Shown here: piece by piece, positions 1 to 64,000 of the stretch
Position numbering within the stretch: the stretch's first letter is position 1
How the letters are laid out: the number at the start of each line of letters is the position of its first letter
Notes under the pieces: generated by a model
Databases searched by the model: none
What the model saw: the letters and a program-made list of their open reading frames with translations, nothing else
Told to the model about the DNA's origin: nothing
Made by a program: the position numbers and the translations under genes
From: Kiritimatiellia bacterium
GTDB lineage: Bacteria > Verrucomicrobiota > Kiritimatiellia > RFP12 > UBA1067
Direction of reading: 5' to 3'
DNA length: 64,000 nt
NCBI GenBank assembly: GCA_045656285.1
Contig: JAZOQY010000041.1
Coordinates: forward strand, 129,404-193,403

Positions 1-553
1 TGTCACCGGCGGCGAGCTGATGGACTCTTTGGCGATAACTGGCGGCGTGACGCTCGCCAAGGCGTTGAAGCTGATAAACCGCAACGCCCTTCCGCCCGAA
101 GTAAAGCAGAACGACGACGATGCGACGTTCGCGAAAAAACTGAAAAAGTCGGACGGGCTCATAAAGTGGGACGACCCGGTGATTTTCGTCGAGCGCAAGA
201 TCCGCGCGTACATGCCTTGGCCCGGAACCCACACCTTCCTGCCGCCCAGACTGAGGAAAAAGGGTTCGTCGGGACGAATCTCGATCCTGAAGGCCGCCAT
301 CGTCAATCTGATCGAACCGGCTTGGCGCACGGCAAAACCGGGAACGGTCCTCAAATGCGTTAAAACTCCGCTTAAAGAAGGCCCCTTGAGCGAAGCCCTT
401 CCGCCCAAAGCGACAGGCCCGATAGTGAAGTGTCTCGATACGGCCCTCATCCTCCTGGAGGTCAAGCCCGAGGGCGGCTCGAAGATGGACGGCGGAGCCT
501 TTCTTGCAGGGCGCAACCTTGCAGAAGGCGAAGACGCCTTCTTGAGCGAATGA
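1..553 (+). CDS. fmt: Methionyl-tRNA formyltransferase, C-terminal part (5' end lies outside the window)
   Basis: The open frame runs from the window edge. The C-terminal Fmt domain signature is present (…LKCVKTP…EVKPEGGSKMDGGAFLAGRNL…). Confidence 0.75.
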   Translation, partial: VTGGELMDSLAITGGVTLAKALKLINRNALPPEVKQNDDDATFAKKLKKSDGLIKWDDPVIFVERKIRAYMPWPGTHTFLPPRLRKKGSSGRISILKAAIVNLIEPAWRTAKPGTVLKCVKTPLKEGPLSEALPPKATGPIVKCLDTALILLEVKPEGGSKMDGGAFLAGRNLAEGEDAFLSE

Positions 554-609
554 CAACCCCGCTGACCGTCCGTAGAAACCCGCTCTGTTCCGGGTCCGGA
601 TTCTGAACG

Positions 610-1446
610 CTATTCGGAAACAGCCTCGAGGTCATCCCAGCAGATTTCGCCTTCGAAGACCTTCTTCGTCGGGCCTGTCAACGTAACCGCCGAAAAACGC
701 TCTCCGTCGAACACGCCGTCAACGAGAAGATTGTAGCCATAGCTCGTTTTGACGTTCACGGGGAATTCAAGCCCGTAATCCTTTACGCCGATTACCGACG
801 CCGACACGGCTCCTGTTCCGCACGCGCCGGTTTCCGCCTCGACACCGCGTTCGTAGGTCCTTATGAAGACGCAGTTCGGTTTTTTGTATTTCACAAAATC
901 CACATTCGTCCCCGCAGGCGCGAACTCTTCGCTCATGCGTATTTCGCGACCCGACTTCTCCACGTCGACAGCGGAAAGATTCTCGACGGGGACGATTTTG
1001 TGCGGAACGCCGACAACAACGAAATCCTCCGAGAAATCCACCGGAGGAGGCATCGCGATCTTGACCAGGTTCTCGCCCATGATTTCGGCGCAGATGATGC
1101 CGGCGACCGTCTCGAAACTCATCACATCGCTTTTTGCCGCGCCTATCTCGCGGGCGAAGGCGGCGATGCATCGCGCACCGTTTCCGCACATCTCGGCTTC
1201 CGTGCCGTCAGGGTTGAAGAAGACCATCTTGAAATCGCACTTTGCGGACTTCTGCAGGATGATGACTCCCTCGCACCCGACGCCGACATGCCGGGATGCC
1301 ATGACGGCGATGCGACGATGGTCATGGACGGGAAACTTCTCGTCGCGATCGTCTACGAGAATGAAATCATTCCCCGCTCCGTGCATTTTCGTAAATCTGA
1401 CGATATTCACAGCAACACCTCGCATGTCAAAACTACAGATTTTCAA
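610..1446 (-). CDS. dapF: Diaminopimelate epimerase
   Basis: Motifs KMHGAGNDFILVD, CGNGARC and GACGTGAV (the two catalytic Cys). An alternative start MRGV at 1425 would remove the 14-bp overlap with the next gene. Confidence 0.9.
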   Translation of the reverse strand: MKICSFDMRGVAVNIVRFTKMHGAGNDFILVDDRDEKFPVHDHRRIAVMASRHVGVGCEGVIILQKSAKCDFKMVFFNPDGTEAEMCGNGARCIAAFAREIGAAKSDVMSFETVAGIICAEIMGENLVKIAMPPPVDFSEDFVVVGVPHKIVPVENLSAVDVEKSGREIRMSEEFAPAGTNVDFVKYKKPNCVFIRTYERGVEAETGACGTGAVSASVIGVKDYGLEFPVNVKTSYGYNLLVDGVFDGERFSAVTLTGPTKKVFEGEICWDDLEAVSE

Positions 1447-3574
1447 ACAGGATGTCCATCCAGTTGATCTTTGGAGCCGGGATTTCAGCCCCTCCGGTCA
1501 TTACGACAAGGTCGCAGAGCACATTGTACGCCTCTTTCAGGACGACATCGTTTTTCCCGCCCGCCTTTAAGCGCGGAGTCGACTGCTCTTCGTCTTCAAG
1601 TTCCTTTTCAATGTTGACGGAACGGTCGCGCTTCATCATGGCCTTGCGGGCATTCCGTTCAAGAGGAACCTCCTTGCGGCCGAACACTTCACCCGCGAGA
1701 TCGACGGCTGCGATATGCTTGAGGAACTCGGAGTCGGCGCGTGTGCGGGCTTTCGAGTTCTTTCGCAGACGGCTGACGTATCCGTTGAGGTTCCAGACTC
1801 TGCGATAACCGGTCAAAGACAATTGGGTGAAAGGCAATGCATTGGGCAATTTGTCTTCACCTATGTCGAGATGATCCAGTATCGAAGGAAGATGAATATC
1901 GGATTCGACGCCTCTGACCTGGGTGGAATCGCCGTTGATCCGGTAAAACCTCGCTGTCGTGACCTTGACAGACCCGAAGCGTTCTTCATCTCCGTTTTGA
2001 TTGAGAGGAAGCATCGTCTGGACCGTGCCCTTGCCGTGGGTGCGAACATCGCCAAGAACCACCGCACGGCCGGAATCCTTTAGAAATCCGGCGACGATTT
2101 CCGAAGCCGACGCGCTAGCGCGATCGATAAGAACCACCACAGGCTTCTTGAACGCAATCGGATTGTCCGCAGGAATCCTCAGAGGGAACGTGGATTTTTT
2201 GTCTTTGATGAGAACAACGGTGCTGGAGGACGAAAAGAGCGCCGAAAGCATTACCGCCTCCTGAAGACTTCCGCCGCCGTTGCCTCGCATGTCAAGCACA
2301 AGCCCTTCGACATTTTCGTCATTGAATCGGGCCAGATACTTCGCCACGTCCAAAGTACAGCTAAGAAAGCCCTCTTCTCCGAACTTTTTGTCCATGGTTC
2401 CGTAGAAGCTCGGCAGATAGACATAGCCGAGCTTCATCTCTCTCGCCGCCATGCTTACACGCTCGACATGGCCGGTCGCGGCCTGCTCCTCAAGCTTGAT
2501 CTCGTCTCTGACAAGCTCGATCTTTTTGTGTATCGCGCCGGACGGGTCGCTGCGCGGAATGACGTCAAGGGTGACTCGCGTTCCCTTTTCGCCGCGGATC
2601 TTCCTGACCGTCTTGTTCATCGGCTGCCACATGATGTCTTCCCATTCGCCGTCGCCCTGTCTGATCGCGACGATCTTGTCGCCTTTTTTGATCCGACCGT
2701 CGATGTCCATCGGGCCGCCCGGCATCACCTCGGCGATCTTGAGGGCGCCATCGTCCATCTGAAGAACGGCGCCGACCCCGCAGAGCTTGAGATTCATGCC
2801 CATTTCAAAATCCTCCTCGCTCATCGGAGAAAGATAGTCCGTATGCGGGTCATACGCCCTGCAGACGGCCGAAAGATAGTACTGCAGCACATTCTCATGG
2901 TCCGGCTCGGTCATCACGCGAAAATACTGAAGATACTTCTTCGAAAGAGACTCTTCCGTGGTAAGCTCGGGCTCTTTGTAGTCATCTTCATTCTTTTTGC
3001 CGGCGGACGATTCCTTCTTCGAATTCTCCTTCTTGGCATCATCCTCGGCGTCAAGCTCCTTGACGAGAGTCATGGCAAGATATTCGTTTTTGATGCGCTT
3101 GCGCCAAAGATCCTCGGCCTCTTCGCGCGTGGCGGGCCATTCGGCGTTCTTGCGGTCGAGGCAATACGATTCATCCCGGGAAAAATCCCAGTCGGTGTTG
3201 ACGATCAGATTTGTCGCGAATTCCACACGCTCGGCAAGTCTCTTCGAATAAAGTTCGTGGACCTCGTACCCGAAGCTGACATCTCCGGATTTTATCTCAT
3301 CGTCGATGAGATCCCTGTGCCGCGCGAGAGATTCGATGTCGGACTTCAGAAAAATCGTATGGTCGGAATCGTAGAAGGTAACGAGGTTGGTCCATGCCGT
3401 CCTGGAGATCGCATCGTCGAATTTCTGGTCCAAGACATGACAGCGCGAGATTTCGCGGGCCACCCTTCTGGCCACTTCTCCGTAGTGGGATTCGGGCCTG
3501 AGCGGCTTGTTCGCGAACACCGAACCCGCCGCCAGCGCAAAAACGGCACAAATGATCAGGTTTACTTTTTTCAT
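1433..3574 (-). CDS. Carboxyl-terminal processing (tail-specific) protease, S41 family, secreted
   Basis: N-terminal signal peptide. S41 core …VVVLIDRASASASEIVAGFLKDSGRAVVLG…THGKGTVQT. ATG at 3572–3574; ATGA overlap with the upstream NERD gene's stop. Confidence 0.85.
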   Translation of the reverse strand: MKKVNLIICAVFALAAGSVFANKPLRPESHYGEVARRVAREISRCHVLDQKFDDAISRTAWTNLVTFYDSDHTIFLKSDIESLARHRDLIDDEIKSGDVSFGYEVHELYSKRLAERVEFATNLIVNTDWDFSRDESYCLDRKNAEWPATREEAEDLWRKRIKNEYLAMTLVKELDAEDDAKKENSKKESSAGKKNEDDYKEPELTTEESLSKKYLQYFRVMTEPDHENVLQYYLSAVCRAYDPHTDYLSPMSEEDFEMGMNLKLCGVGAVLQMDDGALKIAEVMPGGPMDIDGRIKKGDKIVAIRQGDGEWEDIMWQPMNKTVRKIRGEKGTRVTLDVIPRSDPSGAIHKKIELVRDEIKLEEQAATGHVERVSMAAREMKLGYVYLPSFYGTMDKKFGEEGFLSCTLDVAKYLARFNDENVEGLVLDMRGNGGGSLQEAVMLSALFSSSSTVVLIKDKKSTFPLRIPADNPIAFKKPVVVLIDRASASASEIVAGFLKDSGRAVVLGDVRTHGKGTVQTMLPLNQNGDEERFGSVKVTTARFYRINGDSTQVRGVESDIHLPSILDHLDIGEDKLPNALPFTQLSLTGYRRVWNLNGYVSRLRKNSKARTRADSEFLKHIAAVDLAGEVFGRKEVPLERNARKAMMKRDRSVNIEKELEDEEQSTPRLKAGGKNDVVLKEAYNVLCDLVVMTGGAEIPAPKINWMDILFENL

Positions 3575-4248
3575 ATGTTGTTCTCCATAAGGCTTATCAG
3601 GCGATCAAGTTCATCGGACGCAAGAACGACTCGCTCTGTCGAAAAACTTCTCTGTATCTCTCTGGCGTTAAGCACCACCGCACCGTTGAGTTCTGCGATG
3701 TGCGAAACGAAGGAATCCGAAGCAAAAACCAGAATCGGTATCACAGCCCCGTTCCAGCCCGCCTTTTCAAGCGTTCTTTTAACCGCCGCGGCCTCGTTCA
3801 GAACCTGGGCGAGAGGCGCACGGGACGGCTCGACTCCGTCGACAAGGATCCGCCCCTCCTCGATGGAGACCCTGCCGCGCCAGAACTTCGTTTCAACGGC
3901 GAAAACACCGGCCGGCCCGACCACGACATGATCGACCTGGCAGCCATCGGCGGAAAAATCGTTGAAGACATGATATGAGGACGAAAGTCCGGAAAGCAGA
4001 TTCGATACGCGCTCTTCGCCCCTGGCGCCGATAAAATGCCGTTCTATGCGCTTTACTCCGGATATCAATCCGGCGCATCCCAAGCCGAGGGAAACGACCA
4101 GCATCGACATGCCCACGACGAGATGCCCCGTCAACGCCAGAGTCACCGAAACCCCGGTCGCAAAAAAAGCCGCGAAAATCGGCACAAAACCGATGAACGT
4201 ACCTCTTATCCGGGCTCCTTCACCGGCCACACCGTGAATTTTAGCCAT
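3571..4248 (-). CDS. NERD-domain membrane protein (two N-terminal TM helices plus a nuclease-related domain)
   Basis: NERD signature HVFNDFSADGCQVDHVVVGPAGVFAVETKFWRG. The start is ambiguous: ATG at 4248 (MAKIHG…) or 4266. It overlaps the dxs stop by 8 or 26 bp. Confidence 0.6.
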   Translation of the reverse strand: MAKIHGVAGEGARIRGTFIGFVPIFAAFFATGVSVTLALTGHLVVGMSMLVVSLGLGCAGLISGVKRIERHFIGARGEERVSNLLSGLSSSYHVFNDFSADGCQVDHVVVGPAGVFAVETKFWRGRVSIEEGRILVDGVEPSRAPLAQVLNEAAAVKRTLEKAGWNGAVIPILVFASDSFVSHIAELNGAVVLNAREIQRSFSTERVVLASDELDRLISLMENNI

Positions 4249-5992
4249 TCGAATCCTCCTTTGCAATCATTGTAAAACCGGCGTCCTTCAGACGCTCCGC
4301 AATAGACTCCACGTCAAGGCCGTACGCTTTTTCAAGCGACGGGATGTCGCCGTGGACAATAAGTTCATCAGGCCACCCGAACTTGAATTCGGCGCCGAGC
4401 ATCTCGCCCAGGCCTCCTATGACCGAACCGTTTTCGATCGTGGCGATCTTGACTCCGTCGGCCTTCAGCGCCTCTATTCTCGAGAAATCAAACGGCTTCA
4501 GATAGCGGGCATGGATAACCTCCGCCGAAAACATATCGCCCAAAACGCACGCTTTGGCGTACTGGTCGCCGGTAGCCACAATGCAAAGCCTGGCATCGCC
4601 TCTCTCCGGCGCAGGATCGATCCTTTCAGGAGCCTCGCCGCGCGGATAACGGATCAAAGTAGGCCCGTTTCTCTGAAGGGCTTCGTCGAAAAGGGCCTCG
4701 AAATCCTCGGCGTCGCGAGGCTGGCAGATAACAAGGTTCGGGATCGCCCTCGTCATCGCCACATCATAAACCCCCTGGTGGGTGACACCGTCGGCGCCGA
4801 CCGCGCCGGCGCGATCCACGCAGAATACGACGGGCAGATTCGATATCGCAACATCATGAAGAACCTGATCGACAGCCCTCTGCAAAAACGTCGAATAGAC
4901 AGCCACCACCGGACGGTATCCGCCGGCGGCCAGTCCGGCCGCAAAAGACACCATGTGCCCTTCGGCGATACCGACATCAAAAAACCTCTCCCTGAAACGG
5001 CCGGAGAAACCGGAGAGCCCCGTCCCGTCAACCATTCCGGCCGTAAGCGCGACAATCTTCGGATTCTTTTCGGCCCTGTCCACCAGAGTCGCGCCGAACA
5101 CGTCGCTCCATGAACGCGAAGCCGCGGCCATGTCCGCGCCGTCCGCCGGCGAATCGGGATCGAACGGACCTACTCCGTGCCACAAGGTCGGCGAATCTTC
5201 AGCAGGCTTGAAACCCTTGCCTTTTTTCGTCACAACATGAACGATGACGCTGCGCTTGTCTTCTTTGGCGACGGTGAAGGCGGCCTTGAGGGCGTTCAGG
5301 TTGTGTCCGTCCACAGGACCGATGTATCTCAGCCCGAACTGCTCGAAGAATCTGCTGCCGAGAAACAGGGACTTGAGCCGGCTTTCAAGATTATGGTAAA
5401 GCCTTCTCAGAAAAGTCAGCTTCAGCACGTGCCCCGCCTTTTCGGCCGAAGCCTTCATGCGATTGTATTTGACTCCGGAGATCAAACGCCCCAGAAAACG
5501 CGAAAAGCTCCCTGCCGGCTTTGAAATGCTCATCCCGTTGTCGTTGAGCACGAGAATAACCTTGCGCGTAAGAGCAGCGCAATTGTTGATCGCCTCGAAA
5601 CATGTGCCGTTGACCAAAGACGAATCGCCTACGACCGCCACGACATTCTCGTCGGTTCCACGCATGTCACGCGCGGCGGCATATCCCTCGGCAAGAGAGA
5701 GGGCCACCCCGGCATGACCGGCGACGGCCGCGTCGCATTCCGACTCTGCGGGGTTCGGGAAACCGGAAATGCCGCCGAAGGTGCGAAGCGACGAAAAGGA
5801 ATCTCCGCGCCCCGTCAAGATCTTCCACGCATAAGACTGATGCCCGACATCCCAGACGATACGATCGACGGCAGGATCGAAAACATCGGCCAGCGCCATC
5901 GAAATTTCAACGGCTCCGAGCGAAGACGCGAGATGACCGCCGTTTTCGGAAACGGTCTTTATTATCCTGTCGCGAATCTCCTGGGCCGTCAT
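4241..5992 (-). CDS. dxs: 1-deoxy-D-xylulose-5-phosphate synthase
   Basis: GGHLASSLGAVEISMALADVFDP…DRIVWDVGHQSYAWKILTGR and the TPP/transketolase-like body. The track ORF extends to 6211, but the Dxs-like sequence begins at MTAQEIRDRII, whose ATG (5990–5992) forms an ATGA overlap with the upstream gene's stop. The resulting N-terminus is short. Confidence 0.85.
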   Translation of the reverse strand: MTAQEIRDRIIKTVSENGGHLASSLGAVEISMALADVFDPAVDRIVWDVGHQSYAWKILTGRGDSFSSLRTFGGISGFPNPAESECDAAVAGHAGVALSLAEGYAAARDMRGTDENVVAVVGDSSLVNGTCFEAINNCAALTRKVILVLNDNGMSISKPAGSFSRFLGRLISGVKYNRMKASAEKAGHVLKLTFLRRLYHNLESRLKSLFLGSRFFEQFGLRYIGPVDGHNLNALKAAFTVAKEDKRSVIVHVVTKKGKGFKPAEDSPTLWHGVGPFDPDSPADGADMAAASRSWSDVFGATLVDRAEKNPKIVALTAGMVDGTGLSGFSGRFRERFFDVGIAEGHMVSFAAGLAAGGYRPVVAVYSTFLQRAVDQVLHDVAISNLPVVFCVDRAGAVGADGVTHQGVYDVAMTRAIPNLVICQPRDAEDFEALFDEALQRNGPTLIRYPRGEAPERIDPAPERGDARLCIVATGDQYAKACVLGDMFSAEVIHARYLKPFDFSRIEALKADGVKIATIENGSVIGGLGEMLGAEFKFGWPDELIVHGDIPSLEKAYGLDVESIAERLKDAGFTMIAKEDSNG

Positions 5993-7518
5993 CTCGGCAC
6001 TCCCTCCGCCAGCTTGAGGAAAAGAAGAGTGGTCGAGTTCTGCCCGAAACGCTCCATCCTGCCCGCACACGTGTAACGCGAAGACAAAATGTTCCAGAAC
6101 TCGAGCTGCTCCGCCTTTGGACGCTCGTCGCAAACGGGCGGATCGACGGCGAAAGTGTACCCCGAAAGCGCCGCAACCGGGCAGTCGGACGTCGAAAGAA
6201 GATCTCTCCATTGATCGTCCTCAAGAATGCTGAACGGCCCCATCTCAAGCCCGTCGGGAACCTTTCTGCCTGTTTCTATCGCCAGATACAGATCCTGCGT
6301 CAAAAGCATGTCGCCGCCGGGATCGAGACGCTCGATCTCACGCGCGGCCTCGCGCAGAGCGGCGAGCTCGCTCTTGTCTTTCGTTATCGCCCAAAAGCGA
6401 TCTTGCCCGTCGGTCGTCCAGTCCTGAAGGAGCGGCGAACCGAAGGAGACGGCAAACGACAACCCTATTGCGAGCCATGCCGAAACAACGCCGGACTTTG
6501 ACGGATTGAATATATCTGCATACTGAAAAACGACGACGGATGCCACGGCCAAAAGCCCCATCACGGGAACTTGATAATCCTCGTAGGGGTAAGGAGCCGC
6601 CGTTTGAAGAAGCATTACGGCGCACGCGCCGCCCAAAATGGCGGCAAGATTGGCCCGGACCGCAAAAGGAGCCGTCCTGAAACAGTTTTTGAAACCGCCG
6701 CCGATCATCCCCAATCCGGCGATTATAAAGACCGGCAAATACCATCTCACCAGACGGCTTAGACTGCCGATGACGAAAACAGGCGAAAAGCCGCTTCGCG
6801 CCGCATGATACTTCTGAGCCTCGCACAAGCCAAGGAAAGCCTCGGAGTCGCAAAGATAAACGCCGTACACGGCAAACAACCCGACAACGCCGCCGAGACC
6901 GAAAAAGAGAAAGCTCCATCTGAGGCGCGAAAAGCAGAAGAGCAGGACCAGACCGCACGCAAGCGGAAGAAGCGCAAGACTTATGCGCGCACCCGAGGCA
7001 AAAGCGAGCAAAGCGGCGCTGACGCTGAAAAGAAGATACCGTACGCCCGTCTTAGCCGCGGAGAACGCCAGATAGTAGAACAGATAGCCGAGCGCGACAA
7101 AGAAAGCCGCCAGCGCATAAGTTTTTGGGATAGATATGAAATACACATGAAAAAGATTGCACGCCAGAAGAATAAAGACCAGAAGCTTGGATGACTGCGC
7201 TTTAGACTTCTCGACAAGCCGCTCGGCGATCATGGCAAAAACCAGGACCCCCGCGATGCCGAAAAGCGCCGTAAACACGCGCGCTCCGGCCAATCCGAAG
7301 GAGTTCCATATAAACTTGAACGGAGAATAGACAACGGGAAGCAAGGGCCCTTGGGTATAGAAGAAATCCCTGTAGAGCATCTTGCCTTCGGACACGAGAT
7401 TCGCGGCATAAAGGTACCACCCTTCGTCCTGATTGATTCCGCCGAACCAGATAGAGGCCACGGTAAGGAACACACAAGCGAAGATGCCTAAAAACCAATA
7501 TTTTTTATGCGATTCCAT
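5989..7518 (-). CDS. Polytopic membrane glycosyltransferase, GT-C fold (PMT_2/ArnT-like, GT39/GT83 family)
   Basis: About 12 predicted TM helices. N-terminal …INQDEGWYLYAANLVSEGKMLYRDFFYTQGPLLP… resembles the DE/PPL loop of ArnT/PMT-type transferases. ATG at 7516–7518. Confidence 0.6.
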   Translation of the reverse strand: MESHKKYWFLGIFACVFLTVASIWFGGINQDEGWYLYAANLVSEGKMLYRDFFYTQGPLLPVVYSPFKFIWNSFGLAGARVFTALFGIAGVLVFAMIAERLVEKSKAQSSKLLVFILLACNLFHVYFISIPKTYALAAFFVALGYLFYYLAFSAAKTGVRYLLFSVSAALLAFASGARISLALLPLACGLVLLFCFSRLRWSFLFFGLGGVVGLFAVYGVYLCDSEAFLGLCEAQKYHAARSGFSPVFVIGSLSRLVRWYLPVFIIAGLGMIGGGFKNCFRTAPFAVRANLAAILGGACAVMLLQTAAPYPYEDYQVPVMGLLAVASVVVFQYADIFNPSKSGVVSAWLAIGLSFAVSFGSPLLQDWTTDGQDRFWAITKDKSELAALREAAREIERLDPGGDMLLTQDLYLAIETGRKVPDGLEMGPFSILEDDQWRDLLSTSDCPVAALSGYTFAVDPPVCDERPKAEQLEFWNILSSRYTCAGRMERFGQNSTTLLFLKLAEGVPR

Positions 7519-7539
7519 TTCGTTTTTCTTTGATATATA

Positions 7540-7550
7540 ATTATACCAAA
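7540..7550 (-). promoter_or_regulatory. Candidate extended −10 element TTTGGTATAAT about 21 nt upstream of the GT-C gene's ATG
   Basis: Reverse complement of attataccaaa. The same motif recurs at 24231, 43265 and 46291. Confidence 0.4.
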
Positions 7551-7702
7551 TTCAGAAGTGGCATAGCAAACTTCAACAATCCGAAATCACAGGCGCAAAC
7601 ACATGTTTTCAGGCGCATCCGCCAAGGCATCTCGCCCCAAACGGCATCGCAGCACATTTCGGTGAAATCAGTCAGCCCCGCAGTCGAACAGGCGCATCGG
7701 AA

Positions 7703-9973
7703 TCAGTAGAACCGATAGGGAATGATCACCATGGCCGATCTTACGCCCGCGGACTTGGCTTTGATGCGAATCGGCACATGAGAACCGGGTTTGCGCCGCA
7801 AGATCACCTGGGCCTTGCCGCCTGAAAGTCCGACAGAGGCGCTTCGTCTGCCGTCGTCATCAACAGACCCCCTTTCGCCCGCGTCGTTCGTACACCCGGT
7901 AAACTCGCCGGGACCGTCCTCAAGGGTAAATTCGACCTGGCAATCCGCACCGTTTTTCAGTCTGCCGTCCCCGTCGGAGAGCATGACCTCCAAGACGATG
8001 CTGTCATTCGCGCGCAACGCCGCCAAACACGGGTAAAACCGCAATGCCTCCGCCGCACAAGTAGTCTTCAACACTTCTTCGGTGTAATATACGTCGTTTT
8101 TGCTGGCGATCGCCTTCAACTCGCCTTCCCGATAGACAACATCCTTGGCAAATCTGCAGCGGGAGACCTTTTCAGGCTTTCCGGCATCAGATCCGTTTAC
8201 ATAGAAATTAACGCTGTCGGCATCAGTTATACACTCAATGCGAACGGTTTCTCCGTCCTTCCAGTCCCAGTGCGGTTTGATAACCAGCGTTTTGTCGCCA
8301 GGCATATAAGAGCTTTTCAGAAGAGCAAGCTTTTCGTCGTCAACATGCCCCAGAGCCGGAATGAAACGGTCCCTGTCGAGCCCCAGCTTTTTCAGATCGT
8401 CTTCGTCAAACGCCAAAAGCCCGACTTCATCGCACAAATCAAAGAACCGTCTGTTCGTCTTGACCTTGTCGAAAAGAACCGCGTTTACGCCCGCGTCCTT
8501 GAAGCTTTGAAGTTTGATCCTGGCTTGAGGCTCGCTGAACGCCTCACCCAGAGCGCCAAGCGAAGAATCGGACAAAACCCCCTTTACAACCGTCTTGCGA
8601 CCGTTCAAAAGCACTGAATCCGGCGATAACGGCGCAATGGTGCGGACAGCATACCGACCGACCCCGCCGTTCTTCACGACAGGATTGTCGAAACTCCAGA
8701 TTCGAGGCTTGTCTATCTGATACTCCTTTGAAACCGGTTTAACCTGCGTATTCGAACCATCGCCGAACGACGTTAGATTCTCGACGAGCATCGTCGCTTC
8801 ACTGCCTGTCAGCTTCGTAAACGAAATCTTTTGGGAGCCGCAGACCACCCGCTCCTTGCGGTCGAAAACATCGACCCACACCTCCCCGGTGATTCCGGCG
8901 CTCTTGACCGACGCATCCGACGCATCAACCGTTATCGCAAGAGCATTCTCCTCTCCATATTTTATCGCATCGGAAATATCAACCTCATAGCCATCCCGCC
9001 CGACATCTTTGACCTGAAGCTCTGTATTGTTCACCTTGACCGAAAAACTTCCGTTCACCGCCGCCAGACGCAGCGCGACATATAGGCCTTCGACATCTTT
9101 TTCGACACGGAACGAACGCTTGAACTCGGCCTTCGCGACATCGCGGAAGAACTCCGAGGCGGTCGCGCGCCAATCGACAGGCAGATTCACTTCAATTTCG
9201 CGGGAATCTTCGCAGTTCGGACAAAAACGCCATCCCATGCCCAGAGAACGGCACCCTCGCGAGGTAACGACCCCTTCTAGCGCAGGTGTCTTTGCCCGAG
9301 CCTGGGCGACACGAATCTCCGCCATCTTCTTCTCGCCCTCGCTCTCGACCCACATATTGCCGCGCAAATGCCACGGCATCCATCCGTCAGCCCACGAATC
9401 ATCCCTGAACGCCTCTTGATAAAGCGAGGTGTCGGCGATTACGTCGTCTGAGGTGCCGGCTTCGCCGTCAGGACCTTTTGAATACAGCACGGGATCTTTA
9501 TCATCACCGGGATTTTCGTAGACATACTCATTATCCCACGGATCCGGCAGAATCTGATTGACGTAAGGTCCCATCCACCCCGGCTTCGGCTTCTTCATGC
9601 GCGTTATCGCCAGGTATTCCAGACCTTCTTCCGTAGTCGGATATGTCCCGACATGATAACGGTAGCGACCAAGCGCTATGGCCAAATTGTCGAGATGTTC
9701 CTTGACGGCATCCTGTTTTGAATTGGTCAGATCCAACCCTTTGCGCTTGAAGATGGCAGAGCTCAAAAGCCCTCCTACGACGCACAGCACGATCAAAATG
9801 GCCATGTAATACGGGAAACCCCGTTTCATCTTCGGGAAAGCCAGCCCAAGTTCCGCCCTCTTCTGGTCAAACTCCAGGGCAATCGCCTTTTTTATCGACG
9901 AAATATCCTTCTTCTTGCCGTTCTTCTTTTTCTTGGAAGGAAATTTCTTGCGCAATAGACTGTTACTGACCAT
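7703..9973 (-). CDS. GspG-like pseudopilin domain fused to a GH2-like (β-galactosidase-fold) C-terminal region
   Basis: Lys-rich N-terminus, a TM helix (YYMAILIVLCVVGGLL), then a T2SS-G-like domain (…LGRYRYHVGTYPTTEEGLEYL…PGWMGPYVNQILPDPWDNEYVYENPGDD). Downstream are GH2-like blocks (PRIWSFDNP; LLNGRKTVVKGV; FDLCDEVGLLAFDED; C-terminal VNFYVNGSDAGK…). An alternative start MKRGFPYY sits at 9829. Confidence 0.6.
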   Translation of the reverse strand: MVSNSLLRKKFPSKKKKNGKKKDISSIKKAIALEFDQKRAELGLAFPKMKRGFPYYMAILIVLCVVGGLLSSAIFKRKGLDLTNSKQDAVKEHLDNLAIALGRYRYHVGTYPTTEEGLEYLAITRMKKPKPGWMGPYVNQILPDPWDNEYVYENPGDDKDPVLYSKGPDGEAGTSDDVIADTSLYQEAFRDDSWADGWMPWHLRGNMWVESEGEKKMAEIRVAQARAKTPALEGVVTSRGCRSLGMGWRFCPNCEDSREIEVNLPVDWRATASEFFRDVAKAEFKRSFRVEKDVEGLYVALRLAAVNGSFSVKVNNTELQVKDVGRDGYEVDISDAIKYGEENALAITVDASDASVKSAGITGEVWVDVFDRKERVVCGSQKISFTKLTGSEATMLVENLTSFGDGSNTQVKPVSKEYQIDKPRIWSFDNPVVKNGGVGRYAVRTIAPLSPDSVLLNGRKTVVKGVLSDSSLGALGEAFSEPQARIKLQSFKDAGVNAVLFDKVKTNRRFFDLCDEVGLLAFDEDDLKKLGLDRDRFIPALGHVDDEKLALLKSSYMPGDKTLVIKPHWDWKDGETVRIECITDADSVNFYVNGSDAGKPEKVSRCRFAKDVVYREGELKAIASKNDVYYTEEVLKTTCAAEALRFYPCLAALRANDSIVLEVMLSDGDGRLKNGADCQVEFTLEDGPGEFTGCTNDAGERGSVDDDGRRSASVGLSGGKAQVILRRKPGSHVPIRIKAKSAGVRSAMVIIPYRFY

Positions 9974-9985
9974 ACGTCTGCAGAC

Positions 9986-11290
9986 TTAAGCGATTCGTTC
10001 AAAAATTAGGCTGCCAGGCCTTTCGGCCGACGGCGAAACCGTAAACGCCTTAAAAAGTTCGGAGGCCGCGCTTTCCAATCCGTCCGGAGACCCCGACTTC
10101 TCCAACGTCGCCAGCGGAGAACCCGTCGAAACCTTGTCGCCGATCTGGACATCGAGAGTCACGCCGGCCAAGGAATCGATCGCATCGCTGGCCTTTTCGC
10201 GCCCCGCGCCGAGCTTGAACGCGACGCGCGCGACCTTCTCGGCATCGATCGCCGAAACGACACCCGAGCGCATCGCCTGGATCTTGAACTTGAACTTCGG
10301 TTGGGCAAGAAGCTTTTCGAACTTTTCGAGATCACCCCCATGGGCGGCGACCATCGCCCTGAACTTTTCGAGTGCACTTCCGTCCAAAAGCCTCTCGCGG
10401 CAAAGCGCGCGCGCCTCGTCAAGAGGCATATCCTTCGCAAGCGAAACCATAAGGGACGACAATTCCAGCGAAAGAGCCACATCCGGACGGTCGACGAACG
10501 CGGAAGGAGACGAAAGGATCTCGATCGCTTCAGCGACCTCATTGGCATTGCCTACGGCGCGGCCCAGGGGCGTATTCATATCGGTCACGAGCGCTGCCGC
10601 CTTGCGGCCCGCCGCCTTTGCGCCGGAGACGAGAGCGCGAGCGAGCTCGCACGCATCCTCCTTCGTCTTCATGAATGCGCCGAGGCCCCACTTGACGTCG
10701 AACACCAACGTCGAGGCGCCTTCCGCCAGCTTCTTGGAGAGTATGGATCCTACGATAAGCGGAATCGACGCGACCGTCCCCGTAACATCCCTGAGCGCAT
10801 AAAGCTTCTTGTCGGCGGGCGTTATCTCCCCCGTCTGAACCGTCATCGAAACGCCGACATCGGCGACGACCTTCTGAAAATCATCGAGAGAAAGGGATGC
10901 GTTGTACCCGGGGATCGTCTCGAGCTTGTCGGCCGTTCCGCCGGTCAGCCCGAGCCCGCGGCCGGTGAGCGACGGGACGGCCACGCCGCATGCAGCAGCA
11001 AGAGGCTGAACAATCAAAGAGAGCTTGTCGCCGACTCCTCCGGTCGAATGCTTGTCGGCGGTGGGGATGTCGAGCCTCCAGTCCAGACAGCGCCCTGAGC
11101 GCATCATCGCATCGGTCAGATCCGCAGTCTCGCGCTCCGTCATCCCGCGACAGCATATCGCCATCGCCAAGGCGCTCATCTGGTAATCGGGGATTTCGCC
11201 CGCCGTAAAGCCCTCGATGAATTCGCGTATCTCGGCGGAGCCCAACGCGCGGCCTTCACGCTTCTTGTCGATGATGAGTTTCGCGATCAT
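9986..11290 (-). CDS. Thymidine/pyrimidine-nucleoside phosphorylase
   Basis: …HSTGGVGDKLSLIVQPLAAACGVAVPSLTGRGLGLTGGTADKLETIPG…, the glycosyltransferase-family-3 fold typical of DeoA/Pdp. Confidence 0.9.
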   Translation of the reverse strand: MIAKLIIDKKREGRALGSAEIREFIEGFTAGEIPDYQMSALAMAICCRGMTERETADLTDAMMRSGRCLDWRLDIPTADKHSTGGVGDKLSLIVQPLAAACGVAVPSLTGRGLGLTGGTADKLETIPGYNASLSLDDFQKVVADVGVSMTVQTGEITPADKKLYALRDVTGTVASIPLIVGSILSKKLAEGASTLVFDVKWGLGAFMKTKEDACELARALVSGAKAAGRKAAALVTDMNTPLGRAVGNANEVAEAIEILSSPSAFVDRPDVALSLELSSLMVSLAKDMPLDEARALCRERLLDGSALEKFRAMVAAHGGDLEKFEKLLAQPKFKFKIQAMRSGVVSAIDAEKVARVAFKLGAGREKASDAIDSLAGVTLDVQIGDKVSTGSPLATLEKSGSPDGLESAASELFKAFTVSPSAERPGSLIFERIA

Positions 11291-11308
11291 AAGAGCAGCC
11301 TCCCTCGT

Positions 11309-12133
11309 TTAAAGCACACGATTGTCTATGAGCCTCGTCTTGCCGTTGAAGACCGCGAGCAGGACGCAAACGCCCTTCGCCGTCTTCTTTGCGTCGGCGA
11401 GGGTTTCGCCATCGACAAATTCGACATAGTCGACCTTGAGCCCCTCCTTCTCGAGAGCCTTGGCAATTCTCGCCTTTTCGGCTTTGACGCTCCGGCCGGG
11501 CTCAACGCTCTTGAGAAGACGCGACAGGGCGAGCGCGCGCTCACGCTCATCGTCCGACAGATACGTATTGCGCGACGACATCGCAAGCCCCGACTTCTCG
11601 CGCACGATGGGAGCTACGACAATGTCGAGATCGAAATTAAGATCGCGCACCATCCGCTTTATCACCTGAGCCTGCTGATAATCCTTCATGCCGAACACGG
11701 CGAAATCGGGATGGGCGAGATTGAACAGTTTCGCGACAACGGTGCATACGCCCCGGAAGTGTCCGGGGCGGCGCGCGCCGCAAAGCCCCTTCGAGAGCAG
11801 CTCCTCGTCGACATAGACGCTGTGGCTGTCCAGATACATGTTCGCGCTCGTCGGAAAGAATACAGCCGTCGCGCCTGCGGCGCGGCACTTCGCAAGATCG
11901 GACTTCTCGTCGCGCGGATACTTTTCGAAATCCTCGTTTGGCCCGAACTGGACGGGGTTCACGAAAACGCTGACGATGATCTCGTCGGCCTTGCGCTTCC
12001 TGGCCTCTGCGATCAGGCTCAAGTGTCCGTCATGCAGATAACCCATCGTCGGCACGAGAGCGATTTTCGCTCCTGCCTTCGAACGCTGCCGCGCCCACTT
12101 CTGAAACTTGCCGGGCTCCCTGAAAATCTTCAT
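11309..12133 (-). CDS. panC: Pantoate–β-alanine ligase
   Basis: [18 protein letters not shown]… HIGH-type motif. Start re-picked at MKIF (ATG 12131–12133), which forms an ATGA overlap with the nfo stop. Confidence 0.9.
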
Positions 12134-12960
12134 TTCTGCAATCCTTTCAAAAGCTCGATTTCTTCTTTGTACCCCTGAAGATCGCAAGGCGTCTCGAGGT
12201 AGAACGGCAGATCCCTGAGCTTGGGGTGATTCACGATCCGCTCGAACGCTTCAAGCCCGATCTTGCCCTTGCCGATCTTCTCGTGGCGATCCTTGTGGGC
12301 GGCGAGAGTGTTCATCGTGTCGTTCAGGTGGATCGCCTTGAGCCTCTCAAGGCCGATCACGCGGTCGAACTCGTCGAGAACGCCGTCAAGATCGCCTACG
12401 ATATCATAGCCGCCGTCCCAGACGTGGCACGTATCGAGACACACTCCGAGATCGAGGCCGCTCAGGTCCATAATGGCGCGAAGCTCCGCAAAATTGCGGC
12501 CGATCTCGGAGCCCTTGCCGGCCATGGTCTCAAGAAGAACGGTGGTCGACGGCGTCGAACCGAAATTCCCGAAGATGCGCTTGAGCATCCCCGCGATAAG
12601 TTCTATGCCCTTCTCGGCACCTTGGCCGACATGGGAGCCCGGATGGAAATTGTACAAGGCTCCGGGCGTAAGCTCAAGCCGGCGCAGATCGTCGGCCATC
12701 GTCATTTCGGCGAATTCCCTCACCCGCTCTTCGGCGCCCGCCGCGTTGAGCGTATAGGGAGCGTGGGCGAGAATCGGGCCGATTCCGTTCGCTGCGGCAT
12801 ATTCGTTGAACGCCGCAACATCGGCCTTGTCGATGGGCTTGGCCGCGCCGCCGCGCGGATTGCGCGTAAAGAACTGAAAAACGTTAGCGCCTATCGAAAC
12901 GGCCGTCTGTCCCATGGCCAGATATCCGCCGCTCGAGGAAAGATGACATCCTATCTTCAT
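12130..12960 (-). CDS. nfo: Endonuclease IV (AP endonuclease, TIM barrel)
   Basis: [12 protein letters not shown]…[13 protein letters not shown]… and conserved metal ligands (…[12 protein letters not shown]…). Start re-picked at ATG 12958–12960. Confidence 0.85.
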
Positions 12961-12986
12961 ATCTTGAAATAATCCTGTGGACTTGT

Positions 12987-14042
12987 TCACTGACACAATT
13001 GCAGAACAAGCATAGCGAACGAGGTGCAAAGCACGGGGTCGGACTCCCAGAACCTGTTGTTGTCGTTGTACCAGCTTCCGTCCGGCTTCTGAAGGCTGAT
13101 CAACTTCTCCGAAAGTTCCTTCTTCCAGTCGTGCTGGCCGACCTTATCGACCCCGGAGGCGGACAGCGCGCGGGCCATGATGTCGTAAAAATAGAAAAGA
13201 CCCTGATTGCCCATTCCGGGATTCTCGTCGACACTCCAGTTCCGCTTGCAGTACTCGAGCGAATCCCTGACTCGCGGATCTTCGCGACTGAGCTTCGCAT
13301 GGCACATCGAAAGAACGGCCGCGTACGTCATCGAACCGTATGCTCGAAGATGAACCCGATTTCGGGAATTGGTGACCGTCCCCGCCTGAGGCGTCCTGTC
13401 GTTGTACGCCGCGCCTCCAGCGTCGGGACCGTCTTTTTTCATGAGGTTGTCCACAAACTCAAGCGCCTTCTCCCAGTCCAGATCGACGCGCTTTCCGCCG
13501 GACCGGAACTCCTCCAGGGACTCGGTTCTCCGCATCGCATCCAGCGCGTAGCTCGTATTCGACAGATCCGCATAGCGTCTCCTCGAAAGCTTGTCGTATC
13601 CAAAGCCTCCCGCCATCGTGTCGTCGCCGGTAAGTTGCGACGATGCGATATATTCGCGCGCCTTCAAAAGCGGAGCCGAAGGGCAGATTTTAGACTCGAA
13701 GAGCGCTGAAAGGCACACCGCGGTATTGTAATTGCCGAGACCGGAGCCTCCGCGACCCGGCTTAGGCACATAAAACCCGCCGTCTTCGCGCTGCGTCGAA
13801 AGAACATACTTCACGCCTTTCCTGACGGCGTCAGACGCCCCGGGGGAGCGCTTGTCGGAAACGCCCGACAACGCCCAGACAGGGAGCGCCGTCAACGCCG
13901 GCATCTGCCTGTCGCTCCAGCAGCCCTCGCTCGACTGTCTGGAGAGAAGGAATGCCGCACCCTTGTCGATAGACTCCTCGATCGTCACGCCAGGCGAAAC
14001 AGCGGCGAACAGACAGAGCGCCAGAAGCAAAACCTTTTTCAT
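12987..14042 (-). CDS. Secreted protein with prenyltransferase/squalene-cyclase-like α/α-toroid repeats
   Basis: Signal peptide [16 protein letters not shown]. Repeated QxxxGxW-like segments ([11 protein letters not shown]; STQREDGGF; [11 protein letters not shown]). Confidence 0.5.
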
Positions 14043-14100
14043 GTAAATTCTCCTTTTGTTATTGAACGTGCTTCAGTTGAAAAAGGTTTATGAAAACCTC

Positions 14101-14880
14101 TCAACTGACGCCACGCGTAGAATTGCGGTAGAAAGCCACAAGCTCCTTTATCTCCTCGAACGGCTCGACATCATGCTCGACACGATCCAGAGCCTGCGAG
14201 CGATTGAGCCCGTCGCGATAGAGAAAGCGATGCGCTTCCTTCAAAGCCTGGAGAACGTCGCGCTTGAACCCGCGACGGTTGAGACCCACCACGTTGGGAC
14301 CTATGACCTTGAGGGATCCCTCAACCATGTCGCCGAGCATGTAGGGCGGGAAGTCCTGCCTGATTTTGCACATTCCGCCGACCATGGCGTGCTTGCCGAC
14401 GGTGCAGAACTGATGCGATGCCGAACATCCGCCGACGATCGCGTAATCGTGAAGATGAACGTCGCCGGCGAGCTGCACGGAATTGGAGCAGATCACATGA
14501 TTTCCCAAAATGCACCCGTGAGCGGCGTGGCAGTAGGCCATGAAAAGGCAATCGCTGCCGATGATCGTCTTTTCTCCGTCCGCCGTTCCGAGATGGACCG
14601 TCGCAAATTCGCGAATCACCGTCCTGTCGCCGATTTCGACATAGCTTACGGACCCCTCCTGGTATTTAAGGTCCTGAGTCTTCATTCCGATAAGGGCATA
14701 CGGAAAGATCTGGCACTGTTCGCCGATTGTTGTATGTCCGTCAACAATGGCTCCCTGTCCGATCGAAGTGCGGTTGCCGAGCTTTACGTCGGCCCCGACA
14801 CGGGCGTAAGCGCCGATGATCACATCTTCTCCGAGAACGGCACCGTCTTCGACAATTGCTGTAGGATGAATTTTAGACAT
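14101..14880 (-). CDS. lpxA: Acyl-ACP–UDP-N-acetylglucosamine O-acyltransferase
   Basis: MSKIHPTAIVEDGAVLGEDVIIGAYARVG… left-handed β-helix hexapeptide repeats. 259 aa, full length. Confidence 0.9.
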   Translation of the reverse strand: MSKIHPTAIVEDGAVLGEDVIIGAYARVGADVKLGNRTSIGQGAIVDGHTTIGEQCQIFPYALIGMKTQDLKYQEGSVSYVEIGDRTVIREFATVHLGTADGEKTIIGSDCLFMAYCHAAHGCILGNHVICSNSVQLAGDVHLHDYAIVGGCSASHQFCTVGKHAMVGGMCKIRQDFPPYMLGDMVEGSLKVIGPNVVGLNRRGFKRDVLQALKEAHRFLYRDGLNRSQALDRVEHDVEPFEEIKELVAFYRNSTRGVS

Positions 14881-14898
14881 ACGACCTCCTTGATTGAT

Positions 14899-16011
14899 TT
14901 AAAGATTGCGTTTTATGAACCATGCCGAAAGAGCCAGGCACGCCGCCGGCGCAAGCCAAATGAGGATCTCCGGATGAATAAAATACTTTTTGTGTATGTT
15001 GAGCATCAGCATCACAATAAGATAGAACCCCAAGGCTATGCCGATCGAAATGGCCATTCCGATAGTGGACTCCTTCCGCTGGGAACGGATGCCCAGCGGG
15101 ATTCCGACGAGAACGAAGCAAAGCGACGCCATGGCGAAGACGAAACGCTTTGAAAACTCGACTTTTGTCTTGGAAATATGCTGGCGAAGCTTATGCTTCG
15201 CATCCTCGAACTCCTCCCCCGATCCGCTCATCGACTCCAGCACCTCGGTGTCTTTATCAATGGCGGCCGTGATTTCGGCGAAATTGAAATCCTTCATCTT
15301 TTTGACATAGGTTTTCCTGTCCACCTTGATCGGGTAATGGACATACCTGCCCGTCGCCATCCCCGGTCTGTTCGCCTCGATCGGCTCGACCCTCACGCCA
15401 TAAAGATCCAACGCTATATCGTCGTCTTCTCCTATGACCAGCGCCTTCTGGGCGTGGATTGTCCTTGTTACCTTTTCGTCGGTCTTGTCTGTCGCCATTA
15501 TATCGTAGAGCCAACGCCCTTCCTTTCGCCCGACATAGAGAGTGACATTCGGGAATTCGGTCATCATAACACCGGGCTTTATGATGTCGACAGCGTCGCC
15601 GAGCGAAATGTCGGCCGTCATTTCCCGGCGCACCTCGTGCCCGCGCGGAACGATCTCGTTGTTGACCCACATGCCCAGAAGAGAGCATCCCAGCGCAAAA
15701 AGCAGCGGCCACTTCATCACGCTCAAAAGGTTGACCCCGCATGCGCGCATCGCGGCGATCTCGCTGTCGGCCGAGAGGCGCGAAAAGACCAGGACGCTCG
15801 AGACAAGCAACGACAGGGGTATCGTCCATTGCAGCGTTTCGGGGAAGCTTATCGCAGCGAACTTGCCGACAAGCTTGATCGGAAGGCCGTCCATGATAAA
15901 CCCGACGATCTGGACCAGAAGACCTATCGTCAAAACGAAACTGAGAACGAGAAACGCCAACGCGAAACTCGACAGAAACGATTTAAAAACGTATTTGTCT
16001 ATCGTCTTCAA
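14899..16011 (-). CDS. LptF/LptG-family LPS export permease (YjgP/YjgQ)
   Basis: MKTIDKYVFKSF… with six TM segments and a periplasmic β-jellyroll insert. The start codon is TTG (16009–16011) and overlaps the tyrS stop (TTGA). Confidence 0.75.
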   Translation of the reverse strand: MKTIDKYVFKSFLSSFALAFLVLSFVLTIGLLVQIVGFIMDGLPIKLVGKFAAISFPETLQWTIPLSLLVSSVLVFSRLSADSEIAAMRACGVNLLSVMKWPLLFALGCSLLGMWVNNEIVPRGHEVRREMTADISLGDAVDIIKPGVMMTEFPNVTLYVGRKEGRWLYDIMATDKTDEKVTRTIHAQKALVIGEDDDIALDLYGVRVEPIEANRPGMATGRYVHYPIKVDRKTYVKKMKDFNFAEITAAIDKDTEVLESMSGSGEEFEDAKHKLRQHISKTKVEFSKRFVFAMASLCFVLVGIPLGIRSQRKESTIGMAISIGIALGFYLIVMLMLNIHKKYFIHPEILIWLAPAACLALSAWFIKRNL

Positions 16012-17273
16012 TTCTTGGCCTTTATCAGGAAGTTGGCTTTTTTGCCCTGACGGAGCACCGCCAGTTCGCCATCAATGAGATCTTCTTTCTCAAAAACACG
16101 CTTGTCGTCAACCTTGACGCCGTTCAGCGAAAGCCCGCCCTGGACGGCCATGCGGCGAGCCTCGCCGTTTGACTTGAACATGCCCGCGGCGGCAGCGACC
16201 GCATAGACGCACTTTCCGGCGATTTCGGAGATGGGCAGTTCGGCCGATTTGACGTCTTTGAAGATCTGGGAAAGCTCAGCCGCCGACTTGCCGGAAACAT
16301 CGCCGCCGAAAAGAGTCTTGGTGGCGCTGAGCGCGGTCTGAAGCCCCTCTTCGCCGTGAACAAGCCTCGTAAGCTCCTCGGCCAGGGCCTTCTGGGGAAT
16401 GCGAGCTTCTGGATTCGCCTTCATCTCGGCTTCAAGTCGCGCGATCTCATCAAGGCTTTTAAGGGAGAACACCTTCAGATAACGGATCACGTCGGCATCA
16501 GCCGCGCGAAGAAAATACTGGTACCAGTCATACACGCTCGTCATTTCGGCATTCATGAAGAGCGCGTTGCCCTCGGACTTGCCGAACTTTCTGCCGGCGG
16601 AATCGAGCAGGAGCGGGAACGTAAGACCGTACGCCGTCTTTCCGCGCATGCGATGGACGAGATCTGTGCCGGCGGTAATGTTGCCCCACTGATCGGCCCC
16701 GCCTATTTCAAGCATGCAGCCGTAGTTGTCGTAAAGATGGAGAAAATCATTGCCCTGAAGAATCTGATAGGAGAACTCCGTGAACGTAAGAGCGCCCTCC
16801 GACGCTTCGAGACGCTTTTTGACCGATTCCTTGGCCAGCATCTGAGGCACTCGGAAGTTGATCGCTATGTCGCGCAGAAACTCGATCGCGCTCGTTCCCT
16901 TGTACCAGTCGTAATTGTCAACCATCACAGCGGCATTGGGGCCGTCAAAATCAAGAATGCGCGAAAGATTCTCTCTGATGCCCCTCTTGTTCTCTTCGAC
17001 CTGCTCGAGAGTAAGCATATTGCGCTCGGCCGACTTGCCGCTGGGATCGCCGATGAGACCCGTGGCGCCTCCGACAAGCGCGATCACCTTGTGTCCAGCC
17101 TGCTGAAAGCGCTTCAAAACCATGATCGAAACAAGATTTCCAGCCTGCAGACTCCGCGCGCTCGGATCGAAGCCGCAATAGAGAGTCGTGGGTTTCTCGA
17201 GCATTTTGCCGATTTCAGGATCAGTCAAGGCCTCCACAAGGCCGCGTTCTTTAAGTTCTTCTAGCAAGTTCAT
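16008..17273 (-). CDS. tyrS: Tyrosyl-tRNA synthetase
   Basis: …LYCGFDPSARSLQAGNLV… (the HIGH-equivalent region), KFGKS, and a C-terminal S4-like domain. ATG at 17271–17273. Confidence 0.95.
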   Translation of the reverse strand: MNLLEELKERGLVEALTDPEIGKMLEKPTTLYCGFDPSARSLQAGNLVSIMVLKRFQQAGHKVIALVGGATGLIGDPSGKSAERNMLTLEQVEENKRGIRENLSRILDFDGPNAAVMVDNYDWYKGTSAIEFLRDIAINFRVPQMLAKESVKKRLEASEGALTFTEFSYQILQGNDFLHLYDNYGCMLEIGGADQWGNITAGTDLVHRMRGKTAYGLTFPLLLDSAGRKFGKSEGNALFMNAEMTSVYDWYQYFLRAADADVIRYLKVFSLKSLDEIARLEAEMKANPEARIPQKALAEELTRLVHGEEGLQTALSATKTLFGGDVSGKSAAELSQIFKDVKSAELPISEIAGKCVYAVAAAAGMFKSNGEARRMAVQGGLSLNGVKVDDKRVFEKEDLIDGELAVLRQGKKANFLIKAKN

Positions 17274-17281
17274 ATATGTAT

Positions 17282-17290
17282 ATTATATCA
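17282..17290 (-). promoter_or_regulatory. Extended −10 TGATATAAT, 8 nt upstream of the tyrS ATG (candidate leaderless promoter). Its TGA is the stop codon of the upstream gene
   Basis: Minus-strand sequence reads …AATGATATAATATACATAT-ATG. Confidence 0.4.
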
Positions 17291-18040
17291 TTTATCTTTT
17301 AAATCGGCTTTATCGGCATGATGATTTCCGTCTCCGTGCGACTTGCGGTGGAGATGGGGATGCGGAATGTGGATCGTACGCCGCCCTATGAGAACCGGCA
17401 CACCCAAATGGTATTTGATCGCAAGCGCACGTATCACAAAAATACTTATGATGCAGACGATGCTGCAAATGCGCGCATCGACCCCGAACGCCAAAAGTAT
17501 AAAGTAGAGAAGACCGCCCGTAGCGCATGCAAGAGCGTAAATCTCCTTACGGAAAATGAGAGGGACCTCATTGATGCAGATGTCGCGCAGCACACCGCCG
17601 AAAACGGCCGTTATGACACCCATTATGATAGCCTTCCACCAGCAGACAAGAGAGCCGGCCTCCTCGGCGGCAATCACCTTCTCCATGCCTATGACCATAA
17701 AAATCGAAATCGCAATCGTATCGAACACAAACCAGGTTATCTGCTCGGAAATGATGCGTCTGCCGAAAAGCGCAACAGCCAGCACGGCAAGAAACGTCGT
17801 AACCAGGTAACTGGGGTCTTCCATCCAAAACGGAGATTTCTGCATAAGGACATCGCGCAAGGTCCCCCCGCCGAGAGCGGTTATGAATCCGATCACATAC
17901 GCCCCGAACCAGTCGAAGTGCTTGACGCTGGCCATGCGCACGCCGGATATCGCGCCGACAAAAGTCCCGATTTGGGTCAAAACCTCAAGAAACGGCCCTG
18001 GGCCGAGCATTCGCTCGAGGGTTTTGACCACAACATCCAT
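17288..18040 (-). CDS. TRIC/UPF0126-family (YadS/YicG-like) membrane channel protein with a His-rich C-terminal tail
   Basis: Duplicated GxxxxxGGGxxRD-like segments (ALGGGTLRDVLM; AVFGGVLRDI). Tail HIPHPHLHRKSHGDGNHHADK. Confidence 0.65.
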   Translation of the reverse strand: MDVVVKTLERMLGPGPFLEVLTQIGTFVGAISGVRMASVKHFDWFGAYVIGFITALGGGTLRDVLMQKSPFWMEDPSYLVTTFLAVLAVALFGRRIISEQITWFVFDTIAISIFMVIGMEKVIAAEEAGSLVCWWKAIIMGVITAVFGGVLRDICINEVPLIFRKEIYALACATGGLLYFILLAFGVDARICSIVCIISIFVIRALAIKYHLGVPVLIGRRTIHIPHPHLHRKSHGDGNHHADKADLKDK

Positions 18041-18043
18041 GGC

Positions 18044-19267
18044 TTACATTTCTTCCGGTTCTGAATTGCCGTGAGGGATCGGCTTCCAGCGTCTTGTGGG
18101 AAACACGATCGTCCAAAGAATCGACGCGGAAAGAATAAAGGAAAACGCGGGGAACGTCAGTACGGCCCACCATTTCGGACGCCGCTTCTTGCTGGAGAGG
18201 AAGACCGCCCCCCACGCAGTCACCAGGCCTACGATAGCAACAAAGACGAACATCGCCAAACACAGGATCGCCGCTTGAACGGCAGGACCGCCCAAACACA
18301 CCTTGAGGACAAACGCCAACACGGCAAAAAGCAGAACGAACGCAACGGACATGCCGGTCAAAATGGCGAAATAGCTATCGAAAAGACGCATCGACGGACG
18401 ACGGAACATGGCCTTGAGCCACGGGAAGAGATAAAGTCCCGCGACATGCCAGCCGCCGGTGGTCCAGCGGCAAAGCTGATGCCACATGTGCTTCACCTTC
18501 ACAGGCTGCTCGTCGGAATACTCCGCTTCTGATATGTAGCCGATGCGACGGCCGGAAATGTTGCACTGGACCGAAAATTCCACATCTTCGACCAAAGTGT
18601 GGGTACGCCAGCCCTTGCCTTCCAGGATGGTCGTCAGAAATGCGAATCCCGTACCGGTCAGCTTACCCGAAAGCCCCAGCTTCGTACGCACGCGGTTCGA
18701 AAGTTCGTTCATCAGATCCCAGTAAACGGTATACCAGCCGGAGATCACATTTGTCGTGGCGTTCGAGGTCATGCGACGGCCCGTAGCTATCACATCCCCG
18801 TCGTTGAGCGCGTTATTCATCTCGTCGAACCACTGAGCGGAAACGACGTTGTCGGCGTCGAACACCGCTATCGCATCGTAATAGTCAGAACGCTCCAGAA
18901 CCTTGTTGATCGCCCACGCCAGAACATCTCCCTTGCCCGAACTGGGCTCGGTCTTCTCCCAGACCGTGGCTCCGGCGGCACGGGCGGCTTCGGCGGTCTT
19001 GTCGGTGCAGTTGTCGGCCACGACAATCACCTCTCGCTTGTCCTTGGGATAGGAGGACATCAAAACGCTTTTGACAGGAAGGCGAATGACGTTTTCCTCG
19101 TTTCGGGCGCAGATCAATACGGCGAAACGGAGCTTGCGGTCGGCGACAGGATGTTTCCTGCGCGGAATGAGAAGCCCTACGGCGACCACAAGAGTGGACC
19201 ACAGGAACACAAGTCCCAGACCGATTGCCACATAGTCAAAACCGTTGAACGAATTACTCTCAATCAT
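18044..19267 (-). CDS. Membrane-bound family-2 glycosyltransferase
   Basis: GT2 motifs …AVLICARNEENVI…VVADNCTD…VFDADNV…QxxRW-like QLCRWTTG, plus C-terminal TM helices. Start re-picked at ATG 19265–19267 to avoid a 68-bp overlap with the next gene. Confidence 0.7.
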   Translation of the reverse strand: MIESNSFNGFDYVAIGLGLVFLWSTLVVAVGLLIPRRKHPVADRKLRFAVLICARNEENVIRLPVKSVLMSSYPKDKREVIVVADNCTDKTAEAARAAGATVWEKTEPSSGKGDVLAWAINKVLERSDYYDAIAVFDADNVVSAQWFDEMNNALNDGDVIATGRRMTSNATTNVISGWYTVYWDLMNELSNRVRTKLGLSGKLTGTGFAFLTTILEGKGWRTHTLVEDVEFSVQCNISGRRIGYISEAEYSDEQPVKVKHMWHQLCRWTTGGWHVAGLYLFPWLKAMFRRPSMRLFDSYFAILTGMSVAFVLLFAVLAFVLKVCLGGPAVQAAILCLAMFVFVAIVGLVTAWGAVFLSSKKRRPKWWAVLTFPAFSFILSASILWTIVFPTRRWKPIPHGNSEPEEM

Positions 19268-20078
19268 CACGCCATCTCCTATGAACCCATAAATATTGTT
19301 CTGGATACTCACGAATCGCCGATTCAAGACGATCGTTCAAAATCTGTGTTGCAGCATCCCTGTCCGCATCTTTGGCAAACGCAAGCGGACTTCCGCCGAC
19401 AAGCCTGTAACGATACGGAGCTATGCGCACAAACGATCCAACAACAATTTTGCATCCGCTCCGCATGGCAAGACGCGTAGCACTCGTAAAAGTACGGGCG
19501 GGACGCCCGAAAAACCGCAATTTCGCGCCGCTCGACGTATGCTGATCGATAAGAATCGTCATCGCAGCCGACGTCTCTGTCCATTGGCGCAAAACGGCAG
19601 ACGTGAAGCCTTTGTTCTTGTCGACCACCGTAACAGGGCCTCTGAAATGATGCTTCTTCATCCATTTCGCGACAAATCTGCTGTTCATCACGCGCGCCAC
19701 AGCGATCATAGGACGGGCAAACGAAAGAACGTTCGTCGCCGCCTCCCATACTCCGTGGTGGGCGCTTACAAGAATAATCGGCTCGTCGGGAGAGTCGAGA
19801 AGAAGCTTTGCAGTTTCAGGATCGATCGAATCGACCTCCAGGTGTTCGCGCCAGTTCGAGGCGTTGACGACATTCGGAACGCAAAGCGCCTCGCAAACAT
19901 GCCCCGCAAGGTGACACCAGGACTTTTTGGCGATTCGCTTGGCCTCCTTCTCGTCTGAAGTAATCCCGCACTTCATGATATTCATAACAGCCAAACGCCT
20001 CCTTTTAGGGAAAAACGGCCACAGGAGCGCGGCAAAACCGGCCCCGAAGCCATAAGCGTGTTTCTGTATGAATGTCAT
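19260..20078 (-). CDS. LpxL/HtrB-family lipid A (lysophospholipid) acyltransferase
   Basis: …ILVSAHHGVWEAA… (the HX4E catalytic motif) and LpxL-like length. Start re-picked at MTFIQKH (20078) so that it abuts the hisD stop. Confidence 0.7.
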   Translation of the reverse strand: MTFIQKHAYGFGAGFAALLWPFFPKRRRLAVMNIMKCGITSDEKEAKRIAKKSWCHLAGHVCEALCVPNVVNASNWREHLEVDSIDPETAKLLLDSPDEPIILVSAHHGVWEAATNVLSFARPMIAVARVMNSRFVAKWMKKHHFRGPVTVVDKNKGFTSAVLRQWTETSAAMTILIDQHTSSGAKLRFFGRPARTFTSATRLAMRSGCKIVVGSFVRIAPYRYRLVGGSPLAFAKDADRDAATQILNDRLESAIREYPEQYLWVHRRWRDD

Positions 20079-20082
20079 GTTT

Positions 20083-21357
20083 CTATTCAAAACGGATAGT
20101 CGCGGCTCTGCCGTGAGCATCCAGACCTTCGACCGCGGCGAACGCCTCGATCGTCGACTTGGTCTCCTTCAGATCCTCCCTGGTGAATGCGACGAAACTG
20201 TGACGGCGGCGGAAATCATCCGGCGTAAGACCGTTGAACATGTCCGCAGCTCCTCCGGTCGGAAGAACATGGCTCGGCCCCGCCACAAAGTCGCCTGCCG
20301 ATTCGGGAGTCCACGGCCCAGCGAAGACCGCTCCCGCCGAACGGACACCCTTCATGACCTTAAGCGCGTCTGAAGTCATGATCTCAAAATGCTCGGGGGC
20401 AAAACGGTTGACGACCTCAAGGCCCTCTTTCACGTTCCTGGCGACGACGATCAAAATCCCGCCGCGGTCTATGACGCGCTTGACTATGTCCTTGCGCGAA
20501 AGCGTCTCGGTCTGCGCGAGAACCTGGGCTTTGATCTCGCGGGCGAACTTTTCGCTCGTGCAGACGCAAAGCGACTTCTCCCACCCGCTGCCGTGCTCGG
20601 CCTGGCTCAAAAGATCGGCGGCTATCCATGACGCGCTGACGGACCCATCGGTCAAAACTGCGATTTCGCTGGGACCGGCCACCTGATCGATGGCGACATA
20701 GCCGTAAACCTGACGTTTGGCCGCCGTGACGTACGCGTTGCCGGGACCCGCAATCTTCTGGACTTTCCTGCAGGATTTCGTGCCGAAAGCCATCATGCCG
20801 ATGGCCTGAATTCCTCCGACCCGGTAAATCTCGGTCGCACCAGCCAATTTAAGGGCATACAAAAGCACGGGATTGACTTCACCTGTCTTGCCGGCGGGAG
20901 TGCAGGCGACGATTTCCTTTACGCCAGCGGCCTTGGCGAGAGTCACGGTCATTATCGAAGTGGACGCCAAAGGCGCGGTGCCGCCGGGAACATAAACGCC
21001 GACACGGTCCATCGGAGAGAAGAACTCGCCCGTGGTTCCGCCGCGCGGAGTCTTCATCGACCATGGCTCGCGCAAAGACGCCTTTGAAAATTTCATGACG
21101 CGACGATGGGCATCCTTGACGGCCTTGAGAACAGACGGATCGATCGTCTTCTCCAAAGAGTCGATGTCGACATCAATCCTCAAAGACTTGCCTTTATAGC
21201 CCTCGAACTTGCGGACATATTTCAAAACGGCCTTCTCTGAATTCTTGCGGATATCGGCAAGAACCCCGAATGCGGCCTTTTCGGCCTCTTCGGGGAACGC
21301 TGGACGAGCATTGAACTTCTCTACGCTCTTATCTCCGGCCTTGACGATTTTTATCAT
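20083..21357 (-). CDS. hisD: Histidinol dehydrogenase
   Basis: Full-length HisD (…VGVYVPGGTAPLASTSIM…SQAEHG…). 424 aa. Confidence 0.9.
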   Translation of the reverse strand: MIKIVKAGDKSVEKFNARPAFPEEAEKAAFGVLADIRKNSEKAVLKYVRKFEGYKGKSLRIDVDIDSLEKTIDPSVLKAVKDAHRRVMKFSKASLREPWSMKTPRGGTTGEFFSPMDRVGVYVPGGTAPLASTSIMTVTLAKAAGVKEIVACTPAGKTGEVNPVLLYALKLAGATEIYRVGGIQAIGMMAFGTKSCRKVQKIAGPGNAYVTAAKRQVYGYVAIDQVAGPSEIAVLTDGSVSASWIAADLLSQAEHGSGWEKSLCVCTSEKFAREIKAQVLAQTETLSRKDIVKRVIDRGGILIVVARNVKEGLEVVNRFAPEHFEIMTSDALKVMKGVRSAGAVFAGPWTPESAGDFVAGPSHVLPTGGAADMFNGLTPDDFRRRHSFVAFTREDLKETKSTIEAFAAVEGLDAHGRAATIRFE

Positions 21358-21369
21358 CTTAAAGCTCCA

Positions 21370-21837
21370 TCATTTGTCCTTTTCGCCGAGGACGCACTTG
21401 ACCTCGCACTCGGCGGCAAGCTCATCTCCGACATACCCCTTGAGGGCGAAAACGCCGAGTCGCGAGCGCACCCGAACGTTTTCGACAACCGTCGTGAGTT
21501 TGTCGCCGGGTCTCACCGGGCGGCGGAAACGGGCATTGTCGACGGCGGCAAGAAGGAACGAAGCCTCCTTGTCCTGGCCGCCGAGAGCATTGCGGGCAAC
21601 AAGCGCCGCACCAGAAACCTGGGCCATCGCCTCAACCAAAACGACACCCGGGACCACAGGAAAATCAGGGAAATGACCTTTGAAAAACTCGTTTTTCTCC
21701 ATCGTGAACGTATATTCGCCCAACGCACCCGTCTCATCGGCGGAAATAAGGTTGTCGACGAACAAGAACGGGCTGCGGTGCGGGAGCAGTTCTATGCCGG
21801 GTTTATTGTACGAGTTTTTGAACTGGGGAAATTCCAT
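21370..21837 (-). CDS. fabZ: 3-hydroxyacyl-ACP dehydratase
   Basis: LPHRSPFLFVD…GHFPDFPVVPGVVLVEAMAQ hotdog motif. Start re-picked at MEFPQF (ATG 21835–21837). Confidence 0.85.
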   Translation of the reverse strand: MEFPQFKNSYNKPGIELLPHRSPFLFVDNLISADETGALGEYTFTMEKNEFFKGHFPDFPVVPGVVLVEAMAQVSGAALVARNALGGQDKEASFLLAAVDNARFRRPVRPGDKLTTVVENVRVRSRLGVFALKGYVGDELAAECEVKCVLGEKDK

Positions 21838-21856
21838 ATCGGTTTTCCTTGGGTTT

Positions 21857-23146
21857 TCAGACCTTTTTGAAGACGAGAATGCCGTTGTGGCCGCCGAATC
21901 CGAGCGAACTCGAAAGCGCGACACGAATCTCGCGCTCGACGCCCTTGTTGGGCGTGTAGTTCAAATCGAGCGGAGTTTCGCCGTTCTCGACATTGACTTC
22001 GAGATCGGGATTCTCGTAATTGATCGTGGGAGGAACGAATCCCTCGTGGATGGCAAGAGCGGTGATCGCGGCCTCGAGCGCGCCCGCCGCGCCGAGAAGG
22101 TGCCCGTGCATGGACTTGGTGGAAGAGATGTTGATCTTCTTCGCGCCCTCCTCGCCGAAGATGCGCTTGAAAGCCTTGGTCTCCATCTGATCGTTGAGAT
22201 GGGTCGATGTTCCGTGCGCGTTGATGTAATCAACCGTAGAGCGGTCTTCTATGCCGGCATCCTTGAGCGCGATCTCGATGGCCTTTACGGCGCCGTCGCC
22301 AGACGGATCGGGAGCCGTGATGTGGTACGCGTCGGACGTCGAACCGTAACCGGCGAGCTCGCAGTAGACGCGGGCGCCGCGAGCCTTGGCGTGCTCCTCG
22401 GATTCGAGAATGAGAACGGCGGCACCCTCGCCCATGACGAAACCGTCGCGGTCGGCATTGAACGGACGGCACGCCTTCTCGGGCGTATCGTTGAACTTTG
22501 TCGAAAGAGCGCGCATTCTCATGAATCCGCCGACGGCGAATTCAAGAACAGCCGCCTCCGTGCCGCCGGCGATGACGACATCGGCGCGGCCTGCGCGGAT
22601 CATGTCGAGCGCGAAGCCAAGCGCATCCGTCGAGCTGGCGCAGGCTGTGGTGACAACCTGAGCGGGGCCCTTGGCGCCAAGCGCGATAGAGACGTTGCCG
22701 GCAGCCTCGTTGGCGATAAGTTCGGGAATCGCCAAAGGAGAGAGGCGTTCAGGGCCACGGTCGAAAAGCGTCTTGTAGCTCTCGCCGGTGACTTCAAGAC
22801 CTCCGATGCCGTTGCCGATGAGAGTGCCGACGCGATCCATGTCGGGCTTGGACTCTTCGGTATAGCCGGCATCGCGCCAGGCCTCGACGGCCGCAGCGAC
22901 GGCGTACTGGGAGAACAGCGCCATGTGACGGGCTTCGCGCTTGTCGATAAGCCCGCCGTCGATTGCATAAGACTGGAAATCCTTCACTTCGCCGGCGACC
23001 TGGCTGGTGCAGCGCGATGCATCGAACTTTGTGATTTTGCCGACAGCCGGAGTGCCCGCCTTGAGCGAAGCCCAGGCCGCGTCTTTGCCGTTGCCGTTGG
23101 CGCACAGCATTCCGATACCAGTAATCATTACTTTCTTCATCTTCAA
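21857..23146 (-). CDS. fabF: β-ketoacyl-ACP synthase II
   Basis: MKMKKVMITGIGMLCANG… Active-site context …VTTACASST…, …HGTST…, …GHLLGAAG…. Confidence 0.9.
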   Translation of the reverse strand: MKMKKVMITGIGMLCANGNGKDAAWASLKAGTPAVGKITKFDASRCTSQVAGEVKDFQSYAIDGGLIDKREARHMALFSQYAVAAAVEAWRDAGYTEESKPDMDRVGTLIGNGIGGLEVTGESYKTLFDRGPERLSPLAIPELIANEAAGNVSIALGAKGPAQVVTTACASSTDALGFALDMIRAGRADVVIAGGTEAAVLEFAVGGFMRMRALSTKFNDTPEKACRPFNADRDGFVMGEGAAVLILESEEHAKARGARVYCELAGYGSTSDAYHITAPDPSGDGAVKAIEIALKDAGIEDRSTVDYINAHGTSTHLNDQMETKAFKRIFGEEGAKKINISSTKSMHGHLLGAAGALEAAITALAIHEGFVPPTINYENPDLEVNVENGETPLDLNYTPNKGVEREIRVALSSSLGFGGHNGILVFKKV

Positions 23147-23179
23147 TTCCTCTCTTTTAAATTCTTGGATTTCTTCCGG

Positions 23180-24202
23180 TTAAAGATTCGGCCAGGTGCA
23201 GAACGTGCCGGCGTACGTAAGGCCCGCGCCGAATCCGACCATGACGATGTTCATTCCGTCCTTGAGTTCCCCGGCTCTGACGGCCTGGTCAAGCGAGATC
23301 GGAATGGATGCTGCGCTCGTGTTGGCCGTTGTTTCGAGATTAAGCCAGAATTTCTCAAGAGGAAGCTTCATGCGGCGCGCGACGGCCTCGATGATGCGAC
23401 CGTTGGCCTGGTGGGCGAACACGCGGTCGATCTCCTCGGGAGTCGTTCCGAGAAGATTGCAGAGATCGCTCGAGACCTTGGCGAGGGTCTTGACCGCAAA
23501 GACAAAGACATCGTGGCCCTTGAGGGTGAGCTCGGGCAGGAACGGCTGAGGCTTCTCCGGAACCTGAGTTACAGGCGAAATCGGCAAAGCGTCCTTGCAG
23601 CCGCCCGTGCGCATGATGAAATGCGAACCCAGGCCGTCGGCCCCGAGAATCGTGTGGGCCTTTGTCTTGAGCGACGCGACACCCGGCGGCTCGTCGTTGC
23701 CGAGAACGACAGCTCCGGCACCGTCGCCGAAGAGGATGCAGCTCGCACGGTCCGTCCAGTCGAGAATGCGCGTAAGCGATTCAGCGCCGATGACGAGAGC
23801 CTTCTTGTCGGGATAGAAGTTCACGAACCCGCGAGCCTGCTCGAGAGCGTAAACGAAGCCGGCGCATGCCGCCTGGAGATCGAAGGCGCCGGCGTTTGTG
23901 CATCCGAGAATTCCCTGGACTATGCAAGCCGTCGAAGGGAAAGGATTATAATCCGGCGTTGATGTCGCTACGACAATCAAGCCTATTTCATCGGCCTTGA
24001 CCCCCGCCGCATCCATCGCCGCCTGAGCGGCTTTTGCGGCCATGGTCGAAGTCGACTCCCCTTCTCCGGCAACATGGCGCGAATGGATGCCCGTATGGGA
24101 ATAAATCCACTCGTCAGACGTTTCCAAAGACTGAGCAATATCGTCGTTTGTGACGATTTTCTCAGGAAGATAACTGCCGGTTCCTAATATACGAATACCC
24201 AT
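23180..24202 (-). CDS. fabH: β-ketoacyl-ACP synthase III
   Basis: MGIRILGTGSYLP…ACAGFVYAL… (Cys-His-Asn triad context). AGGAG sits 6 nt upstream of ATG 24200–24202; the track's GTG start at 24208 is 2 codons longer. Confidence 0.9.
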   Translation of the reverse strand: MGIRILGTGSYLPEKIVTNDDIAQSLETSDEWIYSHTGIHSRHVAGEGESTSTMAAKAAQAAMDAAGVKADEIGLIVVATSTPDYNPFPSTACIVQGILGCTNAGAFDLQAACAGFVYALEQARGFVNFYPDKKALVIGAESLTRILDWTDRASCILFGDGAGAVVLGNDEPPGVASLKTKAHTILGADGLGSHFIMRTGGCKDALPISPVTQVPEKPQPFLPELTLKGHDVFVFAVKTLAKVSSDLCNLLGTTPEEIDRVFAHQANGRIIEAVARRMKLPLEKFWLNLETTANTSAASIPISLDQAVRAGELKDGMNIVMVGFGAGLTYAGTFCTWPNL

Positions 24203-24230
24203 ATTCACTCCTGTTTACGGATTTTGCACC

Positions 24231-24243
24231 ATTATACCAAAAA
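24231..24243 (-). promoter_or_regulatory. Candidate extended −10 element TTTTTGGTATAAT upstream of fabH
   Basis: Reverse complement of attataccaaaaa. About 28 nt upstream of the fabH ATG and upstream of the AGGAG Shine-Dalgarno (SD) sequence. Confidence 0.45.
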
Positions 24244-24270
24244 TAGTTGAAGTTGAACAATGGACTTTAA

Positions 24271-26013
24271 TTATCTGGAGAAATGCGATCGGTGCACCGA
24301 AGCGTCAACCAGAATGTTTTTCTGGCGGTTTTTCTCGCCCAAAGAACGCGCGACATGTACGCGGCGGCCGCTGACGGGATCGATCCCCGTGTAATACATG
24401 CATGTCGCGGCGGTAAGGGGGGTCGGCGTGAAAATCTGGACCTGCTCGGGGTTGAGCTTGAGCTCCCTCGTCGCGAAACGCTTGAGCTCGCGCATGTCCG
24501 CTTCCGTGCATCCCGGATGCGCCGCGATGAAATAATACGTCAAGAACTGCTTTTTGCCGAACCGCCTGTTGGCGGCCTCGAATTTTCTTTTGAACTTCAA
24601 AAGGCTCTCGACGCCGGGCTTTCCCATGAACTCCAGGACGCGGGGAACAACATGCTCGGGCGCAAGCTTGAGCTGGCCGGACACATGATGCCTGGCGATC
24701 GCGTCGATGTACCGGTCGCCGCATGCGCTGTCGGCGGCGACAAGGTCGGGACGGATGCCGCTGGCGACAAAGACACGCCTGACGCCCGGTATCGAGCGCA
24801 ATTTCTGAAGCAGATCAAGCTGAGGGCGATGATCGACCTTCAACGAAGGACATACGGACGGGAAAAGGCAGGCTTTGTTTCTGCACGCGCCTGCCGACGC
24901 CTTTCTCGCGCAATCAAACCCGTACATGTTCGCCGTCGGACCGCCGACATCGCTGACAATCCCCTTAAAGCGCGGATGATCAAGAAAACGCTTCACTTCG
25001 TTCACGATGCTTTCGGGCGAACGGCTCACGATCCGACGCCCCTGATGGACGGCTATGGCGCAGAATCTGCATCCGCCGTAGCAGCCGCGATGGGTGGTGA
25101 CGCTGAAACGGACGGTGTCCAGAGCCCTTATCTCCCCCTGGCTGCGGATCGAGGCGGGCGCGTCCAGCGTCCATTTGATGTCATGGACGGCGTCCAGCTC
25201 ATCACGCTCCAGCGGCGGAGAAGGAGTGTTGTGAACCAGGTAGCGATTGTCGACTTTCTGGATCAGCACCCTGGCCGTCACGGGATCCTGATTGTCGGAG
25301 AAAAGCCTGAACGCATCGGCAAACGCCTTCCTGCCTTCATCCGTGGCGGCGCTGACTTCCGCATAGGACGGCAGCACCGTCGCATTCTCCGGCAAAACGA
25401 AATTCTTTTCGCTTGCCATGTAGCAAAGCCCCCTGATCGACCGCCAGTCGCGTCCGTTCTTGAGCGCATCGGCGAATTCAAGGACCGTCCTCTCGCCCAT
25501 TCCGTATGAAAGCGCGTCTGCCTTTGCGTCGCATACGATCGGTCGGCGCACTTTATCGCTCCAGAAATCATAGTGGCTTATGCGCCTCAAACTTGCCTCC
25601 ACTCCGCCCAGAAGGATGGGTTTTGCCGGCTTCCACGCAGAACGGATCGCGTTGGAATAGACTATCGCCGCACGGTCGGGGCGGCGGTTGTTCTCGCCGC
25701 CAGGCGTGAAATCGTCATGATGGCGCCTTTTCCCCGACGCCGTGTAATTGGCGACCATCGAATCGACGCATCCGGGGCTCACGCCCCAGAAAAGCGCCGG
25801 CTCTCCCAGTTTCTTGAACGCCAGAGGATCGTTCATGTCGGGCTGGCTCAAGACAGCAACGCGATATCCCGCCTTGGCAAGCGTCCGGCCGATCACCGCG
25901 ACGCCGCTGTAGGGCGAATCGATATAGGCGTCTCCGCTCACCAGAATGACATCGGCCTGATCCCATCCGAGCTTAAGCATCTCTTCTCTGGTAACGGGTA
26001 TTGGATCATTCAT
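24271..26013 (-). CDS. ygiQ: YgiQ-family (UPF0313) radical SAM protein
   Basis: N-terminal …DVILVSGDAYIDSPYSGVAVIGR…VAVLSQPD… plus a radical-SAM core …RGCYGGCRFCAIAVHQGR… Start re-picked at MNDPIP (ATG 26011–26013). Confidence 0.8.
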   Translation of the reverse strand: MNDPIPVTREEMLKLGWDQADVILVSGDAYIDSPYSGVAVIGRTLAKAGYRVAVLSQPDMNDPLAFKKLGEPALFWGVSPGCVDSMVANYTASGKRRHHDDFTPGGENNRRPDRAAIVYSNAIRSAWKPAKPILLGGVEASLRRISHYDFWSDKVRRPIVCDAKADALSYGMGERTVLEFADALKNGRDWRSIRGLCYMASEKNFVLPENATVLPSYAEVSAATDEGRKAFADAFRLFSDNQDPVTARVLIQKVDNRYLVHNTPSPPLERDELDAVHDIKWTLDAPASIRSQGEIRALDTVRFSVTTHRGCYGGCRFCAIAVHQGRRIVSRSPESIVNEVKRFLDHPRFKGIVSDVGGPTANMYGFDCARKASAGACRNKACLFPSVCPSLKVDHRPQLDLLQKLRSIPGVRRVFVASGIRPDLVAADSACGDRYIDAIARHHVSGQLKLAPEHVVPRVLEFMGKPGVESLLKFKRKFEAANRRFGKKQFLTYYFIAAHPGCTEADMRELKRFATRELKLNPEQVQIFTPTPLTAATCMYYTGIDPVSGRRVHVARSLGEKNRQKNILVDASVHRSHFSR

Positions 26014-26060
26014 GGCATCGCCCCAACACATTCTCGCTTGGTTCAAGCATCCTGCAAGCA

Positions 26061-26999
26061 TCAGAATCCCGGAAGATTCATCTGTCCCGACACGCAGACT
26101 TTGCGTCCTTTGGAAAGCGTCCGGTCCGAGGTATCGTACACTACGAATTTTATCCCGTCGAAACGGCGGGAGAGTTCAGACCTTATGTAATTCGATACGC
26201 TTTTGACATTACCCTTGTCGTCATCGGAGAACCCGATTGCGACCGATCTGCCGAGACCGCCCGTACGTTGGAGCATGTGGAAGACATGCTCCACGAAATC
26301 GCGTATCGCGAACTCCTTGGCGAGTTCCGGCTTTGCGGCCGTCGTGGCCCTGGCGAGCTTCTCCTTGTAGACGGGATCGTTGGCCATACGCTCCTTGAAC
26401 CCGTCGTACGTGACCGCCGCGTAACGGCACATCCCCAGATAGTAATCGAGCTCCTCTTCGTCGGTGCCGAACGTTTCGACCTTGTCGAGAAACTTTCTGT
26501 ATCCGCGAAGATTCGACATCATCGTTTCGCGCTCGAGCGGGGTTAGAGCGTTCTCTATGAAGACGCGAACCGCCTTCTCTATTGTCGCGGGAGCGTGCCC
26601 GCGCGCTGTCACGATGGCGAATATCCGACCTTCGATCAGCGTCTTGCGGAACGTATTGTAGCTCGGAGAAGGCTTCTCGCCGTTTGAAACCTTGGCCAGC
26701 GCCGCAAGCGTATCCTCGATGAAGCGGTTCGGCTCGTCGTCATTTTCGGGATCGGCGAAATTCCTGAACGCCTCGTCCCAGCCGCCGTTCGCCGGCGGAC
26801 GGTAGTGATCGGTGTCGGTTCTCACGAGCGCGAAGGTCGAGGTCGAAACCTCGACGCTCTTCCATACGCCATCCTCGCCTTTATGCTCCATCCTTATCTT
26901 GGTGGGCATGTGAAGGATGTTGTCGTCCCAATCGAAGATGTAATACTTGAAGTCGCGGTTGGCGACCTCTTCGTTCAGGTACGGAACGGGGCGCGTCAC
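26061..26999 (-). CDS. Hypothetical protein, divergent HAD-superfamily hydrolase-like
   Basis: Motif I-like YIFDWDDNIL (position 5 is Asn, not Thr/Val). Motif II-like AIVTAR. Motif IV-like GFSDDDKGN. No closer family recognised. Confidence 0.4.
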   Translation of the reverse strand: MTRPVPYLNEEVANRDFKYYIFDWDDNILHMPTKIRMEHKGEDGVWKSVEVSTSTFALVRTDTDHYRPPANGGWDEAFRNFADPENDDEPNRFIEDTLAALAKVSNGEKPSPSYNTFRKTLIEGRIFAIVTARGHAPATIEKAVRVFIENALTPLERETMMSNLRGYRKFLDKVETFGTDEEELDYYLGMCRYAAVTYDGFKERMANDPVYKEKLARATTAAKPELAKEFAIRDFVEHVFHMLQRTGGLGRSVAIGFSDDDKGNVKSVSNYIRSELSRRFDGIKFVVYDTSDRTLSKGRKVCVSGQMNLPGF

Positions 27000-28249
27000 A
27001 GCGCATCCCCTTCGAAATCGAACCCGGCCGCCCGCTCCAGGCGGACGCGGCAGAAATCGCCGACCGCGAGACGGCGGGCCTTCGGAGAATCGAGAAGATA
27101 CACGACGCCGTCGACATCGGGAGCCTGGGAACGCATGCGGGCGACGCCGGGAGCCACAACAAGCGCGTCGTATGCCTCACCCAGCATCTTCCTGGACTTC
27201 ACCTTCCAGAGCTTCTTCGCTTCGGCCATGACAATCCTTTCGCGCTCTTCGGCAATCTTGCGCGACGGGCGGCCCGACATCTTCGCGCCCTTGGTGCCCT
27301 TCTCGGGACTGTACGCGAACGCACCGAGCCGATCGAACTGCATGCGCCTCAAATCCGCAAGAAGCTCGTTGAAACGGGCTTCAGTCTCGCCGGGAAAGCC
27401 GGTCATCACGGTTGTGCGAAGCGTAATTCCGGGCACTACGTCGCGCAGGACCTCCGCCGCCACACGAGACGCCTCGATCGCGCCCTTGCGGTTCATCTTG
27501 GCGAGGATTTCGGGAACGGTATGCTGGAGCGGAACGTCGACATACTTCACCGCATGCTTCGCATTGTTGAGCCAGTCGACGAATTCCTCCGTGATCTCGC
27601 TGGGATAGCTGTAGAGGACACGAATCCAAAACTCCCCCTTTAGCGCGTCAAGCTTCCAAAGCAGATCGCTCAACCGGGTCTTTTCCTTGAGATCGCAACC
27701 GTAAAGCATGGGGTCTTGAGCCACGATATTCAGTTCGCGGCAGCCGCTCTTTATGAGCGCCTTTGCCTCGCGAATGATATCCGCCATCGGGCGCGAACGG
27801 AATCTGCCGCGAATGCCCGGTATTGCGCAGTAGGCGCACTTGTGGTTGCAGCCCTCGGCGATCTTGAGATACGCAAACGCCTTTCCGGTAAACCTGAGCT
27901 CCGGCATTTTAGGCTCGATCCATTCGGACGGAACTCCCTGCCAGACATCGACGCCGGGGAATTTCGACTTCGCTTTCGGATATCGCTGAGGGTAGCATCC
28001 CGTGACGACGACCTTGCCGAAATTGCCGCTGTTCTTGAGCGCGACGGCGCGGGCGATCTCGCTCTCGGCCTCTTCACGGGCCGAGGCGATGAACGAACAC
28101 GTATTGACGATCACAACATCTGCGCGGTCGGGATCGGGCGAAAGTACGCAGCCCTCCTTGAGAAGGTTGCCCGCCATAACCTGAAGATCGACTGCGTTTT
28201 TGGCGCACCCGAGAGATACCAGCGACAACGATGTTTTTGCTTTAGCCAT
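26996..28249 (-). CDS. rimO: Ribosomal protein S12 methylthiotransferase (MiaB-family radical SAM)
   Basis: N-terminal MTTase domain …LVSLGCAKNAVD…VIVNTCSFI…, a radical-SAM CNHKCAYC motif and a TRAM-like C-terminus. ATG at 28247–28249. Confidence 0.85.
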   Translation of the reverse strand: MAKAKTSLSLVSLGCAKNAVDLQVMAGNLLKEGCVLSPDPDRADVVIVNTCSFIASAREEAESEIARAVALKNSGNFGKVVVTGCYPQRYPKAKSKFPGVDVWQGVPSEWIEPKMPELRFTGKAFAYLKIAEGCNHKCAYCAIPGIRGRFRSRPMADIIREAKALIKSGCRELNIVAQDPMLYGCDLKEKTRLSDLLWKLDALKGEFWIRVLYSYPSEITEEFVDWLNNAKHAVKYVDVPLQHTVPEILAKMNRKGAIEASRVAAEVLRDVVPGITLRTTVMTGFPGETEARFNELLADLRRMQFDRLGAFAYSPEKGTKGAKMSGRPSRKIAEERERIVMAEAKKLWKVKSRKMLGEAYDALVVAPGVARMRSQAPDVDGVVYLLDSPKARRLAVGDFCRVRLERAAGFDFEGDAL

Positions 28250-28258
28250 GACTGTTCA

Positions 28259-28267
28259 ATTATATCA
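28259..28267 (-). promoter_or_regulatory. Extended −10 TGATATAAT, 9 nt upstream of the rimO ATG (candidate leaderless promoter). Its TGA is the stop codon of the upstream ketosynthase (KS) gene
   Basis: Minus-strand sequence reads TGATATAAT-TGAACAGTC-ATG. Confidence 0.4.
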
Positions 28268-29407
28268 CAATCTTCCGAAAATCACACTCGCATTGCTGCC
28301 GCCGAACGCAAAGGAATTGGAAAGCGCGACGTTCACCTTTACGGCGTTGCCCTTCTCGGCGATCCTGAATGGGGCAATGGAGGAATCGACCTCGTCTGTG
28401 ACATGGGCAGGCACCCCGGCGCCTTTCTGGATCGCCAGGCAGCACAGAGCCGCCTCAAGGGCCCCCGCCGCCCCCAACGCGTGCCCGACGAGAGGCTTTG
28501 TCGAGCTGCACAGGACATCCGCTCCGAAAACACGCGACACCGCCGCGCATTCCATGGAGTCGTTGTATGTCGTTCCTGTTCCGTGGAGATTCACGTAATC
28601 GACCTCGCCCGGCTCGAGATTCGCATCGGCAAGAGCCGCGCGCATGGCCGCCTCGGCTCCGCGGCCTTCGGGATCGGGTGCCGTCAAATGGTAGGCGTCC
28701 GAGGTTTCGCCGACTCCCAGAAGCGCCACGCCGCGCTCTCCTTCATCGGCTTTCCTGAGTATGAAGAGCGCGACGCCCTCGCCGAGGTTTATCCCGTCGC
28801 GACCGGGGGAAAGCGGCCTTGTCAAAGTAGACGAAACAGCCTCAAGGGCGCTGAACCCGTTTACGACAATACGCGTCATCGCATCGGCTCCGCCGACCAG
28901 GACTGCGTCGCAGATCCCGTTTTCGATCAGGCGCCGCGCGGAGGCGAAAACTTTAGCGCTGGACGAGCATGCCGTCGACACGGCCCAGCACGGCCCGCCC
29001 AGAGCGCACTTTTCTTTTATGCGCATGGCGGGATAGCTCATGTCTATCCTGTCCGAAGGCCTGAATTCCTCAAGCGTGGAATTGCTGGTCCCGAGAACAA
29101 CGCCGATGCGTTCGGGACTGCAGCGCCTTTTCAAATCTTCTACGGCGGGCATGAGATTCGAAAGCGCGACATCCACAAGCGCGCCGATACGGGTGGGCGA
29201 GGCCGCCAGTTCCTCATCCGTAAGCGGCACCGACCCGAAAAACGTCTTTTCGCCCGATGTTATTATGCCGTCAAGCTCTTTCATGCCGGACGTATCGCCG
29301 GCTGTCATGCGCGCGTGCGTTGATTCGTTATCGCGCCCGAGAGCGCTTACGATCGTAAAATCGGAGATCAGATAACGGTTTTTATTCTCTTTATCGGCAC
29401 TTTCCAT
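28265..29407 (-). CDS. β-ketoacyl-ACP synthase (FabB/FabF-like ketosynthase (KS)) belonging to a specialised lipid cassette
   Basis: KS fold with Cys-His-His (…VSTACSSS…, …YVNLHGTGT…, …GHALGAAG…). Start re-picked at MESADKENK (ATG 29405–29407); the upstream part of the track ORF is Arg/Cys-rich and unlike KS N-termini. Confidence 0.8.
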   Translation of the reverse strand: MESADKENKNRYLISDFTIVSALGRDNESTHARMTAGDTSGMKELDGIITSGEKTFFGSVPLTDEELAASPTRIGALVDVALSNLMPAVEDLKRRCSPERIGVVLGTSNSTLEEFRPSDRIDMSYPAMRIKEKCALGGPCWAVSTACSSSAKVFASARRLIENGICDAVLVGGADAMTRIVVNGFSALEAVSSTLTRPLSPGRDGINLGEGVALFILRKADEGERGVALLGVGETSDAYHLTAPDPEGRGAEAAMRAALADANLEPGEVDYVNLHGTGTTYNDSMECAAVSRVFGADVLCSSTKPLVGHALGAAGALEAALCCLAIQKGAGVPAHVTDEVDSSIAPFRIAEKGNAVKVNVALSNSFAFGGSNASVIFGRL

Positions 29408-29417
29408 AAGCAACCCT

Positions 29418-32354
29418 TCATTGGACGTTCCACGTAAAATCCTGAAGCGGCCAGGCATCGCGCAGCTTAAGCAGTTCGATCGCATACGCCCTGGACATCT
29501 GCCTGGCTTCGGGCGGCATGCGCTTGACGAAAACACGGTATTTGCGACCGCCCGTCGAAATGCACGAAACAAAATAGACAGGATGCTCCAGCGCGGCGGC
29601 GAACCTGAAGACGCCTTCGGCCAATTCGACCTTCCGGCCGTCGACCTCCTCGATGCGCTTGCGCCCGAAGCTTCTGTCTCCGGCCATCAATATCGCATCG
29701 CCATCATCAAGCCTTTCCCCGGCGAAGAACACAGTGCCGGGATTGAACTCCGAAATCGGATGGATAACAACCTTGTTGCGCCGCTGATGCTTAAGGTAGA
29801 AGGCGTTGAAGACACCCGTGCGAGCAAACTCCATCCATGCGTGGAAAGTCACTTCGCATTCGCCGAGCGCGGCAAGGACCTCGATCGTTCCGACATGGGA
29901 GGAAAGGACAAAAACACCCTTCTTTGCGCTTACGTCGTTTATGAAATCTGCGGCATCCCGAGAATCGTCAAGCTCCACAACGGGCTTTGAGCGTCCGTCT
30001 GCCATAACGACCATCTTGTCCGCAAGCGAGCGCGTAAAGTTCATGACCTTGCCGAGCTTCGGAGAAGCCCTTCTCACGCCCGGCGAACATATCCACATGA
30101 AAAAGCCCGTGCCGGAAGCCGCAAAATGGAAAAACCCCAAGCCGAAAACCCTGTATATCGCCCAGATCAGCGCAAGCCCGAACGGAGTAGACGCGTATTC
30201 GGAAGTATCTTTGCGGGGAACGAAGAGAAGCGAAATCATGTACGCGACGGGCAGGCCGACGGCAAGCGAAAGCCCGAAAGCCCTGACGACAGGGAATGAA
30301 ACGAAAACGAGCGAACCGAAACCTACAAAGCTTGTCAAAAAGGCAAATGTCACGCTCCTGACGGAGTTCTCTTCGCCGGAACGCGCGAAAACCGCGTAAT
30401 CGACACCCATGCCGGCAAGCAGGAAAAGCGCCAAAAGATGGAAAAGATTGACGCCGACCCCCGTCAACGACAGGAATCCGAGCACTGAAACCACCGCCGC
30501 GAGCGAAGGGAATGCGACCGCAAACGCTTTGCGCCCGAAAAGCGCAACAAGAACAATCACCATCGCAACAAGCGAAAGCAACAGCCACAAGCCGATTTCT
30601 TCGGTCCACTCATCCAAAATCCCTTCAAGCGTTTTGCGCGGCTGACAGAACGAGACGCCTTCAACCGCCCCTTCGGACGTCAACACCTCCGGTCGCTGCA
30701 CCGACGAAAGAATCAAAGCTCCGTCCCGCACAAAGAGACTCTTCAACGAATCGGGAACATCGCTCCAAGTCCAGGCTCGAGGTTCGTCCGGGAGCGTCAA
30801 TTCCTCCAATCCGAGTCGGCTTTTGACATATTCGCCCTGCTCTTTGTAGAGAAGCACGACAGCCTCATGCTGCGACTGCCGCTTTTTGAGAGACGGCATG
30901 AAACGCGAAAGGCATGGCACGTCCGGAGGGAGTTCCAAGGACTCTTCCCTTTCGAGAAGCGTCTCAAGATCATCCGGACCGTCCGTCACGAGAAAGCCGC
31001 GGTTTTCGTCAGCCGAGCCGTTTATTTCCGCCAGCGTGCGCTCGGCGTCCGCAAGTTCTTCAGGCGGAGCGTAAAGAGATGTAATGGCGGTCTTGAACCC
31101 AAAGGAACAAAAGCCGGCAAACGAAGCGGCAAACGCGACAACTCCAAAAAAACGCAAGATCTTAACAGGCGGAGAAATGCGCTTGACGGAAGACAAATCG
31201 CCGTATCCGTCAGAGGGAAAGAGGAAAAGCACACAAAACAGAGCCGCCGCAAGCCCGACGCCGATGAATACGCCGCTTTGGCGAAGCACGGGGATGGACG
31301 AAAACAAAAGAGGCAGAAGAGTAATCTCGGTAGTGACAAAAGAAACGACAAGACTTCTTGCCGTCGCGCGAACATCGCCGGAACGGCGCAACAGCCAATG
31401 ATATCCGTAATCGACGACAAGCCCCAGAAGAGTCGTTGCGAAAAGCACTGTCACCACATGGATTTCCGAAAAGACAGACACCAGCGCCAAAGAGCCTGTC
31501 AACGCGGAGAAAAGCAGCAGATAGGCCAAAAGAAAAATCGATTTCAAGGAACGGAACACAAGCAAGGACAGCAAAAGGACAAACATCAGGGAAACGAAAC
31601 CCAGAACTGTCGTCTCGAATTTGCATTTGGCGGCAGAATACGCGCTGTGCATCGGAATTCCGCAGGCGGATGCCGAGACGCTCTCGCTCCTGACATTCTG
31701 AAGAACGTTTTCCAGACGCCCGCGGAAAGCGATAAGCGCATCCATATCGCCAACCAGAGAATCGCCAAGCTCCATCGCGAGCAGAATGTGATGTTCGCCA
31801 TTTTTTTCGGCCGTCAGAAAACCGGTGGAAAAATCGGGCTTGAACGACGACTCGGAGTTCGCAAACGCCTTTGCAAACCCGTCCGTCAGCAGAAAAGGAT
31901 CTTCGTCAACCGGAAACAGCGGCGGCACAATCGACTGGAAAGCGCTCTTGACGGCTCTGCGAGCGATCTTGGAACGTCCTTCAGCCGAGGCCAGCAGTTC
32001 AGCATCGCCCGACGAGACAAGCCCGGAATCATTTTTCCTGCAAAGGTCGGCTATTTCCTCGACCTCGCCTCCGTCTATCCGGAATCTCACGCTTTTGCAT
32101 TCATTGGCCGGAAGATTATCTGCAAGATATTCCGCCGCTTTCAACGCATCCTGTCGATTTCCGGAGGAAACCAGAACAGGAACGACATCATCAGACCCGT
32201 TGCGCACAGCCTCCGGAACGGAATCCGCGGCGGAGCCCACCAAATCATAAAGTGAACTTTTAAGCTCTACGCGTCCAAAAGCAAACACGCACGCCAGCGC
32301 ACACAGGAGCGCCGCGACCGGAGCAGCGGCTTTAGCTGTTCGTTTCAGCGTCAT
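29418..32354 (-). CDS. MMPL-family RND-like exporter fused at its C-terminus to an LpxL/HtrB-like acyltransferase domain
   Basis: aa 1–~715 carry two 6-TM bundles with MMPL signatures (…GLVVDYGYHWL…, …AGMGVDYAVF…) and two large periplasmic loops. aa ~720–978 carry a hydrophobic anchor plus …KKGVFVLSSHVGTIEVLAAL… (HX4E), collinear with the LpxL-like gene at 19260–20078. Confidence 0.75.
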   Translation of the reverse strand: MTLKRTAKAAAPVAALLCALACVFAFGRVELKSSLYDLVGSAADSVPEAVRNGSDDVVPVLVSSGNRQDALKAAEYLADNLPANECKSVRFRIDGGEVEEIADLCRKNDSGLVSSGDAELLASAEGRSKIARRAVKSAFQSIVPPLFPVDEDPFLLTDGFAKAFANSESSFKPDFSTGFLTAEKNGEHHILLAMELGDSLVGDMDALIAFRGRLENVLQNVRSESVSASACGIPMHSAYSAAKCKFETTVLGFVSLMFVLLLSLLVFRSLKSIFLLAYLLLFSALTGSLALVSVFSEIHVVTVLFATTLLGLVVDYGYHWLLRRSGDVRATARSLVVSFVTTEITLLPLLFSSIPVLRQSGVFIGVGLAAALFCVLFLFPSDGYGDLSSVKRISPPVKILRFFGVVAFAASFAGFCSFGFKTAITSLYAPPEELADAERTLAEINGSADENRGFLVTDGPDDLETLLEREESLELPPDVPCLSRFMPSLKKRQSQHEAVVLLYKEQGEYVKSRLGLEELTLPDEPRAWTWSDVPDSLKSLFVRDGALILSSVQRPEVLTSEGAVEGVSFCQPRKTLEGILDEWTEEIGLWLLLSLVAMVIVLVALFGRKAFAVAFPSLAAVVSVLGFLSLTGVGVNLFHLLALFLLAGMGVDYAVFARSGEENSVRSVTFAFLTSFVGFGSLVFVSFPVVRAFGLSLAVGLPVAYMISLLFVPRKDTSEYASTPFGLALIWAIYRVFGLGFFHFAASGTGFFMWICSPGVRRASPKLGKVMNFTRSLADKMVVMADGRSKPVVELDDSRDAADFINDVSAKKGVFVLSSHVGTIEVLAALGECEVTFHAWMEFARTGVFNAFYLKHQRRNKVVIHPISEFNPGTVFFAGERLDDGDAILMAGDRSFGRKRIEEVDGRKVELAEGVFRFAAALEHPVYFVSCISTGGRKYRVFVKRMPPEARQMSRAYAIELLKLRDAWPLQDFTWNVQ

Positions 32355-32947
32355 TTATCTTTCCAGAGCAAATGCGTCGAGCGGGAAATTTCCTTGAACT
32401 CGATCTTCGTGATTCCGCCGCCTTTGGTGCGCATGACGATACGGTCAACCGTACTGTCGCCGACAATCTCGACTTCCTCCATGATTCTGCGAGCCCTCCA
32501 GTTCGAGGGCTTGAAAACGGCCTTCCATCCGCCATTCTCCCCGGGCGAGAACTCCATGTCGACCATTGCCTTGAACGCGCCAGAATCACCGCCGAGAAAG
32601 GCATCGCACGCTTCTCGTATGCGGGCATAATGAGGAAGTTCCGAAAGCGATTTCTCGCGACGCCCGTCCTCGTCGGCAAAAACCATCTTATCCTTCGTCA
32701 TGGAAATCCTTTCGGCGAACGGAAAGCGCACATCCCATACAATGCCCTTTTGGGAGGCGCACGAAACGAGCCCCGTCGAAACAAGAGTCCGATCGGAACC
32801 CGCGAGCTTCCGTTCCATCTTCCACGAAGCGTCAGCATCCAAAGCACGACGCAGCGCAGATTCGCACCTGGAGCGGAGAGACGGCTGCTCAAGCGCCATC
32901 GACGTGCAGGAAAACAGCAGCGCAAACCCCAAACAAAGGTATTTCAT
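32351..32947 (-). CDS. LolA-like periplasmic lipoprotein-carrier-fold protein (putative, ApeL-like)
   Basis: Signal peptide MKYLCLGFALLFSCTSMA. About 200-aa mature protein of LolA/LppX-like size and β-rich composition, sitting between the AMP-ligase and MMPL genes as in aryl-polyene (APE)-type cassettes. Start re-picked at ATG 32945–32947, forming an ATGA overlap. Confidence 0.45.
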   Translation of the reverse strand: MKYLCLGFALLFSCTSMALEQPSLRSRCESALRRALDADASWKMERKLAGSDRTLVSTGLVSCASQKGIVWDVRFPFAERISMTKDKMVFADEDGRREKSLSELPHYARIREACDAFLGGDSGAFKAMVDMEFSPGENGGWKAVFKPSNWRARRIMEEVEIVGDSTVDRIVMRTKGGGITKIEFKEISRSTHLLWKDK

Positions 32948-34260
32948 CGACTTTTCCTTTCCCAAATTCCCGAAGCGCAAGGCCCCCGGAGACCAACCAG
33001 CGAAAACGACCATGAGTCATCGCTCTTTTTGTCTATCTGCAAAGACACTTCTGTCCCCGGGAAAATGACCTTCTGGAATTTCAGCTGGCGCAGAATGCAT
33101 GCGTCAGGAAACGAAGAAAACGCCTGTCGCGCAAAATGCCTTATGAAATAAAGCTGCGCCACGCCGGCGAGAACCGGGAACTTCGGGAAATGCCCGTCAA
33201 AACATTTCATGTCCGGAGGAAACACAAACTTGGCCGACAGGCGATTCGCGCCGAGAGACCACCCGGTCACCGCCGGTTCGCAGCACCACATGTCCAGCAT
33301 TGTCCGAACTGAAGCTACGGTTGTCTTTCCCTGCTCGTTCACCGGCAGCGCGCGGACAAATCTCATGCGGCGCGGAAACGCGGCCTGTTCGACAAGCGGC
33401 GCAATATCGCGTCTCAAACGGGCAGCCAAGCCGCCGACAGTGCCTTTAGCCAGCGCTTCGAGGCCTTCCGGCGAAAGCACGATCAGCGCACCCGTCCTCG
33501 CGACGGCGCCGGAGCAGACTTCGACTCGCACGCGATCTACGAGAGGATGGGACTTGAAGGCCTTTTCAACAGCGGAAAGCGAAACGTACTTCTCGAGTAT
33601 TTTGACGCGACGGTCCAAGCGCGCTCCGAGGACGAAAGTTCGGTCAGAAGTGAATTTTATCGAGTCGGTCATGACGAAAGGACGCGACATGGCGTGGGGC
33701 GAGTCGACCTCAAGGCCGCCCTCGGAAGAAAGACGCGCGTTGACGACAGGACAGAGCGTCCATTCCTCGCCGTTTATCCTTCTGCGCCAGGCCACGGAGC
33801 CCGCCTCGGTCGAGCCGTAAATTTCAAACGGAGAAGTTCCGAGCGTTTCATGGATCGCCTTCGACGTTTCTTCCGCGAGCAGGCTGCCGGAAGTCACGAT
33901 CGAGACGAACATCCCCTTCAGCGCCGCGAAATCCGGATGCCCGAGCGCTTTTTCGAGGAACGACGGCGTCGTCACAAAAAGAATCTTTCCGTATTTCGCG
34001 CACAGGGCGGAAAGTTCCTCGACAGACGTCACGATCGCCGGATCGACGGTCGAGCCGGCGATCGCGGGCGCACGTACGCGCCACAACGCTCCGTACATGT
34101 GCTCGGGACGCACGGTCGAAACCACAACGGGAGCCCGGCACCAGATGTCCGGAAAGGAATTCACAAGCTGAGTCGCATCTGCCATAAGCGACTCTTCGGT
34201 TCTCACGATGCGTTTTGCATCCCCCGTAGAACCGGACGAATGGAAAATCACCTCAGACAT
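32944..34260 (-). CDS. Adenylate-forming (AMP-binding) enzyme lacking the usual N-terminal region, fused to a C-terminal FabA/FabZ-like hotdog dehydratase domain
   Basis: Begins directly at the P-loop-like IFHSSGSTGDAKRIV. Also carries YGSTEAG, …GKILEKYVSLS…, and a C-terminal subdomain …ALPVNEQGKTTV…. aa ~330–438 read FDGHFPKFPVLAGVAQL, to be compared with fabZ GHFPDFPVVPGVVLVEAMAQ in this window. Confidence 0.7.
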   Translation of the reverse strand: MSEVIFHSSGSTGDAKRIVRTEESLMADATQLVNSFPDIWCRAPVVVSTVRPEHMYGALWRVRAPAIAGSTVDPAIVTSVEELSALCAKYGKILFVTTPSFLEKALGHPDFAALKGMFVSIVTSGSLLAEETSKAIHETLGTSPFEIYGSTEAGSVAWRRRINGEEWTLCPVVNARLSSEGGLEVDSPHAMSRPFVMTDSIKFTSDRTFVLGARLDRRVKILEKYVSLSAVEKAFKSHPLVDRVRVEVCSGAVARTGALIVLSPEGLEALAKGTVGGLAARLRRDIAPLVEQAAFPRRMRFVRALPVNEQGKTTVASVRTMLDMWCCEPAVTGWSLGANRLSAKFVFPPDMKCFDGHFPKFPVLAGVAQLYFIRHFARQAFSSFPDACILRQLKFQKVIFPGTEVSLQIDKKSDDSWSFSLVGLRGPCASGIWERKSR

Positions 34261-34639
34261 TCAACACTCTCCTGCGGTAGATATATTCACCGAGAAACAG
34301 GCCGCCCATCAGCAGATACGACAGGAAACCGTTGTAAAAAGCCCATACGCCGGGAGAAAGAAAAACGCTCGCCAGGCTCGCCATGAAATTAAATGCAAGA
34401 AACACGGTCCATACAACCGTCAGCTTCCTGCAGTAACGAACGCCTTTTTCGTCCAGATCACCCCGCATTCTCCTGGCGAAAGCCTCGCAAACGGGAGTCC
34501 GGAAAAGCGAAACGAAAAAAACGAAAAAGGCTATCAGGTTCATGATGACGGGATAAAGCCTGAAATATATTCTGCCTTTGAAGAAATAAACTCCCCAAAC
34601 GGCAAGAACAGGCAATATCGCCGTCAGAACTCGCTTCAT
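34253..34639 (-). CDS. Small four-TM membrane protein of unknown function (ApeG-like position)
   Basis: 128 aa, hydrophobic. Translationally coupled: ATGA with the ACP stop, 8-bp overlap with the AMP-ligase gene. Confidence 0.5.
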   Translation of the reverse strand: MKRVLTAILPVLAVWGVYFFKGRIYFRLYPVIMNLIAFFVFFVSLFRTPVCEAFARRMRGDLDEKGVRYCRKLTVVWTVFLAFNFMASLASVFLSPGVWAFYNGFLSYLLMGGLFLGEYIYRRRVLNV

Positions 34640-34893
34640 TTACCCTGCTCGTTCATCAAACGGAGGACAACGTCGGCGACGTCGCCTATCGTGCGGATCG
34701 ACTTGAAATCCTCCGCCTTAACCTTGAGCCCGGTCTGATTCTGCAAACGGACGACAAGATCCACAGCATCGATGCTGTCAAGATCAAGATCCTCGAAAAG
34801 ACGGGACTCCGGAGTAAGAGTCGCGGCATCGCATTCGAACTCTTCAACCAAAACGGACTTGATCGCCTCTACGGCCTCTTCCCTGGTCTTCAT
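34636..34893 (-). CDS. Acyl carrier protein
   Basis: 85 aa. The phosphopantetheine-attachment motif is LDLDSIDAVDLV. A GGAGGA SD lies inside the preceding ACP gene. Confidence 0.85.
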   Translation of the reverse strand: MKTREEAVEAIKSVLVEEFECDAATLTPESRLFEDLDLDSIDAVDLVVRLQNQTGLKVKAEDFKSIRTIGDVADVVLRLMNEQGK

Positions 34894-34896
34894 TGT

Positions 34897-35175
34897 TCAG
34901 TCCTCCAGCTGGATATCCGCATTGGCCGCAATAAAGCTTGCAAGCGTGGACACGGACTTGAAATGCTCCTTGTTCTCTTCGGAATTCGCTTTGAACTTGA
35001 CCTGGTATTTCTTTCTGAGCGCCACTCCGATTTCAAGAGCGTCAATGCTGTCAAGCCCGACACCGTCGCCGAACAGAGGCTTGTCTGATTCAATGTCGGC
35101 AGCAGTAAGTCCATCCATCTCGACGGAGTTCAAAATAACCTGCCTTATTTCCTCTTCTAATTCAACTCTTTTCAT
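34897..35175 (-). CDS. Acyl carrier protein
   Basis: 92 aa. Attachment motif GVGLDSIDALEI. Confidence 0.85.
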   Translation of the reverse strand: MKRVELEEEIRQVILNSVEMDGLTAADIESDKPLFGDGVGLDSIDALEIGVALRKKYQVKFKANSEENKEHFKSVSTLASFIAANADIQLED

Positions 35176-35216
35176 AAGTAACTTTTTGTTGTGATTGTTG
35201 TTTTCTTTATCTAAAA

Positions 35217-36602
35217 TCAGCTTTGGTTCCTTGGATCGCTCTTTTTAGAAAAGATCAGCGAATACGCCAGAACAACGGCAAAGCATATCACGGGAACAAT
35301 GAACGACGCGCGAAGCGAGGCATTGGAAAGCTTCAGGTTCGTATCCCAAGTGGAATCAAACATATAAGTCAATTTTGCCCAAAGGGAATTCTGGCTTCCA
35401 ATAATCTGAGCCATCCAGGGCGTGAGAAGCGCTCCGCCGACGATAGCCATAATAAGCCCCGCCGCACCAATCTTATGGGCGCGGGAATCAATTCCGCCAA
35501 GTGCGATGCCGTATATCGTGGGAAACATAAGCGACATAAAGCCGCTCATAAGAATAAGGCAGATAACATTCCATGAAAAAGGAAGTCCGCAAACGGTAAA
35601 AATTACCTTCGTCGGGATATACATGACGCCAAAAGAACACGCTATCGCGCAAACGGCAAAAAGCGCCATCAGTTTCGCAGGATCGACATATTTCATACAG
35701 AACGTCGCAACCCATCGGCAGAGGATGAACGTGCAAATGGCGATAAGATAATACGTAGCGCCGTCCTTTGCCGTAACCCCAAGTTCCTTTTGGCAATAAA
35801 CATTCATCCAGGTCCAGGCCGCGATCTGAACCCCGACATAAAAGACCTGTGCAATCACGCCGAGATACCATTTAGGTGAACGGATAAGAATTTTGAAAAT
35901 CTCCGCGAAATCCGTCTTTTCCGCCTGTACCTCGTCTACACTTGAGCGTTTTGAGAAAAAGAAGAAAAACCAGATTAACGCGCAAATTACACAGAGCCCC
36001 ACATAGGGAACACACACCCAAAACAGTTCATTGCGCACGATACCGTCTAGCGCGGCAGGATCCATATTAGCGCGCTCATCTGCCGTCGCCGGATGAAGGT
36101 TCGCAAGAATGAACTGCTGCGCAAGAAGGATTCCAGCAAGGGAACCTAACGGATTGAACATCTGCGCAAAATTTAAGCGTCTGACTGACGTAGACTCATC
36201 GCCCAGCGCGAGAACATAGGGATTGCATGTCGTTTCAAGAACGGCGCACCCTCCGGCTACAATGAAAATTCCGACAATATATGTCCAAAAACTCTGAGCA
36301 ATACAGGCAGGAACATACAACATCGCGCCAATGACATATACGCCTAGACCGACGAGAACGCCTACCCGATAACCTTTCTTCTGTATCAACAGCGAAGCGA
36401 ATATCGCAATAACAGAATATGCCCCGTAGAACGATATCTGCACATACCCCGCCGTAGACTGACTTGTACGGAAAATCTTCTGAAACGCAGGGACGAGATT
36501 GTCCGTCATGTTGTTCAAAAGCCCCCAGAGCGCGAAGCAGCTGACGAGCATGATGAAGATGGAAAGATACTTGCGCGGGACGACGGGGGCGTTGCTGTTC
36601 AT
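35217..36602 (-). CDS. MFS sugar transporter, FucP/GluP (fucose/glucose/galactose:H+ symporter) family
   Basis: 12 TM helices. FucP-type N-terminal loop …LNNMTDNLVPAFQKIF…. 461 aa. Confidence 0.7.
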   Translation of the reverse strand: MNSNAPVVPRKYLSIFIMLVSCFALWGLLNNMTDNLVPAFQKIFRTSQSTAGYVQISFYGAYSVIAIFASLLIQKKGYRVGVLVGLGVYVIGAMLYVPACIAQSFWTYIVGIFIVAGGCAVLETTCNPYVLALGDESTSVRRLNFAQMFNPLGSLAGILLAQQFILANLHPATADERANMDPAALDGIVRNELFWVCVPYVGLCVICALIWFFFFFSKRSSVDEVQAEKTDFAEIFKILIRSPKWYLGVIAQVFYVGVQIAAWTWMNVYCQKELGVTAKDGATYYLIAICTFILCRWVATFCMKYVDPAKLMALFAVCAIACSFGVMYIPTKVIFTVCGLPFSWNVICLILMSGFMSLMFPTIYGIALGGIDSRAHKIGAAGLIMAIVGGALLTPWMAQIIGSQNSLWAKLTYMFDSTWDTNLKLSNASLRASFIVPVICFAVVLAYSLIFSKKSDPRNQS

Positions 36603-38101
36603 CGGCGTGTTCCTAGGAAATATTTGTAGGCAGGGTCTTTAGAGACATCAAGATAATTGTACCCGATTTCATCGAGCACCTTGGTGAATTCGGCGCGTTC
36701 CTCCTTTGGAACCTGGAATCCCGCAAGAACCTTGCCGTGGTCGGCACCGTGATTGCGGTAGTGGAAAAGCGAAATGTTCCAGCGCCCCGCGATGACGGAG
36801 AGGAATTTCATCAAGGCCCCCGGCTTCTCGGGGAACTCGAACGAATAAACGATTTCGTTCACGATCTTCGACGAGCGCCCTCCCACCATGTGACGAACAT
36901 GCTCCTTCGCAAGAGCGTTATCGGAGAGATCGATGCAGTGGAAGCCCGCAGAGCGAAACGACTTCTGCAAAGCCTTTCGCGCGGCGACATCCTTTACCGA
37001 AACCCCGACGAAGATATGGGCGAGAAGCCCCTCGCTCATGCGATAGTTGAATTCGGTGACGTTGTTGCGGCCGAGCTTTTCGATGAACTTTGAGAAACTT
37101 CCCGGCCCCTCCGGAATCGCGCAGTCGAAAATTGCCTCGCGCCCTTCGCCCAGTTCGGTCTGTTCGCAGACGAAGCGGATGCGGTCGAAGTTCATGTTCG
37201 CGCCCGAAATGACCGACGCGTATGTCTCGCCCTTCTTGGCGACCTTCTTAGCCGCCGCGAGACCGAGCGCGCCGGCAGGCTCGCACACCGCGCGTGTCGC
37301 TTCAAAAATATCCTTAATCGCCGCGCACGTTTCGGCCGTCGAAACGCGGATTATCCCATCGAGATTTTCGCGGCAGAGACGGAAAGTCTCTTCGCCTGGC
37401 TTCTTTACGCAGACGCCGTCGGCGAAGAGTCCGGGATTATCGAGCGTAACGCGACGACCCGCCTTTAGCGACTGGAACATGCAGTCGGAATCCTCAGGCT
37501 CGACACCGTAGACCTTCACTCCCGGACGCACTTTCTTAATATAAGCCGAAACGCCCGCCGCGAGACCGCCGCCGCCGATCGGAACGAACACGGCGTCAAG
37601 CTCGCGCCCGACATCATCGAGAATCTCCTTGCCGACAGTACCCTGACCCGCGATGACATCGGGATCGTCGTACGGCGGAATGAATGTAAGACCGAGCTTC
37701 TTGACGAGTCTCGCCGCCTCTTCTGCGCAGTCGGAATATCCGTCGCCGTGAAGAACGATGTTGGCGCCGTGAGCCTTTACGGCATTGATCTTGATTTCAG
37801 GCGTCGTGACGGGCATCACGATAGTCGCCTTTATGCCGAGCTTTTTGGCGGACAGAGCGACGCCCTGGGCATGATTGCCGGCGGAGGCCGCCAAAACTCC
37901 GCGCTCCAGCACCTCGCGCGGCAAAGAACGCATCTTGTTGTAGGCGCCGCGAATCTTGTAGCTGTGAACACTCTGTAGATCCTCACGCTTCAAAAGGAAG
38001 CGGCAACCGTATTTTTTGGAAAGATCCGACGCTTCATCAAGAGGCGTTTTTATTGCCACGTCATAAACGGAAGCATTGAGGATTTTTATGAGATAGTTCA
38101 T
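36599..38101 (-). CDS. ilvA: Threonine dehydratase, biosynthetic (PLP-dependent, with two C-terminal regulatory ACT-like domains)
   Basis: …SVHSYKIRGAYNKM… (PLP-binding Lys), GGGGL, and about 500 aa with a duplicated regulatory C-terminus. Confidence 0.9.
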   Translation of the reverse strand: MNYLIKILNASVYDVAIKTPLDEASDLSKKYGCRFLLKREDLQSVHSYKIRGAYNKMRSLPREVLERGVLAASAGNHAQGVALSAKKLGIKATIVMPVTTPEIKINAVKAHGANIVLHGDGYSDCAEEAARLVKKLGLTFIPPYDDPDVIAGQGTVGKEILDDVGRELDAVFVPIGGGGLAAGVSAYIKKVRPGVKVYGVEPEDSDCMFQSLKAGRRVTLDNPGLFADGVCVKKPGEETFRLCRENLDGIIRVSTAETCAAIKDIFEATRAVCEPAGALGLAAAKKVAKKGETYASVISGANMNFDRIRFVCEQTELGEGREAIFDCAIPEGPGSFSKFIEKLGRNNVTEFNYRMSEGLLAHIFVGVSVKDVAARKALQKSFRSAGFHCIDLSDNALAKEHVRHMVGGRSSKIVNEIVYSFEFPEKPGALMKFLSVIAGRWNISLFHYRNHGADHGKVLAGFQVPKEERAEFTKVLDEIGYNYLDVSKDPAYKYFLGTRR

Positions 38102-40744
38102 TTAGACATCATCTTTCGCTTTTTCGGCTTCAATTTTCGAAAAATCTATTTCGGGGAATGCTTCTTCGGCCAACGGTCTGTAGTACGTATTGTCAGAAAC
38201 GACTTCATTGACGAATTTCATGTAATAGCCTTCGACTCCTTCAACCGACAGGCAGAACCGTTTGAGAATCATCGCAAGGCCAAGCTTGAATTCAGCCTTT
38301 CTGTTCGCGGAGGAAATCTCTTTCTCGACCTTGTCCGCCAACAGTTTTATTATGAACGGATACTTGTCGTAAATAGTACACCAGCCGTACGGAGATTCGT
38401 TGCCCTTGCCATCTTTGTTTAAAAAGACTATCTTATCTCCATCTGCACTTGCAACTTTCTTTCCGGCAAAATTCCTAATGTACTCATTACGCTTTTTCTT
38501 ATCGGTAATGAGTTTCTCTGTGAACACACCCTTTTTGAATTCATAACCGTTTGAAGCCGCAACCAACTCCTTGTGGGCGACTTGCATCATTTCAATTTTT
38601 TTAACGCCGAAATTCTTGACTCTAATCCGAGCCTCCATGGTTTTAAAGACCTTGCGCTTTCTCTCAATTTCATCCAGCGCACCCTTCCAGTAAAGGTTGC
38701 CGATGTGCTTTTGCACAATTTCGTCTTCAAAAGCCATTTTCGCCTCCCCCAGCTCTCTTTCCAGCAGAGCTTTTCTGGCGGCTTCCTTTTCCTCTTTTTC
38801 ACGCCGGTCCTGCTCTTCCTTCTCGAGTCTATCCTTCTCACGGCGTATCTTCTCTTTTTCCTCTGTGCGACGCTTGGAATCCTGATCGCAGATTTTTTTC
38901 ATTTCTTCGATGCAGCCCCTGGAGGTTTTTCTGAGTTCCGATATTTTTTTACTGTAACTTGTCTCGTAAGGCTTGACTTCGCTTACGAAATCCATCAGGT
39001 CTTTCTTGAAGCCGTCATCGTAGACGATCTTTGACAAACGATCGTCTACCTTAGACTCCAAATCGCCAATCTCCTTGTTCATGGCTTCTATTTGACCTTT
39101 AAGAGATGTCATTTCACCCCAGAGCTTTCGCATTTTCTCCAGGCTTGGCGGCAACACCACCTGAGGCGTCTCTGCTTCTTCAGCGGCAGCGGCCTGCTGC
39201 TCGTCACCAGCGTCGTTCTCCGCTTTTTCGGGCGACGCCTCGACCTTCTCATCTGCATTGTTCCCGGCGGCGGCATTCTGCTCAGGCGCGGCCGCAACCG
39301 CATCGGCGACAGGAGCCTTCGCCTTGGGCTGTCTGATTTCCTTTATGGACGCGAGGACATCCGTATCGCTGTAGATTTCTTCGTATTTGTCAAAGCTTTC
39401 TTTCGTGTCATCCACAACATCTTTCAGGAGTTTCGCGACAGATTCCTTATAAGGCTTCAGCGACTGTTCCTGAAACGCCTTCAAATATTCCACGTCCACA
39501 TCGATCTGTTGTTGCACTTGAAGCTTTTGAGATTCTTTGTCCTTGTTTTCGGAATAGGACTTGATGCCCCAAAGTCCGCCGCCGACCAGAAGGATCGCAC
39601 CAATCAGCACACCGGCAAAAATGGCGACTTTCGCACCGACATTGCCACCCGACTCCTCGTCTTCGTAAGACTCTTCGTCGGATTCGTCGCGAGAGCTCGC
39701 GGAGGCCATTTTCTTGAAATTGCAGGCCTTGCCCGTACTGGAATCACCTGACGATTCTTCCTCGTCGCCATCATCGCCGGACGTTTCCGAAGTTTTCCTG
39801 ATCGACAGTTTCTTTTTGGACTTGATCGTCAATTTCTTTTTGCCCGAAGCCGCAACCTCCGCCGACTTGGCGGGAGCCCCTTGAGGAGCCAGAATCTGTG
39901 ATGAAGAAAGTCCAACGGTCATGACCGCCTTGAAATCGGCAAGCAACGCCTCAAACGACGGATAACGATCGCCGGGATTAAAAGCAAGCATCCGCATTAC
40001 AAGCGCATCAATCTGAGGAGAAAGCTCCGGACGGTTTTCGCTGGGCTTGCGAGGAATGAATTCGAAACGCTTTCTGACTACGGTCATTGCGTCGTCGCCC
40101 TCGAAAGGAGCCACTCCGCAAAGAGCATGATAGAGCGTTCCGCCGAGGGAATACATGTCGGCACGATAGTCAACGGCATCCTTGCGGACCTTCTCGGGGG
40201 CGATATAATACGGCGTCCCCCAAATCTCATCGGTGTCATGCTGCATCGCAGCAAGGCCGAAGTCGACAATTTTAGCATTCCCGTTGGCATCGAGCAAAAT
40301 GTTCTCGGGCTTGATATCGCCGTGGACAAGACCCTGATCGGCCGCACAGCGAAGAGCCTGGGCAACCTGCTCGCAAATCTTCATGATGCGAGGTATGTCG
40401 GAATTGGCCCCTGAATTGCGCATGATCTGATCGAGAGACCCTCCCGCGACAAGTTCCATCGCGATATAGGGCATCCCGTCGGAAATTCCGTAGGAATATA
40501 CCTGGGCGATATTGGGATGGATAAGACGGGCAGCAGCCTGGGCCTCCTTTTTGAAGCGCTCTACAAATCCGGCGTCACTGCCGAATTCCTTGAGCATCAC
40601 CTTGACGGCGACAGGTCGATCGAGCATCTTGTCGCGGCCTAGATAGACGCCGCCCATGCCGCCTCTGCCGAGTTCGCGCTCCAGAAGAAAATTACCGTTT
40701 TCACCAAATACACAAGGCGTCTGAATCAACTGCACATCACTCAT
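38102..40744 (-). CDS. Receptor-like Ser/Thr protein kinase (Hanks-type) with a single TM helix and a large coiled-coil/charged C-terminal region
   Basis: GRGGMGGVYLG…VAVK…HGDIKPENILL…DFGLA…APE. An acidic low-complexity linker and a TM helix (VAIFAGVLIGAILLVGGGLWGI). A Lys/Glu/Arg-rich coiled-coil region (…EKEKIRREKDRLEKEEQDRREKEEKE…). Start re-picked at MSDVQ (ATG 40742–40744), forming an ATGA overlap. Confidence 0.8.
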   Translation of the reverse strand: MSDVQLIQTPCVFGENGNFLLERELGRGGMGGVYLGRDKMLDRPVAVKVMLKEFGSDAGFVERFKKEAQAAARLIHPNIAQVYSYGISDGMPYIAMELVAGGSLDQIMRNSGANSDIPRIMKICEQVAQALRCAADQGLVHGDIKPENILLDANGNAKIVDFGLAAMQHDTDEIWGTPYYIAPEKVRKDAVDYRADMYSLGGTLYHALCGVAPFEGDDAMTVVRKRFEFIPRKPSENRPELSPQIDALVMRMLAFNPGDRYPSFEALLADFKAVMTVGLSSSQILAPQGAPAKSAEVAASGKKKLTIKSKKKLSIRKTSETSGDDGDEEESSGDSSTGKACNFKKMASASSRDESDEESYEDEESGGNVGAKVAIFAGVLIGAILLVGGGLWGIKSYSENKDKESQKLQVQQQIDVDVEYLKAFQEQSLKPYKESVAKLLKDVVDDTKESFDKYEEIYSDTDVLASIKEIRQPKAKAPVADAVAAAPEQNAAAGNNADEKVEASPEKAENDAGDEQQAAAAEEAETPQVVLPPSLEKMRKLWGEMTSLKGQIEAMNKEIGDLESKVDDRLSKIVYDDGFKKDLMDFVSEVKPYETSYSKKISELRKTSRGCIEEMKKICDQDSKRRTEEKEKIRREKDRLEKEEQDRREKEEKEAARKALLERELGEAKMAFEDEIVQKHIGNLYWKGALDEIERKRKVFKTMEARIRVKNFGVKKIEMMQVAHKELVAASNGYEFKKGVFTEKLITDKKKRNEYIRNFAGKKVASADGDKIVFLNKDGKGNESPYGWCTIYDKYPFIIKLLADKVEKEISSANRKAEFKLGLAMILKRFCLSVEGVEGYYMKFVNEVVSDNTYYRPLAEEAFPEIDFSKIEAEKAKDDV

Positions 40745-41724
40745 TTTATCGTCCCCCATCTAGGATTGATGATTGGCCAGAAAACGCAAGAGGCGTTACC
40801 CGTCACCTTCTTCTCAGGCACCGCGCCCCAATAACGGCTGTCATAACTGTTATCGGAATTGTCTCCGCAAGTAAAATATTCATTTTCGCCAAGCTTGACT
40901 TCACCGTCCATCGCAACCTCTCCGCCGTTTTTGACGCCAGGATTGGGCCTGGGGGTCGCTTCACCGCGCGCGCCCTTCATCGGCTTCAGCGGAGGCATGA
41001 CCGTTCCGTCAATAAAGACATCGCCAGCCCCGGTTATTTCAATCGTCTCATTGGGCAAAGCCGTCACGCGCTTGATGTAGTGAGTCCCCTGCATAAGACC
41101 GTCGATGCCTGTTGTGGAAAAAACCATCACATCGCCTCGGGCCGGCTTTCTGAAATTCCATTTCCATCTGTTTACGAAAACAAAATCGCCCGAGGTATCG
41201 TATCCGGCAAAAATCTTCTGACCCTTTTTAACACGATACGGATAGGCACCCAACATGGAACTCCCAGGATTGCTCCAGAGGGATTTAAGAACCTGCGCGC
41301 GGCTTCCCGTTTCTCCGAGGAATTTCAGCGTTTCAGTACCGTCGCTCAAAGATTTCTCGATATGGGTTAAAGCATCGTCGGGAACCTTAATCTCCTCGGA
41401 ACGCTTTAACGCAGAGGCCACATAAACGACCACGCGCCCGTCGTCCGCGCGTTTCTCGGCGCATACCTCGCCGTCAAACGGCGCCACAAGTTCCTTGTAG
41501 TCACGACCGGATGCGAGCCAATTGAGCCACTTTAGCGGCGTCGTCTCCCAGACGCCGGGATTTTCACAAGGCTGAAAATGATTACCGTACAACGTCGGCT
41601 GCATCGAGCCGGTCGGAATGTTGAACGGCTCGTAGAAATAAGCGCGAAAGGCCATCGCGACCGAAATCGCGACGACCAATGTATCAAGCCATTCCTTGGC
41701 GTAATCTTTAAGACTCTTCGCCAT
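40741..41724 (-). CDS. lepB: Signal peptidase I (S26 family)
   Basis: …IPTGSMQPTL… (catalytic Ser box) and downstream box motifs (…YIKRVTALPNETIEI…GDNSDNSYDSRYWG…). Confidence 0.8.
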   Translation of the reverse strand: MAKSLKDYAKEWLDTLVVAISVAMAFRAYFYEPFNIPTGSMQPTLYGNHFQPCENPGVWETTPLKWLNWLASGRDYKELVAPFDGEVCAEKRADDGRVVVYVASALKRSEEIKVPDDALTHIEKSLSDGTETLKFLGETGSRAQVLKSLWSNPGSSMLGAYPYRVKKGQKIFAGYDTSGDFVFVNRWKWNFRKPARGDVMVFSTTGIDGLMQGTHYIKRVTALPNETIEITGAGDVFIDGTVMPPLKPMKGARGEATPRPNPGVKNGGEVAMDGEVKLGENEYFTCGDNSDNSYDSRYWGAVPEKKVTGNASCVFWPIINPRWGTIK

Positions 41725-41727
41725 TTA

Positions 41728-43224
41728 TCACGTGCGGTAGTTGGGAGCTTCCTTGGTGATTGTGATATCGTGAGGACGAGCCTCCTTAAGTCCCGCGGTC
41801 GTGATGCGGAAGAACTTGCCCTTCTTCTGAAGCTCTTCGATCGTCTTGGAGCCGCAGTAGCCGAGTGAGGCCTTGAGGCCGCCGCAGAACTGGGTCATGA
41901 TCGACTTCACATGTCCGGAGTAGGGAACCATTCCCTCGATGCCCTGAGGCACGAGATCGTCGTCGGACTCGTTATCCTGGAAGTAGCGCGCGCGCGAACC
42001 CTTTCCGTTCTTGAGCGCGGCCATCGAACCCATTCCGCGATAGACGACGTACTGACGGCCGTTGGAATAGATCTTCTCGCCGGGAGACTCCTCGGTGCCC
42101 GCGAGAACGGAACCGAGCATGACGGAATCGGCGCCCGCCGCGAGCGCCTTGGGCACGTCGCCCGAAAGCTTGATGCCGCCGTCGGCGATGACGGCGACGC
42201 CCGTTCCGCGAAGAGCCTTGGCGGCGTTGTAGACGGCAGTAAGCTGGGGAATGCCTACGCCGCAAACGACGCGGGTCGTGCAGATGGAGCCGGGGCCGAT
42301 GCCGACCTTAACGGCATGGGCGCCGCACTTCGCGAGCGCGAGAGCCGCCTCGCCCGTGGCGATGTTGCCGGCGATGACGTCGATCTTGGGGAAGTGCTTG
42401 ACGATGTACTTCGTCATTTCCATGATGCCCTTCGAGTGGCCGTGGGCGCTGTCGACGACGACAACGTCAACACCAGCCTCCGCGAGCTTCTCAAGACGGC
42501 TCAAATCGCCCTTGCCGCCGGAGACGGATGCGGAGACTCTGAGACGGTGCTTGTCGTCGCAGTTGTAAGTCGGGTTCTGGTTCTCGATGAGACGCTGGAC
42601 ATCGGTAAAGCTGTAGAGACCGACGACGCGACCGGACTTGTCGACGAGGGGGAGCTTGCCGACCTTGGCCGCACGCATGAGATCGTAAGCCTTCTTGAGC
42701 GAAGTCGAAGGAGCCGCAGTGATGGGGGCGAGCTGCATGACGTCCTTGAGCTTCTTGGCCTCCATCGGAGCAAAGCGCATATCGGACGAGGTGATCATGC
42801 CGACGAGCTTGTCGTTCTTGTCGAGAACGGGGAAGCCGTTGAACTTGAGGCCCATGCGCTTCTTCTCGCTTCTCAAAAAGCTGATGTCGTCATTCTCGTG
42901 GAAACACACAGGCGCGGCGATAAGGCCGTTGAGGTAGTTCTTCACCTTGGCGACTTCGCGGGCCTGCTCGTCTTCTTCGAGATTCTTATGGATAACGCCG
43001 ATACCGCCCGCGAGAGCCATCGCGATAGCCATCGGAGCTTCGGTAACCGTATCCATCGCAGCGGAGATAAAGGGAATTTTCATCTTCGTGCGGCTGGTGA
43101 GATTCGTCTCGAGCGACGTATCGTCTGGCAAGAAATCGGCATATTGGGTCACGAGCGTGACATCGTCATACGTAAGGCCTTCATAAGGAAAGGCCTTCAT
43201 GAAAGAATCCATATATTTATTCAT
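41728..43224 (-). CDS. guaB: Inosine-5'-monophosphate dehydrogenase
   Basis: …[10 protein letters not shown]…, a CBS pair, the catalytic loop …[13 protein letters not shown]…, and …GGIKLSGD…. The start is ambiguous: ATG 43222–43224 (MNKY, preceded by GAAGGGGAAATT) or ATG 43243–43245. Confidence 0.9.
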
Positions 43225-43264
43225 AATTTCCCCTTCGGGGCGCATAACCCCTTTTGATTGTAAA

Positions 43265-43278
43265 TTATACCAAAAAAG
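43265..43278 (-). promoter_or_regulatory. Candidate extended −10 element TTTTTTGGTATAAT upstream of guaB
   Basis: Reverse complement of attataccaaaaaa. Upstream of it lies a palindromic tttgcgcaaa. Confidence 0.45.
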
Positions 43279-43331
43279 AGTTCTTTGCGCAAAGCGAAAC
43301 TGAGCGCCATGAGCCGTCAGTACCCATAAAA

Positions 43332-43404
43332 GCCCGACGCAGAACCCGTTTGCCGGGCGACATGCCCGCGACTTGCGGCTAGTTCAAGCCGAAAGTCGCA
43401 AGTC
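43332..43404 (-). terminator. GC-rich hairpins (gacttgcg…cgcaagtc; cgggc…gcccg) then TTTTAT, downstream of the β-helix gene's stop: candidate intrinsic terminator
   Basis: Inverted repeats read from the sequence. The U-tract is separated from the main stem, so this is weak. Confidence 0.3.
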
Positions 43405-43413
43405 ACGGCATCG

Positions 43414-46254
43414 TCACTTCTTGCTGTCGGGCGCTTTTTGAGGCGCAGGCGGCGGAATCGTAGCCGGAAGATCGCCGAGAACGGGAGCGCCCTTGGACAT
43501 CCTGTTCCTGTTCGATACAAACGTCACCGACTTCGTGGGCTTTTTAGGATTCTTCTTTTTAGCCTCAGCGCTCCACTTGTACGAAGAGCATCCGATCGCG
43601 CTATCAAAGCCGGGGCCGAACGCACAATTCGTGACAGTAATAGTACCCGCTACGGTATCACCGGGATTGGAAGAGCGCCAGTCGGAGATATCGCAGAAGA
43701 TTACGCCGGACTTCGCGGTCGTAGTAGCCTTGCAAGAATCGAACTCGATCTGACCGATACCATACGCACCGAGACGGAGGAAGTACTTACCGGGAACATC
43801 GAATGTGCAATTCTTAAACTTAATATTACTGGCTCTGACCCAATAGCCGTTCCACATAGATGTATTCGTAAACTTGCAGTTCTCAAACTCCATCGAGCCG
43901 CCTGAAATTCCGCCTAAGTAGCAGCCGTCAAATTCACAATTCTTAAAGGTCTGCTTACCTTCAAGGAAATTGCCAAATGAGACTTTATTAAACTTGCAGT
44001 CATCAAACACATTTCTGCCTCTGAAGGCGTTGAACTTACCGCCCTTCATGACAACGCCGTTCCACCTGCCGCTCATAATGTGATTGACCTGGCAGTTTTC
44101 GAAATAGCACCCTACCGCATTGGCAGGCGCCATAGCACGATTTGAAGCCTTGGAATTAACGAGACGCGCAGAGTCGCTTAACGAAACCCAAGCGTTATTG
44201 TTAGTACTCGTTGTCATCAAATCCAAATCGTAAAAGGCATAATCCCATCCTAAGCGCGAATCGCTTCTCGTTTGAGGAACGGAAAGTCCCTTTGAATATG
44301 TATTGCGGATAAAGCGCCCGTAACCGGAGCGATTCTGACTGTCGCAATAATATGAACCGGTAGTAAGCTTATTATCGCGGACGCAAGACGAATTAGTACG
44401 ACCCCAGAAATGAATCGCGCACTCGTTCTTTTCGAAAATGAAGTTATGACCGCAGCATGTAAGGAGCGAATTGTTAAGCATATTGCCGCTACACTTGTTC
44501 CCGATGAAGGTCGTATCCTGCATCATATCCCAGCCGTCTTCCGCGTCGAACGCGCACTTGGCGGCGGACTCTCCGCTGCGGGTAATAAAGTTACCCTCAA
44601 AGAGGAAGTTTCTCATCGCGCTTGCCGCGTAGCCTACACAGCGTGCGCGATCGAAAGTACAATTCTTAATAATGCAGTTTCTCGGGATGAAAAACGCGCA
44701 AAGAGTAAGCCCCGTCTTATTAGCCTCTTCCAACGACCAGTTAAGCTGGGTTACGCGCAAAAACGCGGCGTTGGCGGGAATCGGAATTTCGCGATACTGA
44801 TAAATCGTCTCGGACGAAATAAACTTTTTATCCTTATCGTACCAGCAACCGACGAGCTGCCACTGCTGAGAAGCGATGCCCTGATAACCGAGATACTTCG
44901 AGACTTGAACACGCTTAACCTTTTCGGGCTCAACCTTAACGAAGCCGCTCGTAAACTGAAGTTTACGATCCTCGATAAGCTCACCGGTCTTAGGATCGAG
45001 CGCACCCGGAACGAACTTACCAAGACCGCGATGATAACGATGGAGGGAACCATTACGCTTACCCATACCATTACTGCCGCCGTAGCCTGTAATATCCTTA
45101 ATGACTACATCTTGAACCGAGCAGTCAACCGACTCAGCAGAAATTGAAAATCCGAGCGGCCATTCGGGATTGTTGGGCAATGCGTCATAAAGATGCTCAA
45201 AATAATCACCTTCAATCGTACCGTTCACCAAGTGAGCGTCCTTAACGTCTGCAATTCTGACCATACAGCCGTGAACACCCGCAAACCCGTTACATTTAAT
45301 GGTAGCGCCGTTTAAGTCAAGCGTCATGTTCGAAGGTAAGCTAATCGATGAAAAACCGCTTATACGGTAAGTGCCGGGGAGCATAACAACCTTTTTAAAG
45401 CCGGCGGCCGCCTTATCATTAAGAAGTTTCTGTAAGCCCTGCGCCGTTTTTAAAGAGGTCTGTTCAACTTTATTCGTATCGTAACCAGAATCGTTTACGA
45501 CCTTAAGAGCACGCCAAGAGTTGAAAATGATATTTCCGCCGCGCGCTGGAGCATAAACCGTATAGCCGACCTTACCGTCATTAGCCTTAGTGGGATTTTC
45601 TTCGATGTACTTAGCGATTACTTCCTTATACATCTTAAACTGATCATTAAAGGCCATCTTCTTAGGCGGATGAGGAACTTCAACTAAAACCATACGCCCT
45701 AAATCGCCCTTATTGCAAATTTCGTACGCGTTAAGATCGTCAGCCGTCATCGTATATACTTTGTCGGCGGGGATTTTAAGATCCTCAGGAGTTACAACGC
45801 GGAAAGTATGCCAAACGCGATGAGATTCGAGATTATTAGCGCGATTTACCGCCCAAATGCAAACCTCATACTCGCCCTTCGGAAACGGCTTAAAGGAGAA
45901 CTTACCGTCACCCGCGCCAACATTATTCTTAGTTCGCTTAAGCTCACGCCCAGTCGAAGTAACAACCTTTAAGTAGACGTCAAAGCGATGGGAGTTATCA
46001 CGAAAACGCTCCTGGGAATGATTGTAATCGGTGACGTAATAACTAAACTCAACCTTCTCGTCAGTCGTCACAATAGGCTTAACGTAATAGGCCGAAACAT
46101 AAGGGAACTGACGTTCAACCGGCGCCTTAAAATAACGCGGGGGTTCGAAAACTTTCTTAAGATTCGAAGGATCAGTAAATTCACCTGGAATAACAGGCTG
46201 CGCAAAAAGCGAACCGGTCACTAAACACAAAGACAAAACTAATAACCTTTTCAT
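43414..46254 (-). CDS. Secreted right-handed parallel β-helix repeat protein (pectate-lyase-fold; possible polysaccharide lyase/hydrolase)
   Basis: Signal peptide MKRLLVLSLCLVTGSLFAQP. Many Asn/Cys-ladder β-helix repeats (…NCTFDRARCVGYAAS…IGNKCSGNMLNNSLLTCCGHNFIFEKNECAIHF…). Lys/Pro-rich C-terminal tail. Start re-picked (ATG 46252–46254); the track begins at a TTG 7 codons upstream. Confidence 0.6.
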   Translation of the reverse strand: MKRLLVLSLCLVTGSLFAQPVIPGEFTDPSNLKKVFEPPRYFKAPVERQFPYVSAYYVKPIVTTDEKVEFSYYVTDYNHSQERFRDNSHRFDVYLKVVTSTGRELKRTKNNVGAGDGKFSFKPFPKGEYEVCIWAVNRANNLESHRVWHTFRVVTPEDLKIPADKVYTMTADDLNAYEICNKGDLGRMVLVEVPHPPKKMAFNDQFKMYKEVIAKYIEENPTKANDGKVGYTVYAPARGGNIIFNSWRALKVVNDSGYDTNKVEQTSLKTAQGLQKLLNDKAAAGFKKVVMLPGTYRISGFSSISLPSNMTLDLNGATIKCNGFAGVHGCMVRIADVKDAHLVNGTIEGDYFEHLYDALPNNPEWPLGFSISAESVDCSVQDVVIKDITGYGGSNGMGKRNGSLHRYHRGLGKFVPGALDPKTGELIEDRKLQFTSGFVKVEPEKVKRVQVSKYLGYQGIASQQWQLVGCWYDKDKKFISSETIYQYREIPIPANAAFLRVTQLNWSLEEANKTGLTLCAFFIPRNCIIKNCTFDRARCVGYAASAMRNFLFEGNFITRSGESAAKCAFDAEDGWDMMQDTTFIGNKCSGNMLNNSLLTCCGHNFIFEKNECAIHFWGRTNSSCVRDNKLTTGSYYCDSQNRSGYGRFIRNTYSKGLSVPQTRSDSRLGWDYAFYDLDLMTTSTNNNAWVSLSDSARLVNSKASNRAMAPANAVGCYFENCQVNHIMSGRWNGVVMKGGKFNAFRGRNVFDDCKFNKVSFGNFLEGKQTFKNCEFDGCYLGGISGGSMEFENCKFTNTSMWNGYWVRASNIKFKNCTFDVPGKYFLRLGAYGIGQIEFDSCKATTTAKSGVIFCDISDWRSSNPGDTVAGTITVTNCAFGPGFDSAIGCSSYKWSAEAKKKNPKKPTKSVTFVSNRNRMSKGAPVLGDLPATIPPPAPQKAPDSKK

Positions 46255-46290
46255 AATTTGCTCTTTCATTTTCAAATTCTAAACTTTTGC

Positions 46291-46303
46291 ATTATACCAA
46301 AAA
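46291..46303 (-). promoter_or_regulatory. Candidate extended −10 element TTTTTGGTATAAT upstream of the β-helix gene
   Basis: Reverse complement of attataccaaaaa. Confidence 0.4.
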
Positions 46304-46389
46304 CACAACGCCGAACACAACGAGCGATATTTCCTGCAGACGCAAAAATGTTAAAAAACGGGACTCCTCGAAAACTTTCTCCGTTGGCG

Positions 46390-47787
46390 TCATTTAAAGA
46401 CTAATGTGGAGACCGACCATTCGCCGCCCGGTAACGGCAGCGATTTATACTTGCCTTTATACTTAACGACAATCCTGCGGCGTTGAATTTTACGGACGAG
46501 AGAACCGTCGGACGCGACGACCAGCACGTACTGACCGTCGGGATTGCGAAAGAGAATAAGGCGCGTTCCGTCTCTAAAGCCTTCCACATTCATAATGCGG
46601 GCGCCGCGCTTTACAAACGGGCCGATGTGCCTGAATAATTTATACTGAGGCGAATATGTAACATCGCCCGTAGTAGAATCTACGACCGTAAAGCCTCCGC
46701 AAAGATGTGCGCCTGTAGCCGGAGTACCTAATTCATCAAGGCAGATATTCCACGTCGTAAACATCGCACAGCCGTTCTGGAGGATACCGAACACTTTCGC
46801 CGCCCACCAGAATTCAGATCTTTCCTTTACTACGACATGAGGCCCGTTCTCCGTATGATAAAAGCCCTTATCAGCATACGCCGCTTTTAACGGCGCCATA
46901 TTCTCTGATTCCTTAGGATTGCAATAGCAATGCCAGGCGATACCGTCTACCGCATCGCTTACGCCTTCCATCGCCATCAGCTTTTTAACGCGCTCTATGC
47001 CGCGCTTATCGGGATCATGGTCATGAACCCAGATTTTAGTTTCTATTCCCGCTTTCTTGAAAGCCTTGGAAAGATGATCTCTAACGAATACACCTTCTTT
47101 CTCGGCACTGTATGTGCAGCATGGATATTGCCCGCCTGTATCGCACATGGTTTCGTTTTGAGGCGAGACAGCCGATATTTTTATGCCGCGCTTAGCGTAT
47201 TCTTCGACATATCTCACAAAATAATTGGCTAAAGCCCCCATCGAATCATCTTTAAGCTGGCCCGAAATCATCAAATTCGAATTTTTCATCCACGCCGGCG
47301 GGCTCCAAGGCGAAGCGAAGATAAACATATCAGGCTGATAGGCTATCGCCTCTTTTACCATAGGAACTAAATAATTATCATCGCGCGCCAATGAAAAATC
47401 TTTCATCTCCACATCGCCAGGCGTATCATTGTAACTGTAAAGAGCGGTTGAATAATCGCTAGCTCCGATACAAAGCCTAAGCGTACTTAAGTTACACCCT
47501 TCAGGCGTAAAAAGCTCCTTCATAAGCTTTTCACGCTTCTCTTTAGGCATATTCGCCAATATCCAGGCCGAAGCGTCGGTCATCGCCCCGCCTAGGCCTA
47601 AGAATTCATGCATCGACTTAGCTTTATCAACATCTAAGGCTGGCGCAGCCGGGTATGAGTGAATAGTAAACCCAGATGTTGTAATCTCGCGAAAATCTTT
47701 AGATGCAGTCGTCTGATAAAGACGCAGTTCGTCACCGCCCTCAGAAGCGATAAATGCTGCAGCAACAATAGGTAAAACAGAAATCAT
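46390..47787 (-). CDS. Glycoside hydrolase family 30 (glucosylceramidase/β-glycosidase-like)
   Basis: …MFIFASPWSPPAWMK… (the GH30 hallmark) and …LSAVSPQNE… (acid/base region). GAGGAG SD 8 nt upstream. Confidence 0.8.
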   Translation of the reverse strand: MISVLPIVAAAFIASEGGDELRLYQTTASKDFREITTSGFTIHSYPAAPALDVDKAKSMHEFLGLGGAMTDASAWILANMPKEKREKLMKELFTPEGCNLSTLRLCIGASDYSTALYSYNDTPGDVEMKDFSLARDDNYLVPMVKEAIAYQPDMFIFASPWSPPAWMKNSNLMISGQLKDDSMGALANYFVRYVEEYAKRGIKISAVSPQNETMCDTGGQYPCCTYSAEKEGVFVRDHLSKAFKKAGIETKIWVHDHDPDKRGIERVKKLMAMEGVSDAVDGIAWHCYCNPKESENMAPLKAAYADKGFYHTENGPHVVVKERSEFWWAAKVFGILQNGCAMFTTWNICLDELGTPATGAHLCGGFTVVDSTTGDVTYSPQYKLFRHIGPFVKRGARIMNVEGFRDGTRLILFRNPDGQYVLVVASDGSLVRKIQRRRIVVKYKGKYKSLPLPGGEWSVSTLVFK

Positions 47788-47822
47788 AAAAACACTCCTC
47801 GTTAGGAAACAAAGACCTCATT

Positions 47823-49658
47823 TCATCTTACGATTAAGCAATCAATTTCAGGGAGCTTGTCAGTCAGGTTAAAAAGCTTGATCTTATTCGAGCCGGAATT
47901 GAGTTTTACCGTGTAAGCTAAATCGATGAACTTCGCCTTATCTCCACCCTTCGCCTGAACCAATATTTTCTCTCCGTCATTGACCATCATATAAAACGCA
48001 CAATCTTTATCAGTTCGAATGCGAAGCGTAAGCGTATATTCGCCGGATTTAGGAACATAAACATCTCTCCATGTAAGCGTATTATCTTTATTCCCGCCGA
48101 GATTAGCGACAACCATACCACCTGACGCGCCTTCGACATCGTACCAGGTCGGAACAATGCGCGAGCCCTGACTACGCTTACCGAGATTATCGTATTCCGC
48201 GAGGAATGCGACCTCCGCCTCATAAACGACGCGATCTAATCTACGCTCCGCGTCAAAAAGATAGAACTTAGATGCGTGAGGTCTAAGACGAATCGTCACT
48301 TCGTCGGTAAACTCGCCTAAATCGCCGCGCTCGACGAGATCAAACGCCGCTATGGAGCCCGCTAAATCCAAGTCACGCGCTTTAATCGTAAACTCTTTCT
48401 CCTTGTCGCTCGTATTACATACGGCCACATAGCGCGAAGTGCCGCGTAATACAAAAGCGTCCTTAGTCAGCATATAAACTTCGCCCTCTCGCGCTGCGAC
48501 ATACGCCTGCAAGCCGAGGGGATCCTGATTCATTCTGATAAGAAAGGGATTCTTAACGAGTTTAAGAGACTCGCTATCCATATTCCTAACATCGCACCCG
48601 AGCATCAAAGGCGAAGTCATTATACACCACATACCGAAATGAGTCACCTCTTCATCGCGCGTAATCCCGGGATCTGTCTTGCCGAACGCAGACTTTACCT
48701 TACCCTTAAGCATACCGACCTCAAGCATATCCATATCATTGAACTTACCGGGTCTTACGTATGAAGCGAGATTAAAGGAATTGGTCGTAATAAATTTTAT
48801 AACTTCCCAATCAGCGCGAATGTCGCCCGAGGTGCGCCAAGAGTCCGACACGTCCGCCGCCCATGCACCCGGAAACGCCCAACGGCAGATGTTGTAGTGA
48901 ACATCCTTACCTGTAGCGCGAATAGCCTTCGAAATCTCCGTATAACGATCGCGCTCGGGGAGTTTCTGCTGATATCCGCCGCAGTAATCGACCTTAAAGA
49001 AATCAAAGCCGAGCTCATTGAAAAAGAGCTTACAATCCTCTACATCGTGCCCCCAAAGTCCCGCGCCCTTACCGCCTAATTCGCCCCCAAAGCTCGCGCA
49101 CGTATTAGTTCCCGCGTCAGAATAGATACCCGCTTTCATACCAAGAGCGTGAATCGCATCGACCGTACCCTTAAGCCCTTCGGGGAAACGCCGCGCATGA
49201 ATTTTAAGCTTACCGTCGGGATAACGGCCGTCAAAAAAGCCATCGTCTAAATTAACATAAACATAGCCCGCGTCTCTTAAGCCGTTAGTAACCATAGCGC
49301 GAGCCGTCTCTACGATTACGCCCTCCGAAATCTCCGCTCCGAAGGTATTCCAGCTCGACCACCCCATAAGCGGAGTTTTAGAATTGGCTAGCTTAATGGG
49401 CTTAGCGAGCTTAAGAAAGCGCTTCGCGCGCTCAACCATTTCAGCTCGCTTAAGCTCGCTTACTTTACTGCGATTTATGAACGCCTTTTTACCGTCCTCC
49501 GAAATGCGCATACGCTTATCGCATTTAGGACAGTCTACAAACTCCACTTGTAAATGAGAAGCGCGCGCTTCGGCCGACTTAGCCTCCGCGCACGCCTTAT
49601 TACAAGATATCAATACCGCTATTGAAACAAAAGGTGTTAATATCGCAGCGTAATTCAT
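47823..49658 (-). CDS. Glycoside hydrolase family 27 α-galactosidase/α-N-acetylgalactosaminidase-like, with a C-terminal β-sandwich domain
   Basis: …TPLMGWSSWNTFG…, …YVNLDDGFF…, …DFFKVDYCGG… (GH27 catalytic-region blocks). N-terminal signal peptide. Confidence 0.8.
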   Translation of the reverse strand: MNYAAILTPFVSIAVLISCNKACAEAKSAEARASHLQVEFVDCPKCDKRMRISEDGKKAFINRSKVSELKRAEMVERAKRFLKLAKPIKLANSKTPLMGWSSWNTFGAEISEGVIVETARAMVTNGLRDAGYVYVNLDDGFFDGRYPDGKLKIHARRFPEGLKGTVDAIHALGMKAGIYSDAGTNTCASFGGELGGKGAGLWGHDVEDCKLFFNELGFDFFKVDYCGGYQQKLPERDRYTEISKAIRATGKDVHYNICRWAFPGAWAADVSDSWRTSGDIRADWEVIKFITTNSFNLASYVRPGKFNDMDMLEVGMLKGKVKSAFGKTDPGITRDEEVTHFGMWCIMTSPLMLGCDVRNMDSESLKLVKNPFLIRMNQDPLGLQAYVAAREGEVYMLTKDAFVLRGTSRYVAVCNTSDKEKEFTIKARDLDLAGSIAAFDLVERGDLGEFTDEVTIRLRPHASKFYLFDAERRLDRVVYEAEVAFLAEYDNLGKRSQGSRIVPTWYDVEGASGGMVVANLGGNKDNTLTWRDVYVPKSGEYTLTLRIRTDKDCAFYMMVNDGEKILVQAKGGDKAKFIDLAYTVKLNSGSNKIKLFNLTDKLPEIDCLIVR

Positions 49659-49672
49659 AATTATAAGTTTTA

Positions 49673-51766
49673 TTATTCTTTAGTGAACTTTTCATCGAGC
49701 CATTGGCGACGCATCTGCTCAACGATAAAATCAACATTGAAAAGCTTCTCGCCGACTGCCGCGTAGATTTCAATGACTTCATCATCAGTCATCGTCTTCT
49801 TTATGCGGGCGGTATACGTATTAATCGAACTGACGAATGGCTTAACCTTCTTAAGGTAAAACTCCTGATCGCCAAGCTCGGGATCCTGCCACTTTTCAAT
49901 GTAACCGTTATTACGGGAACCGCAGGAATTTCCTAAGATCTTCTTGCCGACGATGAGAAGGCGGCGCTTGATCATCGCATCAGCCTCCTTGTCAAAGCCG
50001 GTGAACTTAAGTTCCGCGAACGAGGAGCGGTTGTGAACCGAGGGCGAACCACCGAGAGTGTATCCGCCGCGCATCCAGTGAATGAACTCGACATACCAGG
50101 CGGGAGTCTTCTCAGACGGAATCGATGCGAATACGCTCTCCCAAGGCATGGTTAAAAGAAGCGCGACCCCGTCATTGAGATAGACTGATTCTTGACGGAA
50201 GTTGGTCTTGGCAGTACGATGACCAGTGATGTTATCATACTGAGTCGTAAATGTAGCCGATAACTTTGCGCCCTCACGCGCGTCAATCATCAAGCAGTGG
50301 TACGGATTATCAATACCGGTAGCGACGTACGACTCAAATCCAGGGGGATTAGCAAGACCCATCTTAATATCGTCCATATTATCAAGGAACATTCTAAGCA
50401 TAATCCTTACACCAACCTCATCAGCATACGAAAAGAATTCCGTCGGGCGGAACTTAGAGCCGTCATCGAAAGTCATCTCGCGCCCTGTAATCGCCGCGTC
50501 CGTTTCGATAAGGAACTTAAGGTTTTCGCCATACTTAACGCTAAGAAGCGACTTTTTAGCCTTCTGATAGCGCTCTGAATCAAGAACGCCCGTTAAAGTG
50601 CGAGGGGCGTCGTTCCACCAGAAGCACTCGCACTTTACCTGCTCGCGAAGCGGAACAATCTTAGCATGAAAAGCTAAAATAACCTTAGTGGCCTTTTCAT
50701 CGCCCTTGGCGACCAACTTCTTGGCGACCTTCTCATAGACCTTGGCGAGCTCAATCTTATCGCCCTTCTTTTCGATCGTCTCAAGATACTTATTGCCGAT
50801 CTCCTCGGCCTTATCGGGATTGGCGAACATATCCGCCTCAGCTACAAAAAGCGCCGCGGCGTTACGGTCTTTAATATAACCCTTCTTATCACTCTCCTTC
50901 ATACCTTCAGGAGCCTTGGCAGCTAAAAACTCCTTAGCGTAAGCATAAGCCTTTTCGCTTAACACGGGGAACTTGACGGCATAAGTAAATTTAACTCTCG
51001 CGCTCGGGCCAGGAACATTCTTAGCGCGTTTTTCGACGAATTTAAGCAACTCTTCGGCGCACTCGACTGTAGCCATATAACCCTCAGCACGGAAAGAGGT
51101 GCTGATATAACGATAAACGTCATTTAAGATGTCGCTCTTGGGATTCATCGTGTACTGGCGATCCATCATCTCACCGATCTTATCGAACATATCCTTGCCG
51201 TAAGTCGCGTTGCAATAAGCGACATATTCACGAACGAGCCTGCCGTGATAACCGCGAGGAGCTTTAGCCTTCTTGAATTCGTCGTCGAAATATTCGGCCG
51301 TAATTTTATTTTTAGGCTTATCAGCAACTTTCGCCTTAGGGTTAAAGTCTACGAGTGATTTCAGATTAGCGCGCGAAGTCTCAGCAAGAACCTTATCGGC
51401 ATCGCTGAGCTGAAGCTTCTTAAAGGGATACTCAACCGCCTCCAAAGCCGCGGCGATATCACGCGTCGCTTCGAGATGACACCTGGCGATTTCGCTGCAA
51501 ATCTCGATCTTCTCCTTATTAAGATAAACATCCTTAGTAAGAGCCTCTTCGAGCTTAGCGCGCGCAGCATCAATGTCGTTATGCCAATAATCGGCAAAGC
51601 CGCCCTTGAAGTTTTTCTTGATAAGAGCGTCGGTCTCTTTTTTAAGAGCCTTCCAAGCCTCTTGGCTAACCTTAGCGGGATTGACAGGCTTCGCGGCTTT
51701 GTCAGCAGGCGCGGCAATAACCGCAGCCGCAGTCACTAAAGAAAGTACAAACAATAAATTTTTCAT
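49673..51766 (-). CDS. Secreted hypothetical protein, family A copy 1 (paralogue of 53759..55840)
   Basis: Signal peptide MKNLLFVLSLVTAAAVIAAP. α-helical N-terminal half. The conserved C-terminal half (…KFRPTEFFSYADEVGVR…PGFESYVATGIDNPYHCLM…TPAWYVEFIHWMRGGY…) is about 80% identical to A2. AAGGAG SD. Confidence 0.7.
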   Translation of the reverse strand: MKNLLFVLSLVTAAAVIAAPADKAAKPVNPAKVSQEAWKALKKETDALIKKNFKGGFADYWHNDIDAARAKLEEALTKDVYLNKEKIEICSEIARCHLEATRDIAAALEAVEYPFKKLQLSDADKVLAETSRANLKSLVDFNPKAKVADKPKNKITAEYFDDEFKKAKAPRGYHGRLVREYVAYCNATYGKDMFDKIGEMMDRQYTMNPKSDILNDVYRYISTSFRAEGYMATVECAEELLKFVEKRAKNVPGPSARVKFTYAVKFPVLSEKAYAYAKEFLAAKAPEGMKESDKKGYIKDRNAAALFVAEADMFANPDKAEEIGNKYLETIEKKGDKIELAKVYEKVAKKLVAKGDEKATKVILAFHAKIVPLREQVKCECFWWNDAPRTLTGVLDSERYQKAKKSLLSVKYGENLKFLIETDAAITGREMTFDDGSKFRPTEFFSYADEVGVRIMLRMFLDNMDDIKMGLANPPGFESYVATGIDNPYHCLMIDAREGAKLSATFTTQYDNITGHRTAKTNFRQESVYLNDGVALLLTMPWESVFASIPSEKTPAWYVEFIHWMRGGYTLGGSPSVHNRSSFAELKFTGFDKEADAMIKRRLLIVGKKILGNSCGSRNNGYIEKWQDPELGDQEFYLKKVKPFVSSINTYTARIKKTMTDDEVIEIYAAVGEKLFNVDFIVEQMRRQWLDEKFTKE

Positions 51767-51784
51767 TTTAAAAAACTCCTTTTC

Positions 51785-53632
51785 TTACTTGCCCAACGCC
51801 TTGCGCATCTTAAGGATATAATCAATCATCTCAAGGCGAGCGAGATTTAAGTCTACAGAGTCGCGCTTAAGCATCGCTAAATACATGCGCGCTTTCTTAG
51901 CGAGAAGTCTCGCATCAACATCGCCCTTCTTAAGGCACTCTTCAGAGAGCTCTTTAAGATAAGTCGCGTAACGAATATCGTCGCAAGCCTCGCGGAAGCC
52001 CGCGTACTGAATCGTCTCCAAAAGACCCTTATTATCGTTGTAGGTAACAACCATCGGACGATAAAGCGTATAGGCGCGGTCATTTAAGACTCCAAGCTCA
52101 AACTCATAGTTGTACGCCATCGTCGCACCGTTAAGCCAGCCTAAAAGGCCGTGCTGACGACGCGTAAATTGGGGGTTCTCGCTGGCGGTGTGCTGCGCGG
52201 CATAAAACCCGAGCCACGTATCGCCGATTTCGCGCCAGGGACGCGTCTTTTCGAGCATAGTATCGGGCGAAGTACCAAGCGGCATAAACGAATAGACATA
52301 ACCGCCCTTATACAAAAGCGCTTCGTGACCGGCGCAGCCGATATGAATGCCATGGCGCTCAAACTCGCGGAAGAGTTCGCGGTGAGTCGTTACGAACGCA
52401 GTACCCTGCTCATCGCCATGGGCACAGAGAATCGTAGAACCGGGTAAAAGCTTATCGTAATATTCTTTAGTCTTACGAACCGAAACTACAGAATCATAAT
52501 AATTCTTCCAGCTCATGCGACCGCCATAATTAAGCCCGAACCAGGGCACCAGTGAATTGCAGATTACAACATCAAGCGGAAAGCCGACCTTGCGCAACTC
52601 GCTGACAACCCACTCCTGATGCTCTTTATTACCCTCATAAATAAAAGGAGCATGGAACATCGAGTGATTATAGAGCGATTTTAGCTGACCTAAATAATAT
52701 TCCTTAGCCTTCTTCTCATCACCGAGCGCACGTTTAAGACGCCCGAGATTCGGCATAGCGCCCATGCAGGTATGAAGATAAGGCTTATTGGGCTCAAGAT
52801 AACCCTTCGGCATGGGAAGCTCAAAGGGAAGAACCTTAACAGCCATCGGGATTGTAGCGAGAGTCTTACCCTTGTGAGTAACGGCTACCTTACCCTTATA
52901 AAGGCCGCTCTTCTGGGTCTTTTCGGCATTGACGGTAATAAAGAACTGCTTAAAGGAATCCTTCTCAAGCTTAACGGGCAGAAGCTTATCAGCATCGCGA
53001 AATCCTTCGGTATACTGATTAAAGCCACTCCTGTAGGATTCAGCCTTCTTAGGGGCCGAAACCCAATAGAAAGTATCCTTACCATCCTTGCGAACACGGG
53101 CGTAGTTGGCGGGATCCTTATCCTTGACTACCTTGATAAGATCCTCGTCATGGAGCAGAAGTTCCGGCGTAAGTTTAAGACCAGTATCATCGAAGTAGCT
53201 GACCCAGCCGTTACCGTTCTGGAACCAAAGCTTAACTACGCGGATATCGTTGTTAAGACCAGGTAAATCGACCTTAAGCTCAACATCATCGAGATCCTTA
53301 AACGAGAAAAGCTGGAAAGAGCAGGACTCAAACTCGCCCTGAGCCAAAACGCACTTAACAGTACCGTTAAGCTCACCATCATCCGGCCATGTATCATCCA
53401 GGCGCATAATCTCGCTCATCGCGGGAACTGCGAAATACGCGACATCGCCCTTCACGCCCGCATCCTTAAGGCGCTTAGCGTTAACCTTTTTAAGCTCCTT
53501 AGCGCGTTCGCGCTGAGCATTCCAAACGGTATCCTCGACACCAGCCAACGAATTAAGCGGAAGTGCAGTTGAAAGCGTAACCGCTATAGTCGACATTAAA
53601 ACCGACAATGATGAGATAGTACTATTTTTCAT
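51785..53632 (-). CDS. Secreted hypothetical protein, family B copy 1 (paralogue of 55860..57692); possible glycoside-hydrolase-like fold
   Basis: Signal peptide. Shared blocks with B2 (…FAVPAMSE(I/L)MRL(D/E)DTWP(D/E)DG…VVKLWFQNGNGWVSYF…LCAHGDEQGTAFVT…RRQHGLLGWLNGATM…). Confidence 0.7.
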   Translation of the reverse strand: MKNSTISSLSVLMSTIAVTLSTALPLNSLAGVEDTVWNAQRERAKELKKVNAKRLKDAGVKGDVAYFAVPAMSEIMRLDDTWPDDGELNGTVKCVLAQGEFESCSFQLFSFKDLDDVELKVDLPGLNNDIRVVKLWFQNGNGWVSYFDDTGLKLTPELLLHDEDLIKVVKDKDPANYARVRKDGKDTFYWVSAPKKAESYRSGFNQYTEGFRDADKLLPVKLEKDSFKQFFITVNAEKTQKSGLYKGKVAVTHKGKTLATIPMAVKVLPFELPMPKGYLEPNKPYLHTCMGAMPNLGRLKRALGDEKKAKEYYLGQLKSLYNHSMFHAPFIYEGNKEHQEWVVSELRKVGFPLDVVICNSLVPWFGLNYGGRMSWKNYYDSVVSVRKTKEYYDKLLPGSTILCAHGDEQGTAFVTTHRELFREFERHGIHIGCAGHEALLYKGGYVYSFMPLGTSPDTMLEKTRPWREIGDTWLGFYAAQHTASENPQFTRRQHGLLGWLNGATMAYNYEFELGVLNDRAYTLYRPMVVTYNDNKGLLETIQYAGFREACDDIRYATYLKELSEECLKKGDVDARLLAKKARMYLAMLKRDSVDLNLARLEMIDYILKMRKALGK

Positions 53633-53638
53633 AATTGC

Positions 53639-53669
53639 ATTTTACTAAATAGCGTCGCTTAAATGCAAT
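53639..53669 (-). promoter_or_regulatory. Candidate σ70-type promoter for B1: −35 TTGCAT, 18-nt spacer, −10 TAAAAT, 6 nt before the ATG (leaderless-like)
   Basis: Minus-strand sequence reads TTGCAT-TTAAGCGACGCTATTTAG-TAAAAT-GCAATT-ATG. The TAGTAAAAT(G/A)CAAT block is repeated upstream of B2 at 57766–57780. Confidence 0.35.
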
Positions 53670-53687
53670 GAAAAATATAATTTTTAC

Positions 53688-53727
53688 GGCGTTCTTGAGG
53701 GCTCTTAAAAGAGTCCTCAAGAACGCC
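53688..53727 (-). terminator. Perfect 13-bp-stem hairpin (GGCGTTCTTGAGG…CCTCAAGAACGCC) followed on the minus strand by an A/U-rich tract: a likely intrinsic terminator between the two tandem modules
   Basis: Arms at 53688–53700 and 53715–53727. The loop has an inner ctctt/aagag pairing. Downstream on the minus strand comes GTAAAAATTATATTTTT. Confidence 0.5.
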
Positions 53728-53758
53728 GTGATGGCGACTGCTATTTAACGATAAAAGC

Positions 53759-55840
53759 TTATTCGTCCGTAAAGACGTCGTCGAGCCATTCGCGGCGCAT
53801 ATTCTCAACGATGAAGTTGATATTGAGCATCTTCTCGCCGACGGCATCGTAAGTCTCGAGAACCTCGTCTTCGGTCATAGCCGGCTTAATCTTCTTAAGA
53901 TACGGAGTAATCGAATCTACGAGGGGCTTAACCTTAGCGAGATAGAACTTCTGGTCTCCAAGCTCGGGGTCGGACCACTTTTCGATATAACCGTTCTCGC
54001 GCGGCGAACAAGACGCGTTAAAGATGTTCCTACCCTTAATAAGGAGCTTACGCTTAATAACAGCCATAGCCGCCTTATCAAAGCCAGTAAACTTCATCTC
54101 AGCGAACGAGGAGCGCGAGTGAACGGTCGTCGAACCGCCGAGACTGTAACCGCCCTTCATCCAGTTGATGAACTCGACATACCAAGCGGGTGTCTTATCG
54201 CTCGGGATCGAAGCGAAGACGAGTTCCCACGGGAATGTAATGAGCGAGGCTACGCCATCATCAAGATATACGGTATCGATTCTAATGTTGTTCCTGTTAG
54301 CGCGATGACCCGTAAAGTTATCGTACTGAGTTAAGAACGAAGCATCCATCTTACCCCCTTCTTTAGGCGAGAACATAAGGCAGTGATAAGGTGAATCAAT
54401 ACCCGTAGCGACATAAGACTCAAATCCGGGAACGCCAGCGAAGCCGTTCTTAACATCATTAATATTATCGAGGAAGAGTCTCAAAATCATTCTTACGCCC
54501 TCACCGTCAGCATAGGCGAAGAACTCGGTCGGGCGGAACTTAGCTCCATCGTCAACCGTCATCTCGCGCCCAGTAAGCGCCGCGTCAGTTTCGATAAGGA
54601 ACTTAAGATTGTCGCCGTACTTCAAATTAAGAAGACCCTTCTTAGCCTTGGCGTAAACGGGAGAGTCAACTACGCTCTTAACGTCGCGCGGCGCATCCGC
54701 CCACCAGAAGCACTCCGTCTTAACCTGCTTACGCGCAGGAACGACCTTCTCACGCATAGCGAGAACTTTGCGAAGAGCCTTCTCGTTATGCTTCTTATTG
54801 AGCTGTTTAGCGACATCCGAGAGGAACTTCGCGTACTCTACCTTATCGCCCTTCTTATTGATCGACTCGAGATAATCCTCGGCGATGTCATCAGCATCGG
54901 AATAATCCTCGACCGCGTCAGTAAGCGCTACATAGCGCTTAGCCTGAACTAAAGCGTTGTCAATGCGCTTTTGAGCGTGGGGATCCTTAACCGTAACGGG
55001 ATTAGCGATAAATTCTTTAGCGAACTTATAAGCATACGACTCTAAGTATGTAAACCTAGAAGTATAATCAAAAAGCTCCTGTGCGCCAGGGCGTCTTTTA
55101 TCTGTTCGCTTAGTAATGAACTCTATTAAAGCCTTACGACCTTCAGCTGTAGATGTATACCCGGTAGGATTCCAAAGAACAGCTAACCCACGATAAGCAG
55201 CTATAAGCGCATCAGAATTCGGATTTAACTTAAGATTAGCATCTAACATCTTCTCAAGCTTCTCGAACATCTTATCGCCATAAGTCATATTACAGAACTT
55301 AGCATATTCCTGAGCGTTATTATAGCCATATCCATGAGGAGCTTTAGCCTTAGAAAAGATTTCGTTAAAATATTTTTCATCCTTAACGACCTTAGGCTTA
55401 GCAGTTGGATCAGGAATTGGATCAACGCTCGTTAAACGCTTAACCTCAGCGAGTTTCGCCGCGGCTAAATCGCGATCCGCGCCCTGGAGATTAAGATTCT
55501 TAATCGGATACTCGACAGCAGCAATCGCCGCGTTCACATCGCGCGTCGCTTCGAGATGACATCTCGCGATTTGGCGGCAGATTTCGATCTTCTCTCTAGG
55601 AAGATAAATATCCTTTCGGAGTTCTTCATTGAGTTTCTTAAGCGCGGCGTCTATATCGTTGTGCCAATAGTTGGCGAAACCACCTTTAAAGTTCTTTCTT
55701 ATAAGATCGTCTGTCGACTTCTTAAGCGCCATCCAAGCATTTTGGCTCGCTTTAGCTGGGCTTATCGGCTTTTTAGGCGCGGGAGCAGCTACTACAGCGA
55801 AAGCCGCCAACAAAGATAATACAAACATCAACTTTTTCAT
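53759..55840 (-). CDS. Secreted hypothetical protein, family A copy 2 (paralogue of 49673..51766)
   Basis: Signal peptide MKKLMFVLSLLAAFAVVAAP. Collinear with A1 over its full length. AAAGGAG SD. Confidence 0.7.
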   Translation of the reverse strand: MKKLMFVLSLLAAFAVVAAPAPKKPISPAKASQNAWMALKKSTDDLIRKNFKGGFANYWHNDIDAALKKLNEELRKDIYLPREKIEICRQIARCHLEATRDVNAAIAAVEYPIKNLNLQGADRDLAAAKLAEVKRLTSVDPIPDPTAKPKVVKDEKYFNEIFSKAKAPHGYGYNNAQEYAKFCNMTYGDKMFEKLEKMLDANLKLNPNSDALIAAYRGLAVLWNPTGYTSTAEGRKALIEFITKRTDKRRPGAQELFDYTSRFTYLESYAYKFAKEFIANPVTVKDPHAQKRIDNALVQAKRYVALTDAVEDYSDADDIAEDYLESINKKGDKVEYAKFLSDVAKQLNKKHNEKALRKVLAMREKVVPARKQVKTECFWWADAPRDVKSVVDSPVYAKAKKGLLNLKYGDNLKFLIETDAALTGREMTVDDGAKFRPTEFFAYADGEGVRMILRLFLDNINDVKNGFAGVPGFESYVATGIDSPYHCLMFSPKEGGKMDASFLTQYDNFTGHRANRNNIRIDTVYLDDGVASLITFPWELVFASIPSDKTPAWYVEFINWMKGGYSLGGSTTVHSRSSFAEMKFTGFDKAAMAVIKRKLLIKGRNIFNASCSPRENGYIEKWSDPELGDQKFYLAKVKPLVDSITPYLKKIKPAMTEDEVLETYDAVGEKMLNINFIVENMRREWLDDVFTDE

Positions 55841-55859
55841 TTTTAAAACTCCTTTATTC

Positions 55860-57692
55860 TTACTTACCGAGGGCCTTGCGCATTTCCATAATATAGCGAA
55901 TCATCTCAAGACGGGCGAGATTTAAATCTACAGACTCGCGATTGAGCATCGCCAAATACATAAGCGACTTCTTAGCCGTGATGCGCGCATCGACATCGCC
56001 CTTCTCTAAGCACTCGTCAGCGAGCTGCTTAAGATACGTACCATAGCGGATATCGTCACAAGCTTCGCGGAATCCGGCGTACTGAATCGTCTCCATAAGA
56101 CCCTGAGAGTTAGCGTAAGTTACGACCATCGGGCGATAAAGAACCGCGTCAAGATCGTTAAACTTACCAATCGCGAACGCATAGTTAAACGACATAGTAG
56201 CGCCATTAAGCCAGCCTAAAAGACCGTGCTGACGACGCGTGAACTGGGGATTCTCGCTCCCTGTATGCTGACAAGCGTAAAAGCCGAGGTAATCAGCACC
56301 GATTTCGCGCCAAGGACGCGTAGACTCGTACATATTGTCAGGGCGAGAGCCAATAGGCTGGAACGAATAAGCGTATCCTCCCTTATAAAGCAATGCTCCG
56401 TGACCCGCGCAACCTAAATGAATACCATACTTCTCATATTCGCGGAACATTTCGCGGTGAGCCGTAACAAAGGCCGTACCCTGTTCATCGCCGTGAGGAC
56501 AAAGAATAGTCGCGCCGGGGAAGTGCTTAGAATAATACTCGTGGCACTTTTTAGCGCCCTTCTTAGCGTCCATGACATTCTGCCAGCTCATGCGACCGCC
56601 GTAGTTAAGCGCGTACCAAGGAACGAGGGGACTACCCATAACTACATCGAGAGGAAATCCGATTTCCTTAAGCATAGGAATGCACCACTCGTTACTGCCG
56701 TTAAAGTAGGGAGCGTGGAACATGGAATGATCATAAAGCGACTGAAGCTGATTTCTGAAATACTTCATAGCCTTCTCTTTATCGCCGCCGAAATTCGTGG
56801 TAATGTGACCTAAAGACGGCATTGCGCCCATGCACGAATGAACGTACGAAACCTTAGGATTAAGGTAGCCCTTAGGGAAGGGAAGCTCGAAGGGAAGAAC
56901 CTTAACAGCTAAGGGAACAGTGTGAAGGAGCTTACCCTTGCGAGTAACCTTAACTACGCCCTTGTAAACGCCAGGCTTTTGATCTTTAGCAGCCTTAATC
57001 GTAAGGAAGAACTGCTTAAAGGAATTCTTCTCGAGTTTTACCGGCTGAAGCTTATCGGCATCAACAAAGCCCTCATCGTACTGATTGAACGATCCCGCGC
57101 CTGATTCAGCAGCACGAGGAGCCGTAATCCATAAGAACTTATCCTTACCGTCCTTGCGAACGCGCGCATAGTTGGCAGGCTCTTCGTCCTTTACGACCTT
57201 AATAAGATTTTCATCATGAAGAAGAAGCTCCGGGGTAAGCTTAAGACCAACGTCTTCAAAGTAGCTGACCCAACCGTTACCGTTCTGGAACCAAAGCTTA
57301 ACGACGCGAAGATCATTCTCAAGCTTAAGATCTACGTCCAACTCTACATTTTCAAGATTCTTAAACGAGAAAAGCTGGAATGAGCAAGCTTCAAACTCAC
57401 CCTTGGCGAGAACAGTCTTAACCGTACCATTAAACTGACCATCTTCAGGCCAAGTATCCTCTAAGCGCATAAGTTCGCTCATCGCGGGAACTGCGAAGTG
57501 AACTACATCACCCTCGCCCTTCATAGCCTTAATGCGCTCGGCATTAACCTTCTTAAGCTCCTCAGCGCGCTCACGCTGAGAATGCCAAACGGATCTATCG
57601 ACTCTAACCTCAGAGTCGGCAAACGCCGCGCACACCGTCAACTGCATAAAAAGCGCCGAAAGCGCAACAGTTTTCAACGAACTTGCATTCAT
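55860..57692 (-). CDS. Secreted hypothetical protein, family B copy 2 (paralogue of 51785..53632)
   Basis: Signal peptide MNASSLKTVALSALFMQLTVCAAFA. Collinear with B1. AAAGGAAAA SD 8 nt upstream of the ATG. Confidence 0.7.
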   Translation of the reverse strand: MNASSLKTVALSALFMQLTVCAAFADSEVRVDRSVWHSQRERAEELKKVNAERIKAMKGEGDVVHFAVPAMSELMRLEDTWPEDGQFNGTVKTVLAKGEFEACSFQLFSFKNLENVELDVDLKLENDLRVVKLWFQNGNGWVSYFEDVGLKLTPELLLHDENLIKVVKDEEPANYARVRKDGKDKFLWITAPRAAESGAGSFNQYDEGFVDADKLQPVKLEKNSFKQFFLTIKAAKDQKPGVYKGVVKVTRKGKLLHTVPLAVKVLPFELPFPKGYLNPKVSYVHSCMGAMPSLGHITTNFGGDKEKAMKYFRNQLQSLYDHSMFHAPYFNGSNEWCIPMLKEIGFPLDVVMGSPLVPWYALNYGGRMSWQNVMDAKKGAKKCHEYYSKHFPGATILCPHGDEQGTAFVTAHREMFREYEKYGIHLGCAGHGALLYKGGYAYSFQPIGSRPDNMYESTRPWREIGADYLGFYACQHTGSENPQFTRRQHGLLGWLNGATMSFNYAFAIGKFNDLDAVLYRPMVVTYANSQGLMETIQYAGFREACDDIRYGTYLKQLADECLEKGDVDARITAKKSLMYLAMLNRESVDLNLARLEMIRYIMEMRKALGK

Positions 57693-57843
57693 ATATTTTC
57701 CTTTAATTTCAGTAACTTTTCACTTAAACAATGGCCCTCAAAAATAATATAGGTCTATTTTTGAAGATTGTATTTTACTAAAAACTAACAATAAGATACA
57801 ATGGAAATTTTAAACGAAAAAAGAAAAATGTTAAGATAATTTG

Positions 57844-57852
57844 TGATATAAT
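57844..57852 (+). promoter_or_regulatory. Extended −10 TGATATAAT, 6 nt upstream of the nadA ATG (candidate leaderless promoter) in an AT-rich divergent intergenic region
   Basis: Plus-strand sequence reads ttgTGATATAATaatccaATG. Confidence 0.4.
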
Positions 57853-57858
57853 AATCCA

Positions 57859-58755
57859 ATGATTCACGAAATACAAAAACTTAAAAAAGAGCGCAACGCC
57901 GTCATCCTCGCCCATAATTACACTTTGGGAGAAGTACAGGATGCGGCAGACTATACCGGCGACTCTCTTGAACTTGCTCGCCGTGCCGTTCAGGTTGATG
58001 CCGACGTGATTCTCTTTTGCGGCGTTTACTTCATGGCCGAGACGGCCAAAATCCTGAATCCATCCAAAACGGTTCTTATACCCGATGCCTCCGCCGGCTG
58101 TCCTATGGCAGACATGATAACCGGAGCCCAGCTTCGGGAACTTAAAAAAGCACACCCCGGGGCCGTCACCGTTTGCTATGTAAACTCAACCGCCGAAGTT
58201 AAGGCCGAATGCGACATTTGCGTAACGAGCGGCAACGCTGAAAAAGTAATGGCGACTATCGGACGCGACAAAAAGATACTCTTCGTCCCCGATCGCCATC
58301 TGGGTTCTCACATCGCCGCGAAAGAAGGCCGCGAGTACGTTCTGTGGCAGGGCCACTGCCCCATCCACAACGCCCTCTCGCCAGAAACCGTCAGAGCGAT
58401 GCGCGCCAAGCACCCCGGCGCACCTGTTCTCGTGCACCCCGAATGCCCTAAAGAGGTCCGCGATCTCGCCGACGAATGTCTCTCTACCGGCGGCATGTGC
58501 GCTTATGCGCAAACCTCCACGGCGGATAAGATCCTGGTTGGAACCGAAATAGGGATTCTCCATCGACTCCGCAAGGAAAACCCGGCCAAGACCTTCATTC
58601 CGATATCGACGGAGCTTGTCTGCGCAGACATGAAAAAGATCACACTCGAAAACATTCTGGCGTCTCTCAGGAACATGGAGACGAAAGTCGAAGTTCCCGC
58701 CGAAACATCGTCGAAGGCACGCCGTGCCATCGAAGCGATGCTTGCGGTCTGCTGA
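57859..58755 (+). CDS. nadA: Quinolinate synthase A
   Basis: …AVILAHNYTLGEVQDAADYTGDSLELA…ILFCGVYFMAETAKIL…, [4Fe-4S] Cys ligands, 298 aa. One of only two plus-strand genes. Confidence 0.9.
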   Translation: MIHEIQKLKKERNAVILAHNYTLGEVQDAADYTGDSLELARRAVQVDADVILFCGVYFMAETAKILNPSKTVLIPDASAGCPMADMITGAQLRELKKAHPGAVTVCYVNSTAEVKAECDICVTSGNAEKVMATIGRDKKILFVPDRHLGSHIAAKEGREYVLWQGHCPIHNALSPETVRAMRAKHPGAPVLVHPECPKEVRDLADECLSTGGMCAYAQTSTADKILVGTEIGILHRLRKENPAKTFIPISTELVCADMKKITLENILASLRNMETKVEVPAETSSKARRAIEAMLAVC

Positions 58756-58776
58756 CGGCGATCAGGCCGTCCGCGC

Positions 58777-60126
58777 TCAATTCGAAGACAAGGCCCTGGC
58801 GGCGAATTCGTCCAGCTGACCTGTCAGCGCGAGGAAATCAAGCGACATGTATCTGTCGCGCATGTATATCGTCTTGCGGACGTCGGCAAGCGTCGCCTCC
58901 ACCGTCGAGCCGATAGCTTCGGGAGATGTGGGCGCGCCGACAACTTCAAGCCTTCTTTTAATCTCCTCTGACGGGATCATCTGCCCGGCAAGGCGTTCAC
59001 GAATCTGCGGCCAACGGCTCTTGAAATCCTCAAGACGCCGGCGAGTTGTCTCGCGGTCGACATGTTTCGCTCTGACGGCCGCGACTCCGAGCGACGGGAA
59101 TCTGGTCGAACCGAACGCTTCCAGCCCCTTCTTTTCGGCCTCTTCAAGCGTAAGCCAGTTGGCAAGGCATTTTTCGACATCCAGCTTCGTATAATCGAAC
59201 GCAAGGATCTGTTCGTATACGCGGCACATGAAAAGCGTAAACACACCGACCTGAATGCCGTGAGGAACCATCTCGCTTTTGAATGTATGATCCCGCATCT
59301 CAAGCAGATGGCTGAAAAGATGTTCCGCTCCGGACGCAGGGCGTGAACTCTGCATGTCCTGCATTGCAAATCCGCCCAGCATGAGACCCTCGACAAAGCG
59401 GGAGAGAGGCTCGGTCTTCTTCGCCACGACGCCTTCGGGGTCGCCGATCGCCTCCTTGAGGCCATCCTGAACGGTATGCCAGGAGCTGTCGTGCCAGACG
59501 CTTGCGCCAAGCTCGTACGCCAGAATCCAATCGGCTCCGGCCGGAACCTTGGCCATCAGGTCCGCAAAACCGCTCGCCGCCATCCATTCGGGAGCGGTGC
59601 GCATCACATCAAGATCGGCGACAATCACGCGCGGAGCCGGACAGGCGTAGGTCTGCTTGGCGCCTTCCGGACTTCTGAGCGCCGCTCCGAAGCTCGAATA
59701 GCCGTCAACGCTCGCCGCCGTGGCGACAGACATGTACGCAACTCCCAATTCGCCCGAAGCGCGCTTGGTAAGATCGTTGATTACGCCGCTGCCGACTGAA
59801 ACAGGCACCGGCAGAGCCCCGCCTTCGGCAAGTGAAGCGATCGCATCACGAACTTGATCGACATAAAAATAATCGGCGTGGAACGTCTTGCCGTCCGGCT
59901 CAAGCACAAAACGCGAAACCTTTACGCCTGCAGCCTTCAACAACGACTCCACCATCTCGCCGGCAACAGCCAATGTTCGCGGATCGCAAATTACGACAGC
60001 CGAAGCCGCATTTTCGAAATACTTGAAAAAGAGGGTCGCAACACTTGCCAGAGCTCCTTCTGAAATTACGCAGGATTTCGTATCGTTCGCTTTTTCCAGC
60101 GCCGCATCTATCATTGCTTTTGACAT
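58777..60126 (-). CDS. sn-glycerol-1-phosphate dehydrogenase-like protein (AraM/EgsA family, Fe-ADH/DHQS-like fold) with a C-terminal extension
   Basis: …VSVGSGVINDLTK… (the Gly-rich nucleotide loop), …SVATAASVDGYSSFGAAL…, and …ADLDVMRTAPEWMAASGFADLMAKVPAGADWILA…, collinear with G1PDH/AraM blocks. 449 aa. Confidence 0.55.
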   Translation of the reverse strand: MSKAMIDAALEKANDTKSCVISEGALASVATLFFKYFENAASAVVICDPRTLAVAGEMVESLLKAAGVKVSRFVLEPDGKTFHADYFYVDQVRDAIASLAEGGALPVPVSVGSGVINDLTKRASGELGVAYMSVATAASVDGYSSFGAALRSPEGAKQTYACPAPRVIVADLDVMRTAPEWMAASGFADLMAKVPAGADWILAYELGASVWHDSSWHTVQDGLKEAIGDPEGVVAKKTEPLSRFVEGLMLGGFAMQDMQSSRPASGAEHLFSHLLEMRDHTFKSEMVPHGIQVGVFTLFMCRVYEQILAFDYTKLDVEKCLANWLTLEEAEKKGLEAFGSTRFPSLGVAAVRAKHVDRETTRRRLEDFKSRWPQIRERLAGQMIPSEEIKRRLEVVGAPTSPEAIGSTVEATLADVRKTIYMRDRYMSLDFLALTGQLDEFAARALSSN

Positions 60127-60148
60127 TCGATCTACCTTTTTTTTACGA

Positions 60149-61573
60149 TTAACTTTTTACAACTCGCTCCGAGGCGCCGGGGATGCCGAGCGCCGTCCTG
60201 TATTTGGCTACAGTGCGTCTGGCCACAGAATAGCCCTTCGCCTTCAAATGCATGGAAATCTTGTCGTCGGACAGCGGATTGAGCCTGTCCTCGGATTCGA
60301 TTATCTTTTTAAGTTCGTCCAAAACGGCGTCCTTGGCAACGATGCCGCCGTCTTTAGTCGCGCACCCCGAGACAAAAAAACGCCGCAGCTCCACCGTACC
60401 GCGCGGAGTGGAGACGTATTTGTCGTTCACCGTGCGCGAAACGGTCGCGGCGTGGACACCGGCGACATCGGATATCTCCTGCATCGTAAGCGGACGCAAT
60501 CCCTTAAGCCCGTTCTTGAAGAAACCTGATTGCGCGTCAAAAATCGCCTGCGCGATCGCAGTTACGGTCTCTTCGCGCTTCTTCAGCGCCTCGACAAATT
60601 CGTTCACTGAAGCGATTTTGGCGCGGATGTACGATTTTGTCTCGTCGTCCACAGCGGGATCTTCGAGCATCTTGAGATAGCGAGGCGATATCTTTATCTC
60701 CGGCAAGCTCCTCGCGTCAACGCGCGCGACCCAGCCGGCGGCGGTTTTCACCGCGTGAATCTCGGGGTTTACGTATGCCGTCGCCTTGCCCGACCGGGAA
60801 TACGCCCGCGCAGGACGCGGATCCAGGCTCCTCAGCGCCGTAAGAACATCGGCATAGCGTTCATGACTGATGCCGAGAGCCTTCTCTACCGTGGCAATGC
60901 GCCCTTCGGCGACATCCTTAAGAAGGTTTTTCTCCAGAAGATCGCATACCTCGTCGCGATACGGGGAAGAATCGAGCTTGTCGATCTGGGCGAGCAGACA
61001 CTCTTCAAGAGCCGTGGCTCCGCACCCGGGCGGATCAAGCGTCATGATCACACTCAAGATTTCACGTATCTTCTCTTCGCTCTCTCCGGTCACCATCACC
61101 AGATCCGGCATAGATCCGGCAAAGTAGCCGTCGTCGTTCAGTTCGCCGATAAGGATTTCGGCCAGACGGTAATCAGACTCGTCCAGATCGGATGTTTTTA
61201 TCTGAGAAGCAAGATGTTCTTCCAGAGTCTCCTCTGTGGTTTGCGACTCTATGAAACTCCGGCGACGATCCATGGCTTCGGCATCGGCGGCATAAAACGA
61301 ATCCGGCGCGGAATCGTCATCGGGATAATCGTCGTCCCTTGCCCTCCGGTCGTCGGCAACCTCGCGCTCTTTCTGCGATACGGTCTCCTTCTCCAGCGTA
61401 CGCTCGACATCGTCGATGACGGGATTCGTTTCAAGTTCGCGATTCAGTTCGGCGCGCAGTTCGGGCAGACTCATCGCCAAGATATCAAGGCCACGGAGCA
61501 TCCGTGGCGCAAGAACCATCGTCTGGGACTGGGACTGCGACTGCCGCTGTGAACCTGAAAACGCCTGGGGCAT
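60149..61573 (-). CDS. rpoN: RNA polymerase sigma-54 factor
   Basis: Gln-rich N-terminal region I, the core-binding region, and the C-terminal RpoN box ARRTVAKYR. The ATG at 61571–61573 shares one nucleotide with the gspE stop (TGATG); the track start is a GTG one codon upstream. Confidence 0.9.
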   Translation of the reverse strand: MPQAFSGSQRQSQSQSQTMVLAPRMLRGLDILAMSLPELRAELNRELETNPVIDDVERTLEKETVSQKEREVADDRRARDDDYPDDDSAPDSFYAADAEAMDRRRSFIESQTTEETLEEHLASQIKTSDLDESDYRLAEILIGELNDDGYFAGSMPDLVMVTGESEEKIREILSVIMTLDPPGCGATALEECLLAQIDKLDSSPYRDEVCDLLEKNLLKDVAEGRIATVEKALGISHERYADVLTALRSLDPRPARAYSRSGKATAYVNPEIHAVKTAAGWVARVDARSLPEIKISPRYLKMLEDPAVDDETKSYIRAKIASVNEFVEALKKREETVTAIAQAIFDAQSGFFKNGLKGLRPLTMQEISDVAGVHAATVSRTVNDKYVSTPRGTVELRRFFVSGCATKDGGIVAKDAVLDELKKIIESEDRLNPLSDDKISMHLKAKGYSVARRTVAKYRTALGIPGASERVVKS

Positions 61574-63264
61574 CACTGCTCCTCGGTAACGCGCAAAATC
61601 TCGTTGACGCTGGTAACGCCGCGGAAGGCTTTGGCCCAGCCGTCCTCGCGCAGCGTCTTCATGCCCTTGGCCATCGAACGGTTGCGGATTTCGGTCGCGT
61701 TCTCGCGGCGGACGATAGCGCCCTCGATATCCTCGTCGACCTCAAGCACCTCAAAGAGAGCTCTGCGGCCTTTATAGCCCGTACGCGAGCACGCATCGCA
61801 TCCTATCGGCTCAAAGACGGTATTCTTCTCGGGTGCATAATCGAGCGTGTAATACTTCATGTCGAGAGGAGCTTCCTTCATGCACTTGGGGCATAAACGG
61901 CGGCAAAGACGCTGTCCCATTACGCCGGCGACGGCAGATGCGATAAGGAACGGCTCGACACCCATGTCGATCAGTCGGGGGAAGGCTCCGGCCGCATCGT
62001 TGGTATGCAAGGTGGAAAACACCATGTGACCCGTAAGCGACGCGTTGATCGCGATTTCAGCGGTTTCGCGATCGCGGATTTCGCCCACCATAATGATATC
62101 GGGATCCTGGCGCAGGAACGCCCTCAGCGCGGCTGCGAACGTCATGCCGATGTCGGCCTGCATCTGAACCTGATTGATGCCGGCCATGTGGTATTCGATC
62201 GGATCTTCCGCGGTCATGATTCTCACGTCGATCTTGTTGACCTCATGGAGGAACGAATAGAGCGACGTGGATTTGCCGGAGCCGGTGGGCCCCGTCACGA
62301 GAAATATCCCGTTCGGCCGGTGGATGATCTTGTCGACAACGGCAAAATCGCGCTCGGCGAAGCCAAGATCGGCCATCTTGACGAAACTGCCGCTCTTGGC
62401 GAGAAGTCGCAGCGAAATAGACTCGCCGTACGCCGCAGGCATGGTCGAAACGCGGATATCGATATCCTGCCCCGCGATTCTGATGCCGATGCGACCATCC
62501 ATCGGCAGACGCTTCTCGGCGATATCAAGATTCGCCATGACCTTAATGCGCGAGATGATCGCGGCTTTAAGCTTGTTGAGCTGGGGCGGAACGTCCACCT
62601 TGTGAAGCATGCCGTCGATGCGGTAGCGGATGCGAAGTTCCGTCTCCTGGGGCTCGATATGGATATCGGTCGCACCCTGACGGTCGGCTTCGACGATGAT
62701 CTGGTTGACGAAGCGGACGATCGACGCCTCTTCCCCCATTTCGTTCACATCGATTTTCGTCATCGCCCCGAACTCTTCGTCAACCGAATAGCGATCGTCT
62801 TCGATCATCTTTTCGATCGCATCGGCGCCGACACCGTAGTATTTCTTGACGGCCTTCTCGACTTCTTCGCGCGTCGCGAGCACAGTCTTGATGGGGCAAT
62901 TGGAAATGAGCCGCAAAGAATCCGCCGGGGTAGTATCGAAAGGATCGGAAACCACGATCGTTATCGCCTGTCCGTCATATCGATAAGGCAGGATGTTGTA
63001 CTGATAAACGGCACTTGCCGGAATTTTGGTAAGCGCTTCGGCCGTAGGCTGGTTATGCTCGAGGTCGACCAGCTCCAGCCCAAGCGCGGAGCCGACGCCC
63101 CGCAAAATATCAATCTCCCTATGTCCGCCGAATTTGACCGCCGCCTCATAGAGGCTCATACCCGGATTTTCGGCTCTATTTGAGACGATACGGGCTATCT
63201 GCTCATCGGTGAAAACCCCGGCAGTTTTTAGAACAATATTCGTCAGCGACATATTTTCCGTCAT
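61573..63264 (-). CDS. Type II secretion/type IV pilus assembly ATPase (GspE/PilB family)
   Basis: N-terminal T2SSE_N domain, Walker A GPTGSGKST, Asp/His boxes, and a C-terminal tetracysteine motif (CRRLCPKC…CDACSRTGYKGR). Confidence 0.85.
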   Translation of the reverse strand: MTENMSLTNIVLKTAGVFTDEQIARIVSNRAENPGMSLYEAAVKFGGHREIDILRGVGSALGLELVDLEHNQPTAEALTKIPASAVYQYNILPYRYDGQAITIVVSDPFDTTPADSLRLISNCPIKTVLATREEVEKAVKKYYGVGADAIEKMIEDDRYSVDEEFGAMTKIDVNEMGEEASIVRFVNQIIVEADRQGATDIHIEPQETELRIRYRIDGMLHKVDVPPQLNKLKAAIISRIKVMANLDIAEKRLPMDGRIGIRIAGQDIDIRVSTMPAAYGESISLRLLAKSGSFVKMADLGFAERDFAVVDKIIHRPNGIFLVTGPTGSGKSTSLYSFLHEVNKIDVRIMTAEDPIEYHMAGINQVQMQADIGMTFAAALRAFLRQDPDIIMVGEIRDRETAEIAINASLTGHMVFSTLHTNDAAGAFPRLIDMGVEPFLIASAVAGVMGQRLCRRLCPKCMKEAPLDMKYYTLDYAPEKNTVFEPIGCDACSRTGYKGRRALFEVLEVDEDIEGAIVRRENATEIRNRSMAKGMKTLREDGWAKAFRGVTSVNEILRVTEEQ

Positions 63265-63305
63265 AATGAAGATATTTTATCAAAATCCCGCTTTGTGCCT
63301 CAATG

Positions 63306-64000
63306 TCACACCTTGAGGAATATTTTTTTGCGGTAGAACATATAAAGAACCAGCCAGATGACGACAAGATCGACCACCCTTGTCGCTACGGGAGCCCAAA
63401 GAGCTCCGACATCACCGATCTCTTTGATGATTCCGCCGAAGAAATATTTGGTTATTCCGCCGAACCAGATGAATTTGGACATCAAATAGACCGTAATCGA
63501 ATTCATGCCGATCACCATAAAGCCAAACGCCCATTTTTTCAATCCCCAAACATCGATAAGATGGTAGAAGATCGCCATCATCAATGTCGAATAGGCGGCC
63601 GCCGAAAGAACAAACGAGGGAGACCAGAGGCTCTTTACGATTTTATCGCCCATGGCGAAGGTAAAGATATGCAGAAAAGTGAAAAGCACGCCCACCCCGG
63701 CCAAAAGCACGACCGTTTTCATCTTGCTATCGAGATTCTCGGACTTCAGGACGGCGCCGGCCATCATGCCGATAAGAGCCGTCGCCACTCCGCCGGCAAC
63801 GGCGAAGAAGGATTCCGGATCGTAAAGCTTCTGGAATATATGATTAGGCATAATCGTCCTGTCGAGCCACGATATGATATTGTACTCCATGGCGTACGTA
63901 TCGCATCCTGCCGGCGAGCCGGGCGCAGCCACAAAGCGCAAAACGCCCCAATACCCGAAGAGAAGCGCTCCGACAATTCCTGCGCGAATCCAATTGTTCC
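63306..64000 (-). CDS. Polytopic membrane protein, DUF5009/HGSNAT-like acyltransferase family (partial: the N-terminus lies beyond the window end)
   Basis: The frame stays open to the window edge upstream of the track's TTG start (…NNWIRAGIVGALLFGYWGVLRFVAAPG…). Multiple TM helices. Confidence 0.45.
   Translation of the reverse strand, partial: NNWIRAGIVGALLFGYWGVLRFVAAPGSPAGCDTYAMEYNIISWLDRTIMPNHIFQKLYDPESFFAVAGGVATALIGMMAGAVLKSENLDSKMKTVVLLAGVGVLFTFLHIFTFAMGDKIVKSLWSPSFVLSAAAYSTLMMAIFYHLIDVWGLKKWAFGFMVIGMNSITVYLMSKFIWFGGITKYFFGGIIKEIGDVGALWAPVATRVVDLVVIWLVLYMFYRKKIFLKV

Follow-up and report, generated by a model that had tools for sequence, protein, structure and literature searches.

A gut Kiritimatiellia bacterium carries an aryl polyene-type gene cassette with two domain fusions, probably one half of a split cluster

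Few biosynthetic clusters of bacteria are as widespread as the aryl polyene (APE) clusters, and the steps by which their products are attached to a lipid anchor and exported are still models. The starter in the known APE systems is 4-hydroxybenzoate. We used the core set described in 10.1101/2020.12.19.423268, which consists of the ketosynthases (KS) ApeO and ApeR, the acyl carrier proteins (ACPs) ApeE and ApeF, the chain-length factor (CLF) ApeC, the dehydratases ApeI and ApeP, the ketoreductase (KR) ApeQ and the transporter ApeM. The abbreviation P-Q-R-C-D stands for the ApeP dehydratase, the ApeQ KR, the ApeR KS, the ApeC CLF and ApeD, a PlsC-type acyltransferase. ApeO and ApeC function together as a heterodimer (PMC8358021), and ApeI pairs with ApeP in known systems, according to Grammbitter's work as it is cited in 10.1101/2020.12.19.423268. 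In the latter source, ApeJ is proposed to acylate a sugar hydroxyl, and methylation by ApeB in Xenorhabdus is a decoration and not a core step. An antiSMASH survey lists arylpolyene clusters in Kiritimatiellae (PMC10904984), and a yellow-coloured Pontiella strain is on record (PMC7356697). Here we describe a seven-gene cassette in a 64-kb window (the whole stretch of DNA that was analysed), with the APE cluster of Erwinia amylovora (L006) as the reference for comparison by tblastn and hhalign. In the following, HI denotes the ApeH-ApeI fusion, MX the fusion of ApeM with an acyltransferase, and L-numbers the compared loci.

Layout of the cassette and its likeness to known clusters

The cassette consists of seven tightly packed open reading frames on the minus strand (positions 28265-35175; Table 1), and our ORF calls place all of them where the initial annotation had them. 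In gene order, the junctions measure +3, -4 (ATGA), -8, -4 (ATGA), -4 (ATGA) and +10 nt. Such close spacing is not unique to the cassette, as there is an overlap of 4 nt between the upstream ilvA and MFS genes and a gap of 15 nt between the KS and the following RimO, and no promoter or terminator signals that might delimit an operon rose above shuffled background at the cassette ends. The nearest records are L070, with an HI protein that is 99% identical, and L003, with an MX protein that is 86% identical; both are short contigs with the same layout. Measured against L003, each of the seven genes evolves under purifying selection (dN/dS 0.00-0.17 at dS 0.2-0.67), and the cassette proteins diverge faster than the proteins of the neighbouring genes.

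Table 1. Positions of the cassette genes and of the domains of the two fusion proteins within the window
Feature	Position	Strand	Basis
ApeE-like ACP, 92 aa	34897-35175	-	PF00550, PRK09184
ApeF-like ACP, 85 aa	34636-34893	-	PF00550, PRK05350
ApeG-like membrane protein, 128 aa	34253-34639	-	tblastn to Erwinia ApeG
AMP-binding + ApeI-like fusion, 438 aa	32944-34260	-	PF00501, PF22818
ApeH-like adenylating (ANL) domain, residues 1-~320 of the 438-aa fusion	33301-34260	-	PF00501
ApeI-like hotdog dehydratase domain of the 438-aa fusion	32944-33300	-	PF22818
ApeL-like (LolA-fold) periplasmic carrier, 198 aa	32351-32947	-	PF19574, hhalign to Erwinia ApeL
Exporter + acyltransferase fusion, 978 aa	29418-32354	-	ApeM-like + ApeJ-C-like
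ApeM-like MMPL/RND (HAE3-like) exporter domain, residues 1-~715	30210-32354	-	PF03176, TIGR00921, tblastn
ApeJ-C-like LpxL/LpxM/PatA-fold acyltransferase domain, residues ~716-978	29418-30209	-	hhalign, fold
ApeO-like ketosynthase, 380 aa	28265-29407	-	PF00109/PF02801, PRK09185

The initial annotation had proposed an APE-type, "type II PKS-like" cassette for the biosynthesis and export of a lipid, and had been unable to match it to a characterised system. Gene-by-gene comparison bears out the first of these statements and overturns the second, as each gene is an orthologue of ApeE, F, G, H-I, L, M or O of the APE cluster of E. coli, Xenorhabdus and Acinetobacter. The apeA-R clusters of E. coli CFT073, Xenorhabdus doucetiae and Acinetobacter baumannii carry the orthologues of ApeE, F, G, H, I, L, M and O in the same order, with tandem ACPs of the same NCBIfam families, an ApeO-type KS and a LolA-like ApeL that precedes ApeM. 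The cassette differs from them in that ApeH, shortened by ~140 residues at its N-terminus, forms one protein with ApeI, in that the acyltransferase half of ApeJ stands at the C-terminus of ApeM, where proteobacteria have ApeN (DUF3261), and in that ApeG is reduced to its C-terminal ~100 residues. ApeA, ApeB, ApeN, ApeK and the glycosyltransferase half of ApeJ are lacking, and ApeP-Q-R-C-D are neither contiguous with the cassette nor present in the window. The host differs as well, being an anaerobic gut Kiritimatiellia bacterium. The fused dehydratase and the fused acyltransferase are, by this comparison, ApeI and half of ApeJ, that is, rearranged known parts and not new functions, and the cassette is a recognisable lineage-specific variant of a known pathway and not a new kind of system.

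An ammonia-lyase and a methyltransferase are absent from the cassette, as had been noted, but, contrary to what had been supposed, this is not unusual, because the Erwinia cluster itself lacks both and ApeB methylation is a decoration. A tyrosine ammonia-lyase was not found among the annotated genes of the window. The flexirubin and dialkylresorcinol systems of Bacteroidota share the type II PKS-like logic, and the LolA-like protein of the cassette weakly matches the flexirubin LolA2 family (NCBIfam LolA2_flexi, E 3e-5). However, there is no DarB-type KS in the window, where FabH scores 52 bits against a DarB cut-off of 550 bits, and the cassette proteins are clearly closer in identity to the proteobacterial Ape proteins than to those of the flexirubin and dialkylresorcinol systems.

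Carrier proteins, fused enzymes and exporter

The ACPs ApeE and ApeF stand in tandem, as in APE clusters. The ApeE-like ACP scores 80 bits with PRK09184 (NCBIfam cut-off 70), shares 53% identity with Erwinia ApeE (tblastn) and has the DSI serine motif; its amino acid sequence is 100% identical to that of L003 at a dS of 0.59. The ApeF-like ACP matches PF00550 (E 2e-13) and PRK05350 (108 bits, cut-off 65), is 52% identical to Erwinia ApeF (tblastn) and has a dN/dS of 0.04 against L003. The 128-aa ApeG-like protein, which had no match in Pfam, aligns in tblastn with residues 80-178 of Erwinia ApeG, a protein of 182 aa, at 40% identity (E 8e-17). A hydropathy scan gives it 3-4 hydrophobic helices, and its dN/dS against L003 is 0.17.

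Both of the domain fusions that had been proposed are real: PF22818 places an ApeI-like domain on the ANL domain, and hhalign and fold comparison place an ApeJ-C-like domain on the exporter. The ANL domain covers only positions 166-330 of the PF00501 profile and aligns at 28% identity with residues 144-454 of Erwinia ApeH, the N-terminal ~140 residues being missing. It starts at the P-loop (SSGSTGDAK), and the core ANL motifs from there onward are all present, with YGSTE, GARLDRRVK and NEQGK kept. The AF2 model of this domain has a pLDDT of 89.5, and its best PDB folds are MatB, ACSM2A, aryl-CoA ligases and DltA. A predicted ApeH-type starter-activating enzyme, as APE clusters have, is present, and with its beginning at the P-loop the ANL domain, which looks catalytically complete, would be an unusually small adenylating enzyme that may merit testing.

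The ApeI-like domain matches PF22818, shares 30% identity with Erwinia ApeI (tblastn) and gives profile matches to PDB entries 3ESI and 6QSR. It keeps the His of the GHFP motif, and the catalytic Glu of FabZ is replaced by Gln. The ApeI type has the GHFP His without the Glu, and the ApeP type has the Glu without the His. Of this pair, ApeI is present as the fused domain and ApeP is absent from the window, in which the sole other hotdog protein is FabZ, above its cut-off. The length of the ApeH-ApeI fusion is constant at ~438 aa in 300 homologs, and the fusion, as Rosetta-stone evidence, speaks for a single complex in which the starter is loaded and the dehydratase works.

The real start of the ApeL-like protein is an internal one (MKY...) and not 33013, and the N-terminus bears a hydrophobic signal-like segment. 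Its match to PF19574 (LolA_3) is weak (E 6e-5; 22.8 bits, where the cut-off is 23), and hhalign pairs it with Erwinia ApeL at a probability of 97.3% (E 1.6e-11). The exporter domain matches PF03176 weakly (E 1.6e-3) and TIGR00921 (HAE3) at E 4e-10, and tblastn aligns it with Erwinia ApeM over residues 73-767 at 24% identity (E 1.7e-24). Its hydropathy suggests a 1+5 / 1+5 pattern of helices with two large loops. As in APE clusters, an ApeM exporter is here found together with ApeL and ApeG, the match of the latter being limited to the C-terminal 100 residues.

The acyltransferase domain misses the threshold of PF03279 (Pfam, E 0.16), and hhalign aligns it with residues 258-551 of Erwinia ApeJ (probability 97.9%, E 4.8e-13), with SSHVGTIE opposite ASHLGDIE of ApeJ. 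H820 and E825, which form the HX4E catalytic motif, are invariant in 27 homologs. The AF2 model has a pLDDT of 83, and its best Foldseek matches are LpxM (5KN7, E 1.7e-9) and PatA (5F2T/5F34). The domain resembles LpxM/LpxL and mycobacterial PatA in predicted fold (Foldseek E 1e-9 to 1e-8, TM ~0.6) and in the HX4E motif, whereas it shares just 12-16% identity with them and is attached to an RND exporter. Such a fold fits the sugar-hydroxyl acylation proposed for ApeJ, and the domain is the C-terminal half of ApeJ, here relocated to ApeM. This second fusion, too, is Rosetta-stone evidence and a useful hint, pointing to a physical coupling of the last acylation step to export. An HMM check had been suggested for the cassette; it found the ACP, AMP-binding, hotdog and KS domains, while MMPL was weak in Pfam and the LpxL-like domain, missed by Pfam, emerged from profile and fold comparison.

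Elsewhere in the window, an LpxL-like + GT2 pair (18044-20120) was considered as a displaced ApeJ and rejected (hhalign probability 17%, BLASTP E > 1). The pair lies in an LpxA/LptFG envelope neighbourhood, and its LpxL-like gene (19260-20120) is an ordinary one that is not close to the fused domain.

The start of the KS is ambiguous between 29407 (M56 of the long ORF) and 29458, and a TTG at 29572 is unlikely. The protein matches PF00109/PF02801 and reaches 399.8 bits with PRK09185, below the cut-off of 407. In tblastn it shares 40% identity with Erwinia ApeO (223 bits) and 30% with ApeR (76 bits), the Cys146/His275/His308 triad is present, and dN/dS against L003 is 0.08. The protein is of the ApeO type, the KS expected in an APE cluster.

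The remaining pathway genes in the window and in relatives

The cassette has no KR and no CLF, as had been observed, and this extends to the 64-kb window, across which tblastn found no homologs of KR, CLF, ApeP, ApeR, ApeD, the glycosyltransferase part of ApeJ, ApeK or ApeN. Three ApeC queries (PF13723) gave no tblastn match in the 64 kb, and three ApeQ queries gave no SDR/KR match there at E 1e-3. ApeR was not found in the window either, the sole other KS scoring above the equivalog threshold for FabF (540 bits, cut-off 493.75), with 33% identity to ApeR. Housekeeping FabH-FabF-FabZ genes lie 4-7 kb downstream of the cassette (21370-24208). They were considered as the missing KS and dehydratase and rejected, as all pass the NCBIfam FabF/FabZ/FabH cut-offs; they are 98-99% conserved (dN/dS 0.005-0.03), and their linkage to the cassette occurs in this lineage only.

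Both fusions are found throughout gut and rumen Kiritimatiellia, and in about a dozen relatives that have both, ApeP-Q-R-C-D comes directly after the KS. A contiguous E-F-G-HI-(J-K)-L-MX-O-P-Q-R-C-D arrangement is present in L002/L015, L005, L016, L018, L020, L029, L030, L034, L038 and L047. Such contiguous clusters (L002, which is GCA_045535455.1 JAZSLQ010000114, L018 and L038) share with the cassette the same fusions and the same E-F-G-HI-L-MX-O order at 45-62% amino acid identity, but differ by running on into ApeP, ApeQ, ApeR, ApeC and ApeD. The basal ones also retain a 240-aa GT2 (the N-terminal half of ApeJ) and an ApeK thioesterase. Half-clusters that stop at O, like the one in the window, are found in L003, L008, L010, L011, L014, L019, L026 and L055. 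Stand-alone P-Q-R-C-D modules lie amid housekeeping genes in four or five genomic contexts (L056/57, L058/59, L060-L069 and L071), and in L025 Q-R-C-D is apart from MX. In a neighbour-joining tree of MX the full arrangement is basal, and the truncated arrangement appears in at least four separate clades. Accession numbers and contig names revealed no assembly shared by a half-cluster and a stand-alone P-Q-R-C-D module.

Proposed function and competing explanations

The cassette is probably the ApeE-F-G-(H-I)-L-(M-JC)-O half of a split APE-type cluster, the half for loading, carriers, attachment and export, and the rest of the cluster would be located elsewhere in the genome. Judging from other Kiritimatiellia, ApeC, ApeP, ApeQ, ApeR and ApeD most likely lie elsewhere in the same genome as a separate P-Q-R-C-D module. 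Some relatives (L001, L013, L017, L022-24 and L044) keep only MX-O or MX within +/-10 kb, and for this reason loss of P-Q-R-C-D instead of relocation is conceivable.

We infer the chemistry from the described APE systems. The truncated ApeH-like domain would activate a carboxylic-acid starter and load it onto the ApeE-like ACP, after which the ApeO-like KS would lengthen the chain by malonyl units. Dehydration to give a polyene may involve the fused ApeI-like hotdog domain. ApeC, as the chain-length-factor partner of ApeO, and ApeP, as the partner of ApeI, would both be supplied from the second module. The ApeJ-type domain tethered to the exporter would move the finished acyl chain from the ACP to a membrane (glyco)lipid at the cytoplasmic face, and the exporter, the periplasmic LolA-like ApeL and the ApeG-like protein would move this lipid toward the outer membrane.

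The initial annotation had favoured a minimal variant that borrows housekeeping FabG and FabZ. In a self-sufficient form of this variant, FabG, FabZ and FabF would provide reduction, dehydration and further condensations, and with them the seven genes would be enough to make a distinct exported acylated lipid. The absence of KR, CLF and ApeP from the 64 kb, the recurrence of the truncated arrangement in several clades under purifying selection, and the FabH-FabF-FabZ genes downstream in this lineage are in its favour. We nevertheless regard it as unlikely, because relatives carry P-Q-R-C-D adjacent or as stand-alone modules, which are common in the class, and because the ApeI-type domain is without the catalytic Glu (and, in the cited account of known systems, pairs with ApeP). 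Moreover, ApeO works with ApeC (PMC8358021), and the FabH, FabF and FabZ genes have the scores and conservation of housekeeping genes and are unlinked to the cassette in other lineages. It is similarly doubtful that the module works without ApeC/P/Q/R/D in such a way that the mini ANL-hotdog protein, the lone ApeO-type KS and fatty-acid synthase enzymes make an unusual acyl chain, which the fused acyltransferase attaches to an envelope lipid during export. If true, anaerobic gut Kiritimatiellia would have a novel class of lipid and a novel route of export that is coupled to acylation.

Alternatively, the cassette could be a repurposed remnant that has lost the polyene half, so that a simple aromatic or short acyl group is loaded, undergoes little or no elongation, is attached to an envelope lipid and is exported. 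The MX-O pairs and lone MX genes suggest that the exporter-acyltransferase can be kept alone, and the fast evolution of the cassette proteins relative to their neighbours points in the same direction. However, these cases were seen only within +/-10 kb, and retention of the KS triad and of the ApeI His under purifying selection would make little sense if elongation and dehydration were no longer needed, which makes this an improbable explanation. A decaying, non-functional leftover, to which the incomplete pathway in the window and the shortened ANL and ApeG proteins might point, is highly improbable and largely refuted by the intact ORFs and catalytic motifs, by dN/dS values that stay low at dS up to 0.67, and by the conservation of the truncations in hundreds of constant-length homologs, full clusters included.

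In metagenome-assembled genomes from gut and rumen, cluster-mining tools will under-call split half-clusters of the kind we favour for this locus, or give them wrong scores. In the cassette itself, a view based on Pfam only misses the acyltransferase domain and the ApeG-like protein, for which profile and fold methods are needed.

Identity and layout of the seven genes

Seven consecutive minus-strand ORFs fill the cassette, and the close packing described in the initial annotation was confirmed: in the direction of transcription the junctions are +3, -4 (ATGA), -8, -4 (ATGA), -4 (ATGA), and +10 nt. The start chosen for the LolA-like gene creates an ATGA overlap with the gene upstream, and for the ketosynthase (KS) gene a far-upstream TTG is an unlikely start. 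Close packing is also found outside the cassette (a 4-nt overlap upstream, ilvA/MFS gene; RimO 15 nt after the KS gene), and the same strand carries almost all genes of the 64-kb window. By consensus scan, neither end of the cassette shows a promoter or terminator signal beyond what shuffled sequence gives.

Features of the window and of related loci
Feature	Position (strand)	Description
Pseudopilin-like ORF	7703-9973 (-)	one ORF, 756 aa; type II secretion pseudopilin-G-like N-terminus and GH2-like domains
Envelope-lipid neighbourhood	14101-20120 (-)	LpxA, LptF/G, TM-rich GT2, ordinary LpxL-like acyltransferase
ORF between RimO and YgiQ	26061-26999 (-)	312 aa, overlapping both
Cassette	28265-35175 (-)	aryl polyene (APE) genes
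KS start	29407 or 29458	
LolA-like gene start	32947	internal MKY codon, most likely
Region compared with L008	28265-38101	L008 4393-14000
Two-gene unit in tandem duplicate	49673-57692 (-)	697 + 615 aa, then 693 + 610 aa
Stand-alone P-Q-R-C(-D) modules		L056/57, L058/59, L060-L069, L071; L025, Q-R-C-D apart from the exporter fusion

The cassette had been thought to match no characterised system. This does not hold, as each part matches proteins of the Erwinia amylovora APE cluster (L006; order ApeC-D-E-F-G-H-I-J-K-L-M-N-O-P-Q-R) when these are searched against the window by tblastn or, for ApeL and ApeJ, compared with profiles of the window's proteins. The two ACPs (families PRK09184 and PRK05350 by Pfam and NCBIfam) are 52-53% identical to ApeE and ApeF. 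The 128-aa membrane protein has no Pfam match and is matched by ApeG at 40%, confined to ApeG residues 80-178. The KS belongs to NCBIfam family PRK09185, keeps the Cys-His-His triad, and is 40% identical to ApeO (223 bits, versus 76 bits for ApeR). Of the domains proposed earlier, the ACPs, AMP-binding, hotdog, and KS were found, MMPL/HAE3 is weak in the exporter part, and LolA_3 is borderline in Pfam and NCBIfam; the profile of the LolA-like protein matches ApeL with a probability of 97.3%. Because of these matches, a fold like that of LpxM and PatA, and two invariant acyltransferase residues (below), the cassette is assigned, from sequence and modelled structure, as ApeE, ApeF, ApeG, ApeH-ApeI, ApeL, ApeM-ApeJ (C-terminal half), and ApeO. 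Compared to proteobacterial APE clusters, ApeN, ApeA, and ApeB are absent, ApeG is shorter, ApeH is missing its N-terminal part, and the lineage of the window is without ApeK and the glycosyltransferase half of ApeJ.

Two fusion proteins

In the ligase-hotdog fusion, Pfam matches the AMP-binding domain from profile position 166 onward only, followed by an ApeI-like hotdog domain. Erwinia ApeH matches at 28%, solely via its residues 144-454, and ApeI at 30%. The ligase part starts exactly at the P-loop, retains the YGSTE, GRxDxxxK, and GK motifs, and gives a confident model (pLDDT 89.5) that matches MatB, ACSM2A, aryl-CoA ligases, and DltA. There are 300 homologs with PF00501 and PF22818; of those listed, nearly all are about 438 aa long (412-456).

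In the 978-aa exporter fusion (MX), the exporter part is 24% identical to ApeM (E 1.7e-24). The C-terminal ~260 residues are not recognised by Pfam, Lip_A_acyltrans reaching just E 0.16, but their profile matches Erwinia ApeJ residues 258-551 (probability 97.9%, E 4.8e-13), with SSHVGTIE aligned to ASHLGDIE. The best PDB matches to the AlphaFold model of this domain (pLDDT 83) are LpxM (5KN7, E 1.7e-9) and PatA, which acylates sugars, and H820 and E825 do not vary across 27 homologs. For MX there are about 32 cluster representatives of full length (966-1006 aa); the next-best matches are ordinary MMPL proteins (750-930 aa, at most 26% identity). A scan of species-representative genomes placed MX in 48 loci, nearly all of them from rumen, gut, and faecal MAGs labelled Kiritimatiellia, Kiritimatiellae, Kiritimatiellaeota, or older names of the group. 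Both fusions are lineage-wide and not particular to this locus. Contigs L012, L031, L036, L037, L048, and L050 bear an MX gene of Kiritimatiellia type and are filed under Gemmiger, Faecalibacterium, Alistipes, Methanomethylophilaceae, Lachnospira, and Azospirillum MAGs, which is probably mis-binning.

Surveys based on antiSMASH already list arylpolyene clusters for Kiritimatiellae (RFP12/UBA1067) (PMC10904984), 'Lentisphaerae' and 'Verrucomicrobia' MAGs of the gut (PMC9769736), and camel-rumen Verrucomicrobiota (PMC9177762, whose RUI187 is our locus L055). We found no paper on either fusion or on the split organisation.

Split clusters and the missing activities

Tblastn (E 1e-3) with Erwinia and two Kiritimatiellia clusters as queries found no ApeC, D, J (glycosyltransferase), K, N, P, Q, or R in the whole window, with FabF, a weak ApeR/ApeO paralog, as the sole exception. 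Among the remaining genes, Pfam and NCBIfam identify only ones for housekeeping and glycan degradation; downstream FabH, FabF, FabZ, RimO, and YgiQ each score above the curated NCBIfam cut-off. The GT2 and LpxL-like genes of the envelope-lipid neighbourhood were rejected as a displaced ApeJ (hhalign probability 17%, BLASTP E above 1).

Among 60-odd related loci, about a dozen genomes have a contiguous E-F-G-HI-(J-K)-L-MX-O-P-Q-R-C-D cluster (HI, ligase-hotdog fusion), and in at least eight the cluster ends at O, as here; an MX-O pair alone, E to MX without O, and MX alone also occur. An ApeC profile search gave 856 homologs, and all five contexts examined are stand-alone P-Q-R-C(-D) modules amid unrelated housekeeping genes, with no E to O genes in the flanks covered (7.5-10 kb upstream). 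When MX is placed in an approximate neighbour-joining tree, the contiguous arrangement that includes J and K is basal and the truncated one falls in at least four separate clades. Because of the five arrangements, the stand-alone modules, and these clades, we conclude that the cluster was broken repeatedly and that both halves occur as separate modules within the class. Comparison of accession numbers and contig names matched no half-cluster with a P-Q-R-C-D module in one assembly. L001, L013, L017, L022-L024, and L044 have MX alone or with only an ApeO-like KS, and 10 kb to either side holds no further ape genes; this means either that the cluster has been broken up still more or that the pair serves a separate function.

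FabZ has its catalytic His and Glu contributed by different subunits. In a hotdog alignment, ApeI-type domains, including that of the window, keep the GHFP histidine and have Gln at the position of the Glu, whereas proteins of ApeP type carry the Glu, within an E..AQ motif, and no His. For these reasons an ApeI:ApeP heterodimer would make a single composite site, and no activity would be expected from the ApeI domain on its own.

The organism probably carries a second, P-Q-R-C-D module elsewhere. By analogy with characterised APE systems (10.1101/2020.12.19.423268; PMC8253772; PMC8358021), the ApeH-like domain would adenylate a carboxylate starter, aromatic or otherwise, and load it onto ApeE, ApeO with ApeC, plus ApeR, would extend the chain, and ApeQ reduction and ApeI/ApeP dehydration would give a conjugated polyene on the ACP. 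The exporter-tethered acyltransferase may then transfer the acyl chain to a membrane (glyco)lipid, with ApeM, ApeL, and ApeG delivering it to the outer membrane.

The initial annotation favoured a minimal variant that borrows housekeeping FabG/FabZ, and the ketoreductase (ApeQ) and chain-length factor (ApeC) are indeed absent from the cassette, and from the rest of the window too, as are ApeD, P, and R. This reading is unlikely, as the ApeI domain is without the Glu, ApeO functions as a heterodimer with ApeC in published structures and assays (PMC8358021), and relatives commonly carry P-Q-R-C-D, adjoining or separate. A repurposed remnant is slightly less probable still. Decay is very improbable: against the close relative L003 (86% identity for MX) the seven genes have dN/dS values of 0.00-0.17 at dS 0.2-0.67, so the cassette is maintained by selection. 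Such upkeep is hard to reconcile with absent obligatory partners, unless these are encoded elsewhere.

Other observations

Against L003, dN/dS is 0.04-0.17 in the cassette (invariant ApeE ACP excepted) versus 0.005-0.07 in its neighbours. Against L008, IlvA is 99% identical, the MFS protein 61%, and the cassette proteins 59-82%, the latter diverging far faster than flanking IlvA. The ORF between RimO and YgiQ has no Pfam or NCBIfam match and is 97% identical in L003 (dN/dS 0.025). Along nearly the whole window the plus strand has a negative GC skew, with one 2-kb bin positive; together with the minus-strand gene bias, this points to a long co-directional array on the leading strand. The tandem copies are 58% and 67% identical, and their proteins appear secreted and have no Pfam match. 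They lie in a lower-GC stretch (about 0.45-0.48 versus 0.53-0.60) that adjoins GH30 and alpha-galactosidase genes.

Follow-up and report, generated by a model that had tools for sequence, protein, structure and literature searches.

In the published model of the APE system, the acyltransferase ApeJ uses the chromophore bound to ApeE, and the product is then exported by ApeM, ApeL and ApeN (bioRxiv 10.1101/2020.12.19.423268). The papers on E. coli and Xenorhabdus offer only proposals for how APE is anchored to a lipid and handed over to the ApeM/ApeL route. ApeM of E. coli CFT073 (c1191) is an APPE-family RND/MMPL exporter with 12 TM helices plus a pair of periplasmic domains, and its gene lies between those of ApeL (LolA-like) and ApeO (a ketosynthase); it stops after TM12 (772 aa), and apeM is followed by apeN (DUF3261). 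ApeJ (c1194 in E. coli, with an orthologue in Xenorhabdus) combines a GT2 domain and an acyltransferase domain in one protein. More distant relatives of the exporter, HpnN, MmpL3 and MmpL4/5, are lipid exporters which are driven by the proton-motive force and draw their substrate from the inner membrane, and in none of them is a biosynthetic enzyme covalently fused to the transporter. In mycobacteria, synthesis and export are coupled via non-covalent contacts, for example between MmpL7 and PpsE.

The window analysed here, a stretch of 64,000 nucleotides from a gut Kiritimatiellia bacterium, contained a gene in which an ApeM-like exporter was joined to an ApeJ-type acyltransferase (Table 1). 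The initial annotation had described it as a single stop-free frame, which was borne out by translation of the minus strand, with an ATG start and zero internal stops; the three motifs quoted for it were all located. By BLASTP against the E. coli proteins, aa 16-719 matched ApeM (E = 2e-34) and aa 733-937 matched ApeJ (E = 2e-9). The full-length AlphaFold2 model had a mean pLDDT of 82.7 and a pTM of 0.62. That both domains are correctly identified and that the fusion is real could be stated with high confidence. No published description of an MMPL-acyltransferase fusion was found in the searchable literature, in agreement with the earlier statement that it is not known from characterised APE or MmpL systems. 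The fusion proteins are tagged 'hypothetical' in public records.

Table 1. Features of the fusion gene, its neighbours and the separate LpxL-like gene (positions in the window)
Feature	Position	Strand	Description
Whole fusion gene	29418..32354	minus	978 aa + stop; ApeM-like MMPL exporter + ApeJ-type acyltransferase domain
MMPL/RND transporter module, aa 1-710	30225..32354	minus	12 TM helices + two periplasmic domains; AlphaFold2, hydropathy
TM4 motif VDYGYHWL, aa 314-321	31392..31415	minus	D315, Y316, H319 invariant in 33-orthologue alignment
TM10 motif GVDYAVF, aa 650-656	30387..30407	minus	D652 invariant, Y653 at least 90% conserved in 33-orthologue alignment
Inter-domain linker, aa 711-723	30186..30224	minus	Poorly conserved, low pLDDT
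Hydrophobic anchor helix, aa 724-756	30087..30185	minus	33 residues; AlphaFold2 helix
Acyltransferase catalytic domain, aa 757-978	29421..30086	minus	LpxM/PatA fold, ApeJ-C type (predicted)
Catalytic motif SSHVGTIE, aa 818-825	29880..29903	minus	HX4E dyad H820/E825
ApeE-like acyl carrier protein	34897..35175	minus	PP-binding; 55% identity to ApeE
ApeF-like acyl carrier protein	34636..34893	minus	PP-binding; 48% identity to ApeF
ApeG-like small membrane protein	34253..34639	minus	40% identity to ApeG aa 89-189
ApeH-like adenylating enzyme fused with ApeI-like dehydratase	32944..34260	minus	Pfam AMP-binding + ApeI-like
ApeL-like LolA-family periplasmic carrier	32351..33013	minus	Pfam LolA_3; BLASTP ApeL E = 5e-8, alignment from aa 23
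ApeO-like ketosynthase	28265..29407	minus	Pfam KS domains; 41% identity to ApeO
Free-standing LpxL-like ORF	19260..20120		Clear Pfam PF03279 match

The transporter half is an orthologue of ApeM, by its near full-length similarity (25% identity between window aa 16-719 and ApeM aa 22-771) and by its position between apeL and apeO, the same place as in E. coli. The 12 TM helices and the pair of periplasmic domains were common to both proteins, but about 265 aa carrying the acyltransferase were added to the window protein after TM12, and ApeN did not follow. In the AlphaFold2 model the first half was composed of TM1 (aa 3-26), a periplasmic domain (30-230) and TM2-6 (233-378), and the second half of TM7 (397-415), a periplasmic domain (420-570) and TM8-12 (572-710). 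This 1+5 / 1+5 layout, with large periplasmic domains following TM1 and TM7, was that of the RND fold by AlphaFold2, hydropathy and Foldseek, so a full 12-TM MMPL module, which had been claimed for aa 1 to about 715, was supported for aa 1-710. The best Foldseek matches were HpnN (5khn, E = 8e-17), MmpL4/5 and MmpL3, and NCBIfam HAE3 (TIGR00921) was matched at 3.9e-10. Pfam MMPL (PF03176) scored 17.8 bits against the window protein, below the cut-off of 20.5, with the match limited to aa 328-381; the cut-off was passed by some orthologues, such as that of locus L054 with 27.1 bits. We equate the Asp-Tyr pair in each of TM4 and TM10 with those of MmpL3, and by analogy they presumably act in proton relay.

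The C-terminal part was modelled as an alpha/beta domain spanning aa 767-967 in the full-length AlphaFold2 model, and a separate model of the acyltransferase domain had a pLDDT of 84 and a pTM of 0.84. Foldseek against the PDB returned LpxM (5kn7, E = 1.3e-9) and PatA (2e-8), and the top 14 matches were LpxM or PatA only (E = 1e-9 to 6e-7), at 12-16% sequence identity to LpxM. A phmmer search of the PDB with the single domain gave no matches, so a family profile was required to reach LpxM, at E = 0.015. In this profile H820 aligned with the catalytic His of LpxM and E825 with its E127 (motif HFGTWE), and the entry of the E127A mutant of LpxM had a lower score. Among 196 family members the catalytic H820 and D893 were invariant, as was G822, and the E825 position was occupied by E 182 times and by D 8 times, across all architectures. 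Relatives are labelled 'predicted LPLAT superfamily acyltransferase' by JGI. These residues, together with the modelled LpxL/LpxM/PatA fold, supported a catalytically intact acyltransferase. It is highly improbable that the domain is a non-catalytic relic which merely docks ACP or regulates the pump: nothing pointed to it directly other than the docking of ACP on MMPL proteins in MmpL5-AcpM structures, and the three invariant residues, with E or D kept at position 825 in 190 of 196 members, speak against it.

The closest relative of the domain was the C-terminal half of ApeJ. By hhalign, ApeJ aa 259-545 covered the whole domain (probability 98.5%, E = 3.4e-15, 249 aligned columns), anchor helix and H-x-G-x-x-E motif included, and the difference lay in the partner of the acyltransferase, which is GT2 in ApeJ and the MMPL exporter in the window. 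An equivalent of ApeD (PlsC type) was ruled out (hhalign E = 0.38). The domain had initially been described as LpxL/HtrB-type, and this stood at the level of the superfamily, by orthologue, profile and fold, but not for the nearest relative. LpxM/LpxL (5kn7) and PatA (5f34) shared the fold, the HX4E dyad and an N-terminal membrane anchor, and differed by the low identity mentioned above, by a sub-threshold Pfam score and by another genomic context. The lack of a significant Lip_A_acyltrans (PF03279) match had been named as a ground for giving up the assignment, and the window domain by itself reached E = 0.17 and 11.5 bits, below the cut-off of 22.3. PF03279 was matched by 5 of 18 orthologues (best 7.4e-6), and the L029 orthologue cleared the cut-off with 26.6 bits. 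The Lip_A_acyltrans-type assignment stands because of this orthologue, the profile that found LpxM and the predicted fold.

With Lip_A_acyltrans as the best Pfam family and LpxM as the top structural match, the domain might be a secondary acyltransferase of lipid A with LpxL/LpxM function, and an LPS-type molecule would be modified and/or exported; lipid A was also raised as a possible APE anchor by Johnston et al. This is quite improbable, since the ApeJ acyltransferase was far closer to the domain than the window's own LpxL-like protein, the ape gene order was conserved, the identity to LpxM was low, and the window held a separate gene with a clear PF03279 match. That gene had been presented as a parallel of the fused domain and as ending at 20078. 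Its ORF in fact runs to 20120, and its similarity was only remote: BLASTP of the fused domain against its product gave nothing significant (E = 3.1), and hhalign gave E = 0.0047 over just 60 residues. The counterpart of the fused domain is the acyltransferase half of ApeJ.

Between the two halves lay a short linker, in which E719 was the sole conserved column of the 33-orthologue alignment and residues 716-718 had a pLDDT below 50 in the AlphaFold2 model. The hydrophobic anchor of its own, which the domain had been said to possess beside an HX4E motif, was present as helix 724-756, and H820/E825 as the dyad. Within the helix Y734 was invariant and R735 nearly invariant. By hydropathy it equalled true TM helices, with Lys/Arg at both flanks (PRK upstream and RRASPKLGK downstream), and the hydrophobic-moment analysis was compatible with either topology. 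It was aligned by hhalign with ApeJ aa 259-295, a segment C-terminal to a cytoplasmic GT2 domain.

If the helix were membrane-spanning, the acyltransferase domain would be periplasmic. Such a thirteenth TM helix would be in keeping with its length and hydrophobicity and with the N-terminal TM helix of LpxL and LpxM, and the enzyme would then re-acylate or remodel the lipid after translocation. However, this is very unlikely: HX4D/E LPLAT enzymes take acyl-ACP or acyl-CoA thioesters, which are present in the cytoplasm only, basic residues occupied both flanks, and the homologous helix of ApeJ comes after a GT2 domain, which has to be cytoplasmic. In addition, with a cytoplasmic C-terminus ahead of it, the anchor could not be a TM helix of N-out orientation. 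We infer that the acyltransferase domain is on the cytoplasmic side.

The flanking genes, in the order E-F-G-H/I-L-M::AT-O, were collinear with the ape genes of E. coli by BLASTP against the CFT073 Ape proteins, and an ape-like gene order was shared by about 35 loci. The ApeH/I-like protein matched ApeH aa 139-448 and ApeI. For the ApeL-like carrier M23 is likely the true start, yielding the signal peptide MKYLCLGFALLFSCTSMA. The homology of the ApeO-like protein began at about aa 62-69 of a longer ORF, and its translation probably begins with the ATG at 29407, 10 nt past the stop codon of the fusion gene. The ApeE-like ACP is presumed, by analogy with the ApeJ model (bioRxiv 10.1101/2020.12.19.423268), to carry the acyl donor for the acyltransferase domain.

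No homologue of ApeP, ApeQ, ApeC, ApeD, ApeK or an ApeJ-type GT2 was found within the 64-kb window, and none of ApeN (DUF3261) in the window or any relative locus examined. The sole match to ApeR in the window was the FabF-like gene at 21857-23146, which was read as housekeeping. Relatives such as L011 and L029 had apeC, apeP, apeQ, apeR and apeD directly downstream. A GT2 gene at 18044-19327 was rejected as a member of the cluster, having no BLASTP similarity to the N-terminal half of ApeJ and being unlinked in other genomes. The cluster is a short form of the aryl-polyene-type cluster, and its product is a predicted APE-type lipid.

A survey of homologues, as suggested in the initial annotation, found the same fusion in more than 50 independent genomes of Kiritimatiellia and in Opitutales MAGs. 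The database search gave 32 full-length fused homologues (34-92% identity, 966-1006 aa), and the genome scan gave 56 species-level loci, nearly all of gut or rumen Kiritimatiellia. In most of these loci the tblastn match crossed the junction onto the acyltransferase; a few were unfused, rearranged or cut by a contig end. Of 141 further representatives at 50% identity, 48 were fusions of MMPL and acyltransferase, among them Opitutales MBQ9759219.1 and Candidatus Spyradosoma. All carriers of the fusion are uncultured MAGs. In gut Kiritimatiellia and Opitutales the fusion is both widespread and ancient.

A missing stop or a frameshift had been suspected at about 30190-30230, which corresponds to the linker. 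The frame was continuous here and in all 32 full-length homologues, and the joining of adjacent genes by a sequencing or assembly artefact is hardly credible, as one frame of 966-1006 aa recurred in dozens of assemblies made independently, in different studies and from different hosts. The artefact is refuted because the database homologues and the genome scan show the same frame.

The acyltransferase was not always found on the exporter. At L021, L024, L029, L031, L034, L035, L038 and L046, a GT2-only ApeJ was encoded between ApeH/I and ApeK and the acyltransferase was carried by ApeM, and in some relatives the GT2 was a separate 250-aa gene. The GT2-only ApeJ together with the acyltransferase on ApeM in related lineages indicated that the domain moved from ApeJ to ApeM. 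L055 possessed a GT2-only ApeJ and an unfused ApeM, with a free-standing acyltransferase encoded immediately downstream; it was counted as fused in the tblastn summary, which was rejected since the ORFs showed an unfused ApeM, an opposite-strand PPTase-like gene and a separate acyltransferase. An unfused acyltransferase of the same clade was present at L048, and a group of free-standing acyltransferases of about 245-290 aa was also observed. A rough neighbour-joining tree built from 196 acyltransferase domains, too crude for counting fusion and fission events, suggested that this free-standing group is nested inside a large, mostly fused clade. Thus the fusion is not obligatory.

These unfused and free-standing forms would suit a neutral or mildly convenient fusion, in which both activities are as described above and the acylated lipid would be free to diffuse before it is exported, and the lineage is prone to such events, as ApeH-ApeI and ApeO-ApeP are also fused in it. 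This explanation is possible though rather unlikely. The fusion was retained down to about 28-35% identity and across two verrucomicrobial classes, and the partners in ApeH-ApeI and ApeO-ApeP probably work together, which would favour fusions of interacting proteins.

With moderate confidence, we regard the gene product as an ApeM-type exporter of an APE-type outer-membrane lipid pathway, whose cytoplasmic C-terminus has gained an ApeJ-type acyltransferase and in which acylation and export would be coupled. The acyltransferase would be kept at the cytoplasmic face of the inner membrane by the non-spanning hydrophobic helix; there, next to the transporter, it would take over the completed acyl chain carried by the ApeE-like ACP and attach it to a lipid acceptor in the membrane. 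Docking of an ACP on the cytoplasmic side of an MMPL protein is seen in the solved MmpL5-AcpM complexes among the Foldseek entries. The product would then enter the MMPL module laterally, be moved to the periplasmic domains by the proton-motive force, and be passed to the LolA-like ApeL, bound for the outer membrane. The fusion would tie both activities to a 1:1 ratio, side by side.

A bolder version, distinctly unlikely and put forward as speculation, would be vectorial acylation, with the acceptor sitting in the membrane-facing groove of the transporter and the transfer from ACP to acceptor being the committed step of pump loading. On this view, glycosyltransferase, thioesterase and half of the PKS have disappeared from the cluster of the window lineage, and the product that is built and exported may be a previously unknown non-glycosylated outer-membrane lipid of gut Kiritimatiellia.

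An ApeJ-type acyltransferase on an ApeM exporter is a variant of the known aryl-polyene-type system, and an RND transporter with a covalently attached biosynthetic enzyme is unusual. The conserved fusion is Rosetta-stone evidence that acyl attachment and export are functional neighbours, and suggests that they may be physically coupled. Meanwhile, the two activities of ApeJ were genetically separated in the relatives with a GT2-only protein. The coupling of lipid synthesis to extraction from the inner membrane, which is also at issue for the mycobacterial MmpL proteins, could be studied here in one compact polypeptide, and the fusion flags a conserved envelope-lipid pathway in the abundant uncultured Kiritimatiellia of the gut.

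The fusion gene, in which an ApeM-like MMPL exporter is followed by an acyltransferase domain, was an open reading frame of 978 codons with an ATG start and zero internal stops. All three motifs quoted in the initial annotation were present (VDYGYHWL, aa 314-321; GVDYAVF, aa 650-656; SSHVGTIE, aa 818-825), and the fusion it had claimed was real. Protein search gave 32 full-length homologues (34-92% identity, all 966-1006 aa), with alignment continuous over the whole length. Scanning the genomes, one for each species, revealed 56 loci. Nearly all belonged to Kiritimatiellia MAGs of gut or rumen origin; a few had older Verrucomicrobia or Lentisphaerae labels or were obviously mis-binned. In the majority of the loci the junction was spanned by a match reaching the acyltransferase domain; the others were the unfused L048 and L055, L045 with an internal deletion, and loci cut by a contig end. 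When a profile of the C-terminal domain was searched exhaustively, 1,509 relatives were obtained, and the MMPL module was also present in 48 of 141 new 50%-identity representatives. Fused forms occurred in Opitutales too (MBQ9759219.1, Candidatus Spyradosoma, annotated as 'hypothetical protein'), and the named proteobacterial homologues, from Cupriavidus, Herbaspirillum, Pseudoxanthomonas, Desulfovibrio and Erwinia, were all unfused with 750-800 aa. Since the fusion recurred across homologues, loci and profile relatives, a lost stop codon or frameshift was excluded as its origin. In L045 (10001-11311) most of the MMPL module was apparently gone and only query aa 111-163 and 626-976 matched; the cause may be a deletion or a mis-assembly.

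A full-length AlphaFold2 model, built from 33 orthologues with a mean pLDDT of 82.7, together with hydropathy gave a classical RND/MMPL layout. The Asp-Tyr pairs of TM4 and TM10 were invariant in the ortholog alignment, and the nearest structures of the transporter half were the hopanoid exporter HpnN and MmpL3/4/5.

Features of the fusion protein (aa) and of the surrounding genes (window positions)
Feature	Position	Strand	Match or basis
TM1, periplasmic domain, TM2-6			AlphaFold2, hydropathy
TM7, second periplasmic domain, TM8-12	transporter end ~aa 710		AlphaFold2, hydropathy
Linker	aa 711-723		low model confidence
Hydrophobic helix, 33 residues	aa 724-756		AlphaFold2, hydropathy
Compact alpha/beta domain	aa 767-967		AlphaFold2
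ACP	34897-35175	-	ApeE, 55% identity
ACP	34636-34893	-	ApeF, 48% identity
ApeG-like	34253-34639	-	ApeG, 40% identity
ApeH-ApeI fusion	32944-34260	-	E. coli ApeH (aa 139-448) and ApeI
ApeL-like, LolA-like	32351-33013	-	probable start M23, 22 codons inside listed ORF; then signal peptide with lipobox-like LFSC
Fusion gene	29418-32354	-	aa 16-719 match ApeM, E = 2e-34
ApeO-like KS	28265-29407	-	ApeO, 41% identity; ATG 10 nt past fusion gene stop codon
MiaB-like radical SAM	26996-28249	-	
312-aa ORF	26061-26999	-	no Pfam match
YgiQ-type radical SAM	24271-26061	-	
FabF-like	21857-23146		sole ApeR match in window
Stretch with ApeO-like KS and the genes after it	21370-29407	-	
LpxL-like	19260-20120	-	PF03279, 3e-27
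GT2 glycosyltransferase	18044-19327	-	

The acyltransferase had initially been called LpxL/HtrB-type. Against Pfam Lip_A_acyltrans (PF03279), which had been proposed as the test of this call, the window sequence alone gave E = 0.17 and 11.5 bits, below the cut-off of 22.3, and phmmer with this single domain gave no match in the PDB. A profile of 18 orthologous domains had A. baumannii LpxM (5kn7) as top sequence match in the PDB, with the HX4E motif in register and the catalytic-mutant entry scored lower. PF03279 was matched by five of the 18 orthologues, the one from L029 reaching 26.6 bits, above the curated cut-off. The 14 best Foldseek matches of the domain model (pLDDT 84, pTM 0.84) were LpxM and PatA, with E = 1e-9 to 6e-7. 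Among 196 family members H820, G822 and D893 were invariant, and the E825 position was E or D in 190. Taken together, these matches and conserved residues identify it as a catalytically competent acyltransferase of the LPLAT superfamily with the LpxL/LpxM/PatA fold.

The LpxL/HtrB assignment stood at superfamily level, and the nearest relative was the acyltransferase half of ApeJ from the E. coli CFT073 aryl polyene (APE) cluster rather than LpxL. The domain profile aligned with ApeJ residues 259-545 over 249 columns (probability 98.5%, E = 3.4e-15), covering the hydrophobic helix and the H-x-G-x-x-E motif, and plain BLASTP gave E = 2e-9. Similarity to the LpxL-like protein of the window, claimed as a parallel, was negligible, and to E. 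coli ApeD (PlsC type) it was nil. ApeJ is annotated as 'glycosyltransferase/acyltransferase', and in a proposal for the APE lipid of Xenorhabdus it first attaches GalNAc, which it then acylates with the ApeE-bound chromophore (bioRxiv 10.1101/2020.12.19.423268). The LpxL-like gene overlapped the GT2 gene by 68 nt. HisD was immediately upstream of this pair, a glycine-transporter-family gene, tyrosyl-tRNA synthetase and LptF/G were further downstream, and no linkage to the ape-type cluster was seen in other genomes; the pair is probably LPS-related.

Gene-by-gene BLASTP comparison gave the order E-F-G-H/I-L-M-O, which is that of the E. coli ape cluster and was kept in ~35 Kiritimatiellia loci. 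The ApeH-ApeI fusion lacked the first ~138 residues of E. coli ApeH and is probably functional despite this truncation, because it was present in nearly all Kiritimatiellia loci. No homologue of ApeN (LolB-like, DUF3261) was found in the window or any related locus.

The window cluster is a short form. After the ApeO-like KS came MiaB-like radical SAM, the 312-aa ORF, YgiQ-type radical SAM, FabH, FabF, FabA-like and HisD, and E. coli Ape protein searches found none of ApeP, Q, C, D, K or an ApeJ-type GT2 within the 64-kb window. The FabF-like gene looks like housekeeping fatty-acid synthesis. The short form was also present in L001, L003, L004, L006, L007, L012, L020 and L056; a full O-P-Q-R-C-D set existed in 15 other loci, with ApeP/Q/C/D directly downstream. 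The missing ape genes may be located elsewhere in the genome, as in the related locus L019.

Searches of all fetched loci with E. coli Ape proteins, with ORF inspection, revealed a series of architectures. In E. coli, ApeJ combines GT2 and acyltransferase, and ApeM is alone. In L055, from a low-GC rumen MAG, the place of ApeJ was taken by a GT2-only form (245 aa); ApeM (722 aa) was unfused, and shortly downstream came a 301-aa acyltransferase as a gene of its own. This looks like a pre-fusion arrangement. L021, L024, L029, L031, L034, L035, L038 and L046 had GT2-only ApeJ (250 aa), ApeK, ApeL and ApeM::acyltransferase (976 aa), Candidatus Spyradenecus being one example. The window and its nearer relatives had ApeM::acyltransferase in a cluster without GT2 and ApeK, and L048 had a free-standing 271-aa acyltransferase adjoining ApeO with no adjacent ApeM. 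From this series, the acyltransferase behaves as a mobile module that departed ApeJ and joined ApeM.

The L055 MAG was labelled Alphaproteobacteria, and within its region (8320-13580) a PPTase-like gene (12102-12704) ran in the opposite direction. The L048 acyltransferase (region 3943-6493), 54% identical to the window domain, lay between a phosphoribosylanthranilate isomerase gene and the ApeO-like KS without an adjacent MMPL gene, and may have arisen when the fusion split secondarily. In L029 (12844-14472) ApeO ketosynthase and ApeP dehydratase formed a single 542-aa ORF, so that three ape gene fusions were observed in the phylum: ApeO-ApeP, ApeH-ApeI and ApeM-acyltransferase.

From its homology to ApeJ and to HX4D/E LPLAT enzymes at large, the domain is expected to take its acyl group from an acyl-ACP thioester and would therefore have to face the cytoplasm. 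TM12 of RND proteins ends in the cytoplasm, helix 724-756 had Lys/Arg on either flank, and the equivalent helix of ApeJ comes after a necessarily cytoplasmic GT2 domain. Together with acyl-ACP use, this favours a monotopic anchor that does not span the membrane, and it counts against the low-probability reading of a thirteenth TM helix with a periplasmic acyltransferase, with which the hydrophobicity of the helix is compatible. The working model judged most likely runs through four steps: the finished chain would be brought by the ApeE-like ACP; the tethered acyltransferase would move it onto an inner-leaflet lipid acceptor beside the pump; the MMPL module, driven by the proton motive force, would raise the product to its own periplasmic domains; and the LolA-like ApeL would take it outward. 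That an ACP can dock with an MMPL protein from the cytoplasmic side is shown by the MmpL5-AcpM complexes of the PDB. Catalysis and transport may be coupled or just co-localised, and the fusion is not essential, given that unfused forms exist.

Full-text searches covering APE transport, ApeJ/ApeM, MMPL fusions and Kiritimatiellia revealed no description of the ApeM::acyltransferase architecture, and in public records these proteins were named hypothetical. Neither the two domains nor the pathway are new; what is new is how the domains are arranged and what this implies. The fusion is no categorically new system, but it is of use as Rosetta-stone evidence and as a tractable model of lipid export coupled to synthesis.

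Follow-up and report, generated by a model that had tools for sequence, protein, structure and literature searches.

A shortened ApeH fused to an ApeI-like hotdog domain in an APE-like gene cluster of a Kiritimatiellia bacterium

Overview of the shortened ApeH-ApeI protein

A stretch of 64,000 nucleotides of Kiritimatiellia DNA (hereafter the window) from a gut or rumen bacterium was found to carry an ORF whose product is the ApeH-ApeI protein of an APE-like outer-membrane-lipid cluster, from which the part preceding the P-loop has been lost and which is most likely an active, minimised enzyme. The fusion of ApeH to ApeI is ordinary and has already been published; the shortened form is the new part. 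As judged from comparison with its relatives, the loss of approximately 135 aa at the N-terminus is the only unusual element of the protein, with all characterised relatives retaining this region. Sequence comparison further indicates that the short form is real and under selection. The features of the gene and of its neighbours are collected in Table 1.

Table 1. Features of the shortened apeH-apeI gene and of its surrounding cluster in the window
Feature	Coordinates	Strand	Size or residues	Basis
ApeH (aryl/acyl-ACP synthetase, ANL superfamily), N-terminally shortened, fused to ApeI-like hotdog	32944..34260	(-)	438 aa	
Shine-Dalgarno-like AGGAG, 8 nt before the ATG	34269..34273	(-)		Read from DNA
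ANL motif A3 / P-loop SSGSTGDAK	34213..34239	(-)	Residues 8-16	Conservation alignments
Remaining ANL large domain (A4-like EHMYG, A5 IYGSTEAG, A7 Asp199)	33619..34260	(-)	Residues 1-214	
ANL small C-terminal domain	33295..33618	(-)	Residues 215-322	A8 hinge, A10
ApeI-like hotdog domain	32947..33279	(-)	Residues 328-438	Pfam, PDB matches, model
ApeE-like carrier protein	34897..35175	(-)	92 aa	
ApeF-like acyl carrier protein	34636..34893	(-)	85 aa	
ApeG homologue, COG4648-type membrane protein, ~4 TM helices	34253..34639	(-)	128 aa	
ApeL / LolA-like protein	32351..33013	(-)	220 aa	
ApeM (MMPL/RND-type exporter) fused to ApeJ acyltransferase half (residues ~716-955)	29418..32354	(-)	978 aa	
ApeO-like ketosynthase, PRK09185 type	28265..29572	(-)		
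FabZ	21370..21924			

Gene limits and start codon

The ATG of the ORF (34260-34258) is directly adjoined on its 5' side by an in-frame TGA (34263-34261), as read from the DNA, and extension of the ORF upstream is therefore impossible. This ATG overlaps by 8 nt with the stop of the upstream gene for a 128-aa membrane protein, which lies in another frame. The initial annotation had raised the possibility of an upstream extension encoding the missing part; none exists, either in frame or through a frameshift, as the TGA abuts the ATG and the DNA upstream encodes an ApeG homologue and not ANL sequence.

The same observations refute an artefactual reading of the gene, be it as a wrongly placed start codon, a frameshift, a misassembly or a pseudogene derived from an ordinary ApeH-ApeI of approximately 565 aa. 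The unusual length of the protein is the sole point in favour of such a reading. Against it, besides the adjoining TGA, are the Shine-Dalgarno-like motif situated at the right distance, the intact apeG filling the DNA upstream, the identical start seen in more than 118 sequence clusters from independent assemblies, and an HMM search that returned no N-terminal remnant in any frame. The architecture is no artefact either: its length (434-441 aa) and its domains recur in over 120 clusters formed at 90% identity.

The adenylating part and its missing N-terminus

Identification of the protein as an ANL adenylating enzyme, already made in the initial annotation, was borne out by Pfam, by its motifs and by its match to ApeH. 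The HMMER check with PF00501 (AMP-binding) proposed there gave a match of residues 4-159 (E 1.1e-14) that enters the 384-position profile only at 166 and runs to 330, leaving the initial ~165 positions without counterpart; the earliest motif in the protein is the P-loop. The proposal that the protein begins at this loop, with the canonical N-terminal part gone, was thereby upheld. Using BLASTP, residues 8-322 were aligned with residues 139-448 of ApeH from E. coli CFT073 (29% identity, E 4e-34), and as the alignment begins at residue 139, ApeH residues 1-138 are without counterpart. The part preceding the P-loop, containing motifs A1/A2, measures ~130 aa in ApeH and ~160 aa in typical ANL enzymes. 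In a canonical ANL enzyme, the stretch lost here (~135 aa) makes up approximately one third of the large domain. In the long forms this N-terminus is true ANL sequence, aligning to TIGR01733 (positions 5-280) and PRK07787 (positions 15-279).

Searches for a separately encoded N-terminal piece used HMMs derived from long-form N-termini, one set of 10 and one of 106. Neither the window (best E 0.61) nor a total of 504 kb, consisting of the window plus 26 short-form loci (best E 0.59), yielded such a piece; the 8 long-form controls were all positive at E <= 2e-15. Supply of the missing piece by another gene was rejected for the DNA searched, given this null result and these controls.

While the pre-P-loop part of the large domain is absent, the remaining ANL hallmarks are present, namely an A3 P-loop of the [ST][ST]G[ST][ST]GxPK type, A5 GSTE, the A7 Asp, A8 GRxD..K and the A10 Lys. 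The residues concerned are H54 and G57 of the A4-like motif, E146, G149, T151 and E152 of A5, R214, D216 and K220 of the A8 hinge and the catalytic Lys312 of A10 (GK at 311-312). Within the P-loop, S9 and G10 are invariant in the family and K16 is invariant or nearly so. An alignment of 26 short and long forms showed S9, G10, K16, E146, G149, T151, E152, D199, R214, D216, K220, G311 and K312 to be invariant, and among 118 short-form sequences the same adenylation motif residues (A3, A5, A7, A8, A10) were invariant or nearly so. The AlphaFold2 model (pLDDT 93, pTM 0.86) confidently predicts that the two-domain ANL fold is retained, its best Foldseek matches being MatB, ACSM2A and DltA (E ~1e-17 to 1e-19, ~350-360 aligned columns).

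Since every nucleotide-binding and catalytic motif is kept, the protein is most likely a minimised enzyme that still adenylates, and activity of its ANL part has probably been retained. It is unlikely that the ANL part is instead a catalytically dead scaffold, serving the ApeI half or carrier docking while another enzyme loads the starter. The removal of ~135 aa from the large domain would speak for this, and the cluster in the window is without many APE enzymes, which would be compatible with a degenerating pathway. However, drift of the motif residues would be expected in a dead enzyme, whereas their conservation extends from the 118 short forms to the independently truncated clades. Furthermore, the short form is the sole ApeH in otherwise complete clusters, and in the window no second ApeH-like gene was found.

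The C-terminal hotdog domain

A C-terminal hotdog domain of ~110 aa with a GHFP histidine motif had been described in the initial annotation, and this description held. The domain possesses a catalytic-type His357 in the sequence FDGHFP, invariant in both the 26-sequence and the 118-sequence alignments, and a central helix at residues 366-380. Residues 344-411 matched PF22818 (ApeI-like) with an E of 7.6e-6 and 26.6 bits, falling 1.9 bits short of the gathering threshold (28.5), and a precomputed match to PF22818 was present in all 120 homologues among the matches listed. The domain was also found to match PDB entries 3esi and 6qsr_A (ApeI), with E values for the family profile of 2.6e-13 and 1.7e-10, respectively, and residues 349-409 aligned with residues 24-84 of E. 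coli ApeI (E 4e-9).

The histidine motif had further been likened to that of the FabZ in the window. This FabZ does carry GHFPDFPVVPGVVLVEAMAQ, and the two proteins share the hotdog fold and a GHFP..PG.. histidine motif, but the domain is ApeI-like and not FabZ. FabZ possesses a Glu in its VEAMAQ helix, whereas the target has Tyr371 at this position (His+14), at which the residue varies across the family. Of the catalytic pair that had been suggested for inspection, the histidine is thus invariant and the Glu missing, leaving the FabZ-type pair incomplete within this hotdog. The NCBIfam FabZ model gave an E of 0.0098 and 15.8 bits against a cut-off of 113. The missing Glu, together with the probable placement in the ApeI-like family PF22818, led to rejection of the FabZ reading.

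Among the E. coli proteins, ApeP has the Glu (ELMAQ) but not the His, and ApeI has an Asp at His+14. With a Tyr at the FabZ Glu position, the acid would have to come from a partner such as ApeP, and the sequence of the domain is what would be expected of the ApeI partner in an ApeI/ApeP heterodimer. No ApeP was identified in the window, where the ApeP HMM matched only the canonical FabZ (33.8 bits); the same HMM scored 113-118 bits on the true ApeP of the short-form loci L005 and L006.

Fused and separate relatives

That an adenylating enzyme and a hotdog domain form one polypeptide, as initially annotated, is confirmed by the 438-aa ORF. The accompanying statement that starter enzyme and dehydratase are separate proteins in APE systems did not stand, being true for E. 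coli and Xenorhabdus only, with many genera having them fused. An ApeH-ApeI fusion has been published for the APE cluster of Acinetobacter baumannii (PMC8041823). The fusion was also found in complete clusters of the ApeA-R type in Paraburkholderia, Burkholderia, Thalassospira, Chromobacterium and spirochaetes, with equivalent fused genes in Pseudoxanthomonas and Propionivibrio. The best 150 representatives were mostly of 555-590 aa and aligned over residues 4-432 of the target.

The fused proteins of A. baumannii and others share with the target both domains and their order, a position after ApeE, ApeF and ApeG, the invariant adenylation motifs and the GHFP histidine. In contrast to the target, these long forms (~555-590 aa) possess an ANL N-terminus of ~130 aa before the P-loop, and their clusters carry ApeP, ApeQ, ApeC, ApeR, ApeK and ApeD nearby, which the window lacks. 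E. coli CFT073 has the same neighbourhood, but its ApeH and ApeI are encoded by separate genes overlapping by 14 nt, and its ApeH has 138 residues before the P-loop that the target is without. Adenylation of an aryl acid with direct loading of ApeE has been demonstrated only for ApeH of X. doucetiae and A. baumannii. ApeH of E. coli CFT073 and X. doucetiae is classed as a 4-hydroxybenzoate-adenylating, ACP-loading enzyme, and ApeI is represented by chain A of PDB 6qsr and also by 3esi.

Among solved structures, a precedent for natural shortness in an ANL-like protein is given by PDB 4gs5, a structural-genomics entry of 358 aa from Dyadobacter fermentans ('acyl-CoA synthetase (AMP-forming)/AMP-acid ligase II-like protein'). 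It was the best PDB match to the N-terminal half of the target family, though a distant one (E 2e-7 to the family profile). As chain residues 41-353 align with profile positions 4-323, its P-loop, HTSGSTGMPK, is placed at approximately residue 44. It differs from the target in having no hotdog domain and in the ~40 residues, possibly including a tag, that precede its P-loop. A literature search on 4GS5 and on truncated ANL enzymes found no paper.

Gene neighbourhood

The gene order ApeE-ApeF-ApeG-[ApeH-ApeI]-ApeL-ApeM-KS is that of E. coli CFT073, which bears out the initial placement of the gene in an APE-like cluster. The true start of the ApeO-like ketosynthase is probably later than the listed TTG. 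By analogy with ApeE (PMC12624758), the activated starter is probably loaded onto the ApeE-like protein.

The core set of APE genes has been given as apeO/R, apeE/F, apeC, apeI/P, apeQ and apeM (bioRxiv 10.1101/2020.12.19.423268). This set is incomplete in the window, in which ApeE, ApeF, ApeG, ApeH-ApeI, ApeL, ApeM(-ApeJ) and ApeO are present and no homologues of ApeC, ApeP, ApeQ, ApeR or ApeD were identified; only a canonical FabZ, FabF and FabH are situated 5-11 kb away. ApeP, ApeQ, ApeC and ApeD are present at the Kiritimatiellia short-form loci L005 and L006, and the Melainabacteria short-form loci L030, L048 and L066 possess the full enzyme set.

ApeG and the shortened ApeH

ApeG of the window matched E. 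coli ApeG (E 4e-22), with the first ~60 aa, comprising two TM helices, missing. ApeG lacking this segment was found at 17 of 18 loci with a short ApeH and at 1 of 47 with a long ApeH, an association that goes back to two or three evolutionary events, in counts uncorrected for phylogeny. ApeG was found fused directly to the P-loop start in seven entries (P0122, P0141, P0150, P0163, P0165, L021 and L035) and to a full-length ApeH in two others (P0148 and P0208). At locus L069, the sister of the short-form clade of Melainabacteria, ApeG is short while ApeH is still long.

The fusions at the P-loop start, the locus counts and L069, together with the 8-nt overlap of apeG with the start of the target, could be taken to mean that ApeG packs against the truncated enzyme and replaces the lost subdomain, the two forming an obligate membrane complex. 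Such a replacement is quite improbable. The small number of events behind the association speaks against it, ApeG shrinks rather than grows and so gains nothing obvious with which to stand in for the lost domain, and ApeG is also fused to ApeH proteins that have kept theirs.

Distribution and origin of the short forms

The short form is kept in more than 118 sequence clusters of Kiritimatiellia and Lentisphaerae, and all of 118 homologues with 53-71% identity to the target begin at the P-loop. Placement of all truncated ApeH proteins in a single clade was rejected, being recovered in 0 of 100 neighbour-joining (NJ) bootstraps, while the Melainabacteria short forms grouped with the long-form L069 in 97 of 100. 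A truncated ancestor shared by the stand-alone and the ApeG-fused truncated clades of Kiritimatiellia was recovered in 17 of 100. The tree indicates that the N-terminal loss arose independently in gut Melainabacteria.

Proposed function

In the preferred reading of an active, minimised enzyme, the ANL part would adenylate a carboxylic-acid starter, by homology to characterised ApeH; in the APE system the starter is 4-hydroxybenzoate. The phosphopantetheine arm of the ApeE-like carrier protein, which is encoded two genes upstream, would then receive the starter directly. The ApeI-like hotdog may give the catalytic His357 of a heterodimeric dehydratase, with the acidic residue necessarily coming from a partner hotdog protein. 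This partner would be an ApeP-like protein such as relatives have or, possibly, the FabZ of the window. The protein probably sits at the membrane beside ApeG, a contact suggested by the gene overlap, the fusions in sister lineages and the parallel shortening of ApeG.

Implications for ANL enzymes and APE-like clusters

A broader reading, which is conceivable and put forward tentatively, is that the third of the large domain preceding the P-loop is dispensable for adenylation and loading and has been lost at least twice, together with the first two TM helices of ApeG. The independent losses in this reading are those of Kiritimatiellia/Lentisphaerae and of gut Melainabacteria, with a third clade having ApeG fused at the P-loop start. 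If it is true, a 'minimal' ANL core of ~320 aa would be a working enzyme and ApeG would be the membrane docking partner of the starter-loading enzyme. A natural minimal core of this size may bear on the engineering of adenylation enzymes and on the purpose of the N-terminal subdomain. Published proposals for the role of ApeG in APE clusters only guess at energy supply; its parallel shortening and its fusions may be the first testable hint of physical cooperation between ApeG and ApeH. The short form also marks a reduced type of APE-like lipid cluster, widespread among uncultured Kiritimatiellia of the gut and rumen.

Identity of the fused protein

The 438-aa ORF was identified as the ApeH-ApeI pair of an aryl polyene (APE)-like cluster by comparison with the APE cluster of E. 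coli CFT073, which has been studied experimentally. Residues 8-322 matched ApeH residues 139-448 (29% identity, E 4e-34), residues 349-409 matched ApeI residues 24-84 (34% identity, E 4e-9), and the 128-aa membrane protein encoded upstream matched ApeG (40% identity, E 4e-22). The minus-strand gene order is two carrier proteins, the 128-aa membrane protein, the fused protein, a LolA-like protein, a 978-aa MMPL-type transporter and a ketosynthase, which phmmer, queried with the full set of 18 Ape proteins from E. coli, labelled ApeE, ApeF, ApeG, ApeH+ApeI, ApeL, ApeM and ApeO. The closest relatives (54-70% identity) are Kiritimatiellia and Lentisphaerae assemblies whose source samples were the guts of goat, yak, cattle, horse and human.

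Features of the APE-like cluster and of compared sequences (L, genome loci, L081 being the E. coli CFT073 cluster; P, representative proteins; short form, ApeH beginning at the P-loop)
Feature	Position or members	Strand	Detail
ApeG, window	34253-34639	-	128 aa
ApeH-ApeI, window	32944..34260	-	438 aa
ApeM-ApeJ fusion	29418-32354	-	978 aa; ApeM-type MMPL/RND exporter, residues ~16-716; ApeJ acyltransferase half, ~716-955
ApeO-like ketosynthase	28265-29572	-	listed from first TTG; ~155-nt overlap with end of 978-aa gene
MiaB/RimO-like radical-SAM methylthiotransferase-type gene	26996-28249	-	
ORF without family match	26061-26999	-	312 aa
YgiQ-type radical-SAM gene	24271-26061	-	
Canonical FabZ	21370..21924		
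E. coli ApeP	L081:35684-36148		
E. coli ApeI	L081:42879-43232		
ApeO-ApeP fusion, Gastranaerophilales	L030:6013-7638	-	541 aa
ApeG joined to P-loop start of truncated ApeH	L021:9689-11311; L035:9596-11293; L022, L024, L031; P0122, P0141, P0150, P0163, P0165		
ApeG-shortening set	window; L002-L015, L030, L040, L048, L066		
Truncated clades			stand-alone Kiritimatiellia/Lentisphaerae; Melainabacteria/Gastranaerophilales; ApeG-fused

Loss of the N-terminal region of ApeH

The initial annotation described an adenylating enzyme of the ANL superfamily truncated at its P-loop. This proved correct, as an in-frame TGA immediately precedes the ATG and excludes an upstream extension, AGGAG lies 8 nt 5' of the ATG, and the upstream ApeG gene, whose end with its stop codon overlaps this start by 8 nt, is in a different frame. 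The P-loop (8-SSGSTGDAK-16) is the first motif, and the Pfam match to PF00501 (AMP-binding; residues 4-159) begins within the profile (positions 166-330 of 384). PF22818 (ApeI-like) matched residues 344-411 (E 7.6e-6, 26.6 bits, slightly below the 28.5-bit cut-off), and the best NCBIfam match, TIGR02372 (a short 4-coumarate-CoA ligase model), covered model positions 97-385 of 386 only.

The truncation is genuine, and it is both conserved and recurrent. Each of the 120 close homologues listed measures about 434-456 aa, with the P-loop forming the start in each of the 118 aligned. Among 1.84 billion representative proteins 3911 matches were obtained, the best 150 of which are mostly 555-590 aa and align from query residue 4 to about 432; these long forms possess the same two domains with about 130 additional N-terminal residues. 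Sixteen of the best 150 representative clusters start at most 40 residues from the P-loop, five more have ApeG joined straight to the P-loop start, and two carry ApeG ahead of a full-length ApeH. These classes were also found among the genome loci.

The region preceding the P-loop in long forms is true ANL sequence: residues 34-285 of E. coli ApeH correspond to adenylation-domain model positions 5-280, and residues 17-281 of a Paraburkholderia long form to PRK07787 positions 15-279. HMMs of this region gave no match in the window (best E 0.61) or in the 504 kb made up of the window plus 26 short-form loci (best E 0.59), with eight of eight long forms recovered as positive controls (E <= 2e-15). 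When the shared core was used for neighbour-joining with bootstrapping, three truncated clades each received 100% support. The Melainabacteria clade grouped with the long-form locus L069 in 97% of replicates, and a single clade of all truncated forms was rejected, its monophyly never being recovered; on this distance tree, the N-terminal region was thus lost independently at least twice. The short form accounts for hundreds of database sequences labelled merely 'AMP-binding protein', and no description of N-terminal loss of ApeH was found in the searchable literature.

Predicted activity of the shortened enzyme

The short form is likely to be an active enzyme. In a 26-sequence alignment, S9/G10/K16 (P-loop), E146/G149/T151/E152 (A5), D199 (A7), R214/D216/K220 (A8) and G311/K312 (A10) were invariant across short and long forms, and the residues of these motifs were invariant or nearly so in 118 short-form sequences, so that every residue class for adenylation is kept. 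Activity is further favoured by the AlphaFold2 model (mean pLDDT 93, pTM 0.86, no low-confidence segment), whose closest structures are ANL enzymes such as MatB, ACSM2A and DltA, and by the precedent of PDB 4gs5, a 358-aa ANL-like Dyadobacter protein in which chain residues 41-353 correspond to family positions 4-323, placing the P-loop at about residue 44. The short form is also the sole ApeH of clusters that are complete in other respects, both those of Melainabacteria (ApeB, C, D, E, F, G, J, K, M, O-P, Q, R) and those of the Kiritimatiellia loci L005 and L006. Against activity stands the removal of about one third of the ANL large domain.

The hotdog domain

The C-terminal domain had been annotated as a FabZ-like hotdog dehydratase. 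Of the His/Glu pair of FabZ it keeps only the histidine: His357 (FDGHFP) was invariant in 26 diverse and 118 close sequences. The position His+14, variable across the family, is occupied by Tyr371 instead of the Glu of FabZ or the Asp of E. coli ApeI; FabZ was consequently ruled out and the domain assigned to the ApeI type. On alignment, E. coli ApeP lacks the FabZ-type His (DGNLPGW) and keeps the Glu (ELMAQ), and E. coli ApeI retains the His, which fits the single active site published for the ApeI/ApeP heterodimer. As its pattern is the reverse of that in ApeP, the domain most likely forms one half of a heterodimer, the one that contributes the His. An ApeP HMM matched only the canonical FabZ in the window, at 33.8 bits on a scale where true ApeP of the short-form relatives L005 and L006 scores 113-118 bits. 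PDB 6qsr chain A, the 119-aa ApeI of X. doucetiae, is deposited as 'AMP-dependent synthetase and ligase', a name presumably inherited from fused ApeH-ApeI homologues.

Gene fusions and cluster content

That ApeH and the dehydratase are separate in APE systems, as was initially proposed, holds for E. coli and Xenorhabdus only. In a survey of one genome per species, the fusion was found in full ApeA-to-ApeR type clusters of Thalassospira, Paraburkholderia, Burkholderia, Pseudoxanthomonas, Chromobacterium, Propionivibrio and spirochaetes, and it has been published for Acinetobacter baumannii (PMC8041823). The fusion is therefore ordinary and previously known, and the N-terminal loss is the unusual element.

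The ApeM-ApeJ fusion, at ~975 aa, is kept in the Kiritimatiellia relatives L001, L005, L006, L008, L011 and L013-L015, and thus tethers the lipid-attaching acyltransferase to the exporter. The ApeO-like ketosynthase (PRK09185, 399.8 bits, slightly below the cut-off of 407) probably starts later than listed, as homology begins at about residue 67-69. The ApeO-ApeP fusion of L030 is a further instance of the frequent gene fusion in APE-type clusters.

The APE-like cluster ends after ApeO. Three same-strand genes (24271-28249; two radical-SAM genes and an unmatched ORF) separate it from FabH, FabF and FabZ, followed by HisD, an LpxL-like acyltransferase and GT2. HMMs for ApeP, C, K, Q, B, N, A and D detected nothing further in the window; either the remaining APE enzymes are encoded elsewhere in the genome, or the pathway is reduced and borrows fatty-acid enzymes.

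Parallel shortening of ApeG

ApeG lacks its first ~60 aa in 17 of 18 short-ApeH loci versus one of 47 long-ApeH loci (Fisher's test, 1.7e-13, with each locus counted irrespective of phylogeny although two or three evolutionary events lie behind them). In the exception, L069, which is the sister of the Melainabacteria short clade, ApeG is short but ApeH long. Hydropathy places the loss at helices 1 and 2 of the roughly six in the 193-aa E. coli ApeG; the window ApeG has ~4.

Fused ApeG-ApeH ORFs of L022, L024 and L031 lack the hotdog domain, with a separate ApeI-like ORF just downstream in L031. P0148 and P0208 combine ApeG, full-length ApeH and ApeI, and P0126 joins truncated ApeH, ApeI and a LolA-like domain in a single 643-aa protein. 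The role proposed for ApeG in the literature, supplying energy for export, is itself a guess. The parallel shortening, the fusions of ApeG to ApeH and the 8-nt overlap of their genes suggest the hypothesis that ApeG and ApeH may be physically coupled.
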